From: a virus
Lineage: Duplodnaviria > Caudoviricetes
Virus record (IMG/VR): IMGVR_UViG_3300028048_003204
Span: 3,454-67,453 of that record
Strand: one strand, 5' to 3'
Length of the DNA: 64,000 nucleotides
Shown: positions 1-64,000 of the stretch, one piece after another
How positions within the stretch are numbered: the stretch's first letter is position 1
Layout of the letters: every line of letters begins with the position of its first letter
Made by a program: the position numbers and the translations under genes
Notes under the pieces: generated by a model
The model's database searches: none
Seen by the model: only the letters and a program-made list of their open reading frames with translations
Told to the model about the DNA's origin: nothing

Positions 1-638
1 TGCTGAACTGTATCTATTCTGTTATTAATTCTCAATGGAAGATGAATTCTACCAGAGATCATATCTCCAAGGTTAATTACATAAAGATCATCTATTGAAT
101 GTTCTTGCAAATGAATTAGCACTGTATTAAGAAGTGTTGTAATTCTTTCAACAGCAATATCCACATTATAAGTATTATAGAATAAATCTACATCTAACCC
201 ATAATGCCAATCACCAATACATAAAATAGCTTTCTTTTCAGCATTCTTTACATTAATATTTTTAGGTACATCAAATATTTTATTCTTTGAAATATTTGAT
301 GCAGCTTCAATAGCAATTTCTTTAAATGTTTCTTCCCTTGCTACAAGACGAGTAAGAGCATTTATCTGTAAACGCTGATCATTGAGTTTAACTCTTTCTT
401 TTTTATATTCAAATATCTTATCTTCTGCCTGCAACAGCTGTGAAGCTTGCTTATCAAGAATTTTATAAGATTCTTTTCTATATTTATCTGCAGAATAATT
501 ACAATTTAACTCATTATTTATTACATCAGCTATATCATTCCAAGTTAAATCATATAAATCTCTGTAAAGATATATTCTCTTTTTATATTCTAATTCTGTC
601 TCTTCAGGTCTTTTTATTAAACTATCTGTTGACATCAT
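1..638 (-). CDS. Calcineurin-like metallophosphoesterase with N-terminal helical/HTH region (truncated at left edge; absent from the ORF track)
   Basis: Manual translation from ATG at 638: MMSTDSLIKRPEETELEYKKRIYLYRDLYDLTWNDIADVINNEL...AILCIGDWHYG...VINLGDMISG, open to the window edge. DxH and GD metallophosphoesterase motifs. Confidence 0.8.
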   Translation of the reverse strand, partial: MMSTDSLIKRPEETELEYKKRIYLYRDLYDLTWNDIADVINNELNCNYSADKYRKESYKILDKQASQLLQAEDKIFEYKKERVKLNDQRLQINALTRLVAREETFKEIAIEAASNISKNKIFDVPKNINVKNAEKKAILCIGDWHYGLDVDLFYNTYNVDIAVERITTLLNTVLIHLQEHSIDDLYVINLGDMISGRIHLPLRINNRIDTVQ

Positions 639-1107
639 CACCAGTTTCTATATCTCCTTCATCTAAATCAATAACATCTTCAATGTCTTGTGAAGTTTCT
701 TTAGCTAAAGCTAATACTTTATTCACTGTTTCTATGATCTTTTTTCTTGAATCTCTATCGAATTCTTCTTGACCAATATTTATTTGTTGGTTTAATTGTA
801 TGGTTGGTACTTTTACATCATCTAAAGACCCGTCCATCTTTGTAAGAGAATCCTGAATAGTTTTATAATATTTTAGTAAATCTTCATTACTAAAATTGTC
901 AGGTCTTTCAGAAACTCTTGTAGTTATTTGGTCAACAATTTTATCCTGAGCTTCACTTAATTTACTGTTTCTAATAAGATCTTTCTTTTTTAATGATATA
1001 TTAAATAACTTTACTATATCATTTAAATCATCTAAATTTTCTTCTTCTAAAATATATTTCTCAATATCTTTTGGATCAGTGTTAAGTTTTATTTTATCAG
1101 GTACCAT
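622..1107 (-). CDS. Hypothetical helical protein with acidic C-terminus
   Basis: 161-aa ORF; TAATG-coupled to the upstream gene; no recognisable motif. Confidence 0.7.
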   Translation of the reverse strand: MVPDKIKLNTDPKDIEKYILEEENLDDLNDIVKLFNISLKKKDLIRNSKLSEAQDKIVDQITTRVSERPDNFSNEDLLKYYKTIQDSLTKMDGSLDDVKVPTIQLNQQINIGQEEFDRDSRKKIIETVNKVLALAKETSQDIEDVIDLDEGDIETGDDVNR

Positions 1108-1436
1108 TAGAAAAGCTCCTTGTAAGTGGAAACTAGTTTATTTTCTAACCCCTGCTCAGATGCATTAATGATTGGGCTTTTCATACTAGCAATGGATTTT
1201 ATAATTAATTTTTCAAGTTTAGTAGAAGGCACAAATCTATACTCTATAGAATCTTCTAGCATAATAAAACATATCTTACCAATGCCAATATTAACTTCTA
1301 CTAAATCATCTTCTGATAATTTCGCTTCAACTAAATAATCACAAATGCACAATTCAGCTAACTCTGATAATTTAGTCATAATAGAAGCTCTTATAGAATA
1401 TATATTAGATATATCATTTAATAATTTTTGCTTCAT
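1107..1436 (-). CDS. Possible HU/IHF-like DNA-binding protein lacking the beta-arms
   Basis: Two N-terminal helices, then VEVNIGIGKICF...YRFVPSTKLEKLI, resembling HU strands VxlxGfGxF...FkPskxLk. Product call is weak; ORF is coupled by overlaps. Confidence 0.4.
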   Translation of the reverse strand: MKQKLLNDISNIYSIRASIMTKLSELAELCICDYLVEAKLSEDDLVEVNIGIGKICFIMLEDSIEYRFVPSTKLEKLIIKSIASMKSPIINASEQGLENKLVSTYKELF

Positions 1437-1624
1437 CTCATCTCCTTAATTACTTTTTCAGGATTAGCTACTGTAAGTGCATATACACTCGATTCTAAAT
1501 TTTTAAAATAACTTGATAAAGAAGCATTAAGTCTTTTTTGAATAAAAAACTTAATTAAATATTCTTTATTCCTATGATGATATTTTAAATCATTTTTAAG
1601 TATAAGTAAATTTTTTTCAAACAT
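1433..1624 (-). CDS. Small basic hypothetical protein (start likely ATG 1624, not TTG 1660)
   Basis: ATG two bases after the upstream TAA; ends in an ATGA overlap with the next gene. Confidence 0.55.
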   Translation of the reverse strand: MFEKNLLILKNDLKYHHRNKEYLIKFFIQKRLNASLSSYFKNLESSVYALTVANPEKVIKEMR

Positions 1625-1626
1625 TT

Positions 1627-1998
1627 TTAACTCAATGAATAATCTGATAAAATTGAACAAATTTTATTATAGTCTTTTTTAATTTGTCTTAATTGGAAAG
1701 AATCAAACCCTATTTTTTCTAGTGCATCTTTATATGAATAACCATCAAGATTTACATATTGATATAATAACAAAGAATTAATAATTGAATCCAATTCCTC
1801 TATAGTTGGAATTTTTATTGACATTCCTCCAAAATACTCACAAAGATTTAATAACGCATCTTTATCAAGTATATATGCAAGTTCACTTAAAGTAGAATAT
1901 TCCTTTACATCTCTTATTTTATATAAAACAAACAATATAAGAGAAAATGTATCTGTCATCTTTAAATTATCTAATTCTTTTCTAAGTGTATTACTCAT
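1627..1998 (-). CDS. Mor-like transcription activator domain protein
   Basis: LLNLCEYFGGMSIKIP resembles the Mor family ..L...FGG..IYIP motif; possible C-terminal HTH. Confidence 0.5.
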   Translation of the reverse strand: MSNTLRKELDNLKMTDTFSLILFVLYKIRDVKEYSTLSELAYILDKDALLNLCEYFGGMSIKIPTIEELDSIINSLLLYQYVNLDGYSYKDALEKIGFDSFQLRQIKKDYNKICSILSDYSLS

Positions 1999-2846
1999 TC
2001 GTTATAATCTTCTCCACTTATTTCCAAAAAAAGCATATTAGTTATTACATCATCAGATAATGCAAAATTTTGGCTAGACAATTCTGATAAATCATCTTTT
2101 ATTTGTTTATATACTTTATTTGCCAAAATTTTTATATAATCTCTAAACTCATCATCTAAATGATATAGTATTAATGCTTCTTCTCTATTTTTAGAGTATA
2201 ATCTACCTAATAATCTATATTTAGAATCAACTGAAGAATATGTATTATGTAATTTATCCGTATCTTGTTTTGTAAATGTGAGACCATTTAGTACTGTTAA
2301 CAAGCAACTTATATAAATATTTTTCATTAATAGTTTATCATTCTTATAAAAATTATTTGTGTATACCAAATGTTTAACTGTTGTTGATAAACTATTTAAA
2401 TAAAGAGTAACATCTGTATCTTTTAATGATTTATATAAATCTTCATTATACGCATATGAAAAATTACTCTCCTCAGAGTGTTTTGATAATTGCTGTGAAT
2501 AATTTTGCTGTTCAAATTCTACTTTTCTGCCATATATAACAGCTTTCATATAATTTAAAACACTCTTTATTCTAGTTAAATATGGCTCACCATTTTCATC
2601 TACTTCGTTTAATTTCGGGTTAAAAAATAACCTATACATTACTTCTGTAGCTAAAAATATGGCAAATTCTTCATAATAATAACTTTTATTAAAATATTTA
2701 TGTTTATGAGCTAGCATAAACCCTATATGGTATATATACTCAAAGCACTTATTCAGCTCTTGCTCTGTTGGGTTCCCCTTTTCTACTATTGAATCTACGT
2801 AAATACATAAATCTGTATATTTTAGGTTTGGTTTTGTAAATAACAT
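1995..2846 (-). CDS. Divergent sigma-factor-like protein (T4 gp55-like late sigma candidate)
   Basis: IYHIGFMLAHKHKYF...YEEFAIFLATEVMYRL...VLNYMKAVIY has the helical pattern of sigma region 2; lies next to gp46/47-like genes as gp55 does in T4. Confidence 0.4.
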   Translation of the reverse strand: MLFTKPNLKYTDLCIYVDSIVEKGNPTEQELNKCFEYIYHIGFMLAHKHKYFNKSYYYEEFAIFLATEVMYRLFFNPKLNEVDENGEPYLTRIKSVLNYMKAVIYGRKVEFEQQNYSQQLSKHSEESNFSYAYNEDLYKSLKDTDVTLYLNSLSTTVKHLVYTNNFYKNDKLLMKNIYISCLLTVLNGLTFTKQDTDKLHNTYSSVDSKYRLLGRLYSKNREEALILYHLDDEFRDYIKILANKVYKQIKDDLSELSSQNFALSDDVITNMLFLEISGEDYNE

Positions 2847-4699
2847 TAAACTATCCTACTAAGTTTATCATCTCCCTTTATGATAATTATCTCATCATCT
2901 GCGGGTATTTCTAATTCGTCTGTATGGTGAGAAATAATATACACTGCTTCTACATCATTTAAGTAGTTGTTAATTAGTTCAAATACCTTACTCACACCAA
3001 CGCTATCTAAAGAATCGGTAATTTCATCAAGTACGAGAATATTAGAAGAAAAATTTAAAAATGTACAAAGCATATCTCTAATGGCAAATTGAACAATTAT
3101 ATCTAATTTTTGTTTTTCTCCACCACTTAATACACTATAATCTTTCCCATCATATGAAATATCTATATTATTATTAGCTAATTCAAATGTGAGTTTGTCT
3201 GTACCGAACACTTCACTTGAATATATTTTAGCTCTCTTTTCAATAAATGTTATTACATTATTTAATAAATATCCTCTAAAATCACGCTTTACAAGTGTTT
3301 GCATTTTAGAATTTATATTTATACGATCGTTAATTATAGCTAATTGTTCATTGTTATTATACACTTTATCAGATAGTTTTTCATTTAATATAGTCAATTC
3401 TTGTATTTTTGATTGTCTGTATTTTATATTTTCTTCTAAATTATCAATTTGATTAGTAACATTAATAAGCTTTTTATCAACATTCGATATATTACTATTA
3501 ATTTGTGATAGTTTATCACTATTAGAAGAAATATCCTCTGAAATTGTGTCTATATCAAGTCGTAAATCCGATAATTTATTTTCAAATTTAGCCTTACACT
3601 CTTTAATGTTATTAGAATTTATAAGCTGTATATCAGCAATTTCTTGTTCAAGTTGTGATATAGTATCTGATTTTTCATTTAATTCTAAATGTAGACTTGT
3701 AGTATCTATTTTTGATACATTAGGTAACTTTTGTCCACAAGTAGGGCAAATATCTACAATATTTTCTAATTCATTAATTTTATTTTTTAATGATTTTAAA
3801 TCGCTTTTTATATCAACTAGCTCTTTTTCTTTAAGAGTAGTATCTATTTGCTCTACATTATTTAAACTTGTATCATATTCTAATGATAAATCCTTTAATT
3901 CTGTCTGTTTTTCATTTAAAAGGTCATGTAAAGAAATATCAAATTCTTTATATTCATCTAATTTAAGATTTAAATCTTCAAGCTCTAATTCTAAATCATC
4001 TCTTAATTTAATTAGTGTATCTTTATTGTCAATAGAAGTTAATTCTGATTTAAATTTATTAACACTGTCATTATTAATTTTTATAGATGTTTCTAAAGAT
4101 AAATTATCATCTTGCAAAGTTCGTTGTTGCGCTGATAATTCTGATTTTCTGCTAGATAGCTTTTCTTTTAAATCCATAATCATAAAATCAGAATTAGAAA
4201 GTTTTTCAAGAACTTCTTTTCTACCAGCTGGTGTATTATTAGTAAATCTTTGGGGTAATCCTTGACCAAGTATAATTACCGAATTTAATAATGAAGAAGA
4301 AAGTTGTGGTATATACTCAACTAGTAGTTTTTCTGTATCTCTAATTCCCTTACCTGACTTATTCTCTCCATTAATATATATGAATAAGTTACTCGGGTTT
4401 TTAGTTCGTGTTATTTCATAATTTACATTATCTATATCAAAAGAGACTGACACTTCAGTTTTACCATTGGTATAAATATTAGCCACATCTTTAGCGCCAC
4501 TAACTGTTTCTCCAGTTAGACACCAAGATAAAGCAGAAAATAAACTACTCTTGCCACACCCATTTGATTTTGCATTATCATCTGGGTTATTATTGATACC
4601 ACCAACTAGAATATTACCTTGCTTATTTAAGCATACTTCCGCCTTTTCATAAGACATAAAATTAGAAAGTGATAATTTTTTAAAATAAATATTAGCCAT
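2846..4699 (-). CDS. sbcC: SbcC/Rad50/gp46-like SMC ATPase
   Basis: Walker A NGCGKSS, coiled coil with CPTCG zinc hook, signature LSGGE, Walker B LVLDE, H-loop ISH. Confidence 0.93.
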   Translation of the reverse strand: MANIYFKKLSLSNFMSYEKAEVCLNKQGNILVGGINNNPDDNAKSNGCGKSSLFSALSWCLTGETVSGAKDVANIYTNGKTEVSVSFDIDNVNYEITRTKNPSNLFIYINGENKSGKGIRDTEKLLVEYIPQLSSSLLNSVIILGQGLPQRFTNNTPAGRKEVLEKLSNSDFMIMDLKEKLSSRKSELSAQQRTLQDDNLSLETSIKINNDSVNKFKSELTSIDNKDTLIKLRDDLELELEDLNLKLDEYKEFDISLHDLLNEKQTELKDLSLEYDTSLNNVEQIDTTLKEKELVDIKSDLKSLKNKINELENIVDICPTCGQKLPNVSKIDTTSLHLELNEKSDTISQLEQEIADIQLINSNNIKECKAKFENKLSDLRLDIDTISEDISSNSDKLSQINSNISNVDKKLINVTNQIDNLEENIKYRQSKIQELTILNEKLSDKVYNNNEQLAIINDRININSKMQTLVKRDFRGYLLNNVITFIEKRAKIYSSEVFGTDKLTFELANNNIDISYDGKDYSVLSGGEKQKLDIIVQFAIRDMLCTFLNFSSNILVLDEITDSLDSVGVSKVFELINNYLNDVEAVYIISHHTDELEIPADDEIIIIKGDDKLSRIV

Positions 4700-5687
4700 T
4701 TATAATATCTAATTCCTCTAGAACTAAGTCTGAACTACCAATCTCATTTAAAACAAATTTTCTAAACTCATTTATATGATCCATTGATAATGTCTCAGTT
4801 ATAACATTATTATTTTTACTATACTCTACAATAACTCTTGATGCTAAAATGTTTTCATTTTCCGATATTAGTTGCTTTACATAACTTAGTTTATCTTCTG
4901 TTGTGGCTATAGTTATTACAGCATTTTTAACTTTATCAATATCAGAAATATCAGACAACTTGTAGAAATTTATTGCATAAGGATTGGAATAAACTTCACA
5001 TTTTAAAGTATCTGTATCAAGTATCAGAATTACATGATCATATAAAAAAGCATTCTCTGAGAAATTTTGCCCAGTAAGATTACCTACATTTATTATTTTA
5101 TCTGTAAGTTTAGAACCATTATGTAAATGACCATTAATAAATAAATCACAATTTGATTCTATATCATTAATTAAAAATCCATCTTTAGATATAAATTTAC
5201 CGAGCTGTACCCCAGATATATCATTGTGAGAAAATATAATTCGTTTTGAAGACTGCTGTGCTGAAAAATACTCATTGATAGACGATTTTCTATCAATTTC
5301 AAGTATATATGGTAAATAGCATAATTCAACATTATCAACAACTTCAAATGATGGCTTATCTATTACTTTATTTATACCACCATTAAATATATGTGCTGAA
5401 CTAAATATTAAATTATTTATTCCCATCTCATGATTACCAACTAAAAATTTATGTGGTCTATTATTCCATTTAATTTCAGAAAATGCAGTAATTTCTGAAG
5501 CATTTAAAGTTGGTTTATCAAAGAAATCTCCAAGATATACTACCTGCTCACAATTACCCGTTATAGTTTCTGCCCAGTTAATTGACTGTATGCAGTTTTC
5601 TAACCTTGTAGAATATTTAATACCCCTTGTTCTTAATATAGAAGAATATTCACTAAAATGTATATCTCCAACAATACCTATTTTCAT
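4692..5687 (-). CDS. sbcD: SbcD/Mre11/gp47-like nuclease
   Basis: GDIH, GDFFD, GNHE, FSHND, GHLH motifs; adjacent to the SbcC-like gene. Confidence 0.9.
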   Translation of the reverse strand: MKIGIVGDIHFSEYSSILRTRGIKYSTRLENCIQSINWAETITGNCEQVVYLGDFFDKPTLNASEITAFSEIKWNNRPHKFLVGNHEMGINNLIFSSAHIFNGGINKVIDKPSFEVVDNVELCYLPYILEIDRKSSINEYFSAQQSSKRIIFSHNDISGVQLGKFISKDGFLINDIESNCDLFINGHLHNGSKLTDKIINVGNLTGQNFSENAFLYDHVILILDTDTLKCEVYSNPYAINFYKLSDISDIDKVKNAVITIATTEDKLSYVKQLISENENILASRVIVEYSKNNNVITETLSMDHINEFRKFVLNEIGSSDLVLEELDIING

Positions 5688-5691
5688 ATAA

Positions 5692-6099
5692 TTACATCAC
5701 ACCCAGCTCTTTAAGGATACTAACAGTATCTGCTTTACTCATATTTGACTTAACATCAATATCAATATTATTGTCATTGATAAAATCAACAAGTTCTTTT
5801 TTAGTAAATTTTGTTTTAGTAAATTTAGGTAGTTCTGAATATTCAGATACTTCAACATCTGCATCTTCAGCTTCAACTTCCATAGTTGCATATTCATCAT
5901 CAGCTTTTATGTGGGTTACCAAAAATTCAGTACCTGTTCCGTCCTTCATTTTAACTACAGTCTCAACATCTATACCTGATTTTACATTAAAAGTAACTGT
6001 AGCTCCAATATCAAAATTCCAAACTCCATCAAGTCTAAATGATGAACCCTCTTGTACATCAATAAATTCTTTACCTGTAAATATTTGTGCTGTTCTCAT
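5692..6099 (-). CDS. Hypothetical protein, possible C-terminal helix-extended-helix (Rho-N/HeH-like) motif
   Basis: 135-aa ORF with GGAG RBS; TKKELVDFINDNNIDIDVKSNMSKADTV. Confidence 0.6.
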   Translation of the reverse strand: MRTAQIFTGKEFIDVQEGSSFRLDGVWNFDIGATVTFNVKSGIDVETVVKMKDGTGTEFLVTHIKADDEYATMEVEAEDADVEVSEYSELPKFTKTKFTKKELVDFINDNNIDIDVKSNMSKADTVSILKELGVM

Positions 6100-6107
6100 A
6101 ATATCTC

Positions 6108-6977
6108 CTATAATGCTAGTATTTTAAACACAATATAATTCTGTATAATATCGGTATTTATTTTACCTAATTTTATTTGTAAATCAAGCGAGGTTAATAA
6201 TTTATAAATATAAATTAATTCTTCTCTTGAATATTTATTACAATTATATTTTTGTATAGCCCAAAACTGTTTACCACTCATACCAAGTGTTTCTGCAGAA
6301 GCATTCCGAGCCAGTTGTATGTCTATTACCTGTTTAAAATTTTTAATTAACAATGCCATAAATGCAAAGGCATCTACTTTAATGTCTTTTTGATAAATTA
6401 ATTTTAATTTATTTTTATCTCTCTGTAAAAGTGCATTAGTTATATCAAAAATTTCATATTCATCTTTAGACAATAATTGATTTGACAATATATCAAAATA
6501 ATTATCATCAAATATTTTTAATTTATTTGATTCTATATCTAATTTATAAATATTATCATATTCATCATACAGTTTTTCAGCTTGCTCTATAGTTATAGAG
6601 CATTTAGATGATATATAATCTACTATTTGCCATTTCTCTAATTTTGGTAATTCTATTATTGATTTATCAAAATTATCCCTAATATCTTTGGATACGCTTT
6701 TACAATATATCCAACCTTTAAATGTTTTTGGTATATATTCAAGTTTGTCAGTTTTAAACACATCTAAACTAGAATTATCAATATCAAAAAACCCCATATT
6801 ATCATATAAACCATCTACTAAATTTAACTCAATAAAATTATTGTTTATAAATATATGGGCATATTGATCAAATATAAATTCTGATGATAAATCTTTTCCA
6901 ATAAATATAAATAGATTATCATCAAACAATAGTGTATTATTTTCTATTTCATTTTTAAATGTTGCTAATTCTATCAT
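6108..6977 (-). CDS. holA: Clamp loader delta-like subunit (HolA-like)
   Basis: C-terminal EIFDITNALL...ELIYIYKLLTSLDLQIKLG matches the delta collar pattern; follows delta'- and gamma-like genes. Confidence 0.65.
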   Translation of the reverse strand: MIELATFKNEIENNTLLFDDNLFIFIGKDLSSEFIFDQYAHIFINNNFIELNLVDGLYDNMGFFDIDNSSLDVFKTDKLEYIPKTFKGWIYCKSVSKDIRDNFDKSIIELPKLEKWQIVDYISSKCSITIEQAEKLYDEYDNIYKLDIESNKLKIFDDNYFDILSNQLLSKDEYEIFDITNALLQRDKNKLKLIYQKDIKVDAFAFMALLIKNFKQVIDIQLARNASAETLGMSGKQFWAIQKYNCNKYSREELIYIYKLLTSLDLQIKLGKINTDIIQNYIVFKILAL

Positions 6978-7776
6978 CTAATATTTGTTTCAATTCTAAT
7001 AGATAATTATCAATTAAATATGTTTTATTTACATTTAATACATACAAATTATTACACAAGTTTTTAGTTAGTATCATTGCCTTATAATATTTACTATCAT
7101 AACTATTAATATAATATTCATAAAGCAATTCTATAAAAATATTTATAAATAATTGTATATCAATGTCTGTTGATAATTTATTACGAATTGATAAAGCATT
7201 AGAAATATTTGCTTTATGCATATTATCAACAACATTTTTAGCTAAAGTTCTTATTTTTATTAATGTATCTTGTTCTACATTAATAATATTATAAGGTGTG
7301 TTTAATAAAGTTAATTCTTCTTTTGACCAAGATTTATTATATGCATTAGAAATATCACATAGTTCTTCTATAAAATAAGGTTGCATAGAAAATATTCTGC
7401 ATCTATTTGCTATAGTTTCTAACAAAATATTAAAATTATAAATAATAATTGTTATCCAAGCATACTCAGGTGGTTCTTCTATAAATTTCAAAAGTGTGTT
7501 TTGAAATCTTTCCAACCTCTTATTTTCACTTAAAGCATCTAAATCTATCAAATACATTTTTGGTAATGACAGATTATACATTTCATTTAATATGTCTGAG
7601 TTTAATTCATAATCAATAATTGTCTTTTCTAATTTAAACTTATCACATATATAATTATATATAGTATGTCTGCCACTACCAAAATTACCTGATATAATTA
7701 TAGATTTTGGTAATTTATCTATAGAGGTAATTTTATCTATATTTTCTATTATGTTTGTTTGTCCAATTATATTCAT
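6955..7776 (-). CDS. holB: Clamp loader delta-prime-like subunit (HolB-like)
   Basis: NIIGQ start, degenerate Walker A GNFGSGRHT, NTLLKFIEEPP, LLETIANRC (SRC-like). Confidence 0.75.
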   Translation of the reverse strand: MNIIGQTNIIENIDKITSIDKLPKSIIISGNFGSGRHTIYNYICDKFKLEKTIIDYELNSDILNEMYNLSLPKMYLIDLDALSENKRLERFQNTLLKFIEEPPEYAWITIIIYNFNILLETIANRCRIFSMQPYFIEELCDISNAYNKSWSKEELTLLNTPYNIINVEQDTLIKIRTLAKNVVDNMHKANISNALSIRNKLSTDIDIQLFINIFIELLYEYYINSYDSKYYKAMILTKNLCNNLYVLNVNKTYLIDNYLLELKQILDDRISNI

Positions 7777-8804
7777 ATAAATCTACACATTTGAGCAAAT
7801 ACAATTTCAATAGTAACTTTCTCATTATTATCTACTTTAATCATATTTTTAAGCTCTAACAACTTATCTACAAAATATAAATAATACTTATCTGGATTAT
7901 TAAACCCTATAGCTTGTTTAACATTTTCTTCTAAATGTGCTGGTAATTTTGTAACTTGAATATCACCTGATAAAATATATTTTAGTATATCAAGACAAAA
8001 CTCTGTAAACAGATCTACAAATTTTTTGAGATTAGCACCAGAATTATATAATTTTTCTATGATGAGTTGCACTTGATTTATGTTACCATCTATGATACTA
8101 TTAATCAAATTAAAATAACTATCATATGATAAATTACCCAATGCTATAAGTGTTTTTTCCATTGACATATTTTTATCATAGGAAATACAGGTTTCAAGCA
8201 TACTTATAGCTTTTCGTACCTCACCATTGCATATTCTACTAATATAATTTATAGACTCTCTCCAATTATTTATATTAATACCATTTGCACATTCAGCTTT
8301 ACAAATATAATCTAATTTTGCTTCAATTAGCTGAGAAGGTACTCTGGTAAAATTAAATCTCATACAACGATTTTGTATCGTTTCTGGGATCTTATGCGGA
8401 TCAGTTGTACAAAAAATAAATATAGTATATTTTGGAGGCTCTTCTATTGTTTTAAGAAATGCATTCCATGCCTGTGTCGACAGCATATGAGCTTCGTCTA
8501 TAATATAAACTTTATAATTACTGTGTATAGATCTTTCAGATGCTGAAGCTACAATTTGCTTTACATTATCTACACCATTGTTAGATGCTGCGTCTATTTC
8601 TATTGGTAAGCCTAAATGCTCGTTTAATTCATTTGCAAATATTCTAGCCAGTGTAGTTTTACCTGTACCACTAACACCTGAAAATATCATACAATTAAAA
8701 ATGCTATTAGTTTCTAATTGTTGTTTTAGTATTCTAACTACAGACTCTTGCCCTATGACTTCTTCAAACTTATTTGGTCTATATTTTGTATATAAAGATT
8801 CCAT
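7773..8804 (-). CDS. dnaX: DNA polymerase III gamma/tau clamp-loader ATPase
   Basis: LYTKYRPNKFEEVIGQ, GVSGTGKTT, DAASNNGVD, IIDEAHML, LKTIEEPP, TIQNRC. Confidence 0.92.
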   Translation of the reverse strand: MESLYTKYRPNKFEEVIGQESVVRILKQQLETNSIFNCMIFSGVSGTGKTTLARIFANELNEHLGLPIEIDAASNNGVDNVKQIVASASERSIHSNYKVYIIDEAHMLSTQAWNAFLKTIEEPPKYTIFIFCTTDPHKIPETIQNRCMRFNFTRVPSQLIEAKLDYICKAECANGININNWRESINYISRICNGEVRKAISMLETCISYDKNMSMEKTLIALGNLSYDSYFNLINSIIDGNINQVQLIIEKLYNSGANLKKFVDLFTEFCLDILKYILSGDIQVTKLPAHLEENVKQAIGFNNPDKYYLYFVDKLLELKNMIKVDNNEKVTIEIVFAQMCRFI

Positions 8805-8819
8805 ATAACTACTAACTAC

Positions 8820-9173
8820 CTATTGAATTTTAAAACTTTTATTTGGAAGCCACCCTTCCCAAGCTATTCTTGTACATTTACCTACAGCTTTAACTTTTGT
8901 CATTTTTCCCATAAGCTGTAATATTTCTATATCAAGTATTTCTTCGGGTGGCACTGTACCATGATTCCAATTTTCTGATAAAGAAAAATTTTCAGGTTGA
9001 TTTATTATATAATTTTCAATTTTTATAGTAAATTTATCACCAACATTTATACTACTTTTAGGTATATTATCAACACAACCAACAGTAAAGTGTGTAGTTT
9101 CTCTCCAATTAGTAGGTAATAAATGTTGTACTTTTTCTAATTCTCTTAATGTAAATTTATTAATCTGTTTCAT
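8820..9173 (-). CDS. Hypothetical protein (start likely ATG 9173)
   Basis: ORF overlapping the upstream HD gene end; SH3-like C-terminal WEGWLP. Confidence 0.6.
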   Translation of the reverse strand: MKQINKFTLRELEKVQHLLPTNWRETTHFTVGCVDNIPKSSINVGDKFTIKIENYIINQPENFSLSENWNHGTVPPEEILDIEILQLMGKMTKVKAVGKCTRIAWEGWLPNKSFKIQ

Positions 9174-9807
9174 CAGTAAAAGTAGCAATCATATCTGCTA
9201 CGTGAAGTAAATTAGCTAATGGGTATCTATGGAATATACTACTTATATTAATACCAGTAGAATCATAACCTTTACCAGCATGGTGGTTAAGAATAGCAGC
9301 AGACTCAGCTACTTTAAGTGGTATAAATTGTCTCACCATAAATTCAGCAGTCTCTTCATGATTACCATAAATAAACCTTTTATTATCTGGTATAACATTC
9401 CAAGTTTCTTCACTTACCCAATCATACCTTCCAAGTTCGTCCCATTTACTACCTGATTCTGAATATACCTTTTTATTTCTTACACCTTTTTCATAATAGT
9501 TAATTTTTGACATATCATGTAAGAGTCCACAAATAATTATACTCTCTTCAGGTATTACATCTTCAAGATGCTTATTTTCAACTAGCCTTTTAAGATTATA
9601 ATATACATTAAGTGAATGGTCTGCTAAACCCCCTATAAAACAATTATGAAATTTTGTACTTGCTGGTGCTGTAAAATAATCTGCATCTTTAAGCTTTTTT
9701 ATTAAGCCTTCAATATCAGCACCAGGTCTATCTATTTTTCTTAGCAAAGAACATATCTTATTTTCCAAAGAATTTAATTCTACAGCAGATAAATCAAGTT
9801 TCAACAT
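9160..9807 (-). CDS. HD-domain phosphohydrolase (YhaM-like HD domain)
   Basis: APASTKFH...GGLADHSLNV, GLLHDMSK, HGE-like GNHEE, ILNHH, LHVADMIA. Confidence 0.85.
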   Translation of the reverse strand: MLKLDLSAVELNSLENKICSLLRKIDRPGADIEGLIKKLKDADYFTAPASTKFHNCFIGGLADHSLNVYYNLKRLVENKHLEDVIPEESIIICGLLHDMSKINYYEKGVRNKKVYSESGSKWDELGRYDWVSEETWNVIPDNKRFIYGNHEETAEFMVRQFIPLKVAESAAILNHHAGKGYDSTGINISSIFHRYPLANLLHVADMIATFTDETD

Positions 9808-9831
9808 AATAACTAACCTCCTTTTTATTTA

Positions 9832-9860
9832 ATTATATAATAATTAATACACAAAGTAAA
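9832..9860 (-). promoter_or_regulatory. Sigma-A/70-type promoter TTTACT-N17-TATAAT
   Basis: -35 at 9855-9860, -10 at 9832-9837, 17-nt spacer, followed by AAGGAGG RBS. Confidence 0.8.
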
Positions 9861-9862
9861 CA

Positions 9863-10237
9863 CTATTCGTTATAATATTTCTCTAAACTTTCAATAAGAA
9901 ATCCCATTAGTTTATCATCTATAACATAATAGTCTTTTTTATCTTCATAATTAAAATTAAAGGCTATACAATTATTTTCAAACCTATGTACAAAAGCTTC
10001 TTGTTTATTTTTTTCTATCCAATCTTTCTTTATAGAAAAAGATTTAGCAGGTTTCATACAAGTTTTACATTCAATGCACAAAGAGGCGTCTTCTACATAG
10101 ACATCTCCGCCTGAAAAAGCAGAAGCACCTGAGTTAGAAGACACCTTACCATTAAATTTTTTAGCTATTCTATTCTCCTGTACACCAGAAGCAAATCTTG
10201 TAGCATCTTTATTTTTAGTCAAAATACTCCCCTTCAT
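9863..10237 (-). CDS. PD-(D/E)XK nuclease, Hjc-like resolvase candidate
   Basis: QENRIAK...SGAS..SGGDV...LCIECKT motif. Confidence 0.7.
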   Translation of the reverse strand: MKGSILTKNKDATRFASGVQENRIAKKFNGKVSSNSGASAFSGGDVYVEDASLCIECKTCMKPAKSFSIKKDWIEKNKQEAFVHRFENNCIAFNFNYEDKKDYYVIDDKLMGFLIESLEKYYNE

Positions 10238-10478
10238 CGTCTATTAATGAATAAAGTAATTCAGCTTCATCTGGGTCAAGCCATACTGGCAAAGCATTAC
10301 CAAAATTATTATATTCATCATAGTTATAATCTATTCTAATAATGCCCTCAATTTCTTCCTTAACAACACAGATATAACCAGCCTTAAATAGAATTTTCAA
10401 CACAGTACCAACTGTATTATATAGATCTTCTCCAAAATTTTCTTCTGTAAGTACAATAGTTTCAAACTTTTTATTCAT
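10215..10478 (-). CDS. Small acidic hypothetical protein
   Basis: 87-aa ORF TAATG-coupled to recA. Confidence 0.6.
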   Translation of the reverse strand: MNKKFETIVLTEENFGEDLYNTVGTVLKILFKAGYICVVKEEIEGIIRIDYNYDEYNNFGNALPVWLDPDEAELLYSLIDDEGEYFD

Positions 10479-11668
10479 TAGTATTCCTCTTCTTCAGCTC
10501 GTGCTCTAGCTACACTATCACCAAATACTTTATCAACTTCACTATTAAGCATCTGCTCAAATGCATAGTTATAAGGAGATTCTTTTTCTCTTATTCTATC
10601 ATATACAGCATCATATAATGCTTTCCATTCATCTAAATGTTCATTAAAATAAGTAGTTACATTTGCCTTACCTCTTATTTTAATTTCTTTACCTTCAGAA
10701 TCGAGTTTAATTTCTCCAGTTTCAGGATCTATAATTTTATATGATCCTTGAGTACTATTGTCTATTAAACCAAAATGTAAAGCGGCTTCAATAGTATCAG
10801 ATAAAATATCAACACCTCTTGTATAATTTAATCTATATGAGCCACCTTTTCTATCCCATTTATTAGTCTTAGTTTTTAATACAGCTACATTTACAATGTG
10901 GCCAGCAGGTGATTCTGCTGTAGTTGAAAGTTTATTTCCATCAGCATCAAAAAACTCACCTCGTTTAAACATTAACCTAGAAGAGCAAGCGTGTTTCCAA
11001 GCTCTACCACCAGGAGTAGTAATTGGATTTCCATAACCTGACATATTCTCACGCACCTGATTTATTGCAATAAGTGTAGCGTGATATTTTCTAAGCAACC
11101 CTAATGCCGTATTAGCAAACCTTGTTAGAGATTTAGCAATACCACCCATTTGATATTTTTCCATTGACTCATCAGCAATTTGTGCTGGTACAAGTGTAGC
11201 AATACTATCAAATATGAGTAATCCAACTTCACCTGTTCTCAAAAGATTTAACGCCATATCAAATATTTCTTCTGCATTTTGACCTTCCGGCCTAATAACA
11301 ATAGTTCTTACAGGTGCTTCTTCTGATAAATCATACCCAAATACTGCTGCCCAAGTTGGATCTAATGTACCTTCATTATCAAGAAAAATAATACATCTCG
11401 GATCTTCTGGATTACGCTTTAATTCTTCTTTTATGTAAGAAGCAGCAATCATAAATGCTGTAGTAGTTTTACCTGAACCTTCAGCACCACTTAATTCAAT
11501 TATTCTGCCTTCAGGTATTCCGCCATACAGACAATAATCAAGCATTGGAGATCCAAGAGAAAGAATGCCATCTACCTCTAAGCTATCTGCACCAAATTTT
11601 GCAACATTATCTCCATACCTCTTTGATATATCTTTTAATACACCATTTAAAGTTAATTCAGCCATCAA
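10478..11668 (-). CDS. recA: RecA/UvsX-family recombinase
   Basis: GGIPEGRIIELSGAEGSGKTT, LLIFDSIATL, INQVRE, TPGGRAWKH. Confidence 0.95.
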   Translation of the reverse strand: MMAELTLNGVLKDISKRYGDNVAKFGADSLEVDGILSLGSPMLDYCLYGGIPEGRIIELSGAEGSGKTTTAFMIAASYIKEELKRNPEDPRCIIFLDNEGTLDPTWAAVFGYDLSEEAPVRTIVIRPEGQNAEEIFDMALNLLRTGEVGLLIFDSIATLVPAQIADESMEKYQMGGIAKSLTRFANTALGLLRKYHATLIAINQVRENMSGYGNPITTPGGRAWKHACSSRLMFKRGEFFDADGNKLSTTAESPAGHIVNVAVLKTKTNKWDRKGGSYRLNYTRGVDILSDTIEAALHFGLIDNSTQGSYKIIDPETGEIKLDSEGKEIKIRGKANVTTYFNEHLDEWKALYDAVYDRIREKESPYNYAFEQMLNSEVDKVFGDSVARARAEEEEY

Positions 11669-11999
11669 TCTTCTCTTTCATATTTGAAACTAAAAAATCA
11701 TATAATTTTTCTGCACTATCTATAATTAATTCTACTTCTCTATCGTTTTCTGTATAATATAGCCTTGAAATGTCCCAATCTCTGCCAAAATCAGTTTCCC
11801 AACACCACCAATCAATCCAAGAAGCTTCATCATCAAATACATACTGTAGTAGTTTTACTAAATAATAATCACTTTGATGCCACCCACAATCAATAGTATC
11901 TATATTATATTTTTGATATAGCTCACTTAATACATCGCTTTCCTTACACAGTGCATTTAGAATTTCAACAAATTCTTCTTTAGAAAACATTTTCTTCAT
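11658..11999 (-). CDS. Hypothetical phage protein
   Basis: 113 aa; WIDWWCWETDFG...SAEKLYDFL. Confidence 0.65.
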   Translation of the reverse strand: MKKMFSKEEFVEILNALCKESDVLSELYQKYNIDTIDCGWHQSDYYLVKLLQYVFDDEASWIDWWCWETDFGRDWDISRLYYTENDREVELIIDSAEKLYDFLVSNMKEKIDG

Positions 12000-12540
12000 T
12001 TAATATTTTCCTCCCAGTTTGCATTGAAACAAGTTGAGACTCCTGCATTCTATGGCTAAGAATTTTAGACAATGTACTCACCATTGTTTCTGCAGCCGAT
12101 ACTTTAGCTTTAATAATCTTATATGCTCTATTATAAAGATCATTTACTGTTTTATCATATATAGAAGCATTTTCAGAAATTGCTTGACTTTCTGCAACAG
12201 TAGGCTTTTTAGCTCCAACCTTACCATCTGTAGAGTGTTGATGTTCAAGATATTTGGTATTATAAGTTTCCTGTGCTTTTGATTTACTAATGGAATCAAA
12301 TATACCAAGTCTTTCACTTTTTTCACACATAAAATATAAGCAATTTGAAAGCTCCATAAAATATTTTTCAATAGTGTTAATAGCTGGGTATTCATCATTA
12401 ATAACATTATTATAAATATTTTCCATAATTTTATCTAAATCGGAACTATATTCTGAAACAATGTCATTAATAATATTTTCTATATAGCTAACATCAACAC
12501 CAATGGTATCAAGAGAACTGTTAATTTTATCAATATCCAT
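11980..12540 (-). CDS. Coiled-coil protein, UvsY-like recombination mediator candidate
   Basis: All-helical; KKPTVAESQA...AYKIIKAKV pattern; lies between RecU and RecA. Confidence 0.4.
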   Translation of the reverse strand: MDIDKINSSLDTIGVDVSYIENIINDIVSEYSSDLDKIMENIYNNVINDEYPAINTIEKYFMELSNCLYFMCEKSERLGIFDSISKSKAQETYNTKYLEHQHSTDGKVGAKKPTVAESQAISENASIYDKTVNDLYNRAYKIIKAKVSAAETMVSTLSKILSHRMQESQLVSMQTGRKILNEENVF

Positions 12541-12542
12541 AT

Positions 12543-13010
12543 CTAATCTCCTTCATTTAAATTTTGTAATACAGAATAATCAGAATCCATAAAAACTCGT
12601 AATTTTGTTGATGGTATTTCAATTATATTATAACCTTCATCAAAAGCTTTTATACCTACTGATTTTTTACCCTCAGCCTTTAATTGCTTAATAGTAGTTG
12701 CTGGTATGTAAAATACTCTAAATTTTTCATATAAATATAATAACACACCCGCCCTTATTCCGTAAATATTAGATTTTTCTAGCAATTTGGGATATTGAGA
12801 AATCTTATCAAAAGGAATACTAGCACCTTTATGAACTTTACATTCTATATAGAACATATTAGGATATGAATAGCATATAAAGTCTGATACATTACTTATA
12901 TTAACATACCCACTAGTTACATCATAAAGTCTTAATATATCTCCTTCAGGAAAAGACTTTTTCCAACCCTCTTTAAAATGCTCTTCAAATGCTTTTCCAT
13001 TAACTGCCAT
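12543..13010 (-). CDS. recU: RecU-like Holliday junction resolvase
   Basis: NGKAFEE, SDFI, YIECKVHKGASIPFDKISQ. Confidence 0.8.
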   Translation of the reverse strand: MAVNGKAFEEHFKEGWKKSFPEGDILRLYDVTSGYVNISNVSDFICYSYPNMFYIECKVHKGASIPFDKISQYPKLLEKSNIYGIRAGVLLYLYEKFRVFYIPATTIKQLKAEGKKSVGIKAFDEGYNIIEIPSTKLRVFMDSDYSVLQNLNEGD

Positions 13011-13438
13011 TAATTAGTTCCTGTACTACCAAAACCACCTCTGCTTTTTTCATTCAAATGTTCTACTTCTTCAAAAGAAATTTCAGGTTGTTTTTCCATA
13101 ATTCTAAATTGACAAATTCTATCATTCTTTTTAATAAATGTATGTTCTACAGCATAAGCAGAAAATTTCCATTCATCTTCTTCTCCAGAATAAGAATTAT
13201 CTATTATACCCATATGGTTAGCTTGAATAACACTATATTTTTTAAATGTACTACTTCGTGGCACAATATGAGCTTCATAACCTTCGGGCAGAATCATTCC
13301 AACACCAAGTGGTATAAGTGTATGTTCACCTGCTTCAAGTTCAATATCTTTTGCAGCTCTCAAATCTATCCAATCACCTTTTGATATTTTCTCAATAGGC
13401 TCTATATCTGTAAAATATTTTATCTTAATTGTTTTCAT
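13010..13438 (-). CDS. dut: Trimeric dUTPase
   Basis: [30 protein letters not shown] motifs. Confidence 0.95.
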
Positions 13439-13622
13439 TTGAATTAGCTAGTATTTCTCCTAAAGTATCATATTCACCTATTACTTCACCACAATCATAC
13501 AAATTACCAAGAATATCCTCTTTATATAGAATATTGTCTATAATATGAAAACATTCTGTATGAGGGTTATCAGTTATATTTGTATTAATTACACCTTTAT
13601 GCGTTAGTATGTACTTCTTCAT
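13425..13622 (-). CDS. Small hypothetical protein
   Basis: 65 aa; overlaps neighbours; AAGGAG upstream. Confidence 0.55.
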
Positions 13623-14025
13623 TTATATTCATCTCCTTATCAACAATTCTTATCTTAAGGTTAGTGCTACTGAAATCATGTTGTCTTGGAAGATAAATAA
13701 CTTCTTTACCAAGAGTAGACAGCAGGTCTTTATTTTCCCAATCTTTACCCTTATGATCATCTCCCAAGAAGTACACATCATAATTAAAACTCTTTAGCAT
13801 TGTAGCAGCATCATATTTATCATAATATGGAATTACTTCATCTACCCATTTTACTGCCCTTAACTGCATATATCTTTCATATATTGTCTGTACAGGATCT
13901 TTATAATTTGGACAACAATGCAGTGCTACAATAAGATAATCACAATACTTTTTTGCTTCTTCTATAGCTATTAAATGCCCTGGGTGAAGAATATCTGCTA
14001 CCATAGGGTATATACCAATTTTCAT
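13597..14025 (-). CDS. HIGH-superfamily cytidylyltransferase (TagD / glycerol-3-phosphate cytidylyltransferase-like)
   Basis: ADILHPGH (HxGH), YERYMQLRAVKWVDEV, GDDH, LPRQHDFSST (RTxGISST-like). Confidence 0.88.
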   Translation of the reverse strand: MKIGIYPMVADILHPGHLIAIEEAKKYCDYLIVALHCCPNYKDPVQTIYERYMQLRAVKWVDEVIPYYDKYDAATMLKSFNYDVYFLGDDHKGKDWENKDLLSTLGKEVIYLPRQHDFSSTNLKIRIVDKEMNINEEVHTNA

Positions 14026-14036
14026 ATTATAACCTC

Positions 14037-14897
14037 TCAGTTTCTAAATCTATCACTAATAATTTTTGGTACACAAGTTTTCCAATTAATTGTGTGATGT
14101 AGTCGTGGGTGGCTCTCTCCCACCATAGCAATTTTTACACTATGTGGACAAGCCAATATAGAATAAAATGATTTTACATATGTACCATAAGCTTTATAAG
14201 CCTCTGTATTACCACCTTTTCTTGATTGAGTAAGTACCTGACCTAAATTAACTATAGGTGTCTGTAAAAATATTTCTCCCCTTTGACCAAGAACTGTGTA
14301 TGCATTTACATCGTCGTTAAACCTACCTAAGAAATAAAAATCATCTTCAGGCTTACCAACCTTAAAATAAAATGTATTCATAGCTTTACGCTTAGCCTGG
14401 GTTTTCCAAACATGACCATTTACACCACCAGCCATTTCGCCATTTTGTGCAAATGCAATAGTTCTTACACCAGTAGAATCAAGAAAATCAAGCATAGCTT
14501 CACAAACAGCATCAAAGTCTTCTATATTCATAGATCTTAGTACTTGACCTTCAGGTACTCTATATCTAAAATCAAGATAATCGTCTTCGAATTCTGCAAA
14601 ATAGTCAAGCTTAAGTTCTCTTGCTATATCAAAACATACATTTCTAGCATATACAACTACATTTCTGCCATCAAAATTATCATAAACATCAAACTTTTTA
14701 GCAACAGCTGCTTTATCAAATACAATAACTCTATCTTCGCCAAAAAGTTTTCTATACCCATCTACAGTATCATCTTCATTATCAATAATGAAATAATATT
14801 TACCAGTATACCCAACTTTTTGTAGAGTTTTTACAGTAAAAACCTCATCAGGTCTACCATGAGATAAAATGAATATTGCAAAATTATCCCTTACCAT
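14037..14897 (-). CDS. GT-A fold glycosyltransferase, TAGT/GREB1-like phage DNA-glycosylation family
   Basis: IFILSHGRP, YARN, FEDDY (DxD), GRFNDDVN, TQSRKGGNTE. Confidence 0.75.
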   Translation of the reverse strand: MVRDNFAIFILSHGRPDEVFTVKTLQKVGYTGKYYFIIDNEDDTVDGYRKLFGEDRVIVFDKAAVAKKFDVYDNFDGRNVVVYARNVCFDIARELKLDYFAEFEDDYLDFRYRVPEGQVLRSMNIEDFDAVCEAMLDFLDSTGVRTIAFAQNGEMAGGVNGHVWKTQAKRKAMNTFYFKVGKPEDDFYFLGRFNDDVNAYTVLGQRGEIFLQTPIVNLGQVLTQSRKGGNTEAYKAYGTYVKSFYSILACPHSVKIAMVGESHPRLHHTINWKTCVPKIISDRFRN

Positions 14898-15321
14898 TTT
14901 TAGTCTCCGAATCTTTAGCTATGGCCTCTTGTACAGAAGTCTGCTTTCTAGCTATATCCATAATTCTATTCTGCAAAGTTACATAACCATTAGCAATAGC
15001 ATCATTTAAATCTATGATAACTAATGCTGATTTTTCCATTAACGCTTGCATTTCTTTACCCTGATGAGCATAATAATCAGCTATCTTGCCATAATTAAAT
15101 ACCATATGACGAGTAGCAGCTTTAATTAAAAAGTCTTTCTGATCATCACTAATTGAAGCTGTTTTAATCTCATTTACAAGTTCATCATACTTGTGTGTTG
15201 AAATTAATTCGTGTACACTTGGACATTCAGCTTTAGGTAGATACTGTGGTATAGAAACTTTGCCCGTATATCTTGCATCTTCTTCTGTTGTTTCAATATC
15301 AAATAACCCAAATTTATCCAT
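14884..15321 (-). CDS. Conserved phage protein of unknown function, partner of the glycosyltransferase
   Basis: YTGKVSIPQY...FLIKAATRHMVFNYGKIADYYAH...ALMEKSALVIID; overlaps the GT start. Confidence 0.7.
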   Translation of the reverse strand: MDKFGLFDIETTEEDARYTGKVSIPQYLPKAECPSVHELISTHKYDELVNEIKTASISDDQKDFLIKAATRHMVFNYGKIADYYAHQGKEMQALMEKSALVIIDLNDAIANGYVTLQNRIMDIARKQTSVQEAIAKDSETKNGKG

Positions 15322-15335
15322 AATTTACTCCATTA

Positions 15336-16454
15336 TTATACAATCTCAGGAACAATATTGTAAATATTATCTTTAACACAAACAATAGCCTGATTATCTC
15401 CAAAATTAAATGTAATAAATTCTCCAGTTGAAGAATCAAGAATAGATTTTATATCTGTAAAATCAAGCACTGCTTTATATTCATCACTTATAATAGACTC
15501 ATTAGCATAAACAATTTCTTCTTTATTTACACTATTCATATCACTAATTATAACTTTATTCTTCTCAAAAGTAAATACACCATAAGTTCTATCTATAGCT
15601 GAACTTTTATCTGAGAAAATAAACAGTCTATTAATTGCCTGAAGCATTTCTACTCTATTAATAGTTACAGAATATTTATAATCTTTATATGCTCTATCTC
15701 TAATTACCTTAACTGGCACCTTTTTAATAGAAGCTTCATTTGTAGGCAATACTGCAGTTAATTCAATATCAGCAGTTTTAAACTTTGCTTTTGTCTGGAT
15801 AAGTTCTTCTGACAGTTTATCCTGACCAATAGAAAACTCTACAATATCAGATTTAAATAGCTTAAACAGTTTAACCAATTTAGAATTAAGTAATAGCTTA
15901 ACATCTTCATCAAGCTCAAACTTATTTACACACGCACCAGAAGTAAATGTAATAGCACCTTCATTATCTACATAGTATAAACTCTGTACAGGATTATTAA
16001 TAACCTTACCTATAAGCTGCTTACTATTATAGGTAAAAATACTATCTAGAATATCACCACTTATACTAAATGAATTAGTAACATTATCTATAGTTATTTC
16101 TGGAAGTTTAAGCAACTCTGTGCCATCATATACAAGCGGAAGCTTATATTTACCATTACCTGTAATTAACAAACAATTATCTGATATATCCATAGTAACT
16201 AATTCAGTAGTTATCTTTGAAATTAGTTTAAGGAAAAGCTCAGCATTTACTGTTGCGTGAAAATCTTCAGCTATATTTGTTGACAGTTTAATCTTAATGA
16301 AATACTCTCTATTGGTAACCTGTAAATACAAATTATTATTATTCAGTACAAGCTCCAATGTTTCTGTTATCTCTGACAACCCATTAGAATCTACAGCAAA
16401 GAGAATTTTAGAACAAATATTATTTAACTCTTCTGTTTTTAGTGTTATTGACAT
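15336..16454 (-). CDS. dnaN: DNA polymerase III beta sliding clamp
   Basis: 372 aa, three-domain beta-clamp pattern (LYLQVTNREYFI, FHATVNAELFLKLI, LQAINRL); co-located with clamp-loader genes. Confidence 0.85.
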   Translation of the reverse strand: MSITLKTEELNNICSKILFAVDSNGLSEITETLELVLNNNNLYLQVTNREYFIKIKLSTNIAEDFHATVNAELFLKLISKITTELVTMDISDNCLLITGNGKYKLPLVYDGTELLKLPEITIDNVTNSFSISGDILDSIFTYNSKQLIGKVINNPVQSLYYVDNEGAITFTSGACVNKFELDEDVKLLLNSKLVKLFKLFKSDIVEFSIGQDKLSEELIQTKAKFKTADIELTAVLPTNEASIKKVPVKVIRDRAYKDYKYSVTINRVEMLQAINRLFIFSDKSSAIDRTYGVFTFEKNKVIISDMNSVNKEEIVYANESIISDEYKAVLDFTDIKSILDSSTGEFITFNFGDNQAIVCVKDNIYNIVPEIV

Positions 16455-16465
16455 ATATTACCTCA

Positions 16466-17122
16466 TTAATCCATTAGTTTTACATCATTAATTTGTAAAC
16501 AAAATTTCATATCTAAATACTCTGCAGCTTTCTTACACAGCTGCATTCTACTATAAAATGTATCATAGTAATCAAGTACAGAACTATAGTTTGTATTAAG
16601 TTTTAACTTAAGTGTTATTACTCTACTATCTTTATCAGCTGTTAATATAGAAGAATCTACAGAATAATGTACTTTATCATAAATATCAAAAGTATTTAGA
16701 TCTTGTTTTCTAACTCTGCTTCTTCTTACATCAGATTTGTCTGCAATTATAAGAGCAGCTGCAATAGGGCTAACTGGAAATCCTGTAGTTACATCATGAT
16801 TACCAATAGCAGATATTATTTTTAAAATATCTTCTAATTCATAACCATTCTTTAAAAGAATATCATATGCTAATATTGCGCTTGAATGAGCATGATCATG
16901 CCTATTCACAACATTACCAATATCGTGCATATACCCAGCAATTTCAGTTAACTCTATTGTATGCTCGCTATAACCTAATTCTGATAATATATTGCAAGCC
17001 ATTTTAGCTACACGAGAAACATGGGCTAAATTATGCTCTGCAAATTCCATGGCTGCAAGACAAGAATCTGAAGCACCAATATATGGAATTAAATTTAATT
17101 TTTCTACTATATTATGTTCCAT
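16466..17122 (-). CDS. Host-like HD-domain phosphohydrolase
   Basis: EHNLAHV, YMHDIGN.VNR.DHA, AIGNHD, ALIIADKSDVRRSRV; resembles a Clostridia HD family from recall. Confidence 0.85.
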   Translation of the reverse strand: MEHNIVEKLNLIPYIGASDSCLAAMEFAEHNLAHVSRVAKMACNILSELGYSEHTIELTEIAGYMHDIGNVVNRHDHAHSSAILAYDILLKNGYELEDILKIISAIGNHDVTTGFPVSPIAAALIIADKSDVRRSRVRKQDLNTFDIYDKVHYSVDSSILTADKDSRVITLKLKLNTNYSSVLDYYDTFYSRMQLCKKAAEYLDMKFCLQINDVKLMD

Positions 17123-17129
17123 TTATTAT

Positions 17130-17158
17130 ATTATACTATATTTTGTATTATTTGTAAA
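17130..17158 (-). promoter_or_regulatory. Promoter TTTACA-N17-TATAAT, 7 nt upstream of the HD-gene ATG (leaderless mRNA candidate)
   Basis: -35 at 17153-17158, -10 at 17130-17135, ATG at 17122, no SD. Confidence 0.75.
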
Positions 17159-19583
17159 TAATATTTGATATAAAGTCATCAGTTACTTCTGAATGATTAT
17201 CTTTCAATAACTCATAAGCTTTTTCTTTATCATATTTTGATAAATAAGTATTATATTCTTTTTCTAATTCTGAGCTATATACATCTGCATACCACGATTT
17301 AAAATAATCAGCATCACATTTCATAGGTACATTGACTTCAGGCTTTGCAGAATTAATCATAATATTAGACAATAATTCTTTACATCTTTCTTTATTTTCT
17401 TCTGGACATTCACCTATCAATTCATCGTGTACAGCTATTAATAATCTAAAACCTAAATCCTTAAGTTCTTTATTATTATAAACATCTATCATAGCGCGCT
17501 TAGACATAGAAGCAGCACCGCCCTGAATCCTTGCATTTACACACTGTCTTTCAGCTTGTGATACAAAACCTGTATTGTTATATATTGTTAAATTATCTTT
17601 TTCTGCTTTTGATTTTATAATATTAAAATCGTTAGCATTTTTACATTTATCTAATTCTAATAAATATTTTTCAATTAATGTATTATTAATAGTATAATTT
17701 ACACCAGAACTACCTATTAATGGGTTAAATGTTGAAAATTTATTTTTAGATTTAACTTCATATCTCGGCCTTTGTATATCAGGTAATCTTCTTCTTCTAC
17801 CCCAAATATCTTCTACATAGCCATTTTCCTTTGCGAAAGCCTGTGTTTCATTTATCCATTTACTAACTTTTGGAAATTGGTTAAAGAAACTAGATCTTAT
17901 ATCACTTGCCTCTTTTGTAGAACAGTTCAAAGACTCTGCGATAGCAGGTACTGACATACCGTACATAATTCCTAACAAAAGTACCTTGCAAGCAGATCTT
18001 CTTTTCTTTCCATCTGGGTTAATACTGCCATCAGGTCTAAATTCTAGATTATCTTCATACTTATTATGATAAACTCTTGATGCGATTGTAGCATATAAAT
18101 CTTTTCCATCTTTATATGCATTTATCATATTTTCATCATCTGAATAATGTGCTAATAATCTAGGTTCTTGCTGGCTAAAGTCGCCACCACACATAACATA
18201 ACCAGGACTTGCTGTAAATAGCATTCGTATAGAATTTTCATGCGAAGGTATATTTTGAAGATTTGGATCACTTGAACTAAACCTACCTGTAGCTGCTCCA
18301 TACTGGTTAAAACTCGTGTGTAATCTACCATCTCTCTCAGATATACATTCTGGTAATTTTTCAATATAGGTATTAACAAGTTTCATTAATCCTCTATATT
18401 CCAGAATTAATTTACACAGAGGTAAATCTATTTTTAGTAATATATCTTCACCTGTACCTCTCGGTTTTTTCTTATCAACTACTGGAACTTTTAACACATC
18501 ATACAGTAGTATTGCAAGTTGTGTTGGCGAAGCCAAATTTACAGGATTTTCTAATTGTTCAGATTTAGATTTACCTAACCCATTTCCTGTAGATTTTATT
18601 GGGTGATGGTTAGCTTCTTCTGTTAATCTCCATTTTGCAATTACATCATCATATTTAGATAATTCTTTATCTACTCTTGATTGCAAATTAGCTAATTTAT
18701 CATCATACTTTTTTCTTAATCTGTCAGAATATTCTAAATCAATACAAACACCTGTTAATTCCATTTCAGCTACTACAGGTATTACAGGAAACTCTACATT
18801 AAATAATAAATCAAGTAATCTACTATTTTCAGGTTTATTTAACTGTTTATATTGATATTCATATAGTTTATATGTTTTAAATGAGTCGGTAGCTGCATAT
18901 AAAGCGAATAGCTCAGGTGCAACTATTGCATAATCTAACCCTTCAAATAAATGCTCAATAGAATATTTTTCTTCATTAGGATCAATTTTCATTACATATT
19001 GATCTTTTAACCTTGCAGATAATTCATTTTCATCAAGCACCTTTGCAGCTATCTGAGAATCCCAATAAATTGGGAAATCACAATCACAAGTACATTTAAT
19101 TACTTCATAATCAAATTTACCATTATGAGTTAATATTTTTATATTTTTAAGTTTTTCTATGCCTTCTTTTATTTGTTTCTCATCTAATTGCCAACTTAAT
19201 CTCTCGCCTGTTTCTCTATTTATATGATGAACAGGTACATACGCTGCTGGCAATCCAGGTGCATATAAACATAATCCCATTAACATACAAGTTAAAGGGT
19301 CTAAGCTATTATTAGTTTCAGTATCAAGAGCTACAATACCTATATCAACACACTTATTGATATAATCATCATATTCTTCTTTAGATTTTATTACAATAGT
19401 TGAATCTGCATATTTACCTAAAATTTTATTTACTGATTCTTTTATTGTAACTAATCTTTCATCAACAGAAAAACTTTCTTTCTTTTTATGATGTGATTTT
19501 TTAGGATTATTTACTTTATCAAGAAGTTTATTTGCTTTATTTTGAGTTGTCTCTAGAACAAACTCCTCCCCCCACAAATTCAT
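17148..19583 (-). CDS. polA: Family A DNA polymerase (3'-5' exonuclease + polymerase, no 5' nuclease)
   Basis: LDTET, HNGKFD, YAATDS (exo I-III); TGRFSS..PNLQN; DFSQQEPR (A); RSACKVLLLGIMYG (B); VHDEL (C). Confidence 0.95.
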   Translation of the reverse strand: MNLWGEEFVLETTQNKANKLLDKVNNPKKSHHKKKESFSVDERLVTIKESVNKILGKYADSTIVIKSKEEYDDYINKCVDIGIVALDTETNNSLDPLTCMLMGLCLYAPGLPAAYVPVHHINRETGERLSWQLDEKQIKEGIEKLKNIKILTHNGKFDYEVIKCTCDCDFPIYWDSQIAAKVLDENELSARLKDQYVMKIDPNEEKYSIEHLFEGLDYAIVAPELFALYAATDSFKTYKLYEYQYKQLNKPENSRLLDLLFNVEFPVIPVVAEMELTGVCIDLEYSDRLRKKYDDKLANLQSRVDKELSKYDDVIAKWRLTEEANHHPIKSTGNGLGKSKSEQLENPVNLASPTQLAILLYDVLKVPVVDKKKPRGTGEDILLKIDLPLCKLILEYRGLMKLVNTYIEKLPECISERDGRLHTSFNQYGAATGRFSSSDPNLQNIPSHENSIRMLFTASPGYVMCGGDFSQQEPRLLAHYSDDENMINAYKDGKDLYATIASRVYHNKYEDNLEFRPDGSINPDGKKRRSACKVLLLGIMYGMSVPAIAESLNCSTKEASDIRSSFFNQFPKVSKWINETQAFAKENGYVEDIWGRRRRLPDIQRPRYEVKSKNKFSTFNPLIGSSGVNYTINNTLIEKYLLELDKCKNANDFNIIKSKAEKDNLTIYNNTGFVSQAERQCVNARIQGGAASMSKRAMIDVYNNKELKDLGFRLLIAVHDELIGECPEENKERCKELLSNIMINSAKPEVNVPMKCDADYFKSWYADVYSSELEKEYNTYLSKYDKEKAYELLKDNHSEVTDDFISNIIYK

Positions 19584-19725
19584 CTAATATCTCCCAAAAT
19601 GTTCTACCATTAACTGGCTCTGAAATACTATTAATATATTCGGCATATGCTTTGGATTCTTCTTCAGTTAAATCAACCATATCACCGAACAATTCTTTTG
19701 CTTCATTATACAATTTCATACTCAT
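19537..19725 (-). CDS. Small hypothetical protein
   Basis: 62 aa, overlaps the polA start by 47 nt; weak RBS. Confidence 0.4.
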   Translation of the reverse strand: MSMKLYNEAKELFGDMVDLTEEESKAYAEYINSISEPVNGRTFWEILDEFVGGGVCSRDNSK

Positions 19726-19743
19726 TTTGTAAATCTTAAAAAT

Positions 19744-19770
19744 AAGCCAGGAGTTATTAGCCCCTGGCTT
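19744..19770 (-). terminator. Intrinsic terminator after the SSB gene
   Basis: AAGCCAGG...CCTGGCTT stem followed by ATTTT on the minus strand. Confidence 0.7.
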
Positions 19771-19779
19771 TAACTATGA

Positions 19780-20583
19780 TTAGTAATATCTAGTTGGCCT
19801 TTGCAAGCTTCCCTGATCCATTGGGGCTGGACCACCATATGGCTGTTCGTACCCATTAGGTATTGGCGTTGGTGCCATATTAGGGTTAGTTTCTGCTGTA
19901 GTAACTGTCTGATACTGATTTGGGTTACCAGCAGAAGTAGGTGGTGCCCAATTAGTATTAGGTACTGCAGAAGATTCCTTTACTCTCTCTGGAAAACTAC
20001 CTGTTCTCATATAAGTAATCATCTCATCAGCTGTCTTATCAAGTACCATTCTACCAAGTACTGAAAAACCATTAAATGCTGATATATCTACTCTATAAGC
20101 TTCTGTAGTATAAACCTGTGGATTAAGGTTTGGAATAATATCATATGTTGTATCAAGACCTGAACCATGTCTGATAATCTTGCACATAATATTTGTAAGT
20201 GGACCATAGTTATCAATATAACTCTTAAGCTTCGGTACAAATACTCCTGCAGGTCTATCCCACACTACAGCAATAGGTTCCCTTGTATTTGGGTCATACT
20301 GTAGCATCTTAATAAATACTCTCTGCTTTACCTTTTCACCAGAATTACAGAATGGGCACTTATCAAGTGGGTCATGTGGTGTTCTGATACAATTAACATT
20401 TCTGTTAGGGAATGAACTGTTACCCACAGTAACAGGGTGGACAGTAAGAATTTCAAGGTCAGATACCTGATCACAAAGAATTCTTACAATAGCTTCATCT
20501 CCGTCAGATTTGAGTGAGAAAAAACCAACATCAAATTCTGCATCATTTCTTGAAGTAACTTCATCATAACTAATCTGTGCCAT
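19780..20583 (-). CDS. gp32-like single-stranded DNA-binding protein
   Basis: FFSLKSDGDEAIVRIL, HPV...C...CPFC zinc ligands, KIIRHGSGLDTTY; own promoter and terminator. Confidence 0.8.
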   Translation of the reverse strand: MAQISYDEVTSRNDAEFDVGFFSLKSDGDEAIVRILCDQVSDLEILTVHPVTVGNSSFPNRNVNCIRTPHDPLDKCPFCNSGEKVKQRVFIKMLQYDPNTREPIAVVWDRPAGVFVPKLKSYIDNYGPLTNIMCKIIRHGSGLDTTYDIIPNLNPQVYTTEAYRVDISAFNGFSVLGRMVLDKTADEMITYMRTGSFPERVKESSAVPNTNWAPPTSAGNPNQYQTVTTAETNPNMAPTPIPNGYEQPYGGPAPMDQGSLQRPTRYY

Positions 20584-20630
20584 ATTAATCTCCTTTTACA
20601 AAACTTTCTTTATCTTTAGCACTTAATTAT

Positions 20631-20659
20631 ATTATATATTAATACTCAATAAATGTAAA
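20631..20659 (-). promoter_or_regulatory. Promoter TTTACA-N17-TATAAT for the SSB gene
   Basis: -35 at 20654-20659, -10 at 20631-20636. Confidence 0.8.
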
Positions 20660-21064
20660 CTATCTCACATCAGTTTTTGGGTCTATTGAGCATAAATATC
20701 CTTCTTTTCCAGACTTATTTTTCTGTTTTTCCCAGTAACTACGCTCACATGGAAAATATGTTATATCTATAGGTTCATCATTTTCTATTTTATAAACTAC
20801 AAATTCTTTAGTTGATTTTTTATATTTAGCATATCTACCATCACGCCTAACATAACCTAAAATATCTCCACCCACAGGTGTTTTTGCGAGCTTATCAGCA
20901 GCCTCTTCATACACCCTAGAATTTGGAAACTGACTAAATGTAAATGTCATTTTATCCGGATACTGTACATCATTAGATCTACCATCTTTTGTCACATGGC
21001 TTCTAAAATGACTTCACTTCTCACGCTCGTTATCAAATCTTTCTTCAATTTTATTTATTTTCAT
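20660..21064 (-). pseudogene. Toxin-like nuclease gene interrupted by an in-frame TGA at codon 17 (nonsense allele or readthrough)
   Basis: ATG 21064 is TAATG-coupled. MKINKIEERFDNEREK*SHFRSHV is in frame with the 111-aa ORF (YEEAADKL..PVGGDILGYVRRDGRYAKYKKSTKEFVVY...ITYF). TGA at 21014-21016. Confidence 0.65.
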
Positions 21065-21486
21065 TATTCTTCTTTCTGTATTTCTATACTATGTACACTA
21101 TCCAATTTATACAGATCTGCAATTAAATCAAGTATTTTAGAAAAAACATTATCCACACATTCTTCTTCTGGAAATAATATTAATTCTGATTTTTCAACAC
21201 CTTCTGTGTAATCTAAGAAAATACTCGGAGAAGTGTCCATAAAAGATACCCAATCGCAAGACCAAGACATCCTATAATGTTCCAATTCCTCAAATAATAT
21301 GAGTTCATCAAAACACTTTTGATTCGCTTTACAAGCTTCATCATAAGAAATATTCTCCTCTTCATTACAATATAGGTAATTAAAAACTAAACCATGTTTA
21401 GCATAAATACTATGAAGTTCATTTACAATATTAGATTCTTTATCATAGTGTCTAAACTTGACTTCTACTGTTAAATATGCACTCAT
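21064..21486 (-). CDS. Acidic hypothetical protein (immunity/partner candidate)
   Basis: 140 aa, AAGGAG RBS, own promoter, coupled to the toxin-like gene. Confidence 0.7.
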   Translation of the reverse strand: MSAYLTVEVKFRHYDKESNIVNELHSIYAKHGLVFNYLYCNEEENISYDEACKANQKCFDELILFEELEHYRMSWSCDWVSFMDTSPSIFLDYTEGVEKSELILFPEEECVDNVFSKILDLIADLYKLDSVHSIEIQKEE

Positions 21487-21526
21487 GATATAAGCTCCTT
21501 GTTATTTACAACATAATTACATAGTT

Positions 21527-21555
21527 ATTATATCAAAGTATTTATATCTTGTAAA
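21527..21555 (-). promoter_or_regulatory. Promoter TTTACA-N17-TATAAT overlapping the primase stop
   Basis: -35 at 21550-21555, -10 at 21527-21532. Confidence 0.75.
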
Positions 21556-22505
21556 TATTTAGATTTATCTACTACACTTAAATTTGTAATTTCATCTAAT
21601 GATAAATCATTAATATCTTTACCATCTGGAATTAACATAATATCCACTATCACACTACTTGGCATATTATCTATAAATCTAAGTATACCATGCCTACCAG
21701 CTAAATCTCCGTCTAGAGCTAAATGAAATATTCTAATACCAGAGTTTCTCAAAATTTCATACTGTTTTTTAGTGCCTGTACCTAATAAAGCTACTGCAGG
21801 AAAACCTAAGCTCCAACAATATAATGCGTCTATTTGACTTTCACAAACTATAACTTCTGTAATATGCTCTTGTTTTATAAAGTTTAATAAATATACAGGT
21901 TTACCTATATTTTCAGGTATATGAAAATATTTATTTTTCACATTTCGTTCTGTTATACCTAATAAATTACTATTTTCGTCCCAAACCGGAAATGTTATAG
22001 TATCTAAATTTGGATCCCAACCAACTTTAAATTTTTTAATTATGTTCTCAGTTAGTCCTCGTTGAAACATATATGGGTGGAAATATGCATATTCATTAAG
22101 AATATCTTCATTTAAATATGTTTTCTTTTCTTTAGTTAATGTTATTTCAGGTAACGATATTACAGAATCAGTTAATGTTTTTGAAAAATTATCTATTAAC
22201 CATTCTTTAGCTTCTTCAATACCACAACCAAGGCAATATGCTACTAACTCATATAATTGTCCTTGATAACCACAAGTAAAACATCTAAAAAATCCAAATG
22301 GTACATTATCATTATCATTTAATGCATATACAAAACACGAAGGATGTCTTTCCATGCCATCTTTATGAAATGGACAAGATATAGCTATATTATCTCCATG
22401 ATTTACTATACGCCCCAAATATCTATTATTTGTTTCTAGTCTTATTTTATCTAATATAGTATATAAATCACTATCTATTACATGATTATTTATTATGAGG
22501 TTCAT
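21528..22505 (-). CDS. dnaG: DnaG-type primase
   Basis: CPFH...CFTC zinc finger; TOPRIM VCESQID, ALDGDLAG, KDIND. Confidence 0.92.
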   Translation of the reverse strand: MNLIINNHVIDSDLYTILDKIRLETNNRYLGRIVNHGDNIAISCPFHKDGMERHPSCFVYALNDNDNVPFGFFRCFTCGYQGQLYELVAYCLGCGIEEAKEWLIDNFSKTLTDSVISLPEITLTKEKKTYLNEDILNEYAYFHPYMFQRGLTENIIKKFKVGWDPNLDTITFPVWDENSNLLGITERNVKNKYFHIPENIGKPVYLLNFIKQEHITEVIVCESQIDALYCWSLGFPAVALLGTGTKKQYEILRNSGIRIFHLALDGDLAGRHGILRFIDNMPSSVIVDIMLIPDGKDINDLSLDEITNLSVVDKSKYLQDINTLI

Positions 22506-22674
22506 AATCTATATACCCATCTTCATTAAATCCACCCGTTCTTTCATAAAAACTTAAAATGTTCCAAATATACAATAGTGAATCAACATCAGTATCATTT
22601 CTTATACTTTCTATAAAGTGAAATCTAATAAAATCTCTTAATGAACTTGCTTCATTATCAAAAATTTCAGTCAT
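22486..22674 (-). CDS. Small hypothetical protein
   Basis: 62 aa, TAATG-coupled to the helicase. Confidence 0.55.
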   Translation of the reverse strand: MTEIFDNEASSLRDFIRFHFIESIRNDTDVDSLLYIWNILSFYERTGGFNEDGYIDYEPHNK

Positions 22675-23939
22675 TAGAATATATCTTCTCCTTCTTCATT
22701 AAACTCAGCTCTTAATTCTTGTGTACCTTCTCCATCTAATGCGTTTGCTTCCTCAGGTACATATGTAAACATACCTTTGTTTAAATCAATAAGATATGTT
22801 ATATCTTTCATATTAGCAGAATCTCTTGACTTTATAAGATGTAAGGTCATTAAGCCATTTTTCTGCTCAAAGAATATTACAATAGTACTATCCTGCCCAA
22901 TTCTATCTGCTTGTGCAATATGCTCAAGTCCGACACCATTTTCTGTTGAAGACCTATTTTGCTGAGAAACAGATATAATTGGAATTTTCTTTGATACCTG
23001 AAGATTCTTTAAATCCTTAGAAATATTAGAAGCTTTTTCTACAGGTGATTTCGCGTGTCTATCATCTTCAAGCAAAGAATGTTGGTCTATAAATAATATA
23101 TCTAAATTTTCTTTTTCAATAAATGCTCTTAGTGCTGATACTCCAGCCGGACCATCTATCATATTTGGAGTAAGAACTTTTAAAAACCCTTTATATTTAT
23201 TAGGTAAATTGTCTAAATATCTTTTATATTCATTCTGGATAGTTCTATCACCCTTAGTTAATGCTGTATTAGAAATATTAGCTATGAGTGTATCAATTCT
23301 ATAGCCAACTTTTCTCTCACTCATCTCTCCAGAATAAATACCAACATTCAAACCTTGCTCTACTGCAGCAACTGCACATTTAAATAATACCCAAGATTTT
23401 CCCTGATTTGATCTTGCTACAATAGTTGCTAATTCTTCTTGTCTATCCCAACCACCTATAATTTCATCTAATTCTTTAAATCCTGTTTTAACATAATACT
23501 TATCAAAGTTCTCACATCTTTCAATATAAGCATCATATCGTTCAGTATTTCTTAATATATCTACAGCTTCAATATGCTTAGCTTTTACTACTGCTTCACT
23601 TGAAGAAGTATATAATTGCATAGCTGCATCTATATCACCCTTAGTTAAAAGCTCACGAATACCATTAAATATTTCAGCTAATTTTCTAGTATTACGATCA
23701 TCATATAGTTTATCTATTAAATAATCTGAAGACTCATTAACTTCAACTATATCGAAGTTAGGAAACTTATCAAGAAAAGTTAATTTATCAGGTATACTAC
23801 CATACTCATTTAAATGATTACATATAAACTCATATTCTTCTTTATAATCAGAAAAGAATTCATCTGTAATATTATTCATAAGAAGCATAGAGCTGTCTTT
23901 AGTATCTAACAAATGATTTAAAACTTGAAGTTGTATCAT
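22674..23939 (-). CDS. dnaB: DnaB-like replicative helicase
   Basis: TGFKELDEIIGG, ARSNQGKS, SGEMS, LFIDQ, VSQQNR, IGQDS, KSRD. Confidence 0.93.
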   Translation of the reverse strand: MIQLQVLNHLLDTKDSSMLLMNNITDEFFSDYKEEYEFICNHLNEYGSIPDKLTFLDKFPNFDIVEVNESSDYLIDKLYDDRNTRKLAEIFNGIRELLTKGDIDAAMQLYTSSSEAVVKAKHIEAVDILRNTERYDAYIERCENFDKYYVKTGFKELDEIIGGWDRQEELATIVARSNQGKSWVLFKCAVAAVEQGLNVGIYSGEMSERKVGYRIDTLIANISNTALTKGDRTIQNEYKRYLDNLPNKYKGFLKVLTPNMIDGPAGVSALRAFIEKENLDILFIDQHSLLEDDRHAKSPVEKASNISKDLKNLQVSKKIPIISVSQQNRSSTENGVGLEHIAQADRIGQDSTIVIFFEQKNGLMTLHLIKSRDSANMKDITYLIDLNKGMFTYVPEEANALDGEGTQELRAEFNEEGEDIF

Positions 23940-24658
23940 TTCAGCCTTATACCTCTCTTATCCATTCCTAAAAATTCTATATTTGTTGCTGTATTTATGA
24001 TTCTACTAGCCAATCTATCCCCAACAAAAGTACTAAGTTCATTAGGTACTATATTACTTGTAAATATATTAGATTTATTATCTAATAATCTTGAGTCTAT
24101 TAAACTTAATAGATGTTCGTGTTCAAACTCAGTTGCTACTTTAGTGCCAATATCGTCCCAAACAACAATATCAGCACTATTTACAAATGTATTTATATGA
24201 TCTATATAATCACTCTGAGTTGATATACTTGCTTTTAACGCTAATAAAAATTTTGGAACATTTATAAATAATACTCTACAGGTTAGTTGAGATTCTGCCC
24301 ATATTTTATTAATATAAGATTGAATTAATTTTATTGCCCAACTTGTTTTACCATTACCTGGAATTTTAGAGTATATATACAAATTATTTCCATTTTTAGT
24401 AAATGATACAATATTATCTTTTATTGTATTTAACTCTGTAAATGCCTGTAAATCAACTTTATTTACATCAAGAAGAAGAGCTTTTCTTGTTTTTTGAGCT
24501 TCAGATAATAATGCTTGATCCAATAAATAATTAATTTTATATTGTCTCATACATATCTTTATCTCACTATTCATATATGGACAAGTATCTTCTTCTGAAT
24601 TATATAATTTACAAGTATCTTTTGTAAAACAATCTACCATTAGTAACTTGTACTCCAA
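23936..24658 (-). CDS. DnaC/IstB-like helicase-loader ATPase
   Basis: GNGKT, WDDIG, IFTSN, DRLASRI. Confidence 0.85.
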   Translation of the reverse strand: MEYKLLMVDCFTKDTCKLYNSEEDTCPYMNSEIKICMRQYKINYLLDQALLSEAQKTRKALLLDVNKVDLQAFTELNTIKDNIVSFTKNGNNLYIYSKIPGNGKTSWAIKLIQSYINKIWAESQLTCRVLFINVPKFLLALKASISTQSDYIDHINTFVNSADIVVWDDIGTKVATEFEHEHLLSLIDSRLLDNKSNIFTSNIVPNELSTFVGDRLASRIINTATNIEFLGMDKRGIRLK

Positions 24659-25332
24659 TCTACATCTACAGCTTTCATATCTATTACATTATAATTTGGG
24701 TGTCTTTCTTTGTAAACTTTTACTGCCCACTTCATATCTTTCCAGCCACTAGCTGCAGCTATATTTATGATATCTAATGCTACATCTAAATTATGATTTG
24801 AAGCAGCATCAACCTCTTTTTGAGCATTAAATAAAGTTTGTTTATTTACAAAATTAATTTTTGAATATACAGAATCAAGCCAATTAGCATAAGCTTGCTG
24901 TAGTTCCATCGGCAATTTAGTATCAATATTCTTTTTCACATTTTCAAGAATATAATCACCCTTATTCTTTGAATTAGCTGCTTTTCTGAAATTCGACAAA
25001 TCTCTTCTTATCTCTTCATTTTCTTCTAACACCAGTGATGTCAAAATTTCAAGATTAATTTTTAAATGATCATTACTTAATTCTAGTATACCGAGTTTGT
25101 TTAATTCACATTCTATTTTTTCTTGTTTTGATTTAGTTAATGTAGTTCTTGCTTTTATATAATCTCTATCAACCATAAAAAAGCCATGATCTATAATCTT
25201 ATTTTTTCTAAATGCTTTTTCATTTATGTCTATTAAAGCACTAAGATATATTGCTGATTCCAATCCAAGTAGTTGAGCTAATTTAATATTAAACGATTGA
25301 TAATTAGATTGACTTAAAAGTTCTACAAGCAT
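24640..25332 (-). CDS. Replication initiator / replisome-organiser-like protein (N-terminal winged helix)
   Basis: NIKLAQLLGLESAIYL...FF.VDRDYIKARTTLT..KQ...L.KLGIL; directly upstream of loader and helicase. Confidence 0.6.
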   Translation of the reverse strand: MLVELLSQSNYQSFNIKLAQLLGLESAIYLSALIDINEKAFRKNKIIDHGFFMVDRDYIKARTTLTKSKQEKIECELNKLGILELSNDHLKINLEILTSLVLEENEEIRRDLSNFRKAANSKNKGDYILENVKKNIDTKLPMELQQAYANWLDSVYSKINFVNKQTLFNAQKEVDAASNHNLDVALDIINIAAASGWKDMKWAVKVYKERHPNYNVIDMKAVDVDWSTSY

Positions 25333-25343
25333 TAAACTTTCCC

Positions 25344-26150
25344 CTATATATCTAATATTTGTTTTATTGTATCATCATTTCTTAAAGTTATAAATGAAGT
25401 ATTAATCTTTTTATCAAATAATGCTTGATTATCACTATCAAATGTAACCAAACTATTTTTAACCTCATCAAAAACTAAATTGTATTTATATGAAAAATAT
25501 TTACAGAAATCATCATTAATATTTCTTAAATACTTTCTTAATTTTCTTAAATCAAGATTATTATGTTCATCATATACATTATTATATAGTATACCATCAA
25601 GTATAAATGCTGTTAAATAACATTTATTAATAAAATAATAATGTATCTTTTCTTCTAGTATATAATCTGATATACTATATTCTGGTTCTTCTGTTTGAGT
25701 AAAATAACCATCAACATAATCATCATATAAACTATCTAAAGAAATTATATTATTATTTATAATTCTCTTTTGTTTAAACTTTGATTCTATATAATTTTTC
25801 TTTCTGCACTGTATAGTAACAGCCATAGCCTTCATAAAAGCATTTTCATCTTTATATAAGCTACTATTAGGATTATCCCACACATGATTTTCTATCACAT
25901 ATTGAAATGTTTGTATAAATATGTCATAGCATTCTTCACAAGATAACTTTGCATTATTACCAACATAATATATTCTTTGTAAAAGATTCCAAGCATTACA
26001 AAGTAAAAAACTTGTGTATGCATTTTTATCTTCTAAAGAAGAACTAGATAAATATAGCTCTGCAATTTCATTACAACTATATTTATCTAGCTTTGTTTTA
26101 TTTATTTTATAATTATTCTCAAAAGGTTCTTTTAATTCACTTAATGTCAT
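25344..26150 (-). CDS. Sigma-70-like (region 2) transcription factor
   Basis: EECYDIFIQTFQYVIE...AFMKAMAVTIQCRKKNYI...IISLDSL. Confidence 0.6.
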   Translation of the reverse strand: MTLSELKEPFENNYKINKTKLDKYSCNEIAELYLSSSSLEDKNAYTSFLLCNAWNLLQRIYYVGNNAKLSCEECYDIFIQTFQYVIENHVWDNPNSSLYKDENAFMKAMAVTIQCRKKNYIESKFKQKRIINNNIISLDSLYDDYVDGYFTQTEEPEYSISDYILEEKIHYYFINKCYLTAFILDGILYNNVYDEHNNLDLRKLRKYLRNINDDFCKYFSYKYNLVFDEVKNSLVTFDSDNQALFDKKINTSFITLRNDDTIKQILDI

Positions 26151-26719
26151 TATTCAAACAAACTTATTATATGATCTATTGCATCTCTTGAAGCATAACT
26201 CCAAGCGTGCCCCTGGAATTTATTATTATTTTCGCAAGCTTTATATATTTTATCACAGTCTTTAATTCTTGACCCCATATATCTCATAGCTGCAGATGCA
26301 TTAATAAATATGAGATCAGAATCCATAACCACAGCTCTTGACTCATTAGGAAATCTATGATTACCAGCCACTTCAGCAGCTTTTATCCAATCTTCTTTTG
26401 TAACCTCTTTATCATATTCATTAATATCATAGCTTGGTACATAGACTATTGATTCTGCTTTTCTTTTCAATTCAGCTTTGCGCTTTTCTTCAGATTCAAC
26501 TTTCAACTTTTCTACAAATGGAATTATATCTTCATCATCTGTAGTGAAAAAACCATTCTCTTCAAATGCTTTTATAGAAAATTTTGAAAAAGCACCATTA
26601 TTGAACTGAACTGAAACTTTAGATTTAAGCTGATCTTCTGGGTTAATTTCAAGATCTGTAATTACGCCAGTTCCAAATTTAACTGTATTTTTGTGATTTA
26701 CATTAGCTCCGATAAACAT
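26150..26719 (-). CDS. Tudor-like (UvrD/PcrA C-terminal type) + NUMOD1-like HTH protein
   Basis: VNHKNTVKFGTGVITDLE...VSVQF; C-terminal IFINASAAMRYMG...IYKAC...FQGHAWSY. Confidence 0.55.
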   Translation of the reverse strand: MFIGANVNHKNTVKFGTGVITDLEINPEDQLKSKVSVQFNNGAFSKFSIKAFEENGFFTTDDEDIIPFVEKLKVESEEKRKAELKRKAESIVYVPSYDINEYDKEVTKEDWIKAAEVAGNHRFPNESRAVVMDSDLIFINASAAMRYMGSRIKDCDKIYKACENNNKFQGHAWSYASRDAIDHIISLFE

Positions 26720-26769
26720 AATAGACCCTCCTTTATATTGTATGTTTAACTATAGCTTTACAATTTTAA

Positions 26770-26907
26770 TCAATCTGTAGGAGTAAACTTTATGATTTTT
26801 CCGTGCTTGAGAATTTCTATCTTCTTCTCAGAAGCAGAAAGCCCATGATACCAGCAAGTGTACCCATCTTCAAATACATACCACCCACGAGTCTTACTCT
26901 TAGCCAT
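26770..26907 (-). CDS. Unannotated 45-aa protein MAKSKTRGWYVFEDGYTCWYHGLSASEKKIEILKHGKIIKFTPTD
   Basis: AAGGAGG RBS 7 nt before ATG; dedicated consensus promoter. Confidence 0.75.
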   Translation of the reverse strand: MAKSKTRGWYVFEDGYTCWYHGLSASEKKIEILKHGKIIKFTPTD

Positions 26908-26950
26908 TATTGCACCTCCTTACATATTAATATCCCTTGATTACATTATT

Positions 26951-26979
26951 ATTATAATGTATAAATCGTTAAAAGTAAA
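26951..26979 (-). promoter_or_regulatory. Promoter TTTACT-N17-TATAAT
   Basis: -35 at 26974-26979, -10 at 26951-26956. Confidence 0.8.
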
Positions 26980-26988
26980 TACGATAAT

Positions 26989-28041
26989 TTAAAAAAGATC
27001 TAATTTATGTTTAGTTTTTCCATACAATTCAACTGTTTCCACATCATTGAAAATAGTATATTTTTCTTTCAATAACTTTACAGGATTTATTTTAGGATCA
27101 GCACCCATACATTCAGAGTATTTTCTGTAATCAACGGCTAGCATTTTTAGTCCCTTTTGCTCTCTTGTTTTTATCCAAGGTACATCTTTAAAATAAGGTA
27201 GCATTTGATTATACTGCTTTTCATATCGTTCCATTGCAGATGCAGATTTATCACCATTAAACTCTGGATTAGGTGGATCAGCTACATAACCTATAAAGTT
27301 AATTCTAATAAATTTTAACCCTGCCATTAAGCACCTAAACTGTAAATCTAAATCCTCATGACCAAAAGAATTATCTCTATATGTTAAATTATTTTCTTTA
27401 AGTTTGTCTACATCACATATAGTTAGTACTGCGAATGGACCCCTATTAAACTCTACTGAATATTGTGGTAAATGATTTGGTGTTACTGGCCAAGTATGAG
27501 CTGTACAAGGTAAATTACTACCAACTATTTCTGGGTATTTTTCTTTTACAACCATATATGTTAATTGCCACATAGCTAATATTTTAAATAAATCTGTAGG
27601 ATTATATTTAGTACCAAATCTACAACCACCTTTTGGTGTGTATGTAGGTGTAGTAAAGCAAACTTGCTGAATATCATCATCAAATAAAAAGATATTACCA
27701 TTAAATCTTTTTATAATTTCTATTCTAGCCTTACCTGCACCATTTATTAAATCATCAGGTGCAGTAATAATATGTACATTTTTTATATTAACTACTTCTG
27801 CTTCATACTCTGCTTTCTGAGATTCTCTAACCAAATAATAAGCTTGAAAATTATAATTATCAATATTATTATTTTTAAACATTCTTAAAAGCTTATTTTT
27901 GGATCTATTATATGATGGTATAACTATAGGAAAACAATTATCTTTTATTATATCATAAGCCCTATCATATAATAGTTGTGAGAACCACTTGCCATTTTTA
28001 GTTAATTCAGCACATTTATCAAAATCAAAATTCGGTTCCAT
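26989..28041 (-). CDS. Second TAGT/GREB1-like GT-A glycosyltransferase
   Basis: IVIPSYNR, VRESQKAEY, GAGKAR, FLFDDDI, GHEDLDLQFRCLMAG. Confidence 0.75.
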   Translation of the reverse strand: MEPNFDFDKCAELTKNGKWFSQLLYDRAYDIIKDNCFPIVIPSYNRSKNKLLRMFKNNNIDNYNFQAYYLVRESQKAEYEAEVVNIKNVHIITAPDDLINGAGKARIEIIKRFNGNIFLFDDDIQQVCFTTPTYTPKGGCRFGTKYNPTDLFKILAMWQLTYMVVKEKYPEIVGSNLPCTAHTWPVTPNHLPQYSVEFNRGPFAVLTICDVDKLKENNLTYRDNSFGHEDLDLQFRCLMAGLKFIRINFIGYVADPPNPEFNGDKSASAMERYEKQYNQMLPYFKDVPWIKTREQKGLKMLAVDYRKYSECMGADPKINPVKLLKEKYTIFNDVETVELYGKTKHKLDLF

Positions 28042-29721
28042 TTATTTACCTAAATCTAAAATATATTTTTTAAGACTTTCCAATGAATTCTGTGATATTT
28101 TATTATCAATAATAAAATCAGATATAGCCTCTTTTGTTTTTACAATTTCGTGTACTCTTTCATCAATGGTATCTTTTGTAATTAACTCATAGATAAATAC
28201 AGCTTTATTAGCACCAATTCTATGTATTCTATCCTGAGCTTGTTCAACTTCAGCAGCTGTCCAAGGTACATCTAGAAATATAGCATACGACGCAGCTGTT
28301 AATGTAAAACCTGTACCTGCCTTCTGTGAAGTCGCCAACATTACTTTACAATTTATATCATCTTGAAATTTTTTCTTATTAATTTCAACTTCTTGATCGG
28401 ATACATCGCCTGTAACTAATACAGGATTAAACTTCATTAGCTTTGTATATAATTGATTTAATGGGTCTTTGAATACAGAAAAAACAATTACCTTATCCCC
28501 ATTATCTGTAATTTCTTCTATTAAATCTATAGCTCGATCAACCTTTGCACTTGGTATTTCTTCTGAAGATAATACCCAAGGAGATACAGTGGCTTGTCTT
28601 AATCTAGTTGTTAATGATAATATGTTAGCAGGATTTAAATGCACTTTATCAACTTGATCAACAATGCCATCTACAATATTGCTATAAAATGTTGACTGTT
28701 TATCCTTCATAGTAACATATTCCTGTATTACAGTTTTTGGTGGTAAATCTAGTAAATCTTTCGTCCTTCTCAATGAATATTTAGATAATTGATCTTTTAA
28801 AACATCAGTATTTTTATAACCAATTATTTCATTATCAAAATAGCCACCAAATACACAATAATAATATTTAAAATTAGTAGCAGTACTATTTTCAATACCT
28901 AGCCATTTCAATGGTACATATGCGTCAAGTGGATTATTGGTTAATAAAGTTCCAGTCATAGCAACTTTATATTTTGCAGTTAATTTCTGTAAACCTTTAC
29001 TCTGTTGAGCCGATACAGATTTTGCTTTATGACATTCATCGAATAATATCATATCAAAATTTGTTTTACCATTATTAATTTCTTTAACTATTTTATCATC
29101 TCTTAAAGTTTCAATATTTGTAATGGTAAAGAATTCTTCTCTTTCTACTTTTAAATCATCTAATCTTTCCTTTATACCACCAACTTTAAGTTTACCTTTT
29201 TTATTAAGCTTTTCTCCAAGTATATGTACAGAAAGGTGTGAATGTTTTTCAATTTCAGCTTTCCAGTTGTGTTTTAAAGCATTTACTCCACATACAACTA
29301 AACAATGATTTATTTCCCCTCTTTCTTTTAATTCCTGAGCAAGATAAATCATTTGTAAAGTTTTACCTAATCCTGGAGCGTCTAGCAATAACCAGTTAAA
29401 ATTTGTCAATCCGAACTTTATTCCCTCTAATTGATATGGAAAAGGTTTTGTAAGATAACTATCTTCATTTAATTTTACTTCAATATGTTCTTTTATTTCT
29501 TCTTCTAAAAGGGTTATATCTATTGAATCTAAATTTGATAACAAAGTAATAGCTCTAGATAAACTTGTTGCAGGTATTTCCCAACTTTGTAACTTTTTAT
29601 GATAAATAGCATTTGGTACCTGTTTTATAGTATCTACTACTCTTTTATCATAATTAAATGATACTTTAAAAGAAGTTTCTCCAGGTAATTTATATGGTAT
29701 TTGTTCTTGTAGATATATCAT
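28042..29721 (-). CDS. SNF2-family helicase/translocase with HARP-like N-terminus
   Basis: PFPYQLEG, DAPGLGKT, FDECH, MTGT, LRRTK, GTGFTLTAAS, QAQDRIHRIG. Confidence 0.92.
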   Translation of the reverse strand: MIYLQEQIPYKLPGETSFKVSFNYDKRVVDTIKQVPNAIYHKKLQSWEIPATSLSRAITLLSNLDSIDITLLEEEIKEHIEVKLNEDSYLTKPFPYQLEGIKFGLTNFNWLLLDAPGLGKTLQMIYLAQELKERGEINHCLVVCGVNALKHNWKAEIEKHSHLSVHILGEKLNKKGKLKVGGIKERLDDLKVEREEFFTITNIETLRDDKIVKEINNGKTNFDMILFDECHKAKSVSAQQSKGLQKLTAKYKVAMTGTLLTNNPLDAYVPLKWLGIENSTATNFKYYYCVFGGYFDNEIIGYKNTDVLKDQLSKYSLRRTKDLLDLPPKTVIQEYVTMKDKQSTFYSNIVDGIVDQVDKVHLNPANILSLTTRLRQATVSPWVLSSEEIPSAKVDRAIDLIEEITDNGDKVIVFSVFKDPLNQLYTKLMKFNPVLVTGDVSDQEVEINKKKFQDDINCKVMLATSQKAGTGFTLTAASYAIFLDVPWTAAEVEQAQDRIHRIGANKAVFIYELITKDTIDERVHEIVKTKEAISDFIIDNKISQNSLESLKKYILDLGK

Positions 29722-30023
29722 TAATCTTCTTTCATAAATAGGCTAGGTTTTGATAATTTAGTTTTATATGCATTTTTATAATTTTTAACTTTAGAATCTA
29801 CATAAAACTTTACATTAGCATCAACCTTAAATCTCTTACCACAATAATCACAATAGTATGTTTCTGTTGTATTCATATTTAAGCCTAAATAATTTATTAA
29901 TTTACCATTAAAATCTTTTTCTATGTTTCTTGGCTTACCTAAGAAATCATTAGGATAAAAAATTTCTGCTGGTAAATATTCTGCACCACAATGGCAACAT
30001 CTAATAATATGTTTACTTGACAT
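29721..30023 (-). CDS. Zinc-ribbon protein
   Basis: CCHCG and CDYCG pairs. Confidence 0.7.
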   Translation of the reverse strand: MSSKHIIRCCHCGAEYLPAEIFYPNDFLGKPRNIEKDFNGKLINYLGLNMNTTETYYCDYCGKRFKVDANVKFYVDSKVKNYKNAYKTKLSKPSLFMKED

Positions 30024-30047
30024 TTATTACTCCCTTTGTCCAATAAA

Positions 30048-30082
30048 AATAAGGTATATAACATATAGTTATATACCTTATT
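30048..30082 (-). terminator. Perfect 15-bp inverted repeat, terminator of the tail operon
   Basis: AATAAGGTATATAAC-5nt-GTTATATACCTTATT, followed by a T-rich tract on the minus strand. Confidence 0.75.
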
Positions 30083-30108
30083 ATATACATATTTTATTAA
30101 AAAGTAAA
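30080..30108 (-). promoter_or_regulatory. Promoter TTTACT-N17-TATAAT overlapping the terminator stem
   Basis: -35 at 30103-30108, -10 at 30080-30085. Confidence 0.75.
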
Positions 30109-30109
30109 A

Positions 30110-30718
30110 TTATAGAGAAATTTCTCCACCATCTATATTAGAAATTGATATTGATGAGAATTTAAATAGTGAATCTAGAGGTACAAATCTACCCCAAGAG
30201 CCATCATCTTTTTGCATATATTTAACTAAAGGGAACTCATAAAAATCATATTCTGTTAATCCTGATGGTGGGTCAGGTTTTTCTTCATCACTGGTGTAGA
30301 AAATTATAGCTTGATATTCTCCTTGTATATCTTCCTGTCCATATAATTCTGGGAACTCTGGATATGTTTTATCTATAAAAATACCTGCAAATAGTGTATG
30401 TTCTTCTTCATCGGAAAAATTAAACTGAGTAGCAGTTAATAAATAATCTAATCCGGATATACTATTACCCCTTGATATAGAGAAATAATAACCTCTAATT
30501 ACAAATTCAAAATCTGCAAGATTATTATGCCAAACATCTATTGAAAGGTCTTGTGTAAAATCTACATCAGTTAAACCTGTCGTTATTACAAATCCATCTA
30601 CATCTACAAGACGATTTATTAATCTAGTTACACTGTTTTCTGTCATCAATTTATTAACAGAAGCTCGCTTGGTAGATGGGAAACTATTAATGTTATCTGT
30701 ATTTAATTTATATGACAT
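30110..30718 (-). CDS. Tail/baseplate-associated hypothetical protein
   Basis: 202 aa, last gene of the tail operon. Confidence 0.65.
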   Translation of the reverse strand: MSYKLNTDNINSFPSTKRASVNKLMTENSVTRLINRLVDVDGFVITTGLTDVDFTQDLSIDVWHNNLADFEFVIRGYYFSISRGNSISGLDYLLTATQFNFSDEEEHTLFAGIFIDKTYPEFPELYGQEDIQGEYQAIIFYTSDEEKPDPPSGLTEYDFYEFPLVKYMQKDDGSWGRFVPLDSLFKFSSISISNIDGGEISL

Positions 30719-30728
30719 TTATTTTCCT

Positions 30729-31313
30729 TTACTGAACAACAATATTAGATGAAACACTATCTGAAGAACCTTCTTCTGCATATAGTAATTCTGTATACCA
30801 AGAAAATATTGCAGAAGTAGAATCACGTATTTCTCTTATTTCAGCTGGAGTAATATCTATTTCAGCAAAATATTTTCTATTTTTAGGTTCATATGAGCAT
30901 AACCTAACTTTTAAATTTATATAACCTTCATCAGCTTGTGATAAAACATTATCCAATATACCACCATTTAAATCAGAATAATAAACAGTTGATACAAGTA
31001 CACCTAACCAATTTTCTAACTCGGTATCATACTTATACTGTCTACCACCAATATTAGCTGGTTCATTTAAAATAGACATCCAGATACCATTGCTATAAGA
31101 ATAATCTTCATTTGTAGCACTTGGCACCATATATCCAATATCTATTAATCTAGGTATATCTACAGAATAATCCAAGTTACCTGTAATAGCCTTAACAAAT
31201 AATAATGACATATCTGATAGACCAGTATTGTGGGTGGTTTGTTTTAGTATGTTCTTACCCTTTTTAAAAGCAATTTTTACTTTACCTCTGTAAACATTTA
31301 CATCTTTATTCAT
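30729..31313 (-). CDS. Tail/baseplate-associated hypothetical protein
   Basis: 194 aa; YRGKVKI...HNTG start typical of fibre-attachment-type proteins. Confidence 0.6.
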   Translation of the reverse strand: MNKDVNVYRGKVKIAFKKGKNILKQTTHNTGLSDMSLLFVKAITGNLDYSVDIPRLIDIGYMVPSATNEDYSYSNGIWMSILNEPANIGGRQYKYDTELENWLGVLVSTVYYSDLNGGILDNVLSQADEGYINLKVRLCSYEPKNRKYFAEIDITPAEIREIRDSTSAIFSWYTELLYAEEGSSDSVSSNIVVQ

Positions 31314-32319
31314 TTACATTTACCTCATGGAACTGATCTCTACTCATAACAGTAGCTAAGCTAACTGCATTTACATCAATATCTGAAATGACTTTATCAA
31401 TAAATTCTTTTGTTTTATTATAAGAATATTCTACATATGTAATACAATTATCAGGTATAGTTATATTATAAATACCACTAGACATATATTCTAATTTAAC
31501 TCTTGTTTCTGTACCTGATGTAGAATCTACATCTATCTGGTATATATCAACATTTGTAGAAGGTGGTATAGGTACAGCATCATGCTTTAATGTATATGGT
31601 ACAGTACCTGGTGTATCACCTACAAATTCTTTTCTTGTTGAAATATTGTCTGTGCCAGCATAATTGAATACTGCACTATATTTATCTGAATTGCCTTTTA
31701 CCATACTAATATAAGGTGCCGAAATACCTGTACTATACGAATTATTATGTGTATAAAATAAGAATGTATATTCTTTATATTTAAACCTATCAAAGTAATC
31801 TTTAGGAACACCAAATGCATATTCTACAATTAACCCAGATGGTATAACCATATCCAAGTATTCATCTAAAGTATGTAAATTAGTTAAACTTGGAAATGTT
31901 GATAAAATTATAACTATTGAATAAGGTCCAATTGGTCTATTTAGTATTGCAGATATCTCAGCTGCAGACTCTTCATCTTTAGAATGAAGAGCCACAGCGT
32001 TTTCAAAGACATCCATAGAATCTAAAAATGCATTTAATAAAATATTAACACTCTTTAAAGACCCTTTATACTTTAATGCAATAGGTAAAGCTTCTAATAA
32101 CTGTCTATTAGAATAAGCTTCTTTATCATAAATACCAAGTTTATCACCCAACAAAGGTAAAACTGTATCTTTTATGTTTCTTGTGTCTGTCAAATTTTGC
32201 ATAGAGTCTATATTGTATTTTAGGCTATTCATAGCAAAATCATACATTCTGCATAGTACTTGAAAATCTCTACTAGCTTCTATGTAAAAATCAGGCACCA
32301 TTTCTTGATAACGAATCAT
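31306..32319 (-). CDS. Baseplate wedge subunit (P2 gpI / gp7-like)
   Basis: VPDFY...LPLLGDKLG...YKYKGS-like pattern; follows the gp6-like gene. Confidence 0.6.
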   Translation of the reverse strand: MIRYQEMVPDFYIEASRDFQVLCRMYDFAMNSLKYNIDSMQNLTDTRNIKDTVLPLLGDKLGIYDKEAYSNRQLLEALPIALKYKGSLKSVNILLNAFLDSMDVFENAVALHSKDEESAAEISAILNRPIGPYSIVIILSTFPSLTNLHTLDEYLDMVIPSGLIVEYAFGVPKDYFDRFKYKEYTFLFYTHNNSYSTGISAPYISMVKGNSDKYSAVFNYAGTDNISTRKEFVGDTPGTVPYTLKHDAVPIPPSTNVDIYQIDVDSTSGTETRVKLEYMSSGIYNITIPDNCITYVEYSYNKTKEFIDKVISDIDVNAVSLATVMSRDQFHEVNVNE

Positions 32320-32329
32320 TATTTTGTCC

Positions 32330-35300
32330 TTACCTATTCATTTTAGTCGTAATATACCTACAATTAAGTTCATCGAAATTTAATTGTGGTATAATGAAAC
32401 TATTATACACATGATTTGAATTCCAGAATGATTTAGGGTCTAACGGATTTTCAATTAAATCGTTAGCCGATGGCTTAAACATATAATTAAATTGTTCATC
32501 AGTATCTAAAGCTTTAATCTTTTCGAGTACAGTATCAAATTCACTACCAAATGCAGGATTTTGATTATACTTGAATACATCTAAAATTGTATAGGTTCTA
32601 GGTGCTTTATTATCATCTATTGTAAATCTTAAATATGAATTTACATCTGAAATACTCACATATAAATCTGGTTCTTTATAATATGTTTTTGTATTAGCGT
32701 CTGCCATAACAGCATCTGTAGATAACTCATAGAACCAATAACCATTATCAAGTATATATTCATACCAGCCTTCTTCGACTGGTGATAATGATCTAGTATC
32801 TTCATTAAATGGTATTGCTTCAAGTAAGCTTGAACCTACTGAGGTATAACTTGAATCACATTTGATATAATCATTATCAAGTTTGATATACCAACCAAGT
32901 GCATATGGAGACTTACCAAATAAATATGATACTAATGAAGGTAATTTAATTTTATTATATTCACTACTAATACTCAAGTAAATATAATCATATTTATCAC
33001 CAGTAAATACTGTTCTACTTGTATCTACATATGAATGTAAATATGTATTATAATTAGTATCAAATGTATATTTCATATCGCCATATGCAATATTAGAAGC
33101 TATTGCAGGATAATCAATATACCCATTTACACCAGAACCACCCGATGAAATTCCTTCAAGCATATTTATCATATTTATAGTAAGATTTATATCATCTTTC
33201 ATATTCATACCTAATAGATAATTTCCTGAAGGTAATCCTATAGGTAAATCTATTGTTGATGGTGAATATGTAGTTGGGTTACTACCCTCATTTTCATCTT
33301 GATTGAAATATAAATATGTTTTATAATTGCTAGTATCATATGCATAGTAAGAACCATTTGTAAATGGTGTAAATGCATATAATTTATTAAGAATATCTTC
33401 TCCGAGCATATCTACTGTTGAGACATCTATAAATGTACCTATCTTGTTTTCAACAGGATATTTTAACTGGAATGTTATATTATTATGTGAACTACCATCT
33501 AATGTTGCTATAGGTTCTTCAGCTACATCACTATCATATAACTTTAATGTGTGATTATATTCAAGCTTTTGTCCGCTTGTACTTGAAGTATTAAGCATTA
33601 ATGATGAGTAGCCTCTCCATTTATAATCATCAACAGCTACTGTTTCAATGTCTTTAATATCTTCTCCAACTCTTTGGTATGAAACTTTATATGAATCTAA
33701 GTCTAATACTGTTTCTGTATTACTAAATACTGGCCATGATACATATGCTTCAGAAGTTTCATCTGCTTCAAATATAAGCGTATCTCCAGAAGAAAATGAT
33801 TGAATTTCATTTTCTATTAATGTTAATGAAGTATTTGTCTGTAGTGATGTCCATAAATCTCCAATATTCTTAATTGGGTCTTTATAAATATAATCATTAT
33901 CTAATGCTGTACAAGTCCAAGCTTTTATTTCTCCACAGTTTCTATTATATAAAACTTTTGGCTCATAGTAGTTTTTATAAGTGTACCTTACAAAATCATT
34001 AAACTCATATAATTTAGGTATAAAGAATATATGTACTATACCATAATTACTCACACCATTCTTTGAATTAGGGAATAATCTGGAAAGTTTTAAATCATTA
34101 TCTAAATATATGAATGAAGGTACATTTGGAGTTACTGAAGTGTCAACATCTAATATATAGTAGTTTATAGGGTCTACTAAATCTGCATCTGCAAAATTAT
34201 TTAAAAATGCAGCAGGTATGAAGAACCACGCGTTAGTTCCAGTAGAATCTGGCCCTTCATCAAGTATAGGATAAATATTACCTATTATAATGGATTTATC
34301 AATTATAGTATTACCAGCTACCTTGATATATTTATTATCAGTAGAAGTATCTATTTCTTTCCATTCTTCAGAATCCCAAGTGCTTGATGCCTGATCAACT
34401 ATACACATATAAGCGTTTGTGTTTGCATCTATTGTATATAGTACAACAGCACCATATTCATAAGTTTCGTCGCTACTCCATTCTGGTATAGCTGAAGCAT
34501 CTCTTATACTACTTATGAGATAAGAATTACTATCATCACTTGGTATAGTATGTGGGTCAGTATGTGTCTTAAACTTAAATGTTGCCCAAGAGGTATCAAC
34601 TCTAACCCATTCATCATAATTCCATGTACTTGACGCTTGAGATACAATACATTTATATGATAGCGCTGGCTGTTCACTGCTTGGAGAATAAGCTACAACA
34701 TCATCATATTTATATATAGAATTAGAATCCCATAAAGGAACTTCCATATATGGTTTTTGATATGATATAGCAGTTGCCCAATTTGCAGCAATTTGTGATA
34801 ACCTCTTTGTAGATTCTTCTAATGAAGAATCAGTTTGTGCCGATGTATTACTAAACCAATAGAATAAATATGATAAAGGTGATCTATTATATGAACCCTC
34901 ATATTCTGTTAACACTGTGCCAGCATCTAAGAATGAAGGGCTATACCCTGATATATTACTATATACTGTTGTAGGTAATTTTGAACCTAGATTGTTATTA
35001 TAATAATATGTAGAATTTATTGAACTTGGTTTATAATAATAGCCAGAATTATTTAGATTATTTGTAAATAATGTATCTTTTTCTTTTAATAATTCTACAC
35101 TAAGTGATTTATTAACTGATTCCACTTTTGGAGTAGTATCAGAGGTTAGCATATATTCATAAGTTCCTGTAATTGAATTATATTCATATGCCCACAAACC
35201 TTCTGCATTAGGATTTGATAAATAACTAACTGGCACTTCTTCAGTATGAGAAGCAGTAGTATAATATTTTTTATATATTGGTGTAAGTAACCCGAGTGTT

Positions 35301-38300
35301 TCAGGACTTGAAGTTATCATCTCTGACATATCTATTGTGGTATATGTGCTTATATCAATTAAATTTATACCAGAATATTTTGTATCAGCTAAAATATTTC
35401 TATTTATAATCGATGTATCTTCTGTAGATGTGTATCTATTTTGCTTTGTAGCAGCAACATTATCATTTAAAGCATATTGATCTATAAATTTAGTACCTGT
35501 ACCAGAAGTTAGTATTTCATATAAACCTAACTCTTTAGGATTATATAATTCTGCTGATGTATATAAATTTACTTCTTTAAAGCAGCCAGTTTCAATTTCA
35601 TCAGATACATAAATTTCTCTATCCACACCATTATCATCAGTTACAGTGCTCTTAATATACCAACCCGCTTCTTTCCTCATTACTAGTACATAATAATACT
35701 TTCCAGAAACTAATGCTGTATCTAAGGTTCTTATAAATGTTAATTTATAGTAATCTACACCATCTTGAGGTTCAGTATTAAATGTCGGTATATATGATAT
35801 AGTTGTATCATCATGTATAACTTGCTCATATAAATTTTTTGCTAATGGATTATCATCACTTCCTAATGTTTGTAATTCTGCACTTGACACTTCATACAAA
35901 CCATTAGCAAAAGGTCTTATTTGATTATTTTCATCTGTTAGCCAACTAAAATCTCCATCTAATAATATGTGTGAAATATCATCAACAGCTACATAATAAA
36001 TTGAATTTTCAATTTCAGTATATATTGAAGATTCAACACCACAATTTCTAATAAGTGTTGTACCAGGACCAAGCATAGCAAAGTCTGTAGCAGACTCATT
36101 AGTATAGAATAATGCTTCACCATTTCTTAAAGTATAAGTATTTATAACTTCTGAAGAATTATTATCATTTACACTATCAAAATTATCAAATAAAGTATAT
36201 GATTTTAAATTTGAATTATTTGAATATGTTGGCTCATTTAATATCCAGAAGAATTTATATTTATCTTCTCTATCAAGAGTTATAGTTGAAACTTCTTGTA
36301 TCTGAATTTCATTAGTACCTGATATTGCATTATTTATGATTGCAGAACTATTTCTTATTTCTGTTTTATAATTTTCATTATAAGTTGATAATTCATAATA
36401 ATTCTTTGTAGGATTAACTGAAAAATAAGTTACTACTCTAGCTCTAGCAAACCCAGATAATGCTGATAAAGAAGTTTGTTTTGTTATATCAAATGTAGAA
36501 TGTATGATTGCACCAGCACTACAAGCGTAAACTGTGTAACCAATAATAGTTGTAGCATCATCGTCTTTTATTGGATTATATAATATAAAATATTCGTTAC
36601 TATTTAATTTATAAGAAGAATCAGCAGGAATATCATTATATAATACATATTCAAAATGTACATTATTTGGAAATGTTTTTGTAGCATTAAACTTAGGTCT
36701 ATAAATAGATACAACTTCATTATCCTTTAATGTATATGCTTTTCTTATAAATGAATTTTCATTATCTAATGAATAAGAAGTAACAGAATCATTCTGTACA
36801 TCTATTATGGCTTCACCTGTAATATTGCTTATACCATCAATATAATCCAAATATTTTTGGCTTAAGTGGTATATAAAAGTATCATCTGGGACTAATAATT
36901 GTGTAGTACCAGCTAATATTGATTTGCATATAATGTCTTTCTTCATTAATGCAGAAATAATATCAGAAATACTTCTTTGAGAGATAGGTGTTAATGAATC
37001 CATATCACTATTAAGTTCTACATCTATATACATATTTTCATTCTTATCATAGTATGTAGCAAATAATGAATACTCTACTGGATCTATAGTAACATTTTTA
37101 ATTCTATCATCACTATTTTTTGCAATTTCAACTAAATAGTCTATAGAAATTGGTAAACCAAAACCCACTTGTGAACTATTTACATTAGAATATAAACTTG
37201 AAATAATACTACTTGAAATATCTGCTTGTGTATCTTCATCTAGTACATTATATGTAGATATATTTAATGTAACTGGATATACACCTTTAAACATTACTGT
37301 ATGAGGGAGAAGGGCCTCTACATCAATATTATATACATTTGATAGGCTAGCTGGTGTTCCATCAAATACAGAAGTATCAGAAATTAACTCATAAATATCT
37401 TCTTCAGAATCATATAACCAGTATGATTTGTTATCATACCACATATCATCATTTGATTTAATATATGTATTCTCACCTAAAGGCAGAATATCTTCATATG
37501 TATGCTCAAGATGTGATGTACCCTCTAATAATGAATCAAACTCTGGATAAGTTTTCATCATAGAGAATGTTTGATTATATGCTGTTTTGCTATTTAAAGC
37601 TATAGCTTTTCTAAGTAAATAGAACTTAAGAGAAAATGGACTTAATGCATCTACATATTTTGGTTCTACTGATGATAATTCATAGTAAGTACTTAAATCA
37701 TTGAGCACAGGTGTAGTAACTTCAGATAATGTGTTATTATTAGATATTGTATAATATGTCTTTAAAGGATTTATATTAATATCTGATGTTTTTACAAACT
37801 TGTAGTCAAATGTAGATTCTAAAGTTGTTTTATCTAATAATTGTTCTACTTTAACAATTATTGTGTCCAAATCATGATTACTGCTCATAATTTTGTATGT
37901 AGACTGAATATCATTAGTTCTATCACATACAAAGGCATTTGAACAAATATCAAGCTCTTGGCTTCTAATATAATTTAAATAATCTCTTAATGTAATTAAT
38001 GTCTTGAAAGTACCAACTGTTCTCTTATAATTAATATAAGCATCATTTATACTTTCAATATCTTTATGACCTGAAGCAGCTACATAATTAACAATTTTAA
38101 CATTACTTGAATCTAAAACTATGCCAGCATCTCCACCTACAGCAATAGGTGCTAAGAAACTATTCAATGCTTGTGCTGGAATATTAATTGTTTCTTGAGG
38201 TACTACTAAATATGTAATCTCAATACCACTTCCAAATAATTCTGAATAATTATCTGGAAATTCTAAGAAACAAGTATCAGTATTACTATCATAGCCAAAA

Positions 38301-39007
38301 ACATATCTTAATTCATTATATGAATTTTCATATAAGTTATTGACTCTTTTCCAAGAAGCGTAATTTTCCTGGTTGGTGTTCTTTATAAATACTCCATTTT
38401 GAGATACATAAGAATGTGGAAAATATAATCTTCTTGATATTGGATCTACCATTTGGGTAGTAATAACAGTCTCATTTTCAAATTGATATTGAACTGGAGT
38501 ACCTTCCATTGCTATAACTGTTACTGCGTTACCATCAGCAGGTAATATTGTATCAGATACTATTACACCATCAGTACCTTCAGCACCAATTAAAGAATAA
38601 ATGTGGCTTGATTCTGAATCTGTTATTGCTGTAAATTTAGGTATAGTATAAGATACAGAACTATCATTAGTTTCTCCTACCCAGCTTAATAACACTGGAA
38701 CAGAAGCACTTTCATACCAATTCATATAGTAACCGAGTTGATCATACAGTTGTCTGGCATTACCATTCTGAGTAACAGAAAGTGGGAATGTTTCTAAAAT
38801 ATTCTTATCAATATTATAGTTGCATTTATCTGCAATTAATGAAGATAGTTTTACTAAAACAACACCTGGGTCAGATTCGTCTGATATAGAAGGATCCCAT
38901 CTATAAGTAAGTTGCTTAATTAAATCTATTACTTCAGTATAAATTGAAGAGAAATCTAAATTGGTATAAGAAATTTTTTGATTTTCATTAACAATGTCTT
39001 GTGCCAT
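32330..39007 (-). CDS. Giant gp6/baseplate-J-like wedge protein (2225 aa) with inserted repeats
   Basis: SYTNLDFSSI...W...DESDPGVVLV...ETFP, ESINDA...TLITLRDY; internal CBM5/12-like and Tyr-rich repeats. Confidence 0.8.
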   Translation of the reverse strand: MAQDIVNENQKISYTNLDFSSIYTEVIDLIKQLTYRWDPSISDESDPGVVLVKLSSLIADKCNYNIDKNILETFPLSVTQNGNARQLYDQLGYYMNWYESASVPVLLSWVGETNDSSVSYTIPKFTAITDSESSHIYSLIGAEGTDGVIVSDTILPADGNAVTVIAMEGTPVQYQFENETVITTQMVDPISRRLYFPHSYVSQNGVFIKNTNQENYASWKRVNNLYENSYNELRYVFGYDSNTDTCFLEFPDNYSELFGSGIEITYLVVPQETINIPAQALNSFLAPIAVGGDAGIVLDSSNVKIVNYVAASGHKDIESINDAYINYKRTVGTFKTLITLRDYLNYIRSQELDICSNAFVCDRTNDIQSTYKIMSSNHDLDTIIVKVEQLLDKTTLESTFDYKFVKTSDININPLKTYYTISNNNTLSEVTTPVLNDLSTYYELSSVEPKYVDALSPFSLKFYLLRKAIALNSKTAYNQTFSMMKTYPEFDSLLEGTSHLEHTYEDILPLGENTYIKSNDDMWYDNKSYWLYDSEEDIYELISDTSVFDGTPASLSNVYNIDVEALLPHTVMFKGVYPVTLNISTYNVLDEDTQADISSSIISSLYSNVNSSQVGFGLPISIDYLVEIAKNSDDRIKNVTIDPVEYSLFATYYDKNENMYIDVELNSDMDSLTPISQRSISDIISALMKKDIICKSILAGTTQLLVPDDTFIYHLSQKYLDYIDGISNITGEAIIDVQNDSVTSYSLDNENSFIRKAYTLKDNEVVSIYRPKFNATKTFPNNVHFEYVLYNDIPADSSYKLNSNEYFILYNPIKDDDATTIIGYTVYACSAGAIIHSTFDITKQTSLSALSGFARARVVTYFSVNPTKNYYELSTYNENYKTEIRNSSAIINNAISGTNEIQIQEVSTITLDREDKYKFFWILNEPTYSNNSNLKSYTLFDNFDSVNDNNSSEVINTYTLRNGEALFYTNESATDFAMLGPGTTLIRNCGVESSIYTEIENSIYYVAVDDISHILLDGDFSWLTDENNQIRPFANGLYEVSSAELQTLGSDDNPLAKNLYEQVIHDDTTISYIPTFNTEPQDGVDYYKLTFIRTLDTALVSGKYYYVLVMRKEAGWYIKSTVTDDNGVDREIYVSDEIETGCFKEVNLYTSAELYNPKELGLYEILTSGTGTKFIDQYALNDNVAATKQNRYTSTEDTSIINRNILADTKYSGINLIDISTYTTIDMSEMITSSPETLGLLTPIYKKYYTTASHTEEVPVSYLSNPNAEGLWAYEYNSITGTYEYMLTSDTTPKVESVNKSLSVELLKEKDTLFTNNLNNSGYYYKPSSINSTYYYNNNLGSKLPTTVYSNISGYSPSFLDAGTVLTEYEGSYNRSPLSYLFYWFSNTSAQTDSSLEESTKRLSQIAANWATAISYQKPYMEVPLWDSNSIYKYDDVVAYSPSSEQPALSYKCIVSQASSTWNYDEWVRVDTSWATFKFKTHTDPHTIPSDDSNSYLISSIRDASAIPEWSSDETYEYGAVVLYTIDANTNAYMCIVDQASSTWDSEEWKEIDTSTDNKYIKVAGNTIIDKSIIIGNIYPILDEGPDSTGTNAWFFIPAAFLNNFADADLVDPINYYILDVDTSVTPNVPSFIYLDNDLKLSRLFPNSKNGVSNYGIVHIFFIPKLYEFNDFVRYTYKNYYEPKVLYNRNCGEIKAWTCTALDNDYIYKDPIKNIGDLWTSLQTNTSLTLIENEIQSFSSGDTLIFEADETSEAYVSWPVFSNTETVLDLDSYKVSYQRVGEDIKDIETVAVDDYKWRGYSSLMLNTSSTSGQKLEYNHTLKLYDSDVAEEPIATLDGSSHNNITFQLKYPVENKIGTFIDVSTVDMLGEDILNKLYAFTPFTNGSYYAYDTSNYKTYLYFNQDENEGSNPTTYSPSTIDLPIGLPSGNYLLGMNMKDDINLTINMINMLEGISSGGSGVNGYIDYPAIASNIAYGDMKYTFDTNYNTYLHSYVDTSRTVFTGDKYDYIYLSISSEYNKIKLPSLVSYLFGKSPYALGWYIKLDNDYIKCDSSYTSVGSSLLEAIPFNEDTRSLSPVEEGWYEYILDNGYWFYELSTDAVMADANTKTYYKEPDLYVSISDVNSYLRFTIDDNKAPRTYTILDVFKYNQNPAFGSEFDTVLEKIKALDTDEQFNYMFKPSANDLIENPLDPKSFWNSNHVYNSFIIPQLNFDELNCRYITTKMNR

Positions 39008-39019
39008 TTAATTTATTCC

Positions 39020-39394
39020 TTAATTTTCATCAGTATTAAGTAATTCTATCTTTAATAAATCAGAAACAACACCTAAATCATTTTTAGCTTTAATTGTAAC
39101 TGACACGAAAGTATCTTGAACAAAAACTTCTATATAATCTCTGTCTATAGTTGTTTGTGGCATATAAGATAATATAGCTTCATATATGTCATCTTTTACA
39201 AGCTCTTTCATAATATCATCAGCAGCTTGATCAAATAATATATGTTTAATATTAGTACCAAAATGTGGATCTCCAAATAATCCACCCCTATTAGCATACA
39301 ATAAATTTCTTAGATTACTTTTTACAGCATCATAATCTTTATATAAATTTACTGTAGAACCATTAAACATATTTGGAAATGCAAGTGAATACAT
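39020..39394 (-). CDS. gp25/GPW-like baseplate wedge protein
   Basis: AVKSNLRNLLYANRGGLFGDPHFGTNI. Confidence 0.85.
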   Translation of the reverse strand: MYSLAFPNMFNGSTVNLYKDYDAVKSNLRNLLYANRGGLFGDPHFGTNIKHILFDQAADDIMKELVKDDIYEAILSYMPQTTIDRDYIEVFVQDTFVSVTIKAKNDLGVVSDLLKIELLNTDEN

Positions 39395-39529
39395 TAATTT
39401 TCCCCTAAATACAAGGGATAAAATTCAATACATTGAATTTCAACCCATTGGATCTTATTATAATAAAATATATACTAATAAATATATAAATATTAAGTAT
39501 TTATATGTTAAGCAGCTATGCTGCTAGTA

Positions 39530-41647
39530 CTATAATTTACTTAATATAAGTAATAACAATTTTGAAAGGTCTATATTATCAACTGTATATAGACTATCCA
39601 TTTCTTCAGATGTTATGTTACCAGTATCTAATAATTGTAATGCATATGGACCATAGGTATCCTCAGGATCTGTTGGTTCATCATGTAGTAAGAAATTATT
39701 AGAAAAAGCTAAACCATTTATCCATAATTCATCTTCTGTATGTACTAGTTTTTCTTCATTTGTATAATCTGGTGCTTCATCAAAGAAAGCTATAGCATCT
39801 CCATTATAATTAATATCCCTTACCAATTTAGGTGGTGATATAATTAATAATACATCTTCTATGGTTTTACCAAAACTATCTTTAATACCAGAAACATTTA
39901 ACATATAACTTGTAGTAGCATAATCTACAAGAATACCACCAGGCTGACCTGTTGTTTTAAATATTAAATAAAAGTCTTGTGTGTTTAAATTAGTATTATA
40001 ATCTGATTTATATAGTACTGGATTTAAATTTATATCTATCGGTGTAGTGTCATCAGATTGTAACGAATAAGAAATATTAGAAACATCTAATGCTACACCA
40101 TAATTACCAGCAGAAGTCCTAAATTTTGTAGCCATAACTACATTTTCATCAGAAATTGATGTTTGTATAGAAGCAACTTGGTTGGTAAGATATAAATAGT
40201 AATCCTGCTGTGTAATTACATCAGGAACATATTCATATGAAGAATATAATTTAGATATAACACTTGGAGTATTATCTATGTAAATAGGATATAAATATAC
40301 ATCAGCTTCTACATTTTCTATTGTAGACCCCGCTGTTAAAAAACCCTTATTTACTAAATATTTTTCATAATTGTGAGGTACTACACCAGTAGGGAATGTT
40401 ATACCAAATTCTGTATATGTAATGTCATTTGGTTTTCCATATGACCAATATCCTGAAAATGTGTAATTATCTAAATTTGGTAATGCTATATTTGGTATTT
40501 CATAATCATAATTAATATGTACACTATCAGAATAATACAAAGAATATGTATTTGTTTTATCGAAAACATTTTCTACTGTATTTCTATAATAGTATATAGG
40601 TATGAATATGTCTCCCCAAACGGCATAATAAGTCATACCTGAAGCAATTTTCCAAGTTATAGAATCCCCTGCAAGATACTGAGGTTCTCCAGCATCTGGT
40701 GTCGTTGCCCAACCTTTAAATTCATATCCCGTCTTTTTAAGATCTTGCGGGGCTGCAGGAAATACAAATGCGCTATCATAAGTGGCTTCTATGTCTGTTG
40801 GAGGAGAACCTGATGTATTACCATTTCCATTAAATGATACAGTATATTTATTTGCTGACCATTGTGCATATAGGGAAAGCGTAGAAGGTGGTATTTGATT
40901 AACTGGTTTTATAATATCTTCAGCATTATATCTGGTACCACCGCCACTACTATCAGTAGCCCAACCATTAAAAGTATAACCAGAGGCAGACATATTAATG
41001 GCTGTAGTAACTGCTGAATATCGCATAGCCACGCTATATGAAGAATTACCACTAACTGGAAATGTACCATGACCATTATTAAAATATGTTAATGTTCCGG
41101 TTTTTTCAGACCAAACAGCTGTCATGGTAGTGGAGGTGTCATAATAATAAACACTACCAGGAGCATAGTTGCCACCATATCCAGACCAATATGCAAAATT
41201 ATAGCCCGTTCTGGTAGGTACGTACCCATATAAAGTTAAACCACTATCATAGTATTTTGTCTGCGTTGGAAAAGAACCAGAACCACCATTCGTATCATAG
41301 TAAACATAATAATATCTTGGTATGGCTGTTAATGTTATAGATTTACTCTTGGAAAGATTACCAGCAGAAACACCCGTTTTATAATACCCAGTTACTGATA
41401 CCGTTTTAGTACCATCTGCATTATGAGCTACTGTCTTAGATTTTGTAGCAAGTGTTGTGGTCTTCCCTTTAGCAAACGAACTTGAAAAAGTATATTTAGT
41501 GCCATCTATTGTAATATAACCACTTTGCTTATAGCCATTCCAAGTTGAGCCCGTAGCAGTTATTTTTAACGTAGCGGTAACTACTGAAGTATTCGCATTA
41601 TAATCTACTTTACTTTCCGAAACTGATAAACTTAAGGAAGCACCCAT
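39530..41647 (-). CDS. Tail protein: DUF859-like N-terminal domain + InlB B-repeats (Listeria-Bacteroides repeats)
   Basis: HNADGTKTVSV...ITLTAIPR; repeats Y.V.(Y/F)..NG...R/KTGY.F.GW...LYAQW. Confidence 0.75.
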   Translation of the reverse strand: MGASLSLSVSESKVDYNANTSVVTATLKITATGSTWNGYKQSGYITIDGTKYTFSSSFAKGKTTTLATKSKTVAHNADGTKTVSVTGYYKTGVSAGNLSKSKSITLTAIPRYYYVYYDTNGGSGSFPTQTKYYDSGLTLYGYVPTRTGYNFAYWSGYGGNYAPGSVYYYDTSTTMTAVWSEKTGTLTYFNNGHGTFPVSGNSSYSVAMRYSAVTTAINMSASGYTFNGWATDSSGGGTRYNAEDIIKPVNQIPPSTLSLYAQWSANKYTVSFNGNGNTSGSPPTDIEATYDSAFVFPAAPQDLKKTGYEFKGWATTPDAGEPQYLAGDSITWKIASGMTYYAVWGDIFIPIYYYRNTVENVFDKTNTYSLYYSDSVHINYDYEIPNIALPNLDNYTFSGYWSYGKPNDITYTEFGITFPTGVVPHNYEKYLVNKGFLTAGSTIENVEADVYLYPIYIDNTPSVISKLYSSYEYVPDVITQQDYYLYLTNQVASIQTSISDENVVMATKFRTSAGNYGVALDVSNISYSLQSDDTTPIDINLNPVLYKSDYNTNLNTQDFYLIFKTTGQPGGILVDYATTSYMLNVSGIKDSFGKTIEDVLLIISPPKLVRDINYNGDAIAFFDEAPDYTNEEKLVHTEDELWINGLAFSNNFLLHDEPTDPEDTYGPYALQLLDTGNITSEEMDSLYTVDNIDLSKLLLLILSKL

Positions 41648-41650
41648 TTA

Positions 41651-42802
41651 TTAACGAACCCTTTTCCTTCTTGACAACGCTAAATGTCCTTTTTCATTAT
41701 ATGAATCTGAAAACACAGAATCTGCAGATACATTTGTATGCTCTAAATCTCTAAGTGTAAAATTATCAGCATTATTGTCTATATACATAGTATTATTAAT
41801 ACTTAGATAAATACTCTTATTTTCTGAACCATGTATGTGAATTGCATCTTTTTCTACCCTTACACCATCAAGCAAGCCAGTACTATCTGTATCTCTAATG
41901 GCACCAGAATATGTATACCCATATAAAGCTTTTTCATTACGCTCTATACGAGGTAATAAAGAATTTTCTAATTCACTTACAAGATAATAAATTGTTCTAT
42001 AAAATGATGACCACGAATAAGAAGAAGGTGTTAACGGGGGTATCGGGTCTGTAGAAACACAAATACCTAAATAGTCTCCATATACACTACCTATTGTATT
42101 CTTATCTGTTGTTAAAACTATATGGTAATTATCATAGTCTGATACTTGCAATATTCTAAAGGACAATTTTAAATTATTTAAACCTCTAAATTTTAAAGGT
42201 ATATTTATAAGAGGCTCTGTAAAACTTTCTACTAATGCTGAGTTATCATCTGTAGATAATATTGTAGTTATATTCATTGTAGAAGTAACATCAACACCTT
42301 CAGAATTAATAACAGACCAATATATCACAGTAGAGTTTGGGTCTATAACTATATCACTAGCACCTCTATATGTATTTTGGCTAGTTGATAATGTATTTAC
42401 ATCTGTGTATTCATATAAAGATGTAAATGTTATACCATTATCATTAGAATATTTTATATGAGTATATAAATTATTATCTCTTAATACTGAGATTTCATTT
42501 TCTAATTTATCTAATAATTCTTGTATAGAGGGAACACTAAATTGTTCAGAATCTGTGAGCCCTTGTCTATATAAAAGTCCTAATATTATTGGTTTATTTA
42601 ATTCTTCATTTTCAAATCCAATAAGAACTATATCACCTATTGCAAATGAAACCTTAGTGCTAGGTATAGAACATACTATAGCACTTGATAAATCTTCAGT
42701 AGATACAGCACCAGGAGTAGTAATTAATTTATCATACCTCGGTATTCTTACTTTATATTCATATGCAGATATAATAGCTTCAATTATACCTTTTTGTATC
42801 AT
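41651..42802 (-). CDS. Central spike, gp5/VgrG-like OB-fold N-terminus
   Basis: YKVRIP...IGDIVLIGFENEELNKPIILG. Confidence 0.7.
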   Translation of the reverse strand: MIQKGIIEAIISAYEYKVRIPRYDKLITTPGAVSTEDLSSAIVCSIPSTKVSFAIGDIVLIGFENEELNKPIILGLLYRQGLTDSEQFSVPSIQELLDKLENEISVLRDNNLYTHIKYSNDNGITFTSLYEYTDVNTLSTSQNTYRGASDIVIDPNSTVIYWSVINSEGVDVTSTMNITTILSTDDNSALVESFTEPLINIPLKFRGLNNLKLSFRILQVSDYDNYHIVLTTDKNTIGSVYGDYLGICVSTDPIPPLTPSSYSWSSFYRTIYYLVSELENSLLPRIERNEKALYGYTYSGAIRDTDSTGLLDGVRVEKDAIHIHGSENKSIYLSINNTMYIDNNADNFTLRDLEHTNVSADSVFSDSYNEKGHLALSRRKRVR

Positions 42803-45036
42803 GTTCTTACTCTCCCGTCAACTATTAAGTGCTGTTTTGCACCTGCCACTCTTAATAATGACAATGTTGTTTGAAATCCTGAACCACTCAAAGTATCTGT
42901 TTGACCAGTTACAATATATATTCCACTATTTATTCTATCACTACCATAATATATACAATTAATTTTTATATATGTCAACAGTAATAGCGGAGATAATAAA
43001 CCTCTGCAAGTTAATGTAGCTGAAATTGGAAATTCTGTTACTTGAGTCCACCAGTTAGAATTTATGTTTGACATCATTTGGCTGGAATAATCAAGTAAAT
43101 TAGTAGAATTAGTATTAAACCTTTTTAAATCTCCTTGATTAGTAATTTCATAGTTATAATTTGAAACACCACTACCATATTCATAAGCAATAGGCCAACT
43201 ATAATTAGTATTTACATTAAAATTAAATACTTGATTATCATCAGGGAAATTTATATTCACTTCATATAAAGAAGAATCATAAATGTAATTAGTTGAAATT
43301 TCATTTATATTAAAATAACCATCTTCTATAGTTAATATGTAGTTAGAATCAACAATATCACTAGTTATATTTTTCATCATGGAAACTAAATTTTTTAAAT
43401 ATGAAACTACATTTACATTTTTAAATTCTTCTACATTAACTACCATATCATCATTAGGAATTAAATTATTCTTCTCTACAAAATTCCTATCACGCATAGC
43501 AGGAAATGCATTTAATAAGTCCTCATTAGCATCATTATATAATAAATCTCTTATAATATTAGAGGGTTTATCTTCTACACTGCTAAATGTCCTTTTATGT
43601 GAAGCAATAGCAATAGCAGAACTAGTTGCTCTTATTACATAATTTATTTTACAATTTACAAAATCAAAACCAACACTAACTCCGATAAGAAGAGCATTAT
43701 TATCATTAAAAATTATATTACTATTGGCATCTCCATATCTAATGCTGATTTTATCATACCCGTTTTTTGATAATAATTCATCTATAAAATTTGGATTGCT
43801 ACCAGGACTTACTTGATGTACAAGATTTATAGTATATTCATTCATAGAACCATTTGTTTTAACTATAGACATACTATCAATATAATTTGGATATCTATCA
43901 AATTTTTTAGATTTATCATATGCTCCAAATGTATATTCACCTATAGTTAATTCTATAAATGGTGCTTCAACTGGATTTAATGCAGTAGGTAATGCCGGAC
44001 CAAATACTTCTCCATCAATCTTAGTTTTTCTTAATCTAGAAGAATCATTAGCACTAGAAGTTGTTAATGCTTCAGAAATAGCTTTTGTATCTAGTATGGG
44101 TGTAAAGCCAGTTTCAGACCACTTGTTTAAAGTATCTCTTAAAGCATTTCTGAATTTTATAGAAGATTCACTTTCATTAAAATCCAGAGTTAAATATTCA
44201 TAATTATCAGATCTATATAATTTATCAGGGCTTACAGCTAACCCCATTGAATTAGCTGTAGCTGCAGTTGCAGCACCTTCAGCACATACAAGATTAAATA
44301 TGTTAGTAGTTTTAACTATTTTTCTGTCTAGTGCAAATATGATATGCATATTCCCACTTGCATCAACAGCTACACTTTCTAACTCACCATAATCTGAATA
44401 ATATGATTTTAAATATTCACCACTAGCTGCATTATAACAATCAATAAAACTTCTTTGAACTTTGCCCTTTTTAGAGGATTCAAATGATCGGCAAACCATA
44501 ACAACGCCATTATGCCCACCTACATCTTGATTATCTCTATTATCGTTGGTCCAGTTTTTAGTAAATGATGAAATATATGAACCACTTTCTCCACCTTTTG
44601 ATAAAGCATCAAATGGATAAACATATATTTTTGAACCTGCAGAAACATAGAATTGATCAGTCACACTATCATAAGCTATACCAGTAGCATTTGTCTTCAA
44701 AGTAATTGTAAATGCAGTTTTAAAATCAGAAGGTTTTGTAACTATAATTTTTTTAGCATTACTACCCGCATTATAAGCAGTACTATAAATATAGCCATTT
44801 TTACTACAATATGTAGCACCATTAGCGTGGCCAGTACTAATTTTTTTACCTAGGCTTGAATATGAATTGGCACTACATAACATTACAATATTAGGCGATG
44901 ATCCTGAACATATTACATATCTCTTGTTAGCATCAACAAGAGCTAATGATTGTGGAGTATAACCATCTCTGCCAGCAGGGTTAGGTAAACTGATTGTTTT
45001 ACTATATTCAAGTTTTTCAAGTTTTCTATTAGCCAT
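42799..45036 (-). CDS. Baseplate hub paralogue A: N-terminal beta-propeller (receptor-binding candidate) + hub domain
   Basis: GHANGATY, TGIAYD, ELESVAVD; shared C-terminal module ending TTLSLLRVAG. Confidence 0.7.
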   Translation of the reverse strand: MANRKLEKLEYSKTISLPNPAGRDGYTPQSLALVDANKRYVICSGSSPNIVMLCSANSYSSLGKKISTGHANGATYCSKNGYIYSTAYNAGSNAKKIIVTKPSDFKTAFTITLKTNATGIAYDSVTDQFYVSAGSKIYVYPFDALSKGGESGSYISSFTKNWTNDNRDNQDVGGHNGVVMVCRSFESSKKGKVQRSFIDCYNAASGEYLKSYYSDYGELESVAVDASGNMHIIFALDRKIVKTTNIFNLVCAEGAATAATANSMGLAVSPDKLYRSDNYEYLTLDFNESESSIKFRNALRDTLNKWSETGFTPILDTKAISEALTTSSANDSSRLRKTKIDGEVFGPALPTALNPVEAPFIELTIGEYTFGAYDKSKKFDRYPNYIDSMSIVKTNGSMNEYTINLVHQVSPGSNPNFIDELLSKNGYDKISIRYGDANSNIIFNDNNALLIGVSVGFDFVNCKINYVIRATSSAIAIASHKRTFSSVEDKPSNIIRDLLYNDANEDLLNAFPAMRDRNFVEKNNLIPNDDMVVNVEEFKNVNVVSYLKNLVSMMKNITSDIVDSNYILTIEDGYFNINEISTNYIYDSSLYEVNINFPDDNQVFNFNVNTNYSWPIAYEYGSGVSNYNYEITNQGDLKRFNTNSTNLLDYSSQMMSNINSNWWTQVTEFPISATLTCRGLLSPLLLLTYIKINCIYYGSDRINSGIYIVTGQTDTLSGSGFQTTLSLLRVAGAKQHLIVDGRVRT

Positions 45037-47096
45037 TATTCTCCAGCCACTCTCAATAAGGTTAATTCAGTAGTATACCCAGAACCAGATATTGAATCTT
45101 CTTGTGCAGTAACTACATATAAACCACTTGCCATATCTCTTTCACCATAAAATAGTGCATTTACTTTTATATATGACATTAGCATAGCAGGGTTAATTAA
45201 ACCCTTAATAGTTACTTTGGCAGATATAGGGAATTCTGTTACCTGTTTCCACCAATTCGAGTTTATTAAACTAGTTTCTCCAAACTTATTTCTTCTATAT
45301 AAGATATTTGTTTTTCTTTCTATTAAATCTCCATTATCATCTATACCATACTCAAATTTTGGTATATCTCCTGTATAATCATATACTAAAGACCAATAAT
45401 TATTATTACAAATCTGAAAATTTGTTATATAATTATTTGAAGGAAACCCAATATCTAATTCATAATAATTTGAATTTATCTCTTTATTATTATTTTGATC
45501 ATTATAGCTTATAACTTCATTTATTTTAAAATATGAACCATTAAAGTCACTATAAGAATTATCTACTATAGTTAAATAATATGTAGATTTATTTATAGTA
45601 TTATTCATACAAGCTACTAAATATGATAAATAGGTTAATGGACTTACATTTTCCATACCTCCTATATTTATCATACTATCATTTATTGGTATTAAATTTT
45701 TACTAGCAACCAAAGTTTTATTACGCATACCTGGAAATATTGAAAGTAAACTTTTACTTATATCTCCAGAATTATATAATAAATCATATATTGCTGTTGA
45801 AGGTTTAGCATATCGACTTTCATATGTAGTTAACGAAGTTGCTGATACACCAATAGAAGAAATAGCAGTTATAGAATAATTTATTCTATAAGCACTAATA
45901 TCTTCTGAATGTGTGGCATTCATTATTACAGCTGATTCTTCTCTGTAATAGCCACTTGGGAAATTAGAATCACCATATAATATTTTAAGAGGATTTGTAT
46001 AACCAGTCCTTGATATTAATTTATCTATGAAGTTTGGATCTTCGCCAAACCTCACTTGATATGATAAATTAATTGTATATTGATTTATTCTACCATTAAT
46101 TTTTTTAACAGACATTGAGGTTATGTAATTTGGATATTTATCTCCAGTATTTCCATAACCACCTATTTTAGTTCCATTAAAATCTAGTACTATTGTTGGT
46201 GCTTCTACAAGTGTTGGATATGATAATAAATTTGTAGCTTTGCCAGTTAAAATTTTCTTAGGTTTATCTTTTTCAAAATCCGCTAATTCAACTTGCTGTG
46301 TAACTAAAGGTTCCTTATATGCGCCAGTAGTAACTGTAGCAGTTTCAAAATTAGTCTTAGCAAGTGCTAATTTTAGATCATCTCTAAATCTTGAAATTTT
46401 ATTAGCTACTTCATCTTCTTCTTGTTGTGCTATATATCTATAATTGTTAGATGAATATAGAGTGGTTATGGCTTGACGCATATCAATACCAGTACCAGCA
46501 TCTTCTGAAGCAATAGAAGTGCCATCTGGTAATTGCATTTCTCCACCACCATTACCTATATATCTATGCACCCGTTTAAAGCCATTATATCTAGAATCTG
46601 ACATAGTTTTTACTGAAATGGACTTATTCCATCTACTTGAGCCTGGTACATTATCATCTCCACCACCACCGGCTTCAGCTAACTTGCCATTTCCTATATA
46701 AAGGGCTACGTGATTATCTTTACATAGTACATCACCCTTTTGTAATGCACTCTTAGCGGGATGCCCTAGATTTTTAAATAGCGGAGATGAATCATACCCT
46801 TTACCCTTATGGAAATCATATGAAGAACCCTTTTGGCATATTTTAAGCATAACGGGTTCTCCACCACCATGTGAAAAAGCAGCGTGTACAAACGGGTTGC
46901 AACAATAGGTAAACTCATAATTTTTTATACCAGTTTTAGCTCTGCCACCTTTTTGTGTATTTGTACCACAAAAATAGCAGCCATTATGATGAGCCGGTTT
47001 ACCATAGCCATAATGGAATCTATTATCATTTGCTATAGCCTCAGCCCAGGCACAAGCTCCATTTATTACATCTTGAGCACAAGTAGAAACTGCCAT
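45036..47096 (-). CDS. Baseplate hub paralogue B: NlpC/P60-like peptidase + hub domain
   Basis: YCCNPFV, LQKGDVL..NHVALYIGNG; shared C-terminal module. Confidence 0.75.
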   Translation of the reverse strand: MAVSTCAQDVINGACAWAEAIANDNRFHYGYGKPAHHNGCYFCGTNTQKGGRAKTGIKNYEFTYCCNPFVHAAFSHGGGEPVMLKICQKGSSYDFHKGKGYDSSPLFKNLGHPAKSALQKGDVLCKDNHVALYIGNGKLAEAGGGGDDNVPGSSRWNKSISVKTMSDSRYNGFKRVHRYIGNGGGEMQLPDGTSIASEDAGTGIDMRQAITTLYSSNNYRYIAQQEEDEVANKISRFRDDLKLALAKTNFETATVTTGAYKEPLVTQQVELADFEKDKPKKILTGKATNLLSYPTLVEAPTIVLDFNGTKIGGYGNTGDKYPNYITSMSVKKINGRINQYTINLSYQVRFGEDPNFIDKLISRTGYTNPLKILYGDSNFPSGYYREESAVIMNATHSEDISAYRINYSITAISSIGVSATSLTTYESRYAKPSTAIYDLLYNSGDISKSLLSIFPGMRNKTLVASKNLIPINDSMINIGGMENVSPLTYLSYLVACMNNTINKSTYYLTIVDNSYSDFNGSYFKINEVISYNDQNNNKEINSNYYELDIGFPSNNYITNFQICNNNYWSLVYDYTGDIPKFEYGIDDNGDLIERKTNILYRRNKFGETSLINSNWWKQVTEFPISAKVTIKGLINPAMLMSYIKVNALFYGERDMASGLYVVTAQEDSISGSGYTTELTLLRVAGE

Positions 47097-49567
47097 TAAT
47101 CTCCAACTCTTAGTAAACTTAAATTAGTTAAAAACCCGCTACCCGCCAACATATCTTGCTGACCTGTAACTGCATATAATCCACTCGAAATGTGTTTTTG
47201 TCCATAGAACACCACATTTACTTGTACATAATCCATTAATGAAACAGGCTTTAATAAGCCCCTCATTGTTAGTTGAGCAGATATTGGATATGCAGTCATC
47301 TGAGTCCACCAATTTTTCTGAATTTCATTTAATATATTTGATGAACCTATAAGATTTGGTGAATATTGTAAAGTACTTTGACCTGCATTATTTATACCAT
47401 ATAAATATTCACTAGAAACAGACTCCGTTTTATAAAGCATAGACCACGCTTCATTATTATTTATTTTGAAATCATAAATATCATTCCCATCAGGAAATCC
47501 AACTGTTATTTCAAATAAATTATTAGTAGGTGCTGATGCTTTATTAGCTTTACTTAATTCATTTATTTTAAAATAAGCACCATTAGTATTATCTTCATAT
47601 GTAATAAAATAAGAAGAATTTCTTATTACATCATCGACACTATTAGTAATATTACTCATACAACCAACTAAATAATTTATATAGGATAATACATTCTTAT
47701 TATCTTTTGCAGCTATATTTAATACTGTATCATTAGTTGGTAACCAATTTTTACTATTAACTTCTGTAAGATTTCTCATACCAGGAAAAGCAGATAGTAA
47801 CAATTCTGATGTTTCAGTATTATTATATAATAAATCTCTAATTACATTTGATGGTTTATCTACAGTTGCTTTAAAATCAAATGTAGCACTAGTTACATAA
47901 TTGCAAGCAGAAGTAGCATATATAGTATATGTAATTCTTGAACCCGCATAATCTCTATTATTTACTACATTTGTAATAATTGCTTCTGAATCTTTAAATA
48001 AAGCACCACTTTCACAATCTCCATACCTAATTGAAATTTTATTGTATCTTATAGTTGATAATAATTTATCAATTAAGTTTGGATCTTCACCTGGTCTTAT
48101 TTGATATACTAAACCAATAGTGTATTGGTTTATTTCTCCATTAATTTTTTTAACATCTAACCTAGATATATAATTAGGATAATCATCTGTAGAAGCTTTA
48201 TAACTACCAATTACATATTCACCTAATGTTATTTCAACAAAAGGTGCTTGTACTAAAGCATCTGATAAACTAAATGAAGCTTTAGTTGTAATTAATTTTT
48301 CTTTTTCTGTTCTCTCTGGACCGCTTCCCACAATAGCTTCAGGGAAAGCTGCTGTACTATTAATTGGAGTAAATGCCGTTTTTGATATATAATTTTTTAG
48401 ATTAGTTGTTAATTCGTTAGACCTTTGTGCAAGGCCAATACTATATTCTGATTCTCTAAGATTTATATATCTATAATTATCAGATGAATATAATCTATTT
48501 ATTCTCTGCTGCATATTGACTGATGAAACCATTTCAAGAGTTTCATCAGCACCTGACATTTTTACGTCCCATTCGTGAGCGTATTTAATTCTAGCAGCCA
48601 TATTAGGCGTACCAGCACGCTCAAATTTTTCTTCAAACCCCTTTGTCATTTTATCAAGGGATAAAGAATCATTTTTTAAAACATTATTTGCAGCTTTTTC
48701 AGAATGTTCTAATTCATAAACTAAATATGCAACTTGTCCATCTACACTTTTCCAAGAGCCACTAGCCGAATGTGCAGCTGCGTATGTTTGCATAGCAGTT
48801 TTTCTGCCAAATGTCCATTGGCATAAGCCTTCAGAACCATTACCATCATAAGAACCACCAGTATAAACTCTTATACCAGACTCTTGTTGCATATTACCTA
48901 ATACTGCACAACATGCTTTATGCGAATATCCATATTTTTGTAATTCAAAATATACTTTAGCGCCTGTGCCATATTTAGAAATATACCATTCTTTAGATTT
49001 GGTAGTTGTATCAGCTGTACCGCCAGCTAGTATACCTGAAGGATTACCAAAATCTACAGGATTATAAATAAATCCATTAAAGTATGAATTTAAGTATCCA
49101 AGCTTCCAAGCGCTGGTTCCTCTTTTACCATTACCTGGATATAAAGTTTGATTCTTTAATGGACCTGAAGACCAACCTGATTGAGATATTTCTATACTTT
49201 GAATCTTACCTTTAGCCACATTTACCTTTTCTACAAAAGCTACGTGACCAGGGGCACCTTCAGAAGCACCATTATATCCCCAACAAGCAATGGCACCTGG
49301 CTTTGGAACTAATCCGCCAGATAACCCTCCATTAGTCATTATTCTATAGAAGGAACAAGCATTTCCCCTGCCATATTTCCATTTTAAGCTACGGCCAGCT
49401 ACAGCCATTACTTCAAGAAAGCGGCCCCAAACCCACCAAGTACAGTTACCACCTGTACTTGGATTAATTTCAAATGGATTTAATGAGCCTTGCGCTACAT
49501 AATAGGTTAAATTCTTAACTTGACTATATTTAGTTGGACCTTCTCTTTTAGAAAATGTGTAAGCCAT
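47096..49567 (-). CDS. Baseplate hub paralogue C: CHAP + phage-tail-lysozyme + hub domain
   Basis: GNCTWW/GHVAFVE; AVLGNMQQESG, GLCQWT, FERAG; shared C-terminal module. Confidence 0.8.
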   Translation of the reverse strand: MAYTFSKREGPTKYSQVKNLTYYVAQGSLNPFEINPSTGGNCTWWVWGRFLEVMAVAGRSLKWKYGRGNACSFYRIMTNGGLSGGLVPKPGAIACWGYNGASEGAPGHVAFVEKVNVAKGKIQSIEISQSGWSSGPLKNQTLYPGNGKRGTSAWKLGYLNSYFNGFIYNPVDFGNPSGILAGGTADTTTKSKEWYISKYGTGAKVYFELQKYGYSHKACCAVLGNMQQESGIRVYTGGSYDGNGSEGLCQWTFGRKTAMQTYAAAHSASGSWKSVDGQVAYLVYELEHSEKAANNVLKNDSLSLDKMTKGFEEKFERAGTPNMAARIKYAHEWDVKMSGADETLEMVSSVNMQQRINRLYSSDNYRYINLRESEYSIGLAQRSNELTTNLKNYISKTAFTPINSTAAFPEAIVGSGPERTEKEKLITTKASFSLSDALVQAPFVEITLGEYVIGSYKASTDDYPNYISRLDVKKINGEINQYTIGLVYQIRPGEDPNLIDKLLSTIRYNKISIRYGDCESGALFKDSEAIITNVVNNRDYAGSRITYTIYATSACNYVTSATFDFKATVDKPSNVIRDLLYNNTETSELLLSAFPGMRNLTEVNSKNWLPTNDTVLNIAAKDNKNVLSYINYLVGCMSNITNSVDDVIRNSSYFITYEDNTNGAYFKINELSKANKASAPTNNLFEITVGFPDGNDIYDFKINNNEAWSMLYKTESVSSEYLYGINNAGQSTLQYSPNLIGSSNILNEIQKNWWTQMTAYPISAQLTMRGLLKPVSLMDYVQVNVVFYGQKHISSGLYAVTGQQDMLAGSGFLTNLSLLRVGD

Positions 49568-50106
49568 TACTTGTGTGAATTATAATGAATTTTTGTGTCT
49601 GGATATATACCAAATAGCGCTAATGATTCTGTATCAGCACTACTATCTTGTGCCCAAGGTACATAAATATCTGATAATCTTGGGCAATATCCAAATACAT
49701 TACTACCCATACCTGTTAATTCAGACCTAAAATAAACTTTTTCTAAATGCATACAGTTATAAAAAGCTTTATTACCTATATACTCTAAAGAACTTGGAAA
49801 AGAAACTTCCTTAAGAGAATTACATTTCAAAAAAGCGCTAAAGCCTATATCTGTTGTACCTGGTTTTATTTCTAATCTTTCTCCAATATCAGGTATTTCA
49901 TAAAAACAAGCCTGAGGAATTGTTTTACTAAAATATTTTAATGGGTTTATACCCTTACTTAAGAAAAATTTAGTAAATTCCGGCATATATACATTACCAA
50001 ACTCATCAAGAATATCAGTATAAACTGCATTTAAATCATTTCTTTGCAGTTCAGCTTTATGCCTTATTAAAAAGTTCCTCATATCATCATCTAGTTCATA
50101 ACTCAT
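49567..50106 (-). CDS. BspA-type leucine-rich repeat (LRR_5) protein
   Basis: IGFSAFLKCNSLKEVSFPSSLEYIGNKAFYNCMHLEKV...MGSNVFGYCPRL. Confidence 0.85.
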   Translation of the reverse strand: MSYELDDDMRNFLIRHKAELQRNDLNAVYTDILDEFGNVYMPEFTKFFLSKGINPLKYFSKTIPQACFYEIPDIGERLEIKPGTTDIGFSAFLKCNSLKEVSFPSSLEYIGNKAFYNCMHLEKVYFRSELTGMGSNVFGYCPRLSDIYVPWAQDSSADTESLALFGIYPDTKIHYNSHK

Positions 50107-50432
50107 TTTTCAAATTCCAATCCAGCATTTAGTGATGGTAAATATAATACTGTACCTACTTTTGGAGAAGTAAACGGATCAATGATTCTATTATAGTCGC
50201 ATATCACCCAATAATAAGTAGGATTATTATAAAATTCTAATGCAATAGTATCATAGGTGTCTTTTTCTTTAACTATATATGTTTGAATTTTAGATGTATC
50301 TACAAATTCTTTTAACCAATGTCTTGTTTCAAGTTGATATTTATCATCTAGATTATTATAATAATAGGATAAGCCATTATATCTTGAATAATATTTACTT
50401 GATTTAATTGCTCTATTTGTTAATACATTCAT
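50103..50432 (-). CDS. LysM-containing gp53-like baseplate protein
   Basis: YIVKEKDTYDTIALEFYNNPTYYWVICDYN.IIDP. Confidence 0.8.
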   Translation of the reverse strand: MNVLTNRAIKSSKYYSRYNGLSYYYNNLDDKYQLETRHWLKEFVDTSKIQTYIVKEKDTYDTIALEFYNNPTYYWVICDYNRIIDPFTSPKVGTVLYLPSLNAGLEFEK

Positions 50433-51115
50433 ACATACATACCTCTCATAACACTGCCACCACCAGAGCTACTAGAAACTTGTGAGTAGCTTGTTGATGA
50501 AGATGTGTTACTACTATTGCTTGGAGTAGCTGTGAATCCCGCAGTAGCTCTGTATTTACCACCAACGTCAGGTAAAATACTAGCACTATATGGTGTAATT
50601 TCGCTCACACCAAATGATATAGAAACAACAGCATATTTATATATTGCTTTATCAGCTGTACCATAATTTATTATTGGTAAGCTATAAGTAACACCAACGC
50701 TACCGGTAACTACACCCTTTATATAAATTTCATCTCTTATTTTTAATGAAACAACAGGTGGATTCACTATTTTACTAGCAGAATCATAATCAGGTAACAC
50801 TAAAGCATCTAAATTTGTTACTAATGCATCTACCATATCAGGTACACCTGGGTTATACTCTCTACATAAATCTCTATGTAGTGTAAAACTTACCTGCACA
50901 CTTCTTGGTCCAGAATGCTGGTATGAATAGATAGGGGCGCTCCTACTTAAAGGGGTATTTTCAGCAAACGAAGCCCCCATACTATCAGAAATAGCATCTG
51001 GATCAACAGGTATTATGAGCTTGTGAGCAGGGTGGTCTGCTGGTAAATGATGTAAAACTATATAATTTTCGGTCGGTATTCTTAAATTTGATTTTCTTTT
51101 TACACTTATAGCCAT
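50429..51115 (-). CDS. Tail tube initiator (gp48/gp54, CIS-tube-like)
   Basis: YSYQHSGPRSVQVSFTL; PPVVSLKI..KGVV..VGVTY. Confidence 0.7.
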   Translation of the reverse strand: MAISVKRKSNLRIPTENYIVLHHLPADHPAHKLIIPVDPDAISDSMGASFAENTPLSRSAPIYSYQHSGPRSVQVSFTLHRDLCREYNPGVPDMVDALVTNLDALVLPDYDSASKIVNPPVVSLKIRDEIYIKGVVTGSVGVTYSLPIINYGTADKAIYKYAVVSISFGVSEITPYSASILPDVGGKYRATAGFTATPSNSSNTSSSTSYSQVSSSSGGGSVMRGMYV

Positions 51116-51118
51116 TTA

Positions 51119-53464
51119 TTAATTCCCATACGGATAATCATTTATAAACGAATCACTGTTTCTAGTAGTATTAATGACTTGTTCAAGATTCTTAGTTACA
51201 TAACCTAAATTATCAGTAACTACAATATTATTGTAATTTCTACCAACATCACTTACTAATTTTCTATATTGTGGATACCAATAATTAGCAAAATGATTAG
51301 CACCAAATGTATTATCTAATACTTTACTCATAGCTAATAGCAACCTATCCATATTATTGTTTATACTATCAAGATTGTTAATTGCATTCCACAATAAGAA
51401 TTCTATTAATGTGTCTGAAAAAGGTACTTGTGTTGAATATGGCATTTCCATAAGTTTTAAACTTGATGTATATAAATAATCCACAAGTGTTGCTGGTAGC
51501 ATTTCAACTTCAGAATCATCTAATATCTTTTCAGATTGAGTGTTAGTATAATTACCCTCTAATATTACTATACTAGCATCATATGATTTCGGTACTTGTA
51601 TTAAAAGATATAAATTATCTTCTAAGTAATCATATAAAGCACAATTTTCTTCAGTTATATCATATACATATTGTTTAGCTATTTCTTGATCATAACTTGA
51701 ATAATATACTGTACCCTCTACCATATATGTATCAGAAGTAGGAACTAAGCTACCAGATTCATCTTTAACTCTCCAAGGGAAAGTTTCTCTTCTAGGTCTT
51801 ATAGCATATGTAGAATTCATATCAAATACAGCAGTACCTGTTAATTGCACAAATTCTCCATTTGTTAATATATAGTATGTTTCAGGCTTTTGTCTAAACC
51901 CAGTTGCTAAATAGAAATCAGTAGTATTCATAATGAAATAATATTCAGCAACAGTTACATATTCTTCATTCATATACACATAGTATTGTGTAGTGCTTGA
52001 ATATGTATCACCAGCAGAACATTGTATATATTGACCATCTGCATTATGAATATAGTAGAAAGTTTTATTTCTATTAAATGTTTCTTCGCCTAATTCATAG
52101 TTCCAAACTTCAAATACACCATTAGTTCTTGTATAGTATACTTCTGAAGTACTATATGTGTGATATTTAGAACATCTATCCCATAAACAAACGGTTTGGA
52201 AATCCGGTGTGTCATACAATCTAGTTGCATCAGTAACTAATTCTATAGTTTTATTATCATCATCATAAGAAGCAGATAATTCATCTTCGTCCATATATAA
52301 TGTATCGTCTATTTCCCAAGTTTCAATATCTGTATATATGGTTTTGCCTTCTCTCCAGAAATATCTTTTATTCATATTAAATGTAGAATCTATTCTACCA
52401 GTCGCAGGTTCAACACCTATATATAACTGTGTACCTTCAGCTGTTTCTGGAGTTAAATTTGTTACTAAATATGTATGACCTGTAGCACTTGTTTTTAATG
52501 TATAATAGTGTTTATCATTATCAAACTCACTATCTGCAGTACATCTCACTATTACGCCATTATCAGAATAATAGTAGTTAGTTTTGTTTGCAATAAATTC
52601 TTCATATGTAAGATCTTGTGCAATATCATAAATACCATCATTCCTAATATAGTAAAATACTCTTGGCAAAGCATTTTCATATAGTTCTACATAATAATTA
52701 TCATTATGTAAATAATCAAGCACAGCTACAGATTTTTCAAAATATGTAACTTTTCTAGTTTCAGGTATGTTGTTATACCTAATAACAATAGGGGCTTTAA
52801 ACCTCATATTAGATTTATTTTGTATAACATCAGTTCTATGTAGTTTAATATACTTATTAGTAGCATCTACACCATTTCCAAAGCGTGTATTATTCAATAA
52901 TATTAAATTATTATTTTTAATAAATGCAGGGGCAAATGTAGTAACTTCTAAATTATCCATACATATAGTATAATCTGTATTAAACCTAATAGGAACTTTA
53001 TATACTTTTGTATTATAATCTGCAGAAGTTCTTTCTATACCTGAATTTGATATATGATGTACTTGTAATATCTTATTACTAAAACAATTATATAATGGCA
53101 TAAGATTTAAGTCATACATATCTCTAAGACTTCTAAGATATTTACCTAATCTTTCGTGAGTTAAAGAATCATATCCCTCAGAATTAGAAATATAGTTAGT
53201 GCATAACTTATCATTCTTATCACCAAAATAATATTCAGTTATAACCCTGTAAGTAGCCCTATCACCATCAAATTTTACATTTTTAAATCCAGTAACAATA
53301 TAGCCACTTTTAGTACATTTTATAATTTCACACTTATAAACATATAATCTATCTTCAATTATATAATCAAAATCTCTTACTGTTCTTATTAATGGTAAAT
53401 ATGTACTAATTAAAAGATTTTTTATAAAGTTTGATGTTGTAGTAACTTTGTTAAATTCTTGCAT
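51119..53464 (-). CDS. Virion protein with central Tyr-rich repeats (start likely ATG 53464; ORF track uses TTG 53476)
   Basis: About 780 aa between tape measure and tube initiator; repeated T.D....(K/T)YY units. Confidence 0.7.
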   Translation of the reverse strand: MQEFNKVTTTSNFIKNLLISTYLPLIRTVRDFDYIIEDRLYVYKCEIIKCTKSGYIVTGFKNVKFDGDRATYRVITEYYFGDKNDKLCTNYISNSEGYDSLTHERLGKYLRSLRDMYDLNLMPLYNCFSNKILQVHHISNSGIERTSADYNTKVYKVPIRFNTDYTICMDNLEVTTFAPAFIKNNNLILLNNTRFGNGVDATNKYIKLHRTDVIQNKSNMRFKAPIVIRYNNIPETRKVTYFEKSVAVLDYLHNDNYYVELYENALPRVFYYIRNDGIYDIAQDLTYEEFIANKTNYYYSDNGVIVRCTADSEFDNDKHYYTLKTSATGHTYLVTNLTPETAEGTQLYIGVEPATGRIDSTFNMNKRYFWREGKTIYTDIETWEIDDTLYMDEDELSASYDDDNKTIELVTDATRLYDTPDFQTVCLWDRCSKYHTYSTSEVYYTRTNGVFEVWNYELGEETFNRNKTFYYIHNADGQYIQCSAGDTYSSTTQYYVYMNEEYVTVAEYYFIMNTTDFYLATGFRQKPETYYILTNGEFVQLTGTAVFDMNSTYAIRPRRETFPWRVKDESGSLVPTSDTYMVEGTVYYSSYDQEIAKQYVYDITEENCALYDYLEDNLYLLIQVPKSYDASIVILEGNYTNTQSEKILDDSEVEMLPATLVDYLYTSSLKLMEMPYSTQVPFSDTLIEFLLWNAINNLDSINNNMDRLLLAMSKVLDNTFGANHFANYWYPQYRKLVSDVGRNYNNIVVTDNLGYVTKNLEQVINTTRNSDSFINDYPYGN

Positions 53465-53483
53465 TATTTTATCCAATAATTAA

Positions 53484-55811
53484 TTATGCATTAACTTTAT
53501 CAGCAGTTGTAGAATTAGAAGTTGTATCGTCAAAGTAATTGAATAAAGCATCATTGAGTACTGTATTATCACCTGTAAAGGTAGCCATCATAGCATCTTC
53601 ATCAGCAAATATACTTGCGAAGGATCTGAGTACAGCATTATTCATACCTTCAACAGAAACAGCAAATGCATAACCATCGCCATTCTCTAATTTCATTAAT
53701 GTCTTAGATAATTCTTTTAATACACCTAATGTTTCATCTTCAGCATCAGCTTCCCAATCAGATGCAGATGCATAAGAAGTTTGAATAGCATTAGTTAAAC
53801 TTGTTTGTTTAAATGTTTTAAAATTAGAAGTAGAACTATCAGCAGTAGTAACTACAGAAGTTGATTCTGATGAGCCTAATAAATTTATCAAATTATTCTC
53901 ACCAAGACCTGATTGTGCTTCTGTAAGCATCTTTATAAAACTAGCACCACCAATAGCGTATTGCGTTGCAGCTGGACCCAGTTTAGCCAAATTCAGTGCT
54001 TTACCTAAAATACCGCCAACTTTACTAAAACCATCAAGTAAATCATATGATATATCAGCTATTCTATATGTGGTGTATAAAGCATTATTTTCAGCAACAT
54101 TAGAACCAAATGCATAACTAAAGTTAGCAAAGAAATTTTCAAATTGCTCTGAAGCTAATGTATTTGCAGCCACCATGTCTGTTACTGCATTTGCAGTAAT
54201 TGTAGAAGCTTGATTTGCATTTACAATAGAACTAGATATAGAACCTAGCTTGCTATATACATTTTGAATAGCTTCCATATCAGATACACTCATATTGAAT
54301 AAGCTTGAATATGATGATTTTAATACTAAATTATCGCTTGTGTTTGTAGCAATTTCATTTAAGTATTCTATAATGGAAGTTAATAAGTTAGCAGTATCGG
54401 TAGAACTTAAGCCTTGTTGTAGTATATCGGCATAATCCATACCTATTCTATCCATAGATAATAAGAATAATCTTTGTATGCTTTCATCACCAGCTAAAGC
54501 CGATACATTACCAGAACCTAATGCATTTATACCACTTGCTATGGCACTTACAATATTATCACTTAATCCAGATGCATACATAGCACCAATATAAGATTGG
54601 ATTGTTGAATTAAAGTTTGTAATATCTGAAGCTGTGGAAATACTTGCATCTAATACTGCATCGGTAACACTATCAAATAATCCTGTAAGATAACTTGCGT
54701 CTCCAAATACTGGAGAATTTAATAGTCTTCTTAATTGTAATTCTACACCAAATTGATTTACAGAATTTTGTTCACCTAATCTTACTAATCTAGTTAAACC
54801 AGCATTTGCTACATCAAATGATGTTAATGTTCTATCCTTAATAGTTTGTAATAATGCTCTTTGCTCTATATCGGTAACCAAGCCTTGATTGGTTAAGTCT
54901 GCAATTTGATTTAAATAATCAGTCTGTTTTACTAACCTACTAAATCCTATTGCATTTTCTACATCATCTTGAATAGAATAATAATCTATTCCAGCACCAT
55001 ATAAATTAGCTTGTATTTTACCGAAGTAATTCTCCATAGCACTGGCAGCTTGGTTTATTGACTTAGTCATATCTTTTCTAAGTTCACCAAGGCCAGCTTG
55101 GATAAGTTTCACAGTTGAAGAAACAATTTCTATAACTTTTCTTATAACTGATATTTCTGGTACCGCTACATCTAGTATTGTATTTAAGCCAGCTAAAGCA
55201 TCATTTTCAGAAAAAGAATTTTCAGGATTCATTCCCAAAGTATTTAAGAAATTATCATATTCTTCAGAATTTTCACCCCTTAGCTTATGTTTTAAATTTT
55301 TTTGTGCTCTTTCCTCATTATCCAATTCAGCTAATTCTGATTGTCTGTCTAAAAATGGCATTGAGGTGTTTGCCTTAATTCTTTGCCTTTTTATAGCTAT
55401 TCTTTCAAGCTTTTTATCTATATCATCTTCAGCTGCTCGTCTTTTTTCTGCTAATTCTAATAATTCTTTTTCATCGGCTATAGATATACCATACTTTTCT
55501 TCAAGTTGCCGTGTTATTTCAGCTATTTTATTAGACTCATTATCATAATCTTCTTGTAATTTTTTATAGTATGCATCTAAGTCCTGATGTCTAGCACCTG
55601 CATTTTTATCTCGAATCTTCTCAACTCTCTTCATTTTTTCGGCTAAGTTATCGAGTTCCTTTTGTGCTTTTAATACACCATTTACAGAAAAATCTATATC
55701 TATTGTATTACTATTTGATAAATACTCATCAAATAGTTTTTTACCTACTCTTGCATTTCCTATTATACCATTAGGGCTTTTTGCATTGAACTTTGTGTCC
55801 GTATTAGCCAT
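53484..55811 (-). CDS. Tape measure protein
   Basis: 775 aa, helical, Ala/Gly/Ser-rich; downstream of the chaperone pair. Confidence 0.7.
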   Translation of the reverse strand: MANTDTKFNAKSPNGIIGNARVGKKLFDEYLSNSNTIDIDFSVNGVLKAQKELDNLAEKMKRVEKIRDKNAGARHQDLDAYYKKLQEDYDNESNKIAEITRQLEEKYGISIADEKELLELAEKRRAAEDDIDKKLERIAIKRQRIKANTSMPFLDRQSELAELDNEERAQKNLKHKLRGENSEEYDNFLNTLGMNPENSFSENDALAGLNTILDVAVPEISVIRKVIEIVSSTVKLIQAGLGELRKDMTKSINQAASAMENYFGKIQANLYGAGIDYYSIQDDVENAIGFSRLVKQTDYLNQIADLTNQGLVTDIEQRALLQTIKDRTLTSFDVANAGLTRLVRLGEQNSVNQFGVELQLRRLLNSPVFGDASYLTGLFDSVTDAVLDASISTASDITNFNSTIQSYIGAMYASGLSDNIVSAIASGINALGSGNVSALAGDESIQRLFLLSMDRIGMDYADILQQGLSSTDTANLLTSIIEYLNEIATNTSDNLVLKSSYSSLFNMSVSDMEAIQNVYSKLGSISSSIVNANQASTITANAVTDMVAANTLASEQFENFFANFSYAFGSNVAENNALYTTYRIADISYDLLDGFSKVGGILGKALNLAKLGPAATQYAIGGASFIKMLTEAQSGLGENNLINLLGSSESTSVVTTADSSTSNFKTFKQTSLTNAIQTSYASASDWEADAEDETLGVLKELSKTLMKLENGDGYAFAVSVEGMNNAVLRSFASIFADEDAMMATFTGDNTVLNDALFNYFDDTTSNSTTADKVNA

Positions 55812-55984
55812 TAATTGTTGCCTTTATTTTTAGCAGCATCCATAATTCGTTTTTGCTCTTCCAAATCTTTTAATATAAGTTTTAATAAAGCTTTTCTTTC
55901 AACAGAAGTTATATCATCTAATTCTGTAAAAGAAGTATTTATTCTTTTAGAAATTTGATATTTCTCCTGAATGATATTATTCAT
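55811..55984 (-). CDS. gp51-like / GT-like C-terminal chaperone segment (possibly expressed by frameshift from the upstream gene)
   Basis: QEKYQISK...SFTELDDITSVERKALLKLI; no SD before ATG 55984; frame open back to 56095. Confidence 0.55.
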   Translation of the reverse strand: MNNIIQEKYQISKRINTSFTELDDITSVERKALLKLILKDLEEQKRIMDAAKNKGNN

Positions 55985-56006
55985 AGTGACTGATTTAAAT
56001 TCAGGA

Positions 56007-56762
56007 TCATTCACTACCAGGTCTAAAAAATGTTTGGTTGATGCGAAAGGGTACTTGATATGTAGTTTTACATATCTTACACTCTCCTTCAACACTTAAA
56101 TCTATACCAATTTTGTTGTTTATCAAGTCTATTCTGTTTATAATAGCATTAGTATCAGCTAATGGTAAATTTTTAACCCACTCTTCTAATGTAAATGCAT
56201 TAGGTTTTTCATCATCTAATTCTTCGATTGATGCTATTATGTTATAAAGAATTACTGGATTTTCCTCTGTATCTTTATGTCTACGCCTATATTCTTTTAC
56301 TTTAGTGGATATTCTATCCAACATTCTTGGAGTTTGTAAAGTAAGTCTTACTTTGTTACCCGATTTTGGTAATTCAAGCTCTAATAAATCAACTAATGAA
56401 TCATCATATTCTTTTACTTCTAATTCATCTAAATGTAATTTTGTAATTTGTTCAAACCCACAGTATGGGCATCTTCCTCTAAGTTCATACTCATTACCAA
56501 AAGTTACAACTCTTAACATAAACATAAGATACTGGAAATCACCAAGGCATAAATCATATGCAGAAATACCCAAATCAGACTCTATACAATCATCTATAAT
56601 TTGTGCCATTATTTTTTGGCTATCTTCTGTTGTTGACAGTCTTAACATTTCGTGCCTTGTAGTCATACTACTTAACACTACTTCTGGATTAACTTCCTCT
56701 TCATATATTAAACCTTTTGAGGGTAATGTAAATACCTCAGCAATTCTTGTATTACTTGACAT
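56007..56762 (-). CDS. gp26-like baseplate hub / tail assembly chaperone
   Basis: FTLPSKG, DLCLGDFQYL..LRVVTFG..Y...CPYCG, CKIC. Confidence 0.75.
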   Translation of the reverse strand: MSSNTRIAEVFTLPSKGLIYEEEVNPEVVLSSMTTRHEMLRLSTTEDSQKIMAQIIDDCIESDLGISAYDLCLGDFQYLMFMLRVVTFGNEYELRGRCPYCGFEQITKLHLDELEVKEYDDSLVDLLELELPKSGNKVRLTLQTPRMLDRISTKVKEYRRRHKDTEENPVILYNIIASIEELDDEKPNAFTLEEWVKNLPLADTNAIINRIDLINNKIGIDLSVEGECKICKTTYQVPFRINQTFFRPGSE

Positions 56763-56795
56763 TTTTTCTCCTTTGTTAGTTATGTTAAAAAAATA

Positions 56796-56829
56796 AAGTC
56801 AACATAAGATAAAGACCCTATGTTGACTT
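56796..56829 (-). terminator. Intrinsic terminator just upstream of the chaperone gene
   Basis: AAGTCAACATA...TATGTTGACTT followed by TATTTTTTT. Confidence 0.75.
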
Positions 56830-56953
56830 ATAATTCTAATTTCAACGGAATCTTACATATTTGTATTACAATTAATAGTTAGTTTTCTTTAATAAATTCA
56901 ATAATTAGTTATCTTTTGAGATTCCATATATAATAATTTAGCATTATTTTATG

Positions 56954-57802
56954 CTAAATTTCATCAGACTCTTCTTCTTCAAATTCATTTTCTAAATCAT
57001 CAAAAGTAATCTGATCGTTATTATCTTTTCTAAATCTGTATTCATTACCCTTCTTGAACTGACCTTTCTTTCTAGCTTCAATATTTGAAGTTTTGATAGT
57101 TTCTTCATCAGAATCAAGAACTTCTTCCTCATCATCAAATATACTTAACTGTCTATTATCATATTCTTTATCATAAATAGCCGGATAAATATATTTTTGA
57201 TATAATCTTTCATCATGTGATTCCATATAATTAATATAATTAAAAATCACAGAAGCAATTTTTATCAACCAGGAAGAATCACTTAAGCATAAAATAATAT
57301 GTTTACAACCAGGACCTTTATTATCAATAGGATTAGTAATATCCGCAGGTCTGTTTTCAGGTTCCCCAATCAATAAACCTTTTCTTGTTGCCCAATATTT
57401 AAATCTATATCTAAAATCAGGACAAGAACAATTTATATACACATCGTCTCTATTAAAAGCATTCATTAAAGCTTTTAATATAATTTTTCTATCAACCTGT
57501 TCAATATTATTTTTAGCTATTTCTTTATGTAATTCATCTAAAGCACCAACAAAAGACATTCTAACCTTATAGATATTTGTTTCTCCCCTAATATCAACAC
57601 TAACATCTAAAGTGTCTGTTTTGAAGAATTTATCCATATCCATATTGTTAAAATGCTTTATAGAAGGTGCAATACTTGATCTTAATCTTCTTTTATATCT
57701 ATTTGCACCATAATATTGGTTTTGAGGTGCATAATCAGCACCTTTCTTAGACTGCGATAATAATGCACTTCGTCTATCTTCTAAAAGGATATTTTTTGAC
57801 AT
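56954..57802 (-). CDS. SWIM zinc-finger protein (start likely ATG 57802)
   Basis: INCSCPDFRYRF...GPGCKHI; upstream extension in the ORF track runs through a hairpin. Confidence 0.75.
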   Translation of the reverse strand: MSKNILLEDRRSALLSQSKKGADYAPQNQYYGANRYKRRLRSSIAPSIKHFNNMDMDKFFKTDTLDVSVDIRGETNIYKVRMSFVGALDELHKEIAKNNIEQVDRKIILKALMNAFNRDDVYINCSCPDFRYRFKYWATRKGLLIGEPENRPADITNPIDNKGPGCKHIILCLSDSSWLIKIASVIFNYINYMESHDERLYQKYIYPAIYDKEYDNRQLSIFDDEEEVLDSDEETIKTSNIEARKKGQFKKGNEYRFRKDNNDQITFDDLENEFEEEESDEI

Positions 57803-57816
57803 TATTAAATACCAAG

Positions 57817-57846
57817 TGGCTAGCCAGCAATTAAGCCAGCTAGCCA
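57817..57846 (-). terminator. GC-rich hairpin after the tail tube gene (terminator or stabilising stem)
   Basis: TGGCTAGCTGGC-TTAATT-GCTGGCTAGCCA; weak U-tract. Confidence 0.55.
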
Positions 57847-57858
57847 TTTACATTTTTA

Positions 57859-58446
57859 TTAAACTGTTTCGCTATAAGAATCAACTACTGCTCTATCATA
57901 TTCGATAGTGCATCTAATCTTACGAGCACCATTAGCATCTACAGAAAAAGCATCTTCATCAATACTAGAAATCCAGCAGCCATCTAATCTCCAAGTTCTT
58001 ACAATCTGATTGTAATCAGGAGTATATTCTATTAAGTTAGCAGTAACTTTATAATCAGCTTGCTGACCAACTGTTTGATACATTGGATTGCCAGATCTAG
58101 CCTGCCAAGCCATAAGAATATCTTTAGTTTCTGCACCTATGAAGTCATAGCATTCAAGACTACCTGATGACCAAGAAAGTACACCAGCATATTTAACTGC
58201 AGTGTTTCCTCTTCTAACCTCGATAGCATTTTGGCTGAAATGAGGAACTGATGCTGAAGAAACAGAAAGCCTAATCATTTCCTTAGCTCTTGGGAATGTC
58301 TTTGTTTCATTACCATATGCGGCAATATTATTTAAAGCATCACTGATAACAAAATCAAAGTTATTACCTCTTTGAATTTCAAATAATTCCTTATTGTCAG
58401 AGAAATGATAAGCACCTACACTAGTTGCTCTTGCTTGTTGTGCCAT
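57859..58446 (-). CDS. Tail tube protein (gp19-like)
   Basis: RGNNFDF, SVPHF, RGN..VKYAG..W, DILMAWQ, WRLDGCWIS, IEYDRA. Confidence 0.88.
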   Translation of the reverse strand: MAQQARATSVGAYHFSDNKELFEIQRGNNFDFVISDALNNIAAYGNETKTFPRAKEMIRLSVSSASVPHFSQNAIEVRRGNTAVKYAGVLSWSSGSLECYDFIGAETKDILMAWQARSGNPMYQTVGQQADYKVTANLIEYTPDYNQIVRTWRLDGCWISSIDEDAFSVDANGARKIRCTIEYDRAVVDSYSETV

Positions 58447-58457
58447 TTGTTATCTCC

Positions 58458-60491
58458 TTACTCTACCTCTGCAACAGTTACTTCACTATTCTCTAATTGA
58501 ACTTGAAGTTCAAATACCTCAACTGAATTGATTGGTACAATTCTAATAGCTGCAAGAATCTTGTATGAAGGTACAGTTTGTCCTGTTTCAGGGTCTACAT
58601 TATATTTTACAATACTATAGTCTGCAAGAATATAGTTAGATACCATAGTTTCTAATAATGGTGTAACTAAATTCTTGAAGCTTAACCATAATACATCTGT
58701 ATTTTGCTCGAATAATAAGCTCTGTGAAGCTTCATATAATCTCTTCTTAATGTCAGAAACTGTGTCTCTAATGTTAAGGAATGAAGTAGCTTTAGTACCA
58801 TTAGAATTATTTCTCAATGTTCTATTTCCCCAAATGCAATAGCCATAATTTCTAATGTATGTAATTGGGTTAATTGATATTGAAGCAGAACCTAAGTTTT
58901 CAACATCACCAGGGATAATCTGATACGAATCTGCAACATTATTTGTTAATGTGAAATTAGTATGTAATCCTGCACAATATGGAACTGGGCCTCTACTTAC
59001 ACCAGATACAGCTAACCATGGGTTGTAGTTCTTTAACTGTTGTGCTAAAGCACTTAAGAATGCTAATGAACCAGGCATTTGACTAATATTCTCATTTATG
59101 CCATAGTTATTTGATGAACCACCAGACACAGCTGCGTGTGTGCAAGTATACCAAGGTGTAAACATAGTTCCATAAGAACCAGTTTCAGTTGTTATATTTG
59201 AAAATTCATCTCTAATCCTAGTTATTACTGAGTATGTATCTGTAGCATAAATAGATCTATTTGGATTATTAGTGTGATCAATAAGTGCAACTGCATCTTC
59301 TCTTGTAGCAGCTAATCTGATCATCTGTTCTGCTAATGGCGATGTACCATAAACCTTACCTGAAGCATCAGGATCAGCTAATGGACCATATTCAAATGTT
59401 GGGTAGCCACCAGATGTGATATATTTAACAGCATAGTCGCCCATTGAATCGAATGAATAGTCTGAACCATTCACTGCACTAGCTTCATCATAACCATTAA
59501 ATCTAGCCTCTAAGCCTTTATACATAGAAGTAACTGAAATGTCAGCACCTTTATAGTATACAGTACCTGATTGAACAGTCTCATCATCTGTTCTTACATA
59601 GTTACTCTCAACTTCGATGAACCAACCTTCAGCTACTGGACTAGCACTAACATTGGCAGGGTCGTTCATATCAACTGGCTCAAATGAGGAGTTCATCTGC
59701 TCATAATATACTGGAATACCTAATGATAATAAGTATAAAGCATATCTATATCCAGGATCTGGGTCTCCAGCTGATGTGCTAGTTGGGCCTTGGAACATAA
59801 GTGCTTGTTGAACAGTTGATATATAATATGCTTTAACTTCACCTAAAGCACCACCAGAAGCTTGGAAATCAATGTACATATCATCAGTGTAAATATATTG
59901 ATCTCCGTATTTAACCATCCAGCCATTATCTGAAGGAACTGTTGATGATGTAAATACTAATAAACCCTCATAGCTTTCTAACTTCGGTAAAGCTGCCATA
60001 GTAACAGTTACAGTGCTTTCAACTGCAGCAGCAGTAGCTAAGTAATAAACAACACCCTCTACTGGCTTCCAAGTACTATCTACTGGTACATTGGTATAAA
60101 AACCTGTAGCTGTAACTGCTTCTATTGTGCTTTCTGCAGCCATAGGGGCATCATATGTAATGTTATTAACACCAGCAACTATCGAAGGTGTTGCAGGTGG
60201 CATATAACCTGGAATAGCATATGAAGGGAATCCATAAGAAGAAGCTGTAGCTATTGGATATGGCTGATCTGTAGGGAATGTAGGACAATCGTCTACACCA
60301 CCATTACCAAATAATCTTAAGAATTCATACTTAGAAGTAACTAAAGTTGGAGTTCTAAACAGAGTAGCACCATCTGTGAATGTAGGTGAAGCTCCATTAT
60401 TACTAAAACCTGGAACATATACTACATCGTATGAAGAAAGTGCTTCAACATTAGAAGTATTGTCAACTTCTGTTATAATAATTCTTTGCAT
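58458..60491 (-). CDS. Tail sheath protein
   Basis: IIITEVDNTS, PTLVTS..EF..LFG, PWLAVSG..RG, INPI, IWGNRTL, LNIR, LFEQN. Confidence 0.92.
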   Translation of the reverse strand: MQRIIITEVDNTSNVEALSSYDVVYVPGFSNNGASPTFTDGATLFRTPTLVTSKYEFLRLFGNGGVDDCPTFPTDQPYPIATASSYGFPSYAIPGYMPPATPSIVAGVNNITYDAPMAAESTIEAVTATGFYTNVPVDSTWKPVEGVVYYLATAAAVESTVTVTMAALPKLESYEGLLVFTSSTVPSDNGWMVKYGDQYIYTDDMYIDFQASGGALGEVKAYYISTVQQALMFQGPTSTSAGDPDPGYRYALYLLSLGIPVYYEQMNSSFEPVDMNDPANVSASPVAEGWFIEVESNYVRTDDETVQSGTVYYKGADISVTSMYKGLEARFNGYDEASAVNGSDYSFDSMGDYAVKYITSGGYPTFEYGPLADPDASGKVYGTSPLAEQMIRLAATREDAVALIDHTNNPNRSIYATDTYSVITRIRDEFSNITTETGSYGTMFTPWYTCTHAAVSGGSSNNYGINENISQMPGSLAFLSALAQQLKNYNPWLAVSGVSRGPVPYCAGLHTNFTLTNNVADSYQIIPGDVENLGSASISINPITYIRNYGYCIWGNRTLRNNSNGTKATSFLNIRDTVSDIKKRLYEASQSLLFEQNTDVLWLSFKNLVTPLLETMVSNYILADYSIVKYNVDPETGQTVPSYKILAAIRIVPINSVEVFELQVQLENSEVTVAEVE

Positions 60492-60526
60492 TTATATTTC
60501 TCCATAATTAAACTTTTTAAGTTTCA

Positions 60527-61156
60527 TTAATCTGTAATGTCTTCCACTAATATTTCAATTTCCGCGTTGCGGTGTTCTCTTAAATCCCATAAATAAGCAT
60601 CATTTATGAGTATTAAAAAAGAAAGTTTTGTGTAGTTACCCTCTATAAATCTTTCTTTTTCATTTGAATTGTCTTGTATTTCTGTATTACCCAACTCTAT
60701 TCTAGCAGTATGTTTAAATTCATCATACTCTTCAGTTTCTTTATTGTAAATACCAACTTTAGGTACCACAACTTCTAATGCTGGGTAATTAATAACATTA
60801 AATATCAAGTTTCTTATAAGTACATCTGCTTCCTTAGCAAATCTTGTATAAACATTTACTTGATATGATATAGATATAGGAATAGCATTTAATATTTCAG
60901 ATTGCTTACTACCTACATTAATGTCTTTACCATCATAAGATAAAGGTCTTCTTGTTGTACCATCATTTATGATATTAAAACCTCTATCTCTTTCAATATA
61001 TATGAGTGGTAATTTTATAGGTTTATCACCTGTTTTATCAGCTATTGTTTCAAATACTCTTGATGTTTCATTTGGACCAAATATTTCTATTTGTGAATTA
61101 TGTGTCCATGATTTAAATTTTCTTACTAATGCTTCATCATATAAATATGTAGACAT
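60527..61156 (-). CDS. Tail terminator (gp15-like)
   Basis: YDEALV...LPLIYIER...PISISYQVNVY; position before the sheath. Confidence 0.65.
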   Translation of the reverse strand: MSTYLYDEALVRKFKSWTHNSQIEIFGPNETSRVFETIADKTGDKPIKLPLIYIERDRGFNIINDGTTRRPLSYDGKDINVGSKQSEILNAIPISISYQVNVYTRFAKEADVLIRNLIFNVINYPALEVVVPKVGIYNKETEEYDEFKHTARIELGNTEIQDNSNEKERFIEGNYTKLSFLILINDAYLWDLREHRNAEIEILVEDITD

Positions 61157-61164
61157 TTAATATC

Positions 61165-61749
61165 CTATCCTGAAGACAAAGCAAAAGCTTCTTCAATTTC
61201 ATTTTCATCACGAGTATAATTTGTCATAGGTCTCACTTCTTCAGATTCAAATACATTTAAATCATCACTTGCTATTAAAGCATTTACATCAAGACCATAG
61301 TTAGCTTCATCAAATGCATTAGTATATTCTGGAACTATTTCACAAGTTATTGAAGCTGGGTAAACCATGCTTGTAGCCATTTTGACTACTCTGAATAATC
61401 TCCCATTTCCATCATCAAGTCCACTTGGAACTATAAACATACTTCCTTGTTGTAAATTAGGTAAATCATAATCTACATGGATAAAAGAAGAATTTTCATC
61501 TAGTTCAGACATCCAACCCATTTTTCTTAAAGTTTGTTGTGATGGGTGTTCATCAAATATACAACCAACTAATAAGGGTGGATTATAATTAGCATCTATT
61601 TCTGCATATGTAGTGTATTTTCTACCAGGCTTTGGAGATCTATAAATAACTCTTATACCTATAAGTTTACACATTTCTCTGAAATATTGCCTATGCTGTC
61701 TTATATCAGGAGTTAATAGGATACCATATTTTTGATTATTAGTTTCCAT
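61165..61749 (-). CDS. Neck/head-closure protein (gp14-like)
   Basis: FREMCKLIG..VIY..P...GCIFDEHP..TLRKMGW. Confidence 0.6.
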   Translation of the reverse strand: METNNQKYGILLTPDIRQHRQYFREMCKLIGIRVIYRSPKPGRKYTTYAEIDANYNPPLLVGCIFDEHPSQQTLRKMGWMSELDENSSFIHVDYDLPNLQQGSMFIVPSGLDDGNGRLFRVVKMATSMVYPASITCEIVPEYTNAFDEANYGLDVNALIASDDLNVFESEEVRPMTNYTRDENEIEEAFALSSG

Positions 61750-61769
61750 TATTATCTCCTTTGTATAAT

Positions 61770-61907
61770 TTAGTTATCAAAAGAATCGTCACTTTGTTCA
61801 ATAAACACTGAGTAATATGGATCTAAATAATCTTCATTTAAAGATTCATTAACACCTTCAAGCTTCATATCAAGAGCTTCTAATAGTTCATCGAACTTTA
61901 TGGCCAT
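61770..61907 (-). CDS. Unannotated 45-aa acidic protein MAIKFDELLEALDMKLEGVNESLNEDYLDPYYSVFIEQSDDSFDN
   Basis: Fills the 61750-61910 gap; AAGGA RBS; same LxE motifs as the upstream gene. Confidence 0.55.
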   Translation of the reverse strand: MAIKFDELLEALDMKLEGVNESLNEDYLDPYYSVFIEQSDDSFDN

Positions 61908-61910
61908 AAA

Positions 61911-63239
61911 TTATTTCCTTTTTACAGTACCATAAACTCTTACAGACTCATTAAGCTCATTTTTACTTCTATAGTTATAGTTTAATGATTCACATACAAG
62001 TTTATTGTCCTTTACAGAACCAGAAAGTTTATAAGTTTTCTTACCCCTACTAATTTGCTTATTATAACCTTCAAATTTGCCATTACCTAAAGATTCAAAC
62101 ACAAATTGAGTTTCTTTAATATTTCCAGAATCAAACTTAATAATACCTTCTATAAAAAGCTTATTATTTTTAGAACTTACACCAGTAGTTTTAAAACTTT
62201 TTACATTTTCATAGCAGTTTCTTAAATATGATTCACCAAGACCATTGAAAGATTCTTCATCAAAATCTTCAAAATCCTCTTCCCCAATTTCTTCTTCAGG
62301 CTCATCTTCAGCTTCTTCCATTTCATCTTTGATAGCTTCAAAATCTTCTTCATCATCTGTATCAAGAGCATCAGTAGCAGCATCAATTACTTCTGAAGAT
62401 TCATCAGAAATAGGAACTATCATTTCTTCTCCAGAATCTTCAATAGACATATCTTCCATACCTATATCTTCTGATTCAGGTTCTTTCGGAGAAGTTTCAA
62501 TAACAACTCCACCATCTTCTTTGGTAGTCATTGTCATTGTTTCATCTTCTGTAGTTACTGAAACATCTTCGATGTCTTCTTTTAACTCTTTATCACAACC
62601 CTCTTTAATAGCTTCTTTATCACAAGCTTCATTAATAGGATCTTCGTGTTTATCTCCGTGAAGTGCTTCAACACCTTCAAGCTCATCTACACCTTCAAGT
62701 TCTTCTACTCCACGAATTTCATCATTATCATAAAGCTCTTCAACACCATCAAGCTTCATCTCTTCTGTTAATGATTCTTCTAAATCATCTTCTTCTACTT
62801 CTTCAGCTGCATCTTCAATATCTACATCTGGAAGACCAACTTCTTCTTCTGTTTCTTCTTCCTCGAAAGAATCAGCTTGTTCTTGATTAAATGGAGCTAT
62901 CTCACCAATAATAAAATATCCTTCATTTGACATACAATATGGACACTCAATATCCTTGCAAGCTTCACCTTCTTCGTCCATAGAAATATTTTCTTTATCC
63001 TCAAAGATATGACTATGGCATACTGTACATTCAAGAACTACTTTACCCTCGTAGGATTTTGCTAAATCTTCTTCTGCTTCTGCTTTAAGATCATAGATAT
63101 CCATCATTTCTTCATCTGGATCTACTGCAGCATCATCTAAAAATGATCTTAATTCAGTTATTCCAGAAGCATCAAGAGAAATATCCTCTGATTCCAGGAG
63201 ATTTAATTGCTTGAATGCCTCTGTAATGTAATTACTCAT
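61911..63239 (-). CDS. Highly acidic protein with zinc ribbon, prohead core/scaffold-like
   Basis: CTVC...CPYC; many (I/L)xE-(A/S/D) sites; AAGGAG RBS. Confidence 0.55.
   Translation of the reverse strand: MSNYITEAFKQLNLLESEDISLDASGITELRSFLDDAAVDPDEEMMDIYDLKAEAEEDLAKSYEGKVVLECTVCHSHIFEDKENISMDEEGEACKDIECPYCMSNEGYFIIGEIAPFNQEQADSFEEEETEEEVGLPDVDIEDAAEEVEEDDLEESLTEEMKLDGVEELYDNDEIRGVEELEGVDELEGVEALHGDKHEDPINEACDKEAIKEGCDKELKEDIEDVSVTTEDETMTMTTKEDGGVVIETSPKEPESEDIGMEDMSIEDSGEEMIVPISDESSEVIDAATDALDTDDEEDFEAIKDEMEEAEDEPEEEIGEEDFEDFDEESFNGLGESYLRNCYENVKSFKTTGVSSKNNKLFIEGIIKFDSGNIKETQFVFESLGNGKFEGYNKQISRGKKTYKLSGSVKDNKLVCESLNYNYRSKNELNESVRVYGTVKRK
62667..62757 (-). repeat. Degenerate 18-nt in-frame coding repeats (GVEEL-type)
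   Basis: DGVEEL...RGVEELEGVDELEGVEAL. Confidence 0.7.
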
Positions 63240-63265
63240 TTAATATTCTCCTTGTTAAACTTTTA

Positions 63266-64000
63266 CTAATCTATAGGAAAATAAAGCTCTGAATTATTTA
63301 CTAGAGCTTCCCTTAATTCTTTAAGTTCTTCTTGACCTTCTTGAAGAATTGTTTCTCCATCACCTTGCCATAAAGCATTACTTTGAGTATATCTAGATCT
63401 TATTCTACCTATAGTTACTTTTGTTAAGGCTAAAGAAAGTCTCACAAGAATATCTTCCCAGTATTCAGATTGTATCTCTTCAACATCTTTAATTACTGGT
63501 ATATATTCGATAGTTATGTAATCAGGTGTACCCGTAGATGTATTAATATACAACTTTTTAGTAACTTTATCAAACTTAAATGCTAAATCTGTTGATGTAG
63601 TATTTCTAATTTGTTGTAAAGTTGTCCATGCGGAATAATTATATACGGCATCTTGGAAATATTTTAAATTTCCCATACCTGATAACATTTGCCATTGAGC
63701 TACTTGCATAGGATCATATGAAGAACTAGAAGTTGTATTACCTCCAAGTTCATCTGTCCTATATATCATAACGACATAATTTACATTTAATTCCTCACCA
63801 TTAGTGTAATCAGGGTCTGATAAATCAATACACTGCTTAAATGGTATAGTAATTAATCTTGTAGTTGTTATATACCTCTGCAATTCTCTTATAGCACTTG
63901 CGATTACTTTATCTATTGTTTCATCTTCTAATTCGAATTCAAGTAGGTCACCAGTTAATTTTAATTTAATTTCATCTCTTACATCTTGTAAACTAGTCAT
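63266..64000 (-). CDS. Neck protein / head-tail adaptor (gp13-like); start at the window edge
   Basis: EIKLKL.G..LEFELEDETIDKVI..A.RELQRY; LAL.KVTIGRIRSRY; GETILQEG..EL..L. Confidence 0.75.
   Translation of the reverse strand: MTSLQDVRDEIKLKLTGDLLEFELEDETIDKVIASAIRELQRYITTTRLITIPFKQCIDLSDPDYTNGEELNVNYVVMIYRTDELGGNTTSSSSYDPMQVAQWQMLSGMGNLKYFQDAVYNYSAWTTLQQIRNTTSTDLAFKFDKVTKKLYINTSTGTPDYITIEYIPVIKDVEEIQSEYWEDILVRLSLALTKVTIGRIRSRYTQSNALWQGDGETILQEGQEELKELREALVNNSELYFPID

Follow-up and report, generated by a model that had tools for sequence, protein, structure and literature searches.

The window, meaning the whole 64,000-nucleotide stretch of the viral record that was analysed, carries three tightly packed minus-strand ORFs between a dUTPase gene and a beta sliding clamp gene. 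They encode a cytidylyltransferase-fold nucleotidyltransferase (CT), a glycosyltransferase (GT), and a helical partner protein (Table 1). All three ORFs were present as the preliminary description had reported, and the motifs that it had read in them were also found: HPGH in CT; ILSHGRP, FEDDY, and GRFNDDVN in GT; and RHMVFNYGKIADYYAH in the partner. That description regarded the three genes as a candidate DNA hypermodification cassette; the observation itself holds, whereas the interpretation was borne out only in part. The GT start overlaps the partner stop by 14 nt, GT and CT are separated by 11 nt, and CT overlaps a small acidic ORF by 26 nt. Homologues of this small ORF with 38-53% identity were located downstream of CT in three related loci (L002, L003, and L004); Pfam and PHROG searches gave no match for it, and its membership of the cassette is uncertain.

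Table 1 Coordinates of the cassette, its neighbors, and the second glycosyltransferase locus in the window.
Feature	Positions	Strand	Remarks
Small acidic ORF	13425-13622	-	65 aa; overlaps CT stop
dUTPase	13010-13438		PF00692, E 1e-16
CT, cytidylyltransferase-fold nucleotidyltransferase	13597-14025	-	142 aa; PF01467, intact HxGH
GT, TAGT-family GT-A glycosyltransferase	14037-14897	-	286 aa; PF20691, phrog_842
Partner/adaptor	14884-15321	-	145 aa; helical; phrog_620 C-terminal match
Phage beta sliding clamp	15336-16454	-	PF00712, phrog_947; immediately upstream of partner gene
Second TAGT-family GT	26989-28041	-	350 aa; PF20691 33 bits (gathering score 27.5); phrog_842 E 3e-9
SNF2-family DNA translocase	28042-29721	-	PF00176 E 1e-30; Helicase_C E 9e-15

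The order partner-GT-CT persisted in relatives with as little as about 36-50% identity in PolA, and the cassette lay within the replication operon in all relatives. No close relative was found among GenBank phages by megablast with the cassette region. The record is only about 44% complete, and the 3.4 kb of it beyond the window contained phage-type genes only; neither a host flank nor a modification enzyme was present there.

GT is a genuine member of the TAGT family with a GT-A fold. It matched PF20691 with 99.1 bits (gathering score 27.5, E 4e-28) over 202 of the 205 profile positions and phrog_842 with an E-value of 3e-56. Its AF2 model (pLDDT 84.4, pTM 0.86) was superimposed on viral TAGT models in BFVD with TM 0.83-0.86 and on the T-even beta-glucosyl-HMC-alpha-GT with TM 0.63. 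The profile score far above the cut-off and the structural match to TAGT models confirm that the protein had been rightly called TAGT-like. TarP and TarS were also among the structural matches in the PDB; however, the similarity to TarP was at a generic GT-A level (TMq 0.43-0.46 vs 0.83-0.86 for the TAGT models), and Pfam places GT in TAGT and not in GT2. Residues R15, D42, and D105-D106 vary little or not at all in alignment A2, and together with FEDDY they match the R...DDD...EDY/F active-site signature, common to JGT, that was defined in bioRxiv 10.1101/2023.12.21.572611. Enzymes known to act on DNA belong to the TAGT family, among them the T2/T6 beta-glucosyl-HMC-alpha-GT (PMC13390438) and GT-A enzymes of phages whose substrate is 5hmC (bioRxiv 10.1101/2023.12.21.572611). 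The Pfam family, the fold, and the active-site residues are common to GT and the characterised DNA TAGTs (the T2/T6 enzyme, the phage GT-A enzymes associated with 5mYOX or ThyS, and the kinetoplastid JGT). Like them, GT is phage-encoded, is embedded among DNA-metabolism genes, and has relatives with multi-GT arrays; that of L004 comprises two to five paralogues. Unlike them, which have not been reported to need a partner, GT is accompanied by an obligate partner domain.

The extent of this coupling was determined in 90 non-redundant loci, comprising 86 IMG/VR viral contigs and four GenBank phage records. The partner adjoined a TAGT GT in 85 of the 90; in the other five, GT was located within 2.4 kb (three loci) or a contig end interrupted the region (two loci). 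The pairing was strictly one-to-one, and a jumbo phage (L012) had a GT-partner-GT-partner duplication. More than 573 IMG/VR loci contained the partner domain, and the pair occurred in Gram-negative, Gram-positive, actinobacterial, and archaeal viruses. Its cultured carriers include Lactobacillus phages phi jlb1 and c5 as well as Vibrio phage phiKT1024/Va1, in which the partner is standalone and CT is encoded away from the pair. In E. coli, ynaK and its TAGT gene were found in 1580 of 5426 complete genomes (about 29%), owing to Rac-type prophages. By contrast, CT directly followed GT in only 9 of the 90 loci, all of one lytic clade, and the CT-linked GTs formed one group in the GT tree (a quick tree, SH-aLRT 94). 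The obligate unit is thus the partner and GT, and CT is a lineage-specific accessory that is dispensable for the core reaction, since it is absent from 81 of the 90 loci. The preliminary description had treated the trio as the unit and had proposed to examine its co-occurrence across phages; the nearly constant adjacency bears this out for the pair and not for CT.

The third protein had been described as a conserved helical protein of 145 aa, which is correct but incomplete. By homology, the partner is a free-standing version of one domain of the ParB-like proteins that accompany this GT subfamily, namely the YnaK-type C-terminal domain, which makes up the last ~120 aa of those proteins; its match to phrog_620 covers positions 138-215 of 217. 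Its identity was 45-56% with the C-terminal halves of proteins that contain ParB_N and adjoin TAGT GTs, and YnaK-type homologues were found in the E. coli Rac prophage, Lactobacillus, Nocardia, Vibrio, and haloarchaeal viruses. The homologues in temperate phages carry an N-terminal ParB_N domain, which has a CTP-clamp or DNA-clamp type of fold, and 41 of the 90 partners were fused to it. No PF02195 (ParB_N) was detected in the partner itself or anywhere in the record. The E. coli Rac pair is 45% identical to the present one in both the partner domain and GT, with overlapping genes in the same order; it differs in the ParB_N domain of YnaK, in its location in a temperate phage, where lysis genes and terminase genes flank it, and in having no cytidylyltransferase. 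A literature search on the function of ynaK/ydaY found nothing relevant.

The partner starts with the peptide MDKFGLF, followed by the conserved segment KYT..K..IPQY.P and a core of four helices. AF2 modelled the core (residues 30-100) with pLDDT 83-97 and the KYT..IPQY.P segment with low confidence; in this segment Y18, T19, and Y27 are nearly invariant (at least 90% of the aligned rows) and P25 is invariant. Foldseek gave no PDB match for the model at E <= 0.001, and the best Z score of VIA-align against 48,161 chains was 4.1, a level that helical models reach by noise. PDB sequence and profile searches likewise returned nothing, and the core matched no DNA-binding fold. Assignment to DUF4476 was rejected, the Pfam match being below the cut-off.

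ParB-like proteins have been shown experimentally to activate another phage DNA-modifying enzyme, a dioxygenase, on double-stranded DNA (PMC13229309). In these ParB-dependent thymine dioxygenases (5mYOX176 with ParB176; O'Toole et al., PNAS 2026, PMC13229309), a cognate ParB-derived helper stands beside the DNA-modifying enzyme, as it does here. The partner-GT pairs of temperate phages lie just before the terminase genes, which resembles the layout of phage Cooper (ParB, TET, terS). However, the present enzyme is a glycosyltransferase and not a dioxygenase, and its helper entirely lacks the ParB nucleotide-binding domain. Furthermore, the partner profile had no similarity to the TET-linked ParB of Cooper beyond ParB_N, that is, none detectable with its C-terminal half.

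Of 47 standalone partners, 26 had a clamp gene no more than 6 kb away, compared with none of 40 ParB_N-fused ones, as raw counts uncorrected for phylogeny. An N-terminal [LMIF]F peptide was present in 40 of 44 standalone partners, 14 of which had the form Qxx[LMIF]F, and a related peptide, FGF, occurred in 12 of 40 fused partners. The peptide of the present partner has no Q of the Qxx[LM]F-type clamp-binding peptide. On the clamp-gene and [LMIF]F counts, the beta clamp is a tentative candidate for the docking platform of the partner; the N-terminal peptide may bind GT instead of the clamp.

CT belongs to the nucleotidyltransferase fold represented by PF01467 (E 6e-14, 52.8 bits vs a cut-off of 21) and TIGR00125 (54.7 bits vs 27.7). 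Its closest solved relatives were ECT (3elb), TagD (1coz), and CCT, with E-values of 3e-13 to 4e-13, and it has the fold and the intact HxGH in common with TagD and GCT/ECT/CCT; H14, G16, H17, R115, S120, and S121 are invariant. It had been called most like TagD, which holds only marginally: the score against the TagD equivalog TIGR01518 was 61.7 bits, below the cut-off of 165.4, and was nearly tied with the 54.2 bits (cut-off 181.5) against TIGR02199 (rfaE_dom_II, heptose-1-phosphate adenylyltransferase). The second motif reads RQHDFSST in place of the TagD-type RTEGISTT, with R, S, S, and T kept and TEG lost, and CT matched phrog_7878, labelled as RfaE domain II / HldC type, with an E-value of 1.5e-25. 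In five loci of sister phages, CT was fused to a HAD phosphatase. This fusion favors a route from a sugar phosphate to an NDP-sugar over one to CDP-glycerol, and a heptose-type substrate of CT is suggested by it, although only suggested.

The idea that the phage makes CDP-glycerol or another polyol-phosphate donor is therefore disfavored by both the low TagD score and the HAD fusion of the sister enzymes. The transfer of a polyol phosphate by GT also conflicts with its fold. DxD GT-A enzymes transfer a glycosyl group from an NDP-sugar, not an alcohol-phosphate from a CDP-alcohol, and the latter reaction belongs to TagF-, LicD-, and Stealth-type enzymes. That a phage CT-fold enzyme can feed a DNA glycosyltransferase, as had been proposed, has an experimental precedent in the heptosyl-5hmC of 'contig 53', for which a CT, a HAD/APH enzyme, and a GT are required as a set (bioRxiv 10.1101/2023.12.21.572611). 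There, the CT-fold enzyme beside the DNA GT supplies an unusual activated sugar, and the CT-HAD phosphatase fusions in sister lineages of the present cassette resemble this arrangement. In contrast, the contig 53 enzyme is a GT-B and the present one a GT-A, and the 5hmC acceptor of contig 53 comes from a C5-MT and a 5mYOX encoded in the same cluster, whereas the present cassette contains neither a kinase nor an acceptor-making enzyme. Since Burke et al. (2021, PMC8256090) had already drawn CTP-transferase genes in DNA-GT clusters, describing the cassette as novel overstated it as a concept.

Sugars of this kind are normally placed on a modified base, and the locus differs from the characterised DNA TAGTs in that no known enzyme for making such a base accompanies it. 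PF12851 (TET/JBP), PF00303 (ThyA-like), PF02511 (ThyX), and PF00145 (C5-methylase) were all absent from the record, so that the suggested search of the rest of the genome for TET/JBP, hydroxymethylase, and methylase genes returned none within the ~44% that it represents. None of the four families was found in relatives of 70-100% completeness either, including four cassette-bearing ones that were 99%, 100%, 91%, and 100% complete. Among the complete relatives are the 73-kb DTR genome of L007 and the 149-kb genome of L005. Nor was TET/JBP found in any of the 60 other partner-GT genomes and contigs searched, at least 26 of which were at least 90% complete; these included 50 further partner-GT contigs (25 at least 90% complete) and five other genomes. 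As a positive control, the weak TET/JBP domain of phage Cooper gp2 was detected at 28 bits. The earlier remark that no TET, hydroxymethylase, or kinase was visible thus extends, for TET/JBP and ThyA-type enzymes, to near-complete relatives. It should be noted that GT contigs without 5mYOX or ThyS were judged less obviously DNA-related in bioRxiv 10.1101/2023.12.21.572611.

A second, very divergent TAGT gene starts one base after the stop of a gene for a SNF2-family helicase, so that the translocase is, judging from gene arrangement, coupled to this second TAGT. The latter had no BLASTP similarity to the first GT and no adjoining partner domain. Three ORFs near it (24640-25332, 25344-26150, and 26150-26719) were considered as hidden dioxygenases and rejected, with no Pfam, PHROG, or NCBIfam support; inspection by eye revealed no HxD...H pattern in them. 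A Stealth_CR2 match among these ORFs was also discarded (21 bits vs a cut-off of 39). In the ESM Atlas, the 268-aa ORF was placed among viral hypothetical proteins near sigma-70-like clusters.

Taken together, these findings point, with moderate confidence, to post-replicative DNA glycosylation by an adaptor-tethered GT, in which CT would extend a widespread two-gene phage module. DNA is favored as the target because the TAGT family holds enzymes known to act on DNA, and because the cassette lies in the replication operon and the second TAGT is coupled to a SNF2 translocase. The partner would bind GT and keep it on DNA. In temperate phages, the tether would be the fused ParB_N domain; in the lytic clade, where ParB_N is gone, the partner with its LF-type peptide might conceivably ride the replicative beta clamp. 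GT would then move a sugar from an NDP-sugar onto new phage DNA or onto a sugar already present, and CT would make or top up the activated donor from a host-supplied phosphorylated precursor, more likely a heptose-like sugar-1-phosphate than glycerol-3-phosphate. The probable benefit is that phage DNA is shielded from restriction and CRISPR nucleases. A bolder form of this mechanism, which we put forward only tentatively, is that the pair adds a sugar without any pre-made hydroxymethyl or hydroxy pyrimidine, the acceptor being a canonical base, the backbone, or the product of an unrecognised activity, while the helper is loaded through interchangeable sliding platforms (the fused ParB CTP-clamp in temperate phages and the beta clamp in the lytic clade) and CT supplies a non-standard donor. 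Glycosylation of canonical DNA by a GT-A enzyme has no known chemistry.

The lack of an acceptor-base enzyme in every partner-GT genome searched would also be expected if GT glycosylated a protein, namely the partner at its Tyr/Thr-rich KYT..K..IPQY.P segment, the clamp, or another replication or packaging protein, with the partner serving as the substrate or as a substrate-presenting subunit. A TAGT relative, GREB1, has been reported to O-GlcNAcylate the protein ER-alpha (PMC7968844), the conserved Y18, T19, P25, and Y27 in a segment modelled with low confidence are as expected of a docking peptide, and the one-to-one pairing with its duplication in L012 agrees with this explanation. However, the characterised phage TAGT/GT-A enzymes act on DNA, ParB_N is of a DNA-clamp type, a DNA dioxygenase is activated by ParB-like proteins, the GT arrays of L004 resemble glycan building as reported for DNA glycans, and a DNA translocase is coupled to the second TAGT; a protein target accordingly appears rather unlikely.

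Conventional hypermodification, in which 5hmC, 5hmU, or 5hoC is produced by an enzyme lying in the unsequenced ~56% of the genome or too divergent for Pfam, seems to us improbable. The incompleteness of the record leaves room for such an enzyme, thousands of 5mYOX-like contigs escape PF12851 annotation (O'Toole et al.), and the operon encodes a dUTPase and two HD hydrolases that could alter the nucleotide pools. On the other hand, the four relatives of 91-100% completeness have the cassette without any of the four enzyme families, the 50 further contigs gave no TET/JBP with a search sensitive enough for Cooper gp2, and temperate phages of 31-38 kb carry only the ParB-partner and GT. Envelope remodelling, in which CT would make CDP-glycerol or another CDP-alcohol and GT would modify teichoic acid or a surface glycopolymer like the prophage enzyme TarP, with superinfection block or an altered host surface as the result, is very improbable: the ECT, TagD, and CCT relatives of CT and the TarP and TarS matches of GT speak for it, whereas GT resembles TarP only as GT-A enzymes generally do, Pfam assigns it to TAGT, CT falls far short of the TagD cut-off and is missing from most loci, and the obligate ParB-derived partner, the replication-operon position, and the occurrence across Gram-negative, Gram-positive, actinobacterial, and archaeal viruses would be left unexplained.

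DNA glycosylation guards phages from restriction enzymes and CRISPR nucleases, and it makes phage genomes harder to sequence and engineer. Among uncharacterised candidate modules for DNA modification, the partner-GT pair is one of the commonest. If the pair modifies DNA, it would point to a new acceptor chemistry; otherwise, it would reveal TAGT enzymes with non-DNA targets. The present locus adds a lytic, replication-embedded form that has lost the ParB domain, adjoins a clamp gene, has gained a putative donor-making enzyme, and is accompanied by a second TAGT coupled to a SNF2 translocase. The lytic and temperate forms therefore constitute a natural comparison of how such enzymes may be delivered to DNA.

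The ORF listing bore out both the positions and the close packing previously described for three genes between those of a dUTPase and a beta sliding clamp, which encode a cytidylyltransferase-fold protein (CT), a glycosyltransferase (GT), and a helical partner. The partner and GT genes overlap by 14 nt, GT and CT are 11 nt apart, and CT overlaps a 65-aa ORF by 26 nt; every gene in the whole window lies on a single strand. Based on the ORF listing and family scans, HD hydrolase, PolA, SSB, primase, DnaB, and DnaC genes lie beyond the clamp, and RusA-like and RecA-like genes on the opposite side. The cassette is real and conserved. Two HD-domain phosphohydrolases in the replication operon (9160-9807 and 16466-17122, one of them between polA and the clamp gene) might shape nucleotide pools. 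Alongside a family-A polymerase, the window encodes a clamp loader of bacterial type (DnaX-, HolB-, and HolA-like genes; 6108-8804) and the beta clamp. A peptide-deformylase-like ORF with an HEIDHL motif lies at the record end (G000:C1:1-525; L098), and IMG/VR labels the record "provirus", with no host flank visible.

Features of the cassette, its surroundings, and CT-HAD fusions in related loci (L-handles)
Feature	Location	Strand	Basis or remark
dUTPase, one flank	13010-13438	-	family scans
CT, 142 aa, HxGH	13597-14025	-	ORF listing
GT, 286 aa	14037-14897	-	ORF listing
Partner, 145 aa	14884-15321	-	ORF listing
Beta sliding clamp, other flank	15336-16454	-	family scans
Second TAGT-family GT, 350 aa, and SNF2 helicase	26989-29721	-	PF20691 33 bits vs 27.5; very divergent
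CT-HAD fusions	L008:10870-11610; L007:11030-11758; L006:10849-11571; L013:10864-11604; L029:7377-8123		motifs VDFDGCIC...ILWTCR...EYWDD

The GT matched PF20691 (TAGT) with 99.1 bits, the gathering score being 27.5, and phrog_842 with E 3e-56. The TAGT-like assignment thus held in the HMM search, and the GT is a TAGT member by sequence, fold, and motifs; it lacks the customary genomic hallmark of TAGT, a nearby enzyme making a hydroxylated base. GT relatives were encoded at twelve IMG/VR loci. The order partner-GT-CT was retained in all eight CT-bearing loci among them, including phages with only 36-50% PolA identity, and always lay in the replication module. The GT was often multiplied, with five paralogues in L004, a 115-kb contig, and two each in L005, L007, L008, and L013. 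In L004:5431-10855, a single partner gene precedes four of the GT paralogues; CT, a small ORF, and the fifth GT come after these, an array that looks like one for assembling a multi-sugar glycan. A 352-kb jumbo phage contig carries a tandem duplicate, GT-partner-GT-partner (L012:9989-13094), with the N-terminal LF peptide missing from both partners. In a tree from a quick maximum-likelihood run, one 15-row group (SH-aLRT 94) united the jumbo-phage GTs with the GTs next to the partner in every CT-bearing locus, which fits a single recruitment of CT in this lineage; the extra paralogues formed deep, separate clades.

In the family scans, the partner matched phrog_620 ("ParB-like partition protein") alone, over the C-terminal third of that family. 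By tblastn, GT homologues of GenBank phages (37-45% identity) were directly preceded by a gene annotated as ParB-like, whose C-terminal half was 45-56% identical to the partner. This arrangement is carried by E. coli and Salmonella siphophages, Lactobacillus phages phi jlb1, c5, phiLdb, and PMBT4, Nocardia phage NTR1, 191-kb Vibrio phages, and haloarchaeal virus HHTV-2. The fused homologues have an N-terminal ParB_N domain; in E. coli, the counterpart is ynaK, a gene of Rac-type prophages, and its pair with a TAGT gene occurs in 1580 of the 5426 complete genomes of that species. A pattern search with the partner alignment found the domain at more than 573 IMG/VR loci. A set of 90 non-redundant loci carrying it (86 IMG/VR contigs and four GenBank phage records) was scored. 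A TAGT GT lay within 120 nt of the partner in 85 loci and within 2.4 kb in three more, the remaining two being truncated at the contig end; at least two full-length GTs were present in 19. The partner was fused to ParB_N in 41 loci and standalone in 49. CT was present in only nine loci. The obligate unit is therefore partner plus GT: of the three-gene unit proposed in the preliminary description, this pairing stood, but CT was not a constant member.

The AF2 model of the partner showed a confident four-helix core (residues 30-100, pLDDT 83-97), in agreement with the helical protein described before; the N-terminal segment was modelled with low confidence, and the C-terminus forms a long helix. 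In structure and profile comparisons, no solved structure matched the partner convincingly, and no similarity was detectable to the C-terminal half of the TET-linked ParB of Mycobacterium phage Cooper; the domain therefore looks GT-specific. Because ParB_N is absent, the partner is not a ParB but the GT-specific C-terminal domain of YnaK-type ParB-like proteins.

DNA is most likely the target of the GT, as suggested by the location of the cassette in the replisome operon and by a second TAGT translationally coupled to an SNF2 translocase, its start one base past the SNF2 stop. This pairing recalls JBP2 of base-J synthesis, an SNF2-dioxygenase fusion. No partner domain lies beside the second TAGT, and the ±10 kb covered on either side of the GT at related loci contained no homologue of it. 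Precedents also point to DNA: characterised TAGT and phage GT-A enzymes work on it (PMC13390438; bioRxiv 10.1101/2023.12.21.572611), ParB-like proteins were shown experimentally to activate a phage DNA dioxygenase on dsDNA in a cognate-specific manner (PMC13229309), and Aravind and co-workers, as cited in PMC8256090, proposed that ParB guides modification machinery to DNA. The chief alternative, a protein target, possibly the invariant KYT..K..IPQY.P segment of the partner, is unlikely; it would accord with the acceptor base not being made, and the TAGT relative GREB1 was reported to act on a protein (PMC7968844).

For a GT acting on DNA, the standalone partners may differ from the fused ones in their platform. 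An N-terminal [LMIF]F peptide occurred in 40 of 44 standalone partners (MDKFGLF in the window), 14 of which fitted Qxx[LMIF]F; among 40 fused partners, 12 carry a related peptide, FGF. Of 47 standalone partners, 26 had a phage beta-clamp gene no more than 6 kb away, against none of 40 fused ones (Fisher p 1.4e-9, confounded by phylogeny). The peptide and this proximity fit the replicative clamp having replaced ParB_N as the DNA platform; the peptide could equally touch the GT.

The preliminary description had seen no TET or hydroxymethylase gene. The source record is a 67.4-kb fragment estimated as 44% complete, so absence from it alone carries little weight; its 3.4 kb beyond the window held nothing relevant, and family scans gave no dioxygenase likeness for the uncharacterised ORFs beside the second TAGT. 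The wider search extended the absence: ThyA-type, ThyX, C5-methyltransferase, and TET/JBP genes were all missing from four cassette-bearing relatives that are 91-100% complete (149 kb, 73 kb with terminal repeats, 65 kb, and 73 kb). Nor was TET/JBP present in five other genomes, complete phi jlb1 and phiKT1024 among them, or in another 50 partner-GT contigs, half of which (25) reach 90% completeness or more; as a positive control, the search detected the weak domain of Cooper gp2 (E 4e-8, 28 bits). With complete relatives lacking all four families, a conventional acceptor enzyme that was present but missed is quite improbable.

CT matched PF01467 (E 6e-14) and exceeded the TIGR00125 cut-off, and remained under the equivalog cut-offs of TagD (61.7 vs 165.4 bits) and RfaE domain II (54.2 vs 181.5 bits), placing it by sequence in the cytidylyltransferase-like superfamily only. 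Its HxGH motif is intact, with RQHDFSST as the second motif, and no catalytic position varies among relatives. The closest solved relatives are ECT, TagD, and CCT; the likeness to TagD noted earlier held among solved relatives but not at the level of equivalog. Glycosylation of the envelope in the manner of TarP/TagD is highly improbable. In five related loci, CT is about 245 aa long and includes a small HAD-type phosphatase domain of the PDB 2obb family (profile E 5e-19), with other matches to HAD and PNK-phosphatase (weak) and to phrog_1238, labelled phosphoheptose isomerase. A phosphatase and a nucleotidyltransferase catalyse the final two steps of nucleotide-heptose synthesis. Transfer of alcohol-phosphate from a CDP-alcohol is not expected of a DxD GT-A enzyme, which, with the TagD score, argues against the CDP-glycerol-type donor first proposed. 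"CTP transferase" genes were already drawn on TET/GT contigs in 2021 (PMC8256090), and heptosyl-5hmC formation by a reconstituted phage cluster needed a HAD/APH enzyme, a cytidylyltransferase, and a DNA GT (bioRxiv 10.1101/2023.12.21.572611). Accordingly, CT is read as a putative donor-making enzyme, the more likely substrate being a sugar-1-phosphate rather than glycerol-3-phosphate.

In phage Cooper (L096:1-2387), the order ParB-like gp1, TET gp2, terS parallels the order ParB-partner, GT, terS of temperate phages; gp2 is annotated as "queuine tRNA-ribosyltransferase" despite its TET/JBP domain. No description of an obligate ParB-domain/TAGT pair was found in the literature searched: a ParB-fold survey is silent on it (PMC12704722), and a DNA-glycan preprint, in which about 65% of GT contigs lacked TET/JBP-type dioxygenase (5mYOX) or ThyA-type (ThyS) genes, merely lists ParB among neighbours (bioRxiv 10.1101/2023.12.21.572611).

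Follow-up and report, generated by a model that had tools for sequence, protein, structure and literature searches.

Three tandem baseplate-hub paralogues with different N-terminal cargo in a contractile-tailed phage: a candidate heterotrimeric hub

In every contractile tail, tailocin and T6SS, the central hub adapts one symmetry to another, fitting the six-fold tube to the three-fold spike. Two relevant departures from a bare homotrimer are already known: hubs that bear enzymes, in diffocin and phage 812, and heterotrimers of VgrG in T6SS. In diffocin, CD1368 (8v3w_H) combines a gp27-like hub with a glycan-cleaving domain and an endopeptidase, and is located between the tube-tail protein and the spike (PMC10996793). 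The hub of phage 812 / phage K (9euf_E, 9eug_E) consists of gp27-type channel domains I–IV and a wall-degrading CHAP “cleaver” (PMC13433997). VgrG heterotrimers have been reported from the T6SS of V. cholerae and A. dhakensis, and mixed trimers of this kind allow one firing to deliver several activities (PMC8668125). All solved phage and tailocin hub structures that we found are homotrimers, none of the solved hub structures has N-terminal cargo, and no phage hub described as heterotrimeric or as having paralogues turned up in the literature searched. Two candidates were rejected: in phiKZ, gp101 makes up a homotrimeric hub and the “heterotrimers” reported there are wedges, and in mycobacteriophage Mysterious the gp35/36/37 heterotrimer belongs to the accessory baseplate proteins and does not form the hub.

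The locus described here is from an uncultured, contractile-tailed phage of the ruminant gut with an estimated size of ~150 kb. In the window, i.e. the whole stretch of 64,000 nucleotides that was analysed, three adjacent minus-strand open reading frames are found exactly where a sequence-only reading of this DNA had placed them:

47096 to 49567, minus strand: hub1, 823 aa; CHAP and Phage_lysozyme2 cargo, linker, hub core
45036 to 47096, minus strand: hub2, 686 aa; NlpC/P60-like cargo, linker, hub core
42799 to 45036, minus strand: hub3, 745 aa; beta-propeller cargo, linker, hub core

The C-termini of the three proteins have in common a module of ~480 aa with 40–44% identity. BLASTP of the three hub pairs over the C-terminal 478–495 residues gave identities of 40% (E 1e-111), 44% (E 2e-108) and 40% (E 2e-85), and the motifs from which a common module was originally proposed are found in these alignments. 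The last ~385 aa of the module have the fold of the gp27/VgrG/Mu gp44 baseplate hubs, with four domains of which two are tube-like beta-barrels, according to Foldseek and VIA. In Foldseek, all top matches of the AF2 module model are hubs (probability 1.0, E 3e-11 to 1e-6). In VIA, model residues ~90–480 match more than 40 hub structures with Z 10–14.2, among them those of T4 gp27, Mu gp44, P1, pyocin, diffocin, phage 812, PVC, AFP and VgrG. The AF2 hub model, which is that of hub3, is moderately confident (pLDDT 70; TM 0.25–0.4 to the targets). These matches, together with a gene order that places the genes in the hub position of a contractile tail, uphold the earlier suggestion of a gp27-like hub. 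Searches with the shared module gave no family match in Pfam or PHROG, including the Phage_GPD-type and PHROG hub families, and no useful match among PDB sequences by single sequence or profile, so that the relation to known hubs is at the level of fold only. Each protein is built from an N-terminal cargo, a linker of 85–95 aa and a hub core of ~385 aa that ends the chain:

47099 to 48253, minus strand: gp27-fold core of hub1, residues 439–823; diagnostic sites Asp495, His792
45039 to 46208, minus strand: gp27-fold core of hub2, residues 297–686; diagnostic sites Asp353, Asp654
42802 to 43971, minus strand: gp27-fold core of hub3, residues 356–745 (AF2, Foldseek, VIA); diagnostic sites Asn414, Arg701
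43972 to 44244, minus strand: cargo–hub linker of hub3 with the LY(S/R)S(D/N)NY motif; two helices at low pLDDT in AF2
~48254 to 48532, minus strand: equivalent linker of hub1
~46209 to 46499, minus strand: equivalent linker of hub2

The linker with this motif is limited to the clade of triplicated hubs, and single-copy hubs begin at the VE(A/V)P strand. Each of hub1–hub3 keeps the full set of family-invariant residues. The cargo domains are as follows:

49190 to 49453, minus strand: CHAP of hub1, residues 39–126 (PF05257, E 7e-12, 46 bits against a cut-off of 26)
48569 to 48958, minus strand: tail lysozyme of hub1, residues 204–333 (PF18013, Phage_lysozyme2, E 3e-27, 95.8 bits)
46542 to 47096, minus strand: papain-fold (NlpC/P60-like) peptidase domain of hub2, residues ~1–185; Cys66, His129 and Asn149 conserved
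44278 to 45036, minus strand: beta-propeller of hub3, residues 1–253 (AF2 pLDDT 88.7, pTM 0.88)

In hub1, a hub domain and peptidoglycan hydrolases are found in one chain. Both domains named in the sequence-only reading, CHAP and tail lysozyme, score above the Pfam cut-off, as they do in the orthologues (gathering cut-offs). Cys42 and His108 of the CHAP domain are nearly invariant among hub1 orthologues, and a Glu229-Ser230 motif can be read in the lysozyme domain. The NlpC/P60 assignment of hub2 was retained as a weak call: the three conserved residues and a PDB profile search with the N-terminus, in which NlpC/P60 structures came out on top (E 0.004–0.02), speak for it, but the Pfam score is below the cut-off (PF00877, 15.9 bits; cut-off 23). 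The hub2 orthologue of the related locus L080, which is 93% identical, reaches 30.5 bits against the same cut-off over two tandem domains. For hub3, the beta-propeller anticipated from the sequence is a confident AF2 fold with Foldseek PDB matches to five-bladed glutaminyl cyclases (TM 0.67–0.71) and NHL propellers (TM 0.5). Domains similar to it are found in phage tail-spike and baseplate proteins (Foldseek BFVD). The propeller may be involved in ligand binding or constitute a further enzyme; residues conserved in the orthologue alignment are His70, Asp123, Asp171, Glu218, Glu220 and Arg238.

The hub genes are placed between the LysM gene and the spike and gp25-like genes of a contractile-tail module, the assignment of the spike being weak. 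The gene order is sheath, tube, two genes of ~780 aa, LysM, hubs, spike and gp25-like, and synteny around the hub genes is kept in relatives:

58458 to 60491: tail sheath, contractile-tail context (phrog_23, phrog_10581), minus strand
57859 to 58446: tail tube, context (phrog_4542, E 1.5e-18), minus strand
50103 to 50432: LysM / gp53-like small baseplate protein (PF01476, 23.2 bits; phrog_7145 and phrog_232, baseplate wedge subunit), minus strand
49567 to 50106: BspA-type LRR (LRR_5) protein, 179 aa (PF13306, 70 bits), minus strand
41651 to 42802: putative central spike, 383 aa (position; weak VgrG OB-fold profile match, E 0.011), minus strand
39020 to 39394: gp25-like baseplate wedge/sheath initiator, 124 aa (phrog_261, E 4e-11; GPW_gp25 weak), minus strand

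The sequence-only reading had flanked the hubs with LysM wedge and LRR genes on one side and a gp5-like spike on the other. The former are indeed found upstream; the similarity of the 383-aa protein to the gp5/VgrG OB-fold is weak, and its gene is syntenic in all triple loci. The LRR gene, inserted between LysM and hub1, is variable: L080 and L081 have it, L001–L008 lack it, and a relative of 90–95% identity without it has an exactly gene-sized gap (joint 49569 to 50099). The chaining of the genes by overlaps was likewise read in the sequence, with TAATG at the LRR/hub1, hub1/hub2 and hub2/hub3 junctions and ATGA at hub3/spike and LysM/LRR. Because of these overlaps, coupled expression of hub1–hub3 is suggested. 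Contigs from RNA libraries (Logan contigs) cover parts of all three hub genes, but since they are from relatives 90–99% identical and may reflect DNA carry-over, they are not taken as evidence of expression. The cargo types, a GC content of 29% and protein-atlas taxa, and these only, suggest a Bacillota, Gram-positive host. Host labels from MAGs were rejected, related contigs having been binned as Firmicutes, Lachnospiraceae, Methanobrevibacter, Prevotella and Bacteroidales.

Three tandem hub copies in the same order are found in the window and in 10 complete related loci (11 of 11), and the remaining ~150 more distant loci, a number that includes some overlap of the collections, each have a single bare hub of 400–500 aa. 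No complete locus has two or four copies; wherever two are seen, the contig ends within the locus. In IQ-TREE, the triplicated clade is monophyletic (support 100/100) and positional orthologues form clades of their own (hub1 99/96, hub2 100/100, hub3 100/100). The internal topologies of the three clades are similar and not fully congruent: window/L001/L003 and L007/L008 group in all of them, and the placement of L005 is weakly supported (83/62 to 96/90) and differs in clade 3. On the basis of these trees, there was one ancient triplication and its order has been retained, and the survey of related contigs that had been proposed as a check came out in favour of conservation, with positional orthology in 10 other complete loci. 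Scans of viral contigs with the hub sequences P0047 and P0115 returned the known triple loci and two further single-copy loci (L189, L190), and did not recover the loci of the two queries themselves. Relative to L080, dN/dS is 0.069, 0.095 and 0.097 for the whole genes of hub1, hub2 and hub3, respectively, and 0.035, 0.071 and 0.040 for the cores, values that indicate strong purifying selection on each copy. That the arrangement results from mis-assembly, or from a recent duplication that is now disappearing, is refuted. In an independent sample, each of the three junctions is spanned by contigs, so the arrangement is no assembly artefact. In addition, the paralogues are only 40–44% identical, the arrangement recurs in the 10 other loci, from different samples, at orthologous positions, and the purifying selection is strong.

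The best reading of these comparisons is that hub1, hub2 and hub3 form one 1:1:1 heterotrimeric hub ring, to which we assign a probability of about 0.6. The evidence for this ring is comparative; co-assembly, stoichiometry, ring order and the site of the N-terminal cargo are inferred, and so is the Gram-positive host. The three genes encode diverged baseplate hubs of the gp27/VgrG fold, a trimer of which would close the tail tube and hold the spike, and one copy of each would give a single pseudo-threefold ring, possibly with a ring order equal to the gene order hub1, hub2, hub3. The tube tip of every virion would then carry the CHAP amidase/peptidase and lysozyme of hub1, the NlpC/P60-type endopeptidase of hub2 and the beta-propeller of hub3. 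Upon sheath contraction, this cargo would be driven into the thick Gram-positive wall and digest it locally, as modelled on the role proposed for the C-terminal hydrolase domains of diffocin and phage 812. Exchange of cargo between positions is relevant in this context. The lysozyme is found on hub1 in the window, L001, L003, L005, L080 and L081 and on hub3 in L007, L008, L095 and L099, and CHAP or C39 domains likewise switch hub position between loci. The cargo shifts and the enzyme set of each genome is kept, as expected from selection on the whole ring. Cargo by itself needs no triplication, since in a representative library the 34 hubs that bear cargo and are extended N- and C-terminally have His at site 437 without exception.

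This site, along with 150 and 432, is one of the only three positions that are cleanly diagnostic of the paralogues. At site 437 (model numbering), His is found in 23 of 23 single-copy hubs and in every hub1, hub2 always has Asp, and hub3 has Arg in 65 of 68 cases; at site 150, hub1 and hub2 have Asp and hub3 has Asn. The pattern is identical in 10 of 10 triple loci, and over 236 sequences the 437–150 pairs are H-D (104), R-N (76) and D-D (44) with few exceptions; among these, P0047 and P0049 are of hub3 type and have Leu at site 437, and P0115, of hub1 type, has Asn at site 150. Each diagnostic change arose a single time in its clade and thus does not amount to statistical covariation, and complementary degeneration among columns conserved in single-copy hubs gave a diffuse pattern that is not decisive. 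If site 437 faces site 150 of the next chain, the order hub1, hub2, hub3 would give the pairs His-Asp, Asp-Asn and Arg-Asp, and a hub2 homotrimer would pair Asp with Asp. A stricter version of our proposal, in which the hub is an obligate, ordered 1:1:1 heterotrimer with the order set by complementary residues at these sites, appears to us about evenly balanced. Hub1 retains the ancestral His/Asp state, and a homotrimer of hub1 alone would therefore still be possible.

The latter observation is also compatible with a different use of genuine hub subunits, in which stochastic mixing or separate homotrimers make a lysate a mixture of virions, as bet-hedging against wall chemotypes. In T6SS, paralogous VgrGs mix and do not always have to form a strict heterotrimer (PMC8668125), which makes stochastic mixing a real alternative. 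Furthermore, the family-invariant residues are present in each paralogue and all three still share 54 of the 96 columns that are conserved among single-copy hubs, such that each could still self-assemble. However, alternatives should drift in number, whereas 11 of 11 complete loci keep three in fixed order with paralogues ~40% identical, and enzyme types change position with the per-genome set retained. The invariant Asp of hub2 and the Asn150 that is fixed in hub3 only also fit poorly with a hub2 homotrimer, if these are interface sites, and we consider this explanation unlikely. An improbable one is that only the ancestral-like hub1 caps the tube, hub2 and hub3 forming a second stacked ring, a peripheral baseplate element or released soluble trimers. 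Only hub1 keeps the His/Asp state of single-copy hubs, and location is fixed neither by fold nor by gene order. Yet the cores of hub2 and hub3 are equally constrained (dN/dS 0.071 and 0.040 against 0.035) and retain the family-invariant residues. Stacked gp27-type rings occur in no solved contractile tail (hub structures matched in Foldseek and VIA; PMC10996793, PMC13433997, PMC13250141), and the underside of the hub is established to bind the spike, not a tube-like ring, in T4, diffocin and phage 812.

If such an obligate, ordered heterotrimeric ring is real, this would be, within the literature searched, the first phage tail in which the three-fold hub is replaced by three gene products. It would have a truly asymmetric (C1) baseplate centre, with three-fold symmetry broken where tape measure, spike and tube meet. 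One tail tip would show three or four wall-degrading or wall-binding modules at fixed stoichiometry, in a natural case of a homomeric ring turned obligate heteromer. This is of interest for the way in which large phages get through thick Gram-positive walls, and for the engineering of tailocins and phage-derived lysins with modular heads. From the comparison of loci, the cargo is clearly exchangeable, given that domains shift position and that a whole domain differs between phages with 93%-identical hub2, and linker plus hub are thus a candidate display scaffold.

The premise of the sequence-only reading that enzyme-armed hubs are unusual was overstated: homotrimeric hub-hydrolases are known from diffocin (CD1368; PMC10996793) and from phage 812 (PMC13433997). 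Diffocin CD1368 resembles hub1 in being a hub-hydrolase fusion of a contractile device directed against a Gram-positive wall (VIA Z 12.0 to the model), with no detectable sequence similarity to the window hubs. It is encoded by one gene and forms a homotrimer with C-terminal hydrolases, in contrast to the three paralogous genes, N-terminal cargo and clade-specific linker of the window phage. Staphylococcus phage 812, a myophage of a Gram-positive host, has a CHAP domain on its hub like hub1 (VIA Z 12.2–12.5), but this hub is a one-gene homotrimer without a paralogue set, and its C-terminal CHAP is masked by a separate “weld” protein. The T4 gp27 / Mu gp44 / P2 gpD-type hubs (1k28_D, 1wru, 3d37) have the same fold (Z 11–13) and are encoded at the equivalent point among the tail genes; unlike the three cargo-bearing hubs of the window, they are bare, single-gene homotrimers. 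T6SS VgrGs, including the “evolved” ones, are similar to the window hubs in being paralogous gp27-fold subunits with different effector domains. In VgrG, the hub is fused to a gp5-like spike and effectors are C-terminal, whereas in the window the putative spike is a separate 383-aa gene that follows the hub core. Finally, VgrG genes are as a rule scattered, differ in number and can in part replace one another, whereas the virion system described here has a fixed set of three in tandem.

Three adjacent genes in the tail region, here called hub1 (823 aa), hub2 (686 aa) and hub3 (745 aa), are close to certain to be baseplate hub paralogues bearing wall-acting heads. The common C-terminal module proposed in the sequence-only reading is borne out by pairwise alignments of 478–495 residues at 40–44% identity (E 1e-85 to 1e-111), and the genes are chained as described, with TAATG or ATGA overlaps at their junctions. 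Every hub junction is spanned by contigs of an independent sample, and an assembly artefact is excluded as the source of the triplication. The genes of this region are all encoded on the minus strand and are transcribed in the following order.

58458-60491, minus strand: tail sheath, first in transcription order
57859-58446, minus strand: tail tube, after the sheath
between the tube and the 251-aa gene, minus strand: 297-aa gene
56007-56762, minus strand: 251-aa gene matching phrog_150 ('baseplate hub'), upstream of the two ~780-aa genes
53484-55811 and 51119-53476, minus strand: two consecutive ~780-aa genes in the tape-measure position
between the ~780-aa pair and the LysM/gp53-like gene, minus strand: 228-aa gene
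50103-50432, minus strand: LysM/gp53-like gene
49567-50106, minus strand: BspA-type LRR gene, following the LysM gene and preceding hub1
47096-49567, minus strand: hub1
45036-47096, minus strand: hub2
42799-45036, minus strand: hub3
41651-42802, minus strand: putative spike, 383 aa, directly after the three hub genes
39530-41647, minus strand: DUF859/Flg_new tail protein, 705 aa, after the spike and before the gp25-like gene
39020-39394, minus strand: gp25-like gene
after the gp25-like gene, minus strand: 2225-aa protein

The ~780-aa pair gave no family matches. The 705-aa tail protein has DUF859 at its N-terminus together with Listeria-Bacteroides (Flg_new) repeats; its relatives occupy the same position and vary in length from 677 to 947 aa. 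The BspA-type LRR gene is a presence/absence polymorphism, found in the window and in the related loci L080 and L081 and missing from L001–L008; in a relative of 90–95% identity the contig joins 49569 to 50099, so that exactly this gene is gone.

The shared module has no match among Pfam, PHROG or PDB sequences, even with a 38-sequence profile. Its AF2 model (pLDDT 70) matches baseplate hubs only (Foldseek probability 1.0, E down to 3e-11), which agrees with the gp27-type fold expected from gene position. With VIA-align, the model gives Z scores of 10–14.2 across residues about 90–480. Among the structures matched are the hubs of cyanophage A-1(L), PVC, P1, Mu (gp44), phage 812, pyocin R2, diffocin, T4 (gp27) and phiCD508, together with VgrG and the Tal proteins of siphophages. 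In single-copy relatives, which have one hub gene, the protein starts with the first strand of the hub, VE(A/V)P. The 85–95 residues that precede it in the triplicated clade, in which two helices are predicted and the LY(S/R)S(D/N)NY motif is found, therefore form a linker between cargo and hub that only this clade has.

Scanning of viral, genome and metagenome collections yielded about 170 loci. Three copies in tandem with matching synteny, the conservation for which a survey of relatives had been suggested, occur in ten complete loci besides the window (L001, L002, L003, L005, L007, L008, L080, L081, L095 and L099). Two-copy loci all end at a contig edge, and the remaining loci have a single hub of 400–500 aa without cargo. 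In a maximum-likelihood tree that included 17 single-copy hubs, the triplicated clade is monophyletic (100/100) and divides into three clades, one for each gene position (99/96, 100/100 and 100/100). Branching within the three is alike, with the window, L001 and L003 together and L007 and L008 together in each; the sole difference is a weakly supported placement of L005 in clade 3. Monophyly and positional clades together indicate that the genes were triplicated once, long ago, and have since been kept strictly in order. Compared with the near-identical phage L080, dN/dS is 0.07–0.10 for all three genes and 0.035–0.071 for their cores. In the window the hub cores span residues 439–823 of hub1, 297–686 of hub2 and 356–745 of hub3.

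The cargo follows a different pattern. In hub1, the CHAP and lysozyme heads recognized at the outset each exceed the gathering score (CHAP and Phage_lysozyme2), and the catalytic Cys42 and His108 of CHAP are kept. The hub2 head is a putative papain-fold peptidase with NlpC/P60 as its nearest family, a likeness that is weak. The hub3 propeller is modelled with confidence (pLDDT 88.7), nearest to five-bladed glutaminyl-cyclase propellers and to propellers within phage tail-spike and baseplate proteins, and has a conserved polar cluster. A small set of enzyme families recurs from locus to locus, reassigned among the hub positions.

Cargo by hub position in triple loci
Window, L001, L003, L080, L081: hub1 CHAP + lysozyme; hub2 NlpC/P60-like; hub3 propeller, with or without CHAP
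L007, L008, L099: hub1 CHAP; hub2 C39_2; hub3 lysozyme
L095: hub1 CHAP; hub2 CHAP; hub3 lysozyme
L005: hub1 C39_2 + lysozyme; hub2 NlpC/P60 + CHAP

Even very close relatives differ by a whole-domain indel: L080 hub2 (6522-9224) has two tandem NlpC/P60-like domains and window hub2 (45036-47096) one, the extra N-terminal domain (~215 aa) being 27% identical to the retained one, and the two proteins are 93% identical over 684 aa outside it. The cargo is fluid and the hub trio is fixed.

Only three alignment columns are differently fixed among the three clades. Site 437 in model numbering (His792 in hub1, Asp654 in hub2, Arg701 in hub3) is His in all hub1 and in 23/23 single-copy hubs; every hub2 has Asp there, and 65 of 68 hub3 have Arg. 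The Asp of the DPNFID motif occupies site 150, where hub1 and hub2 have Asp (Asp495 and Asp353 in the window) and hub3 has Asn (Asn414). Among 236 family members, all but about a dozen have H-D, D-D or R-N as their 437-150 pair; the exceptions include P0047 and P0049 (hub3 with Leu437) and P0115 (hub1 with Asn150). The pattern is identical in 10/10 triple loci, and each change arose once only. If site 437 meets site 150 of the next chain, a ring in gene order would pair His-Asp, Asp-Asn and Arg-Asp; given the same contact, Asp would lie opposite Asp in a ring of reverse order and in a hub2 homotrimer. Assembly into mixed or separate homotrimers appears unlikely to us, and a location elsewhere for two of the three paralogues more improbable still. 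Co-assembly of hub1, hub2 and hub3 at 1:1:1, to which we assign a probability of roughly 60%, best explains the retention pattern: the position is trimeric and the copy number is always three, orthology is positional, constraint is equal and the genes are coupled, cargo is redistributed, and one site is His, Asp or Arg by paralogue.

The hub family comprises 377 representative clusters (E≤0.001), most with cargo. Extensions on both sides of the core, with His at site 437, are found in 34 representatives (P0135, P0148, P0150, P0153 and 30 others), presumably hubs with cargo from other phage lineages that have one copy. In the 223-kb contig IMGVR_UViG_3300021400_000048, the single-copy hub gene (L049, 9959-11257) contains an in-frame TGA that aligns with Trp in the related hub L061 (VQVP*IKV vs IQVPWVKV); the cause could be a sequencing error or recoding of TGA to Trp by this large phage. 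In L059, too, the hub ORF is interrupted.

The source record of the window is a 67-kb IMG/VR virus with a provirus flag and an estimated completeness of 44%, which implies a genome of ~150 kb. Gut metagenomes of cattle and sheep from many different studies contain sequence nearly identical to that of the window. One 'uncultured Firmicutes' MAG contains two different phage contigs of the clade, L080 (CAMYZQ010000001.1) and L081 (CAMYZQ010000002.1), whose hub3 is 99% and 67% identical to that of the window. Other relatives are binned with Methanobrevibacter, Prevotella, Bacteroidales and Lachnospiraceae, and because these bins conflict, MAG labels are unreliable for the host here.

Enzyme-bearing hubs are known from diffocin, where CD1368 carries a lytic transglycosylase and an endopeptidase that are wedge-bound and freed on contraction (PMC10996793), and from phage 812, with a CHAP 'cleaver' domain (PMC13433997). 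In each of these two the hub is a homotrimer encoded by one gene, and the enzymes lie at its C-terminus. The VgrGs of T6SS provide known cases in which paralogous gp27-fold proteins form mixed trimers (PMC8668125). Our literature search found no phage or tailocin reported with paralogous hub subunits. Enzyme-bearing hubs and mixed VgrG trimers are thus known already; as far as the literature was searched, what is new here is the presence of paralogous hub subunits in a phage.
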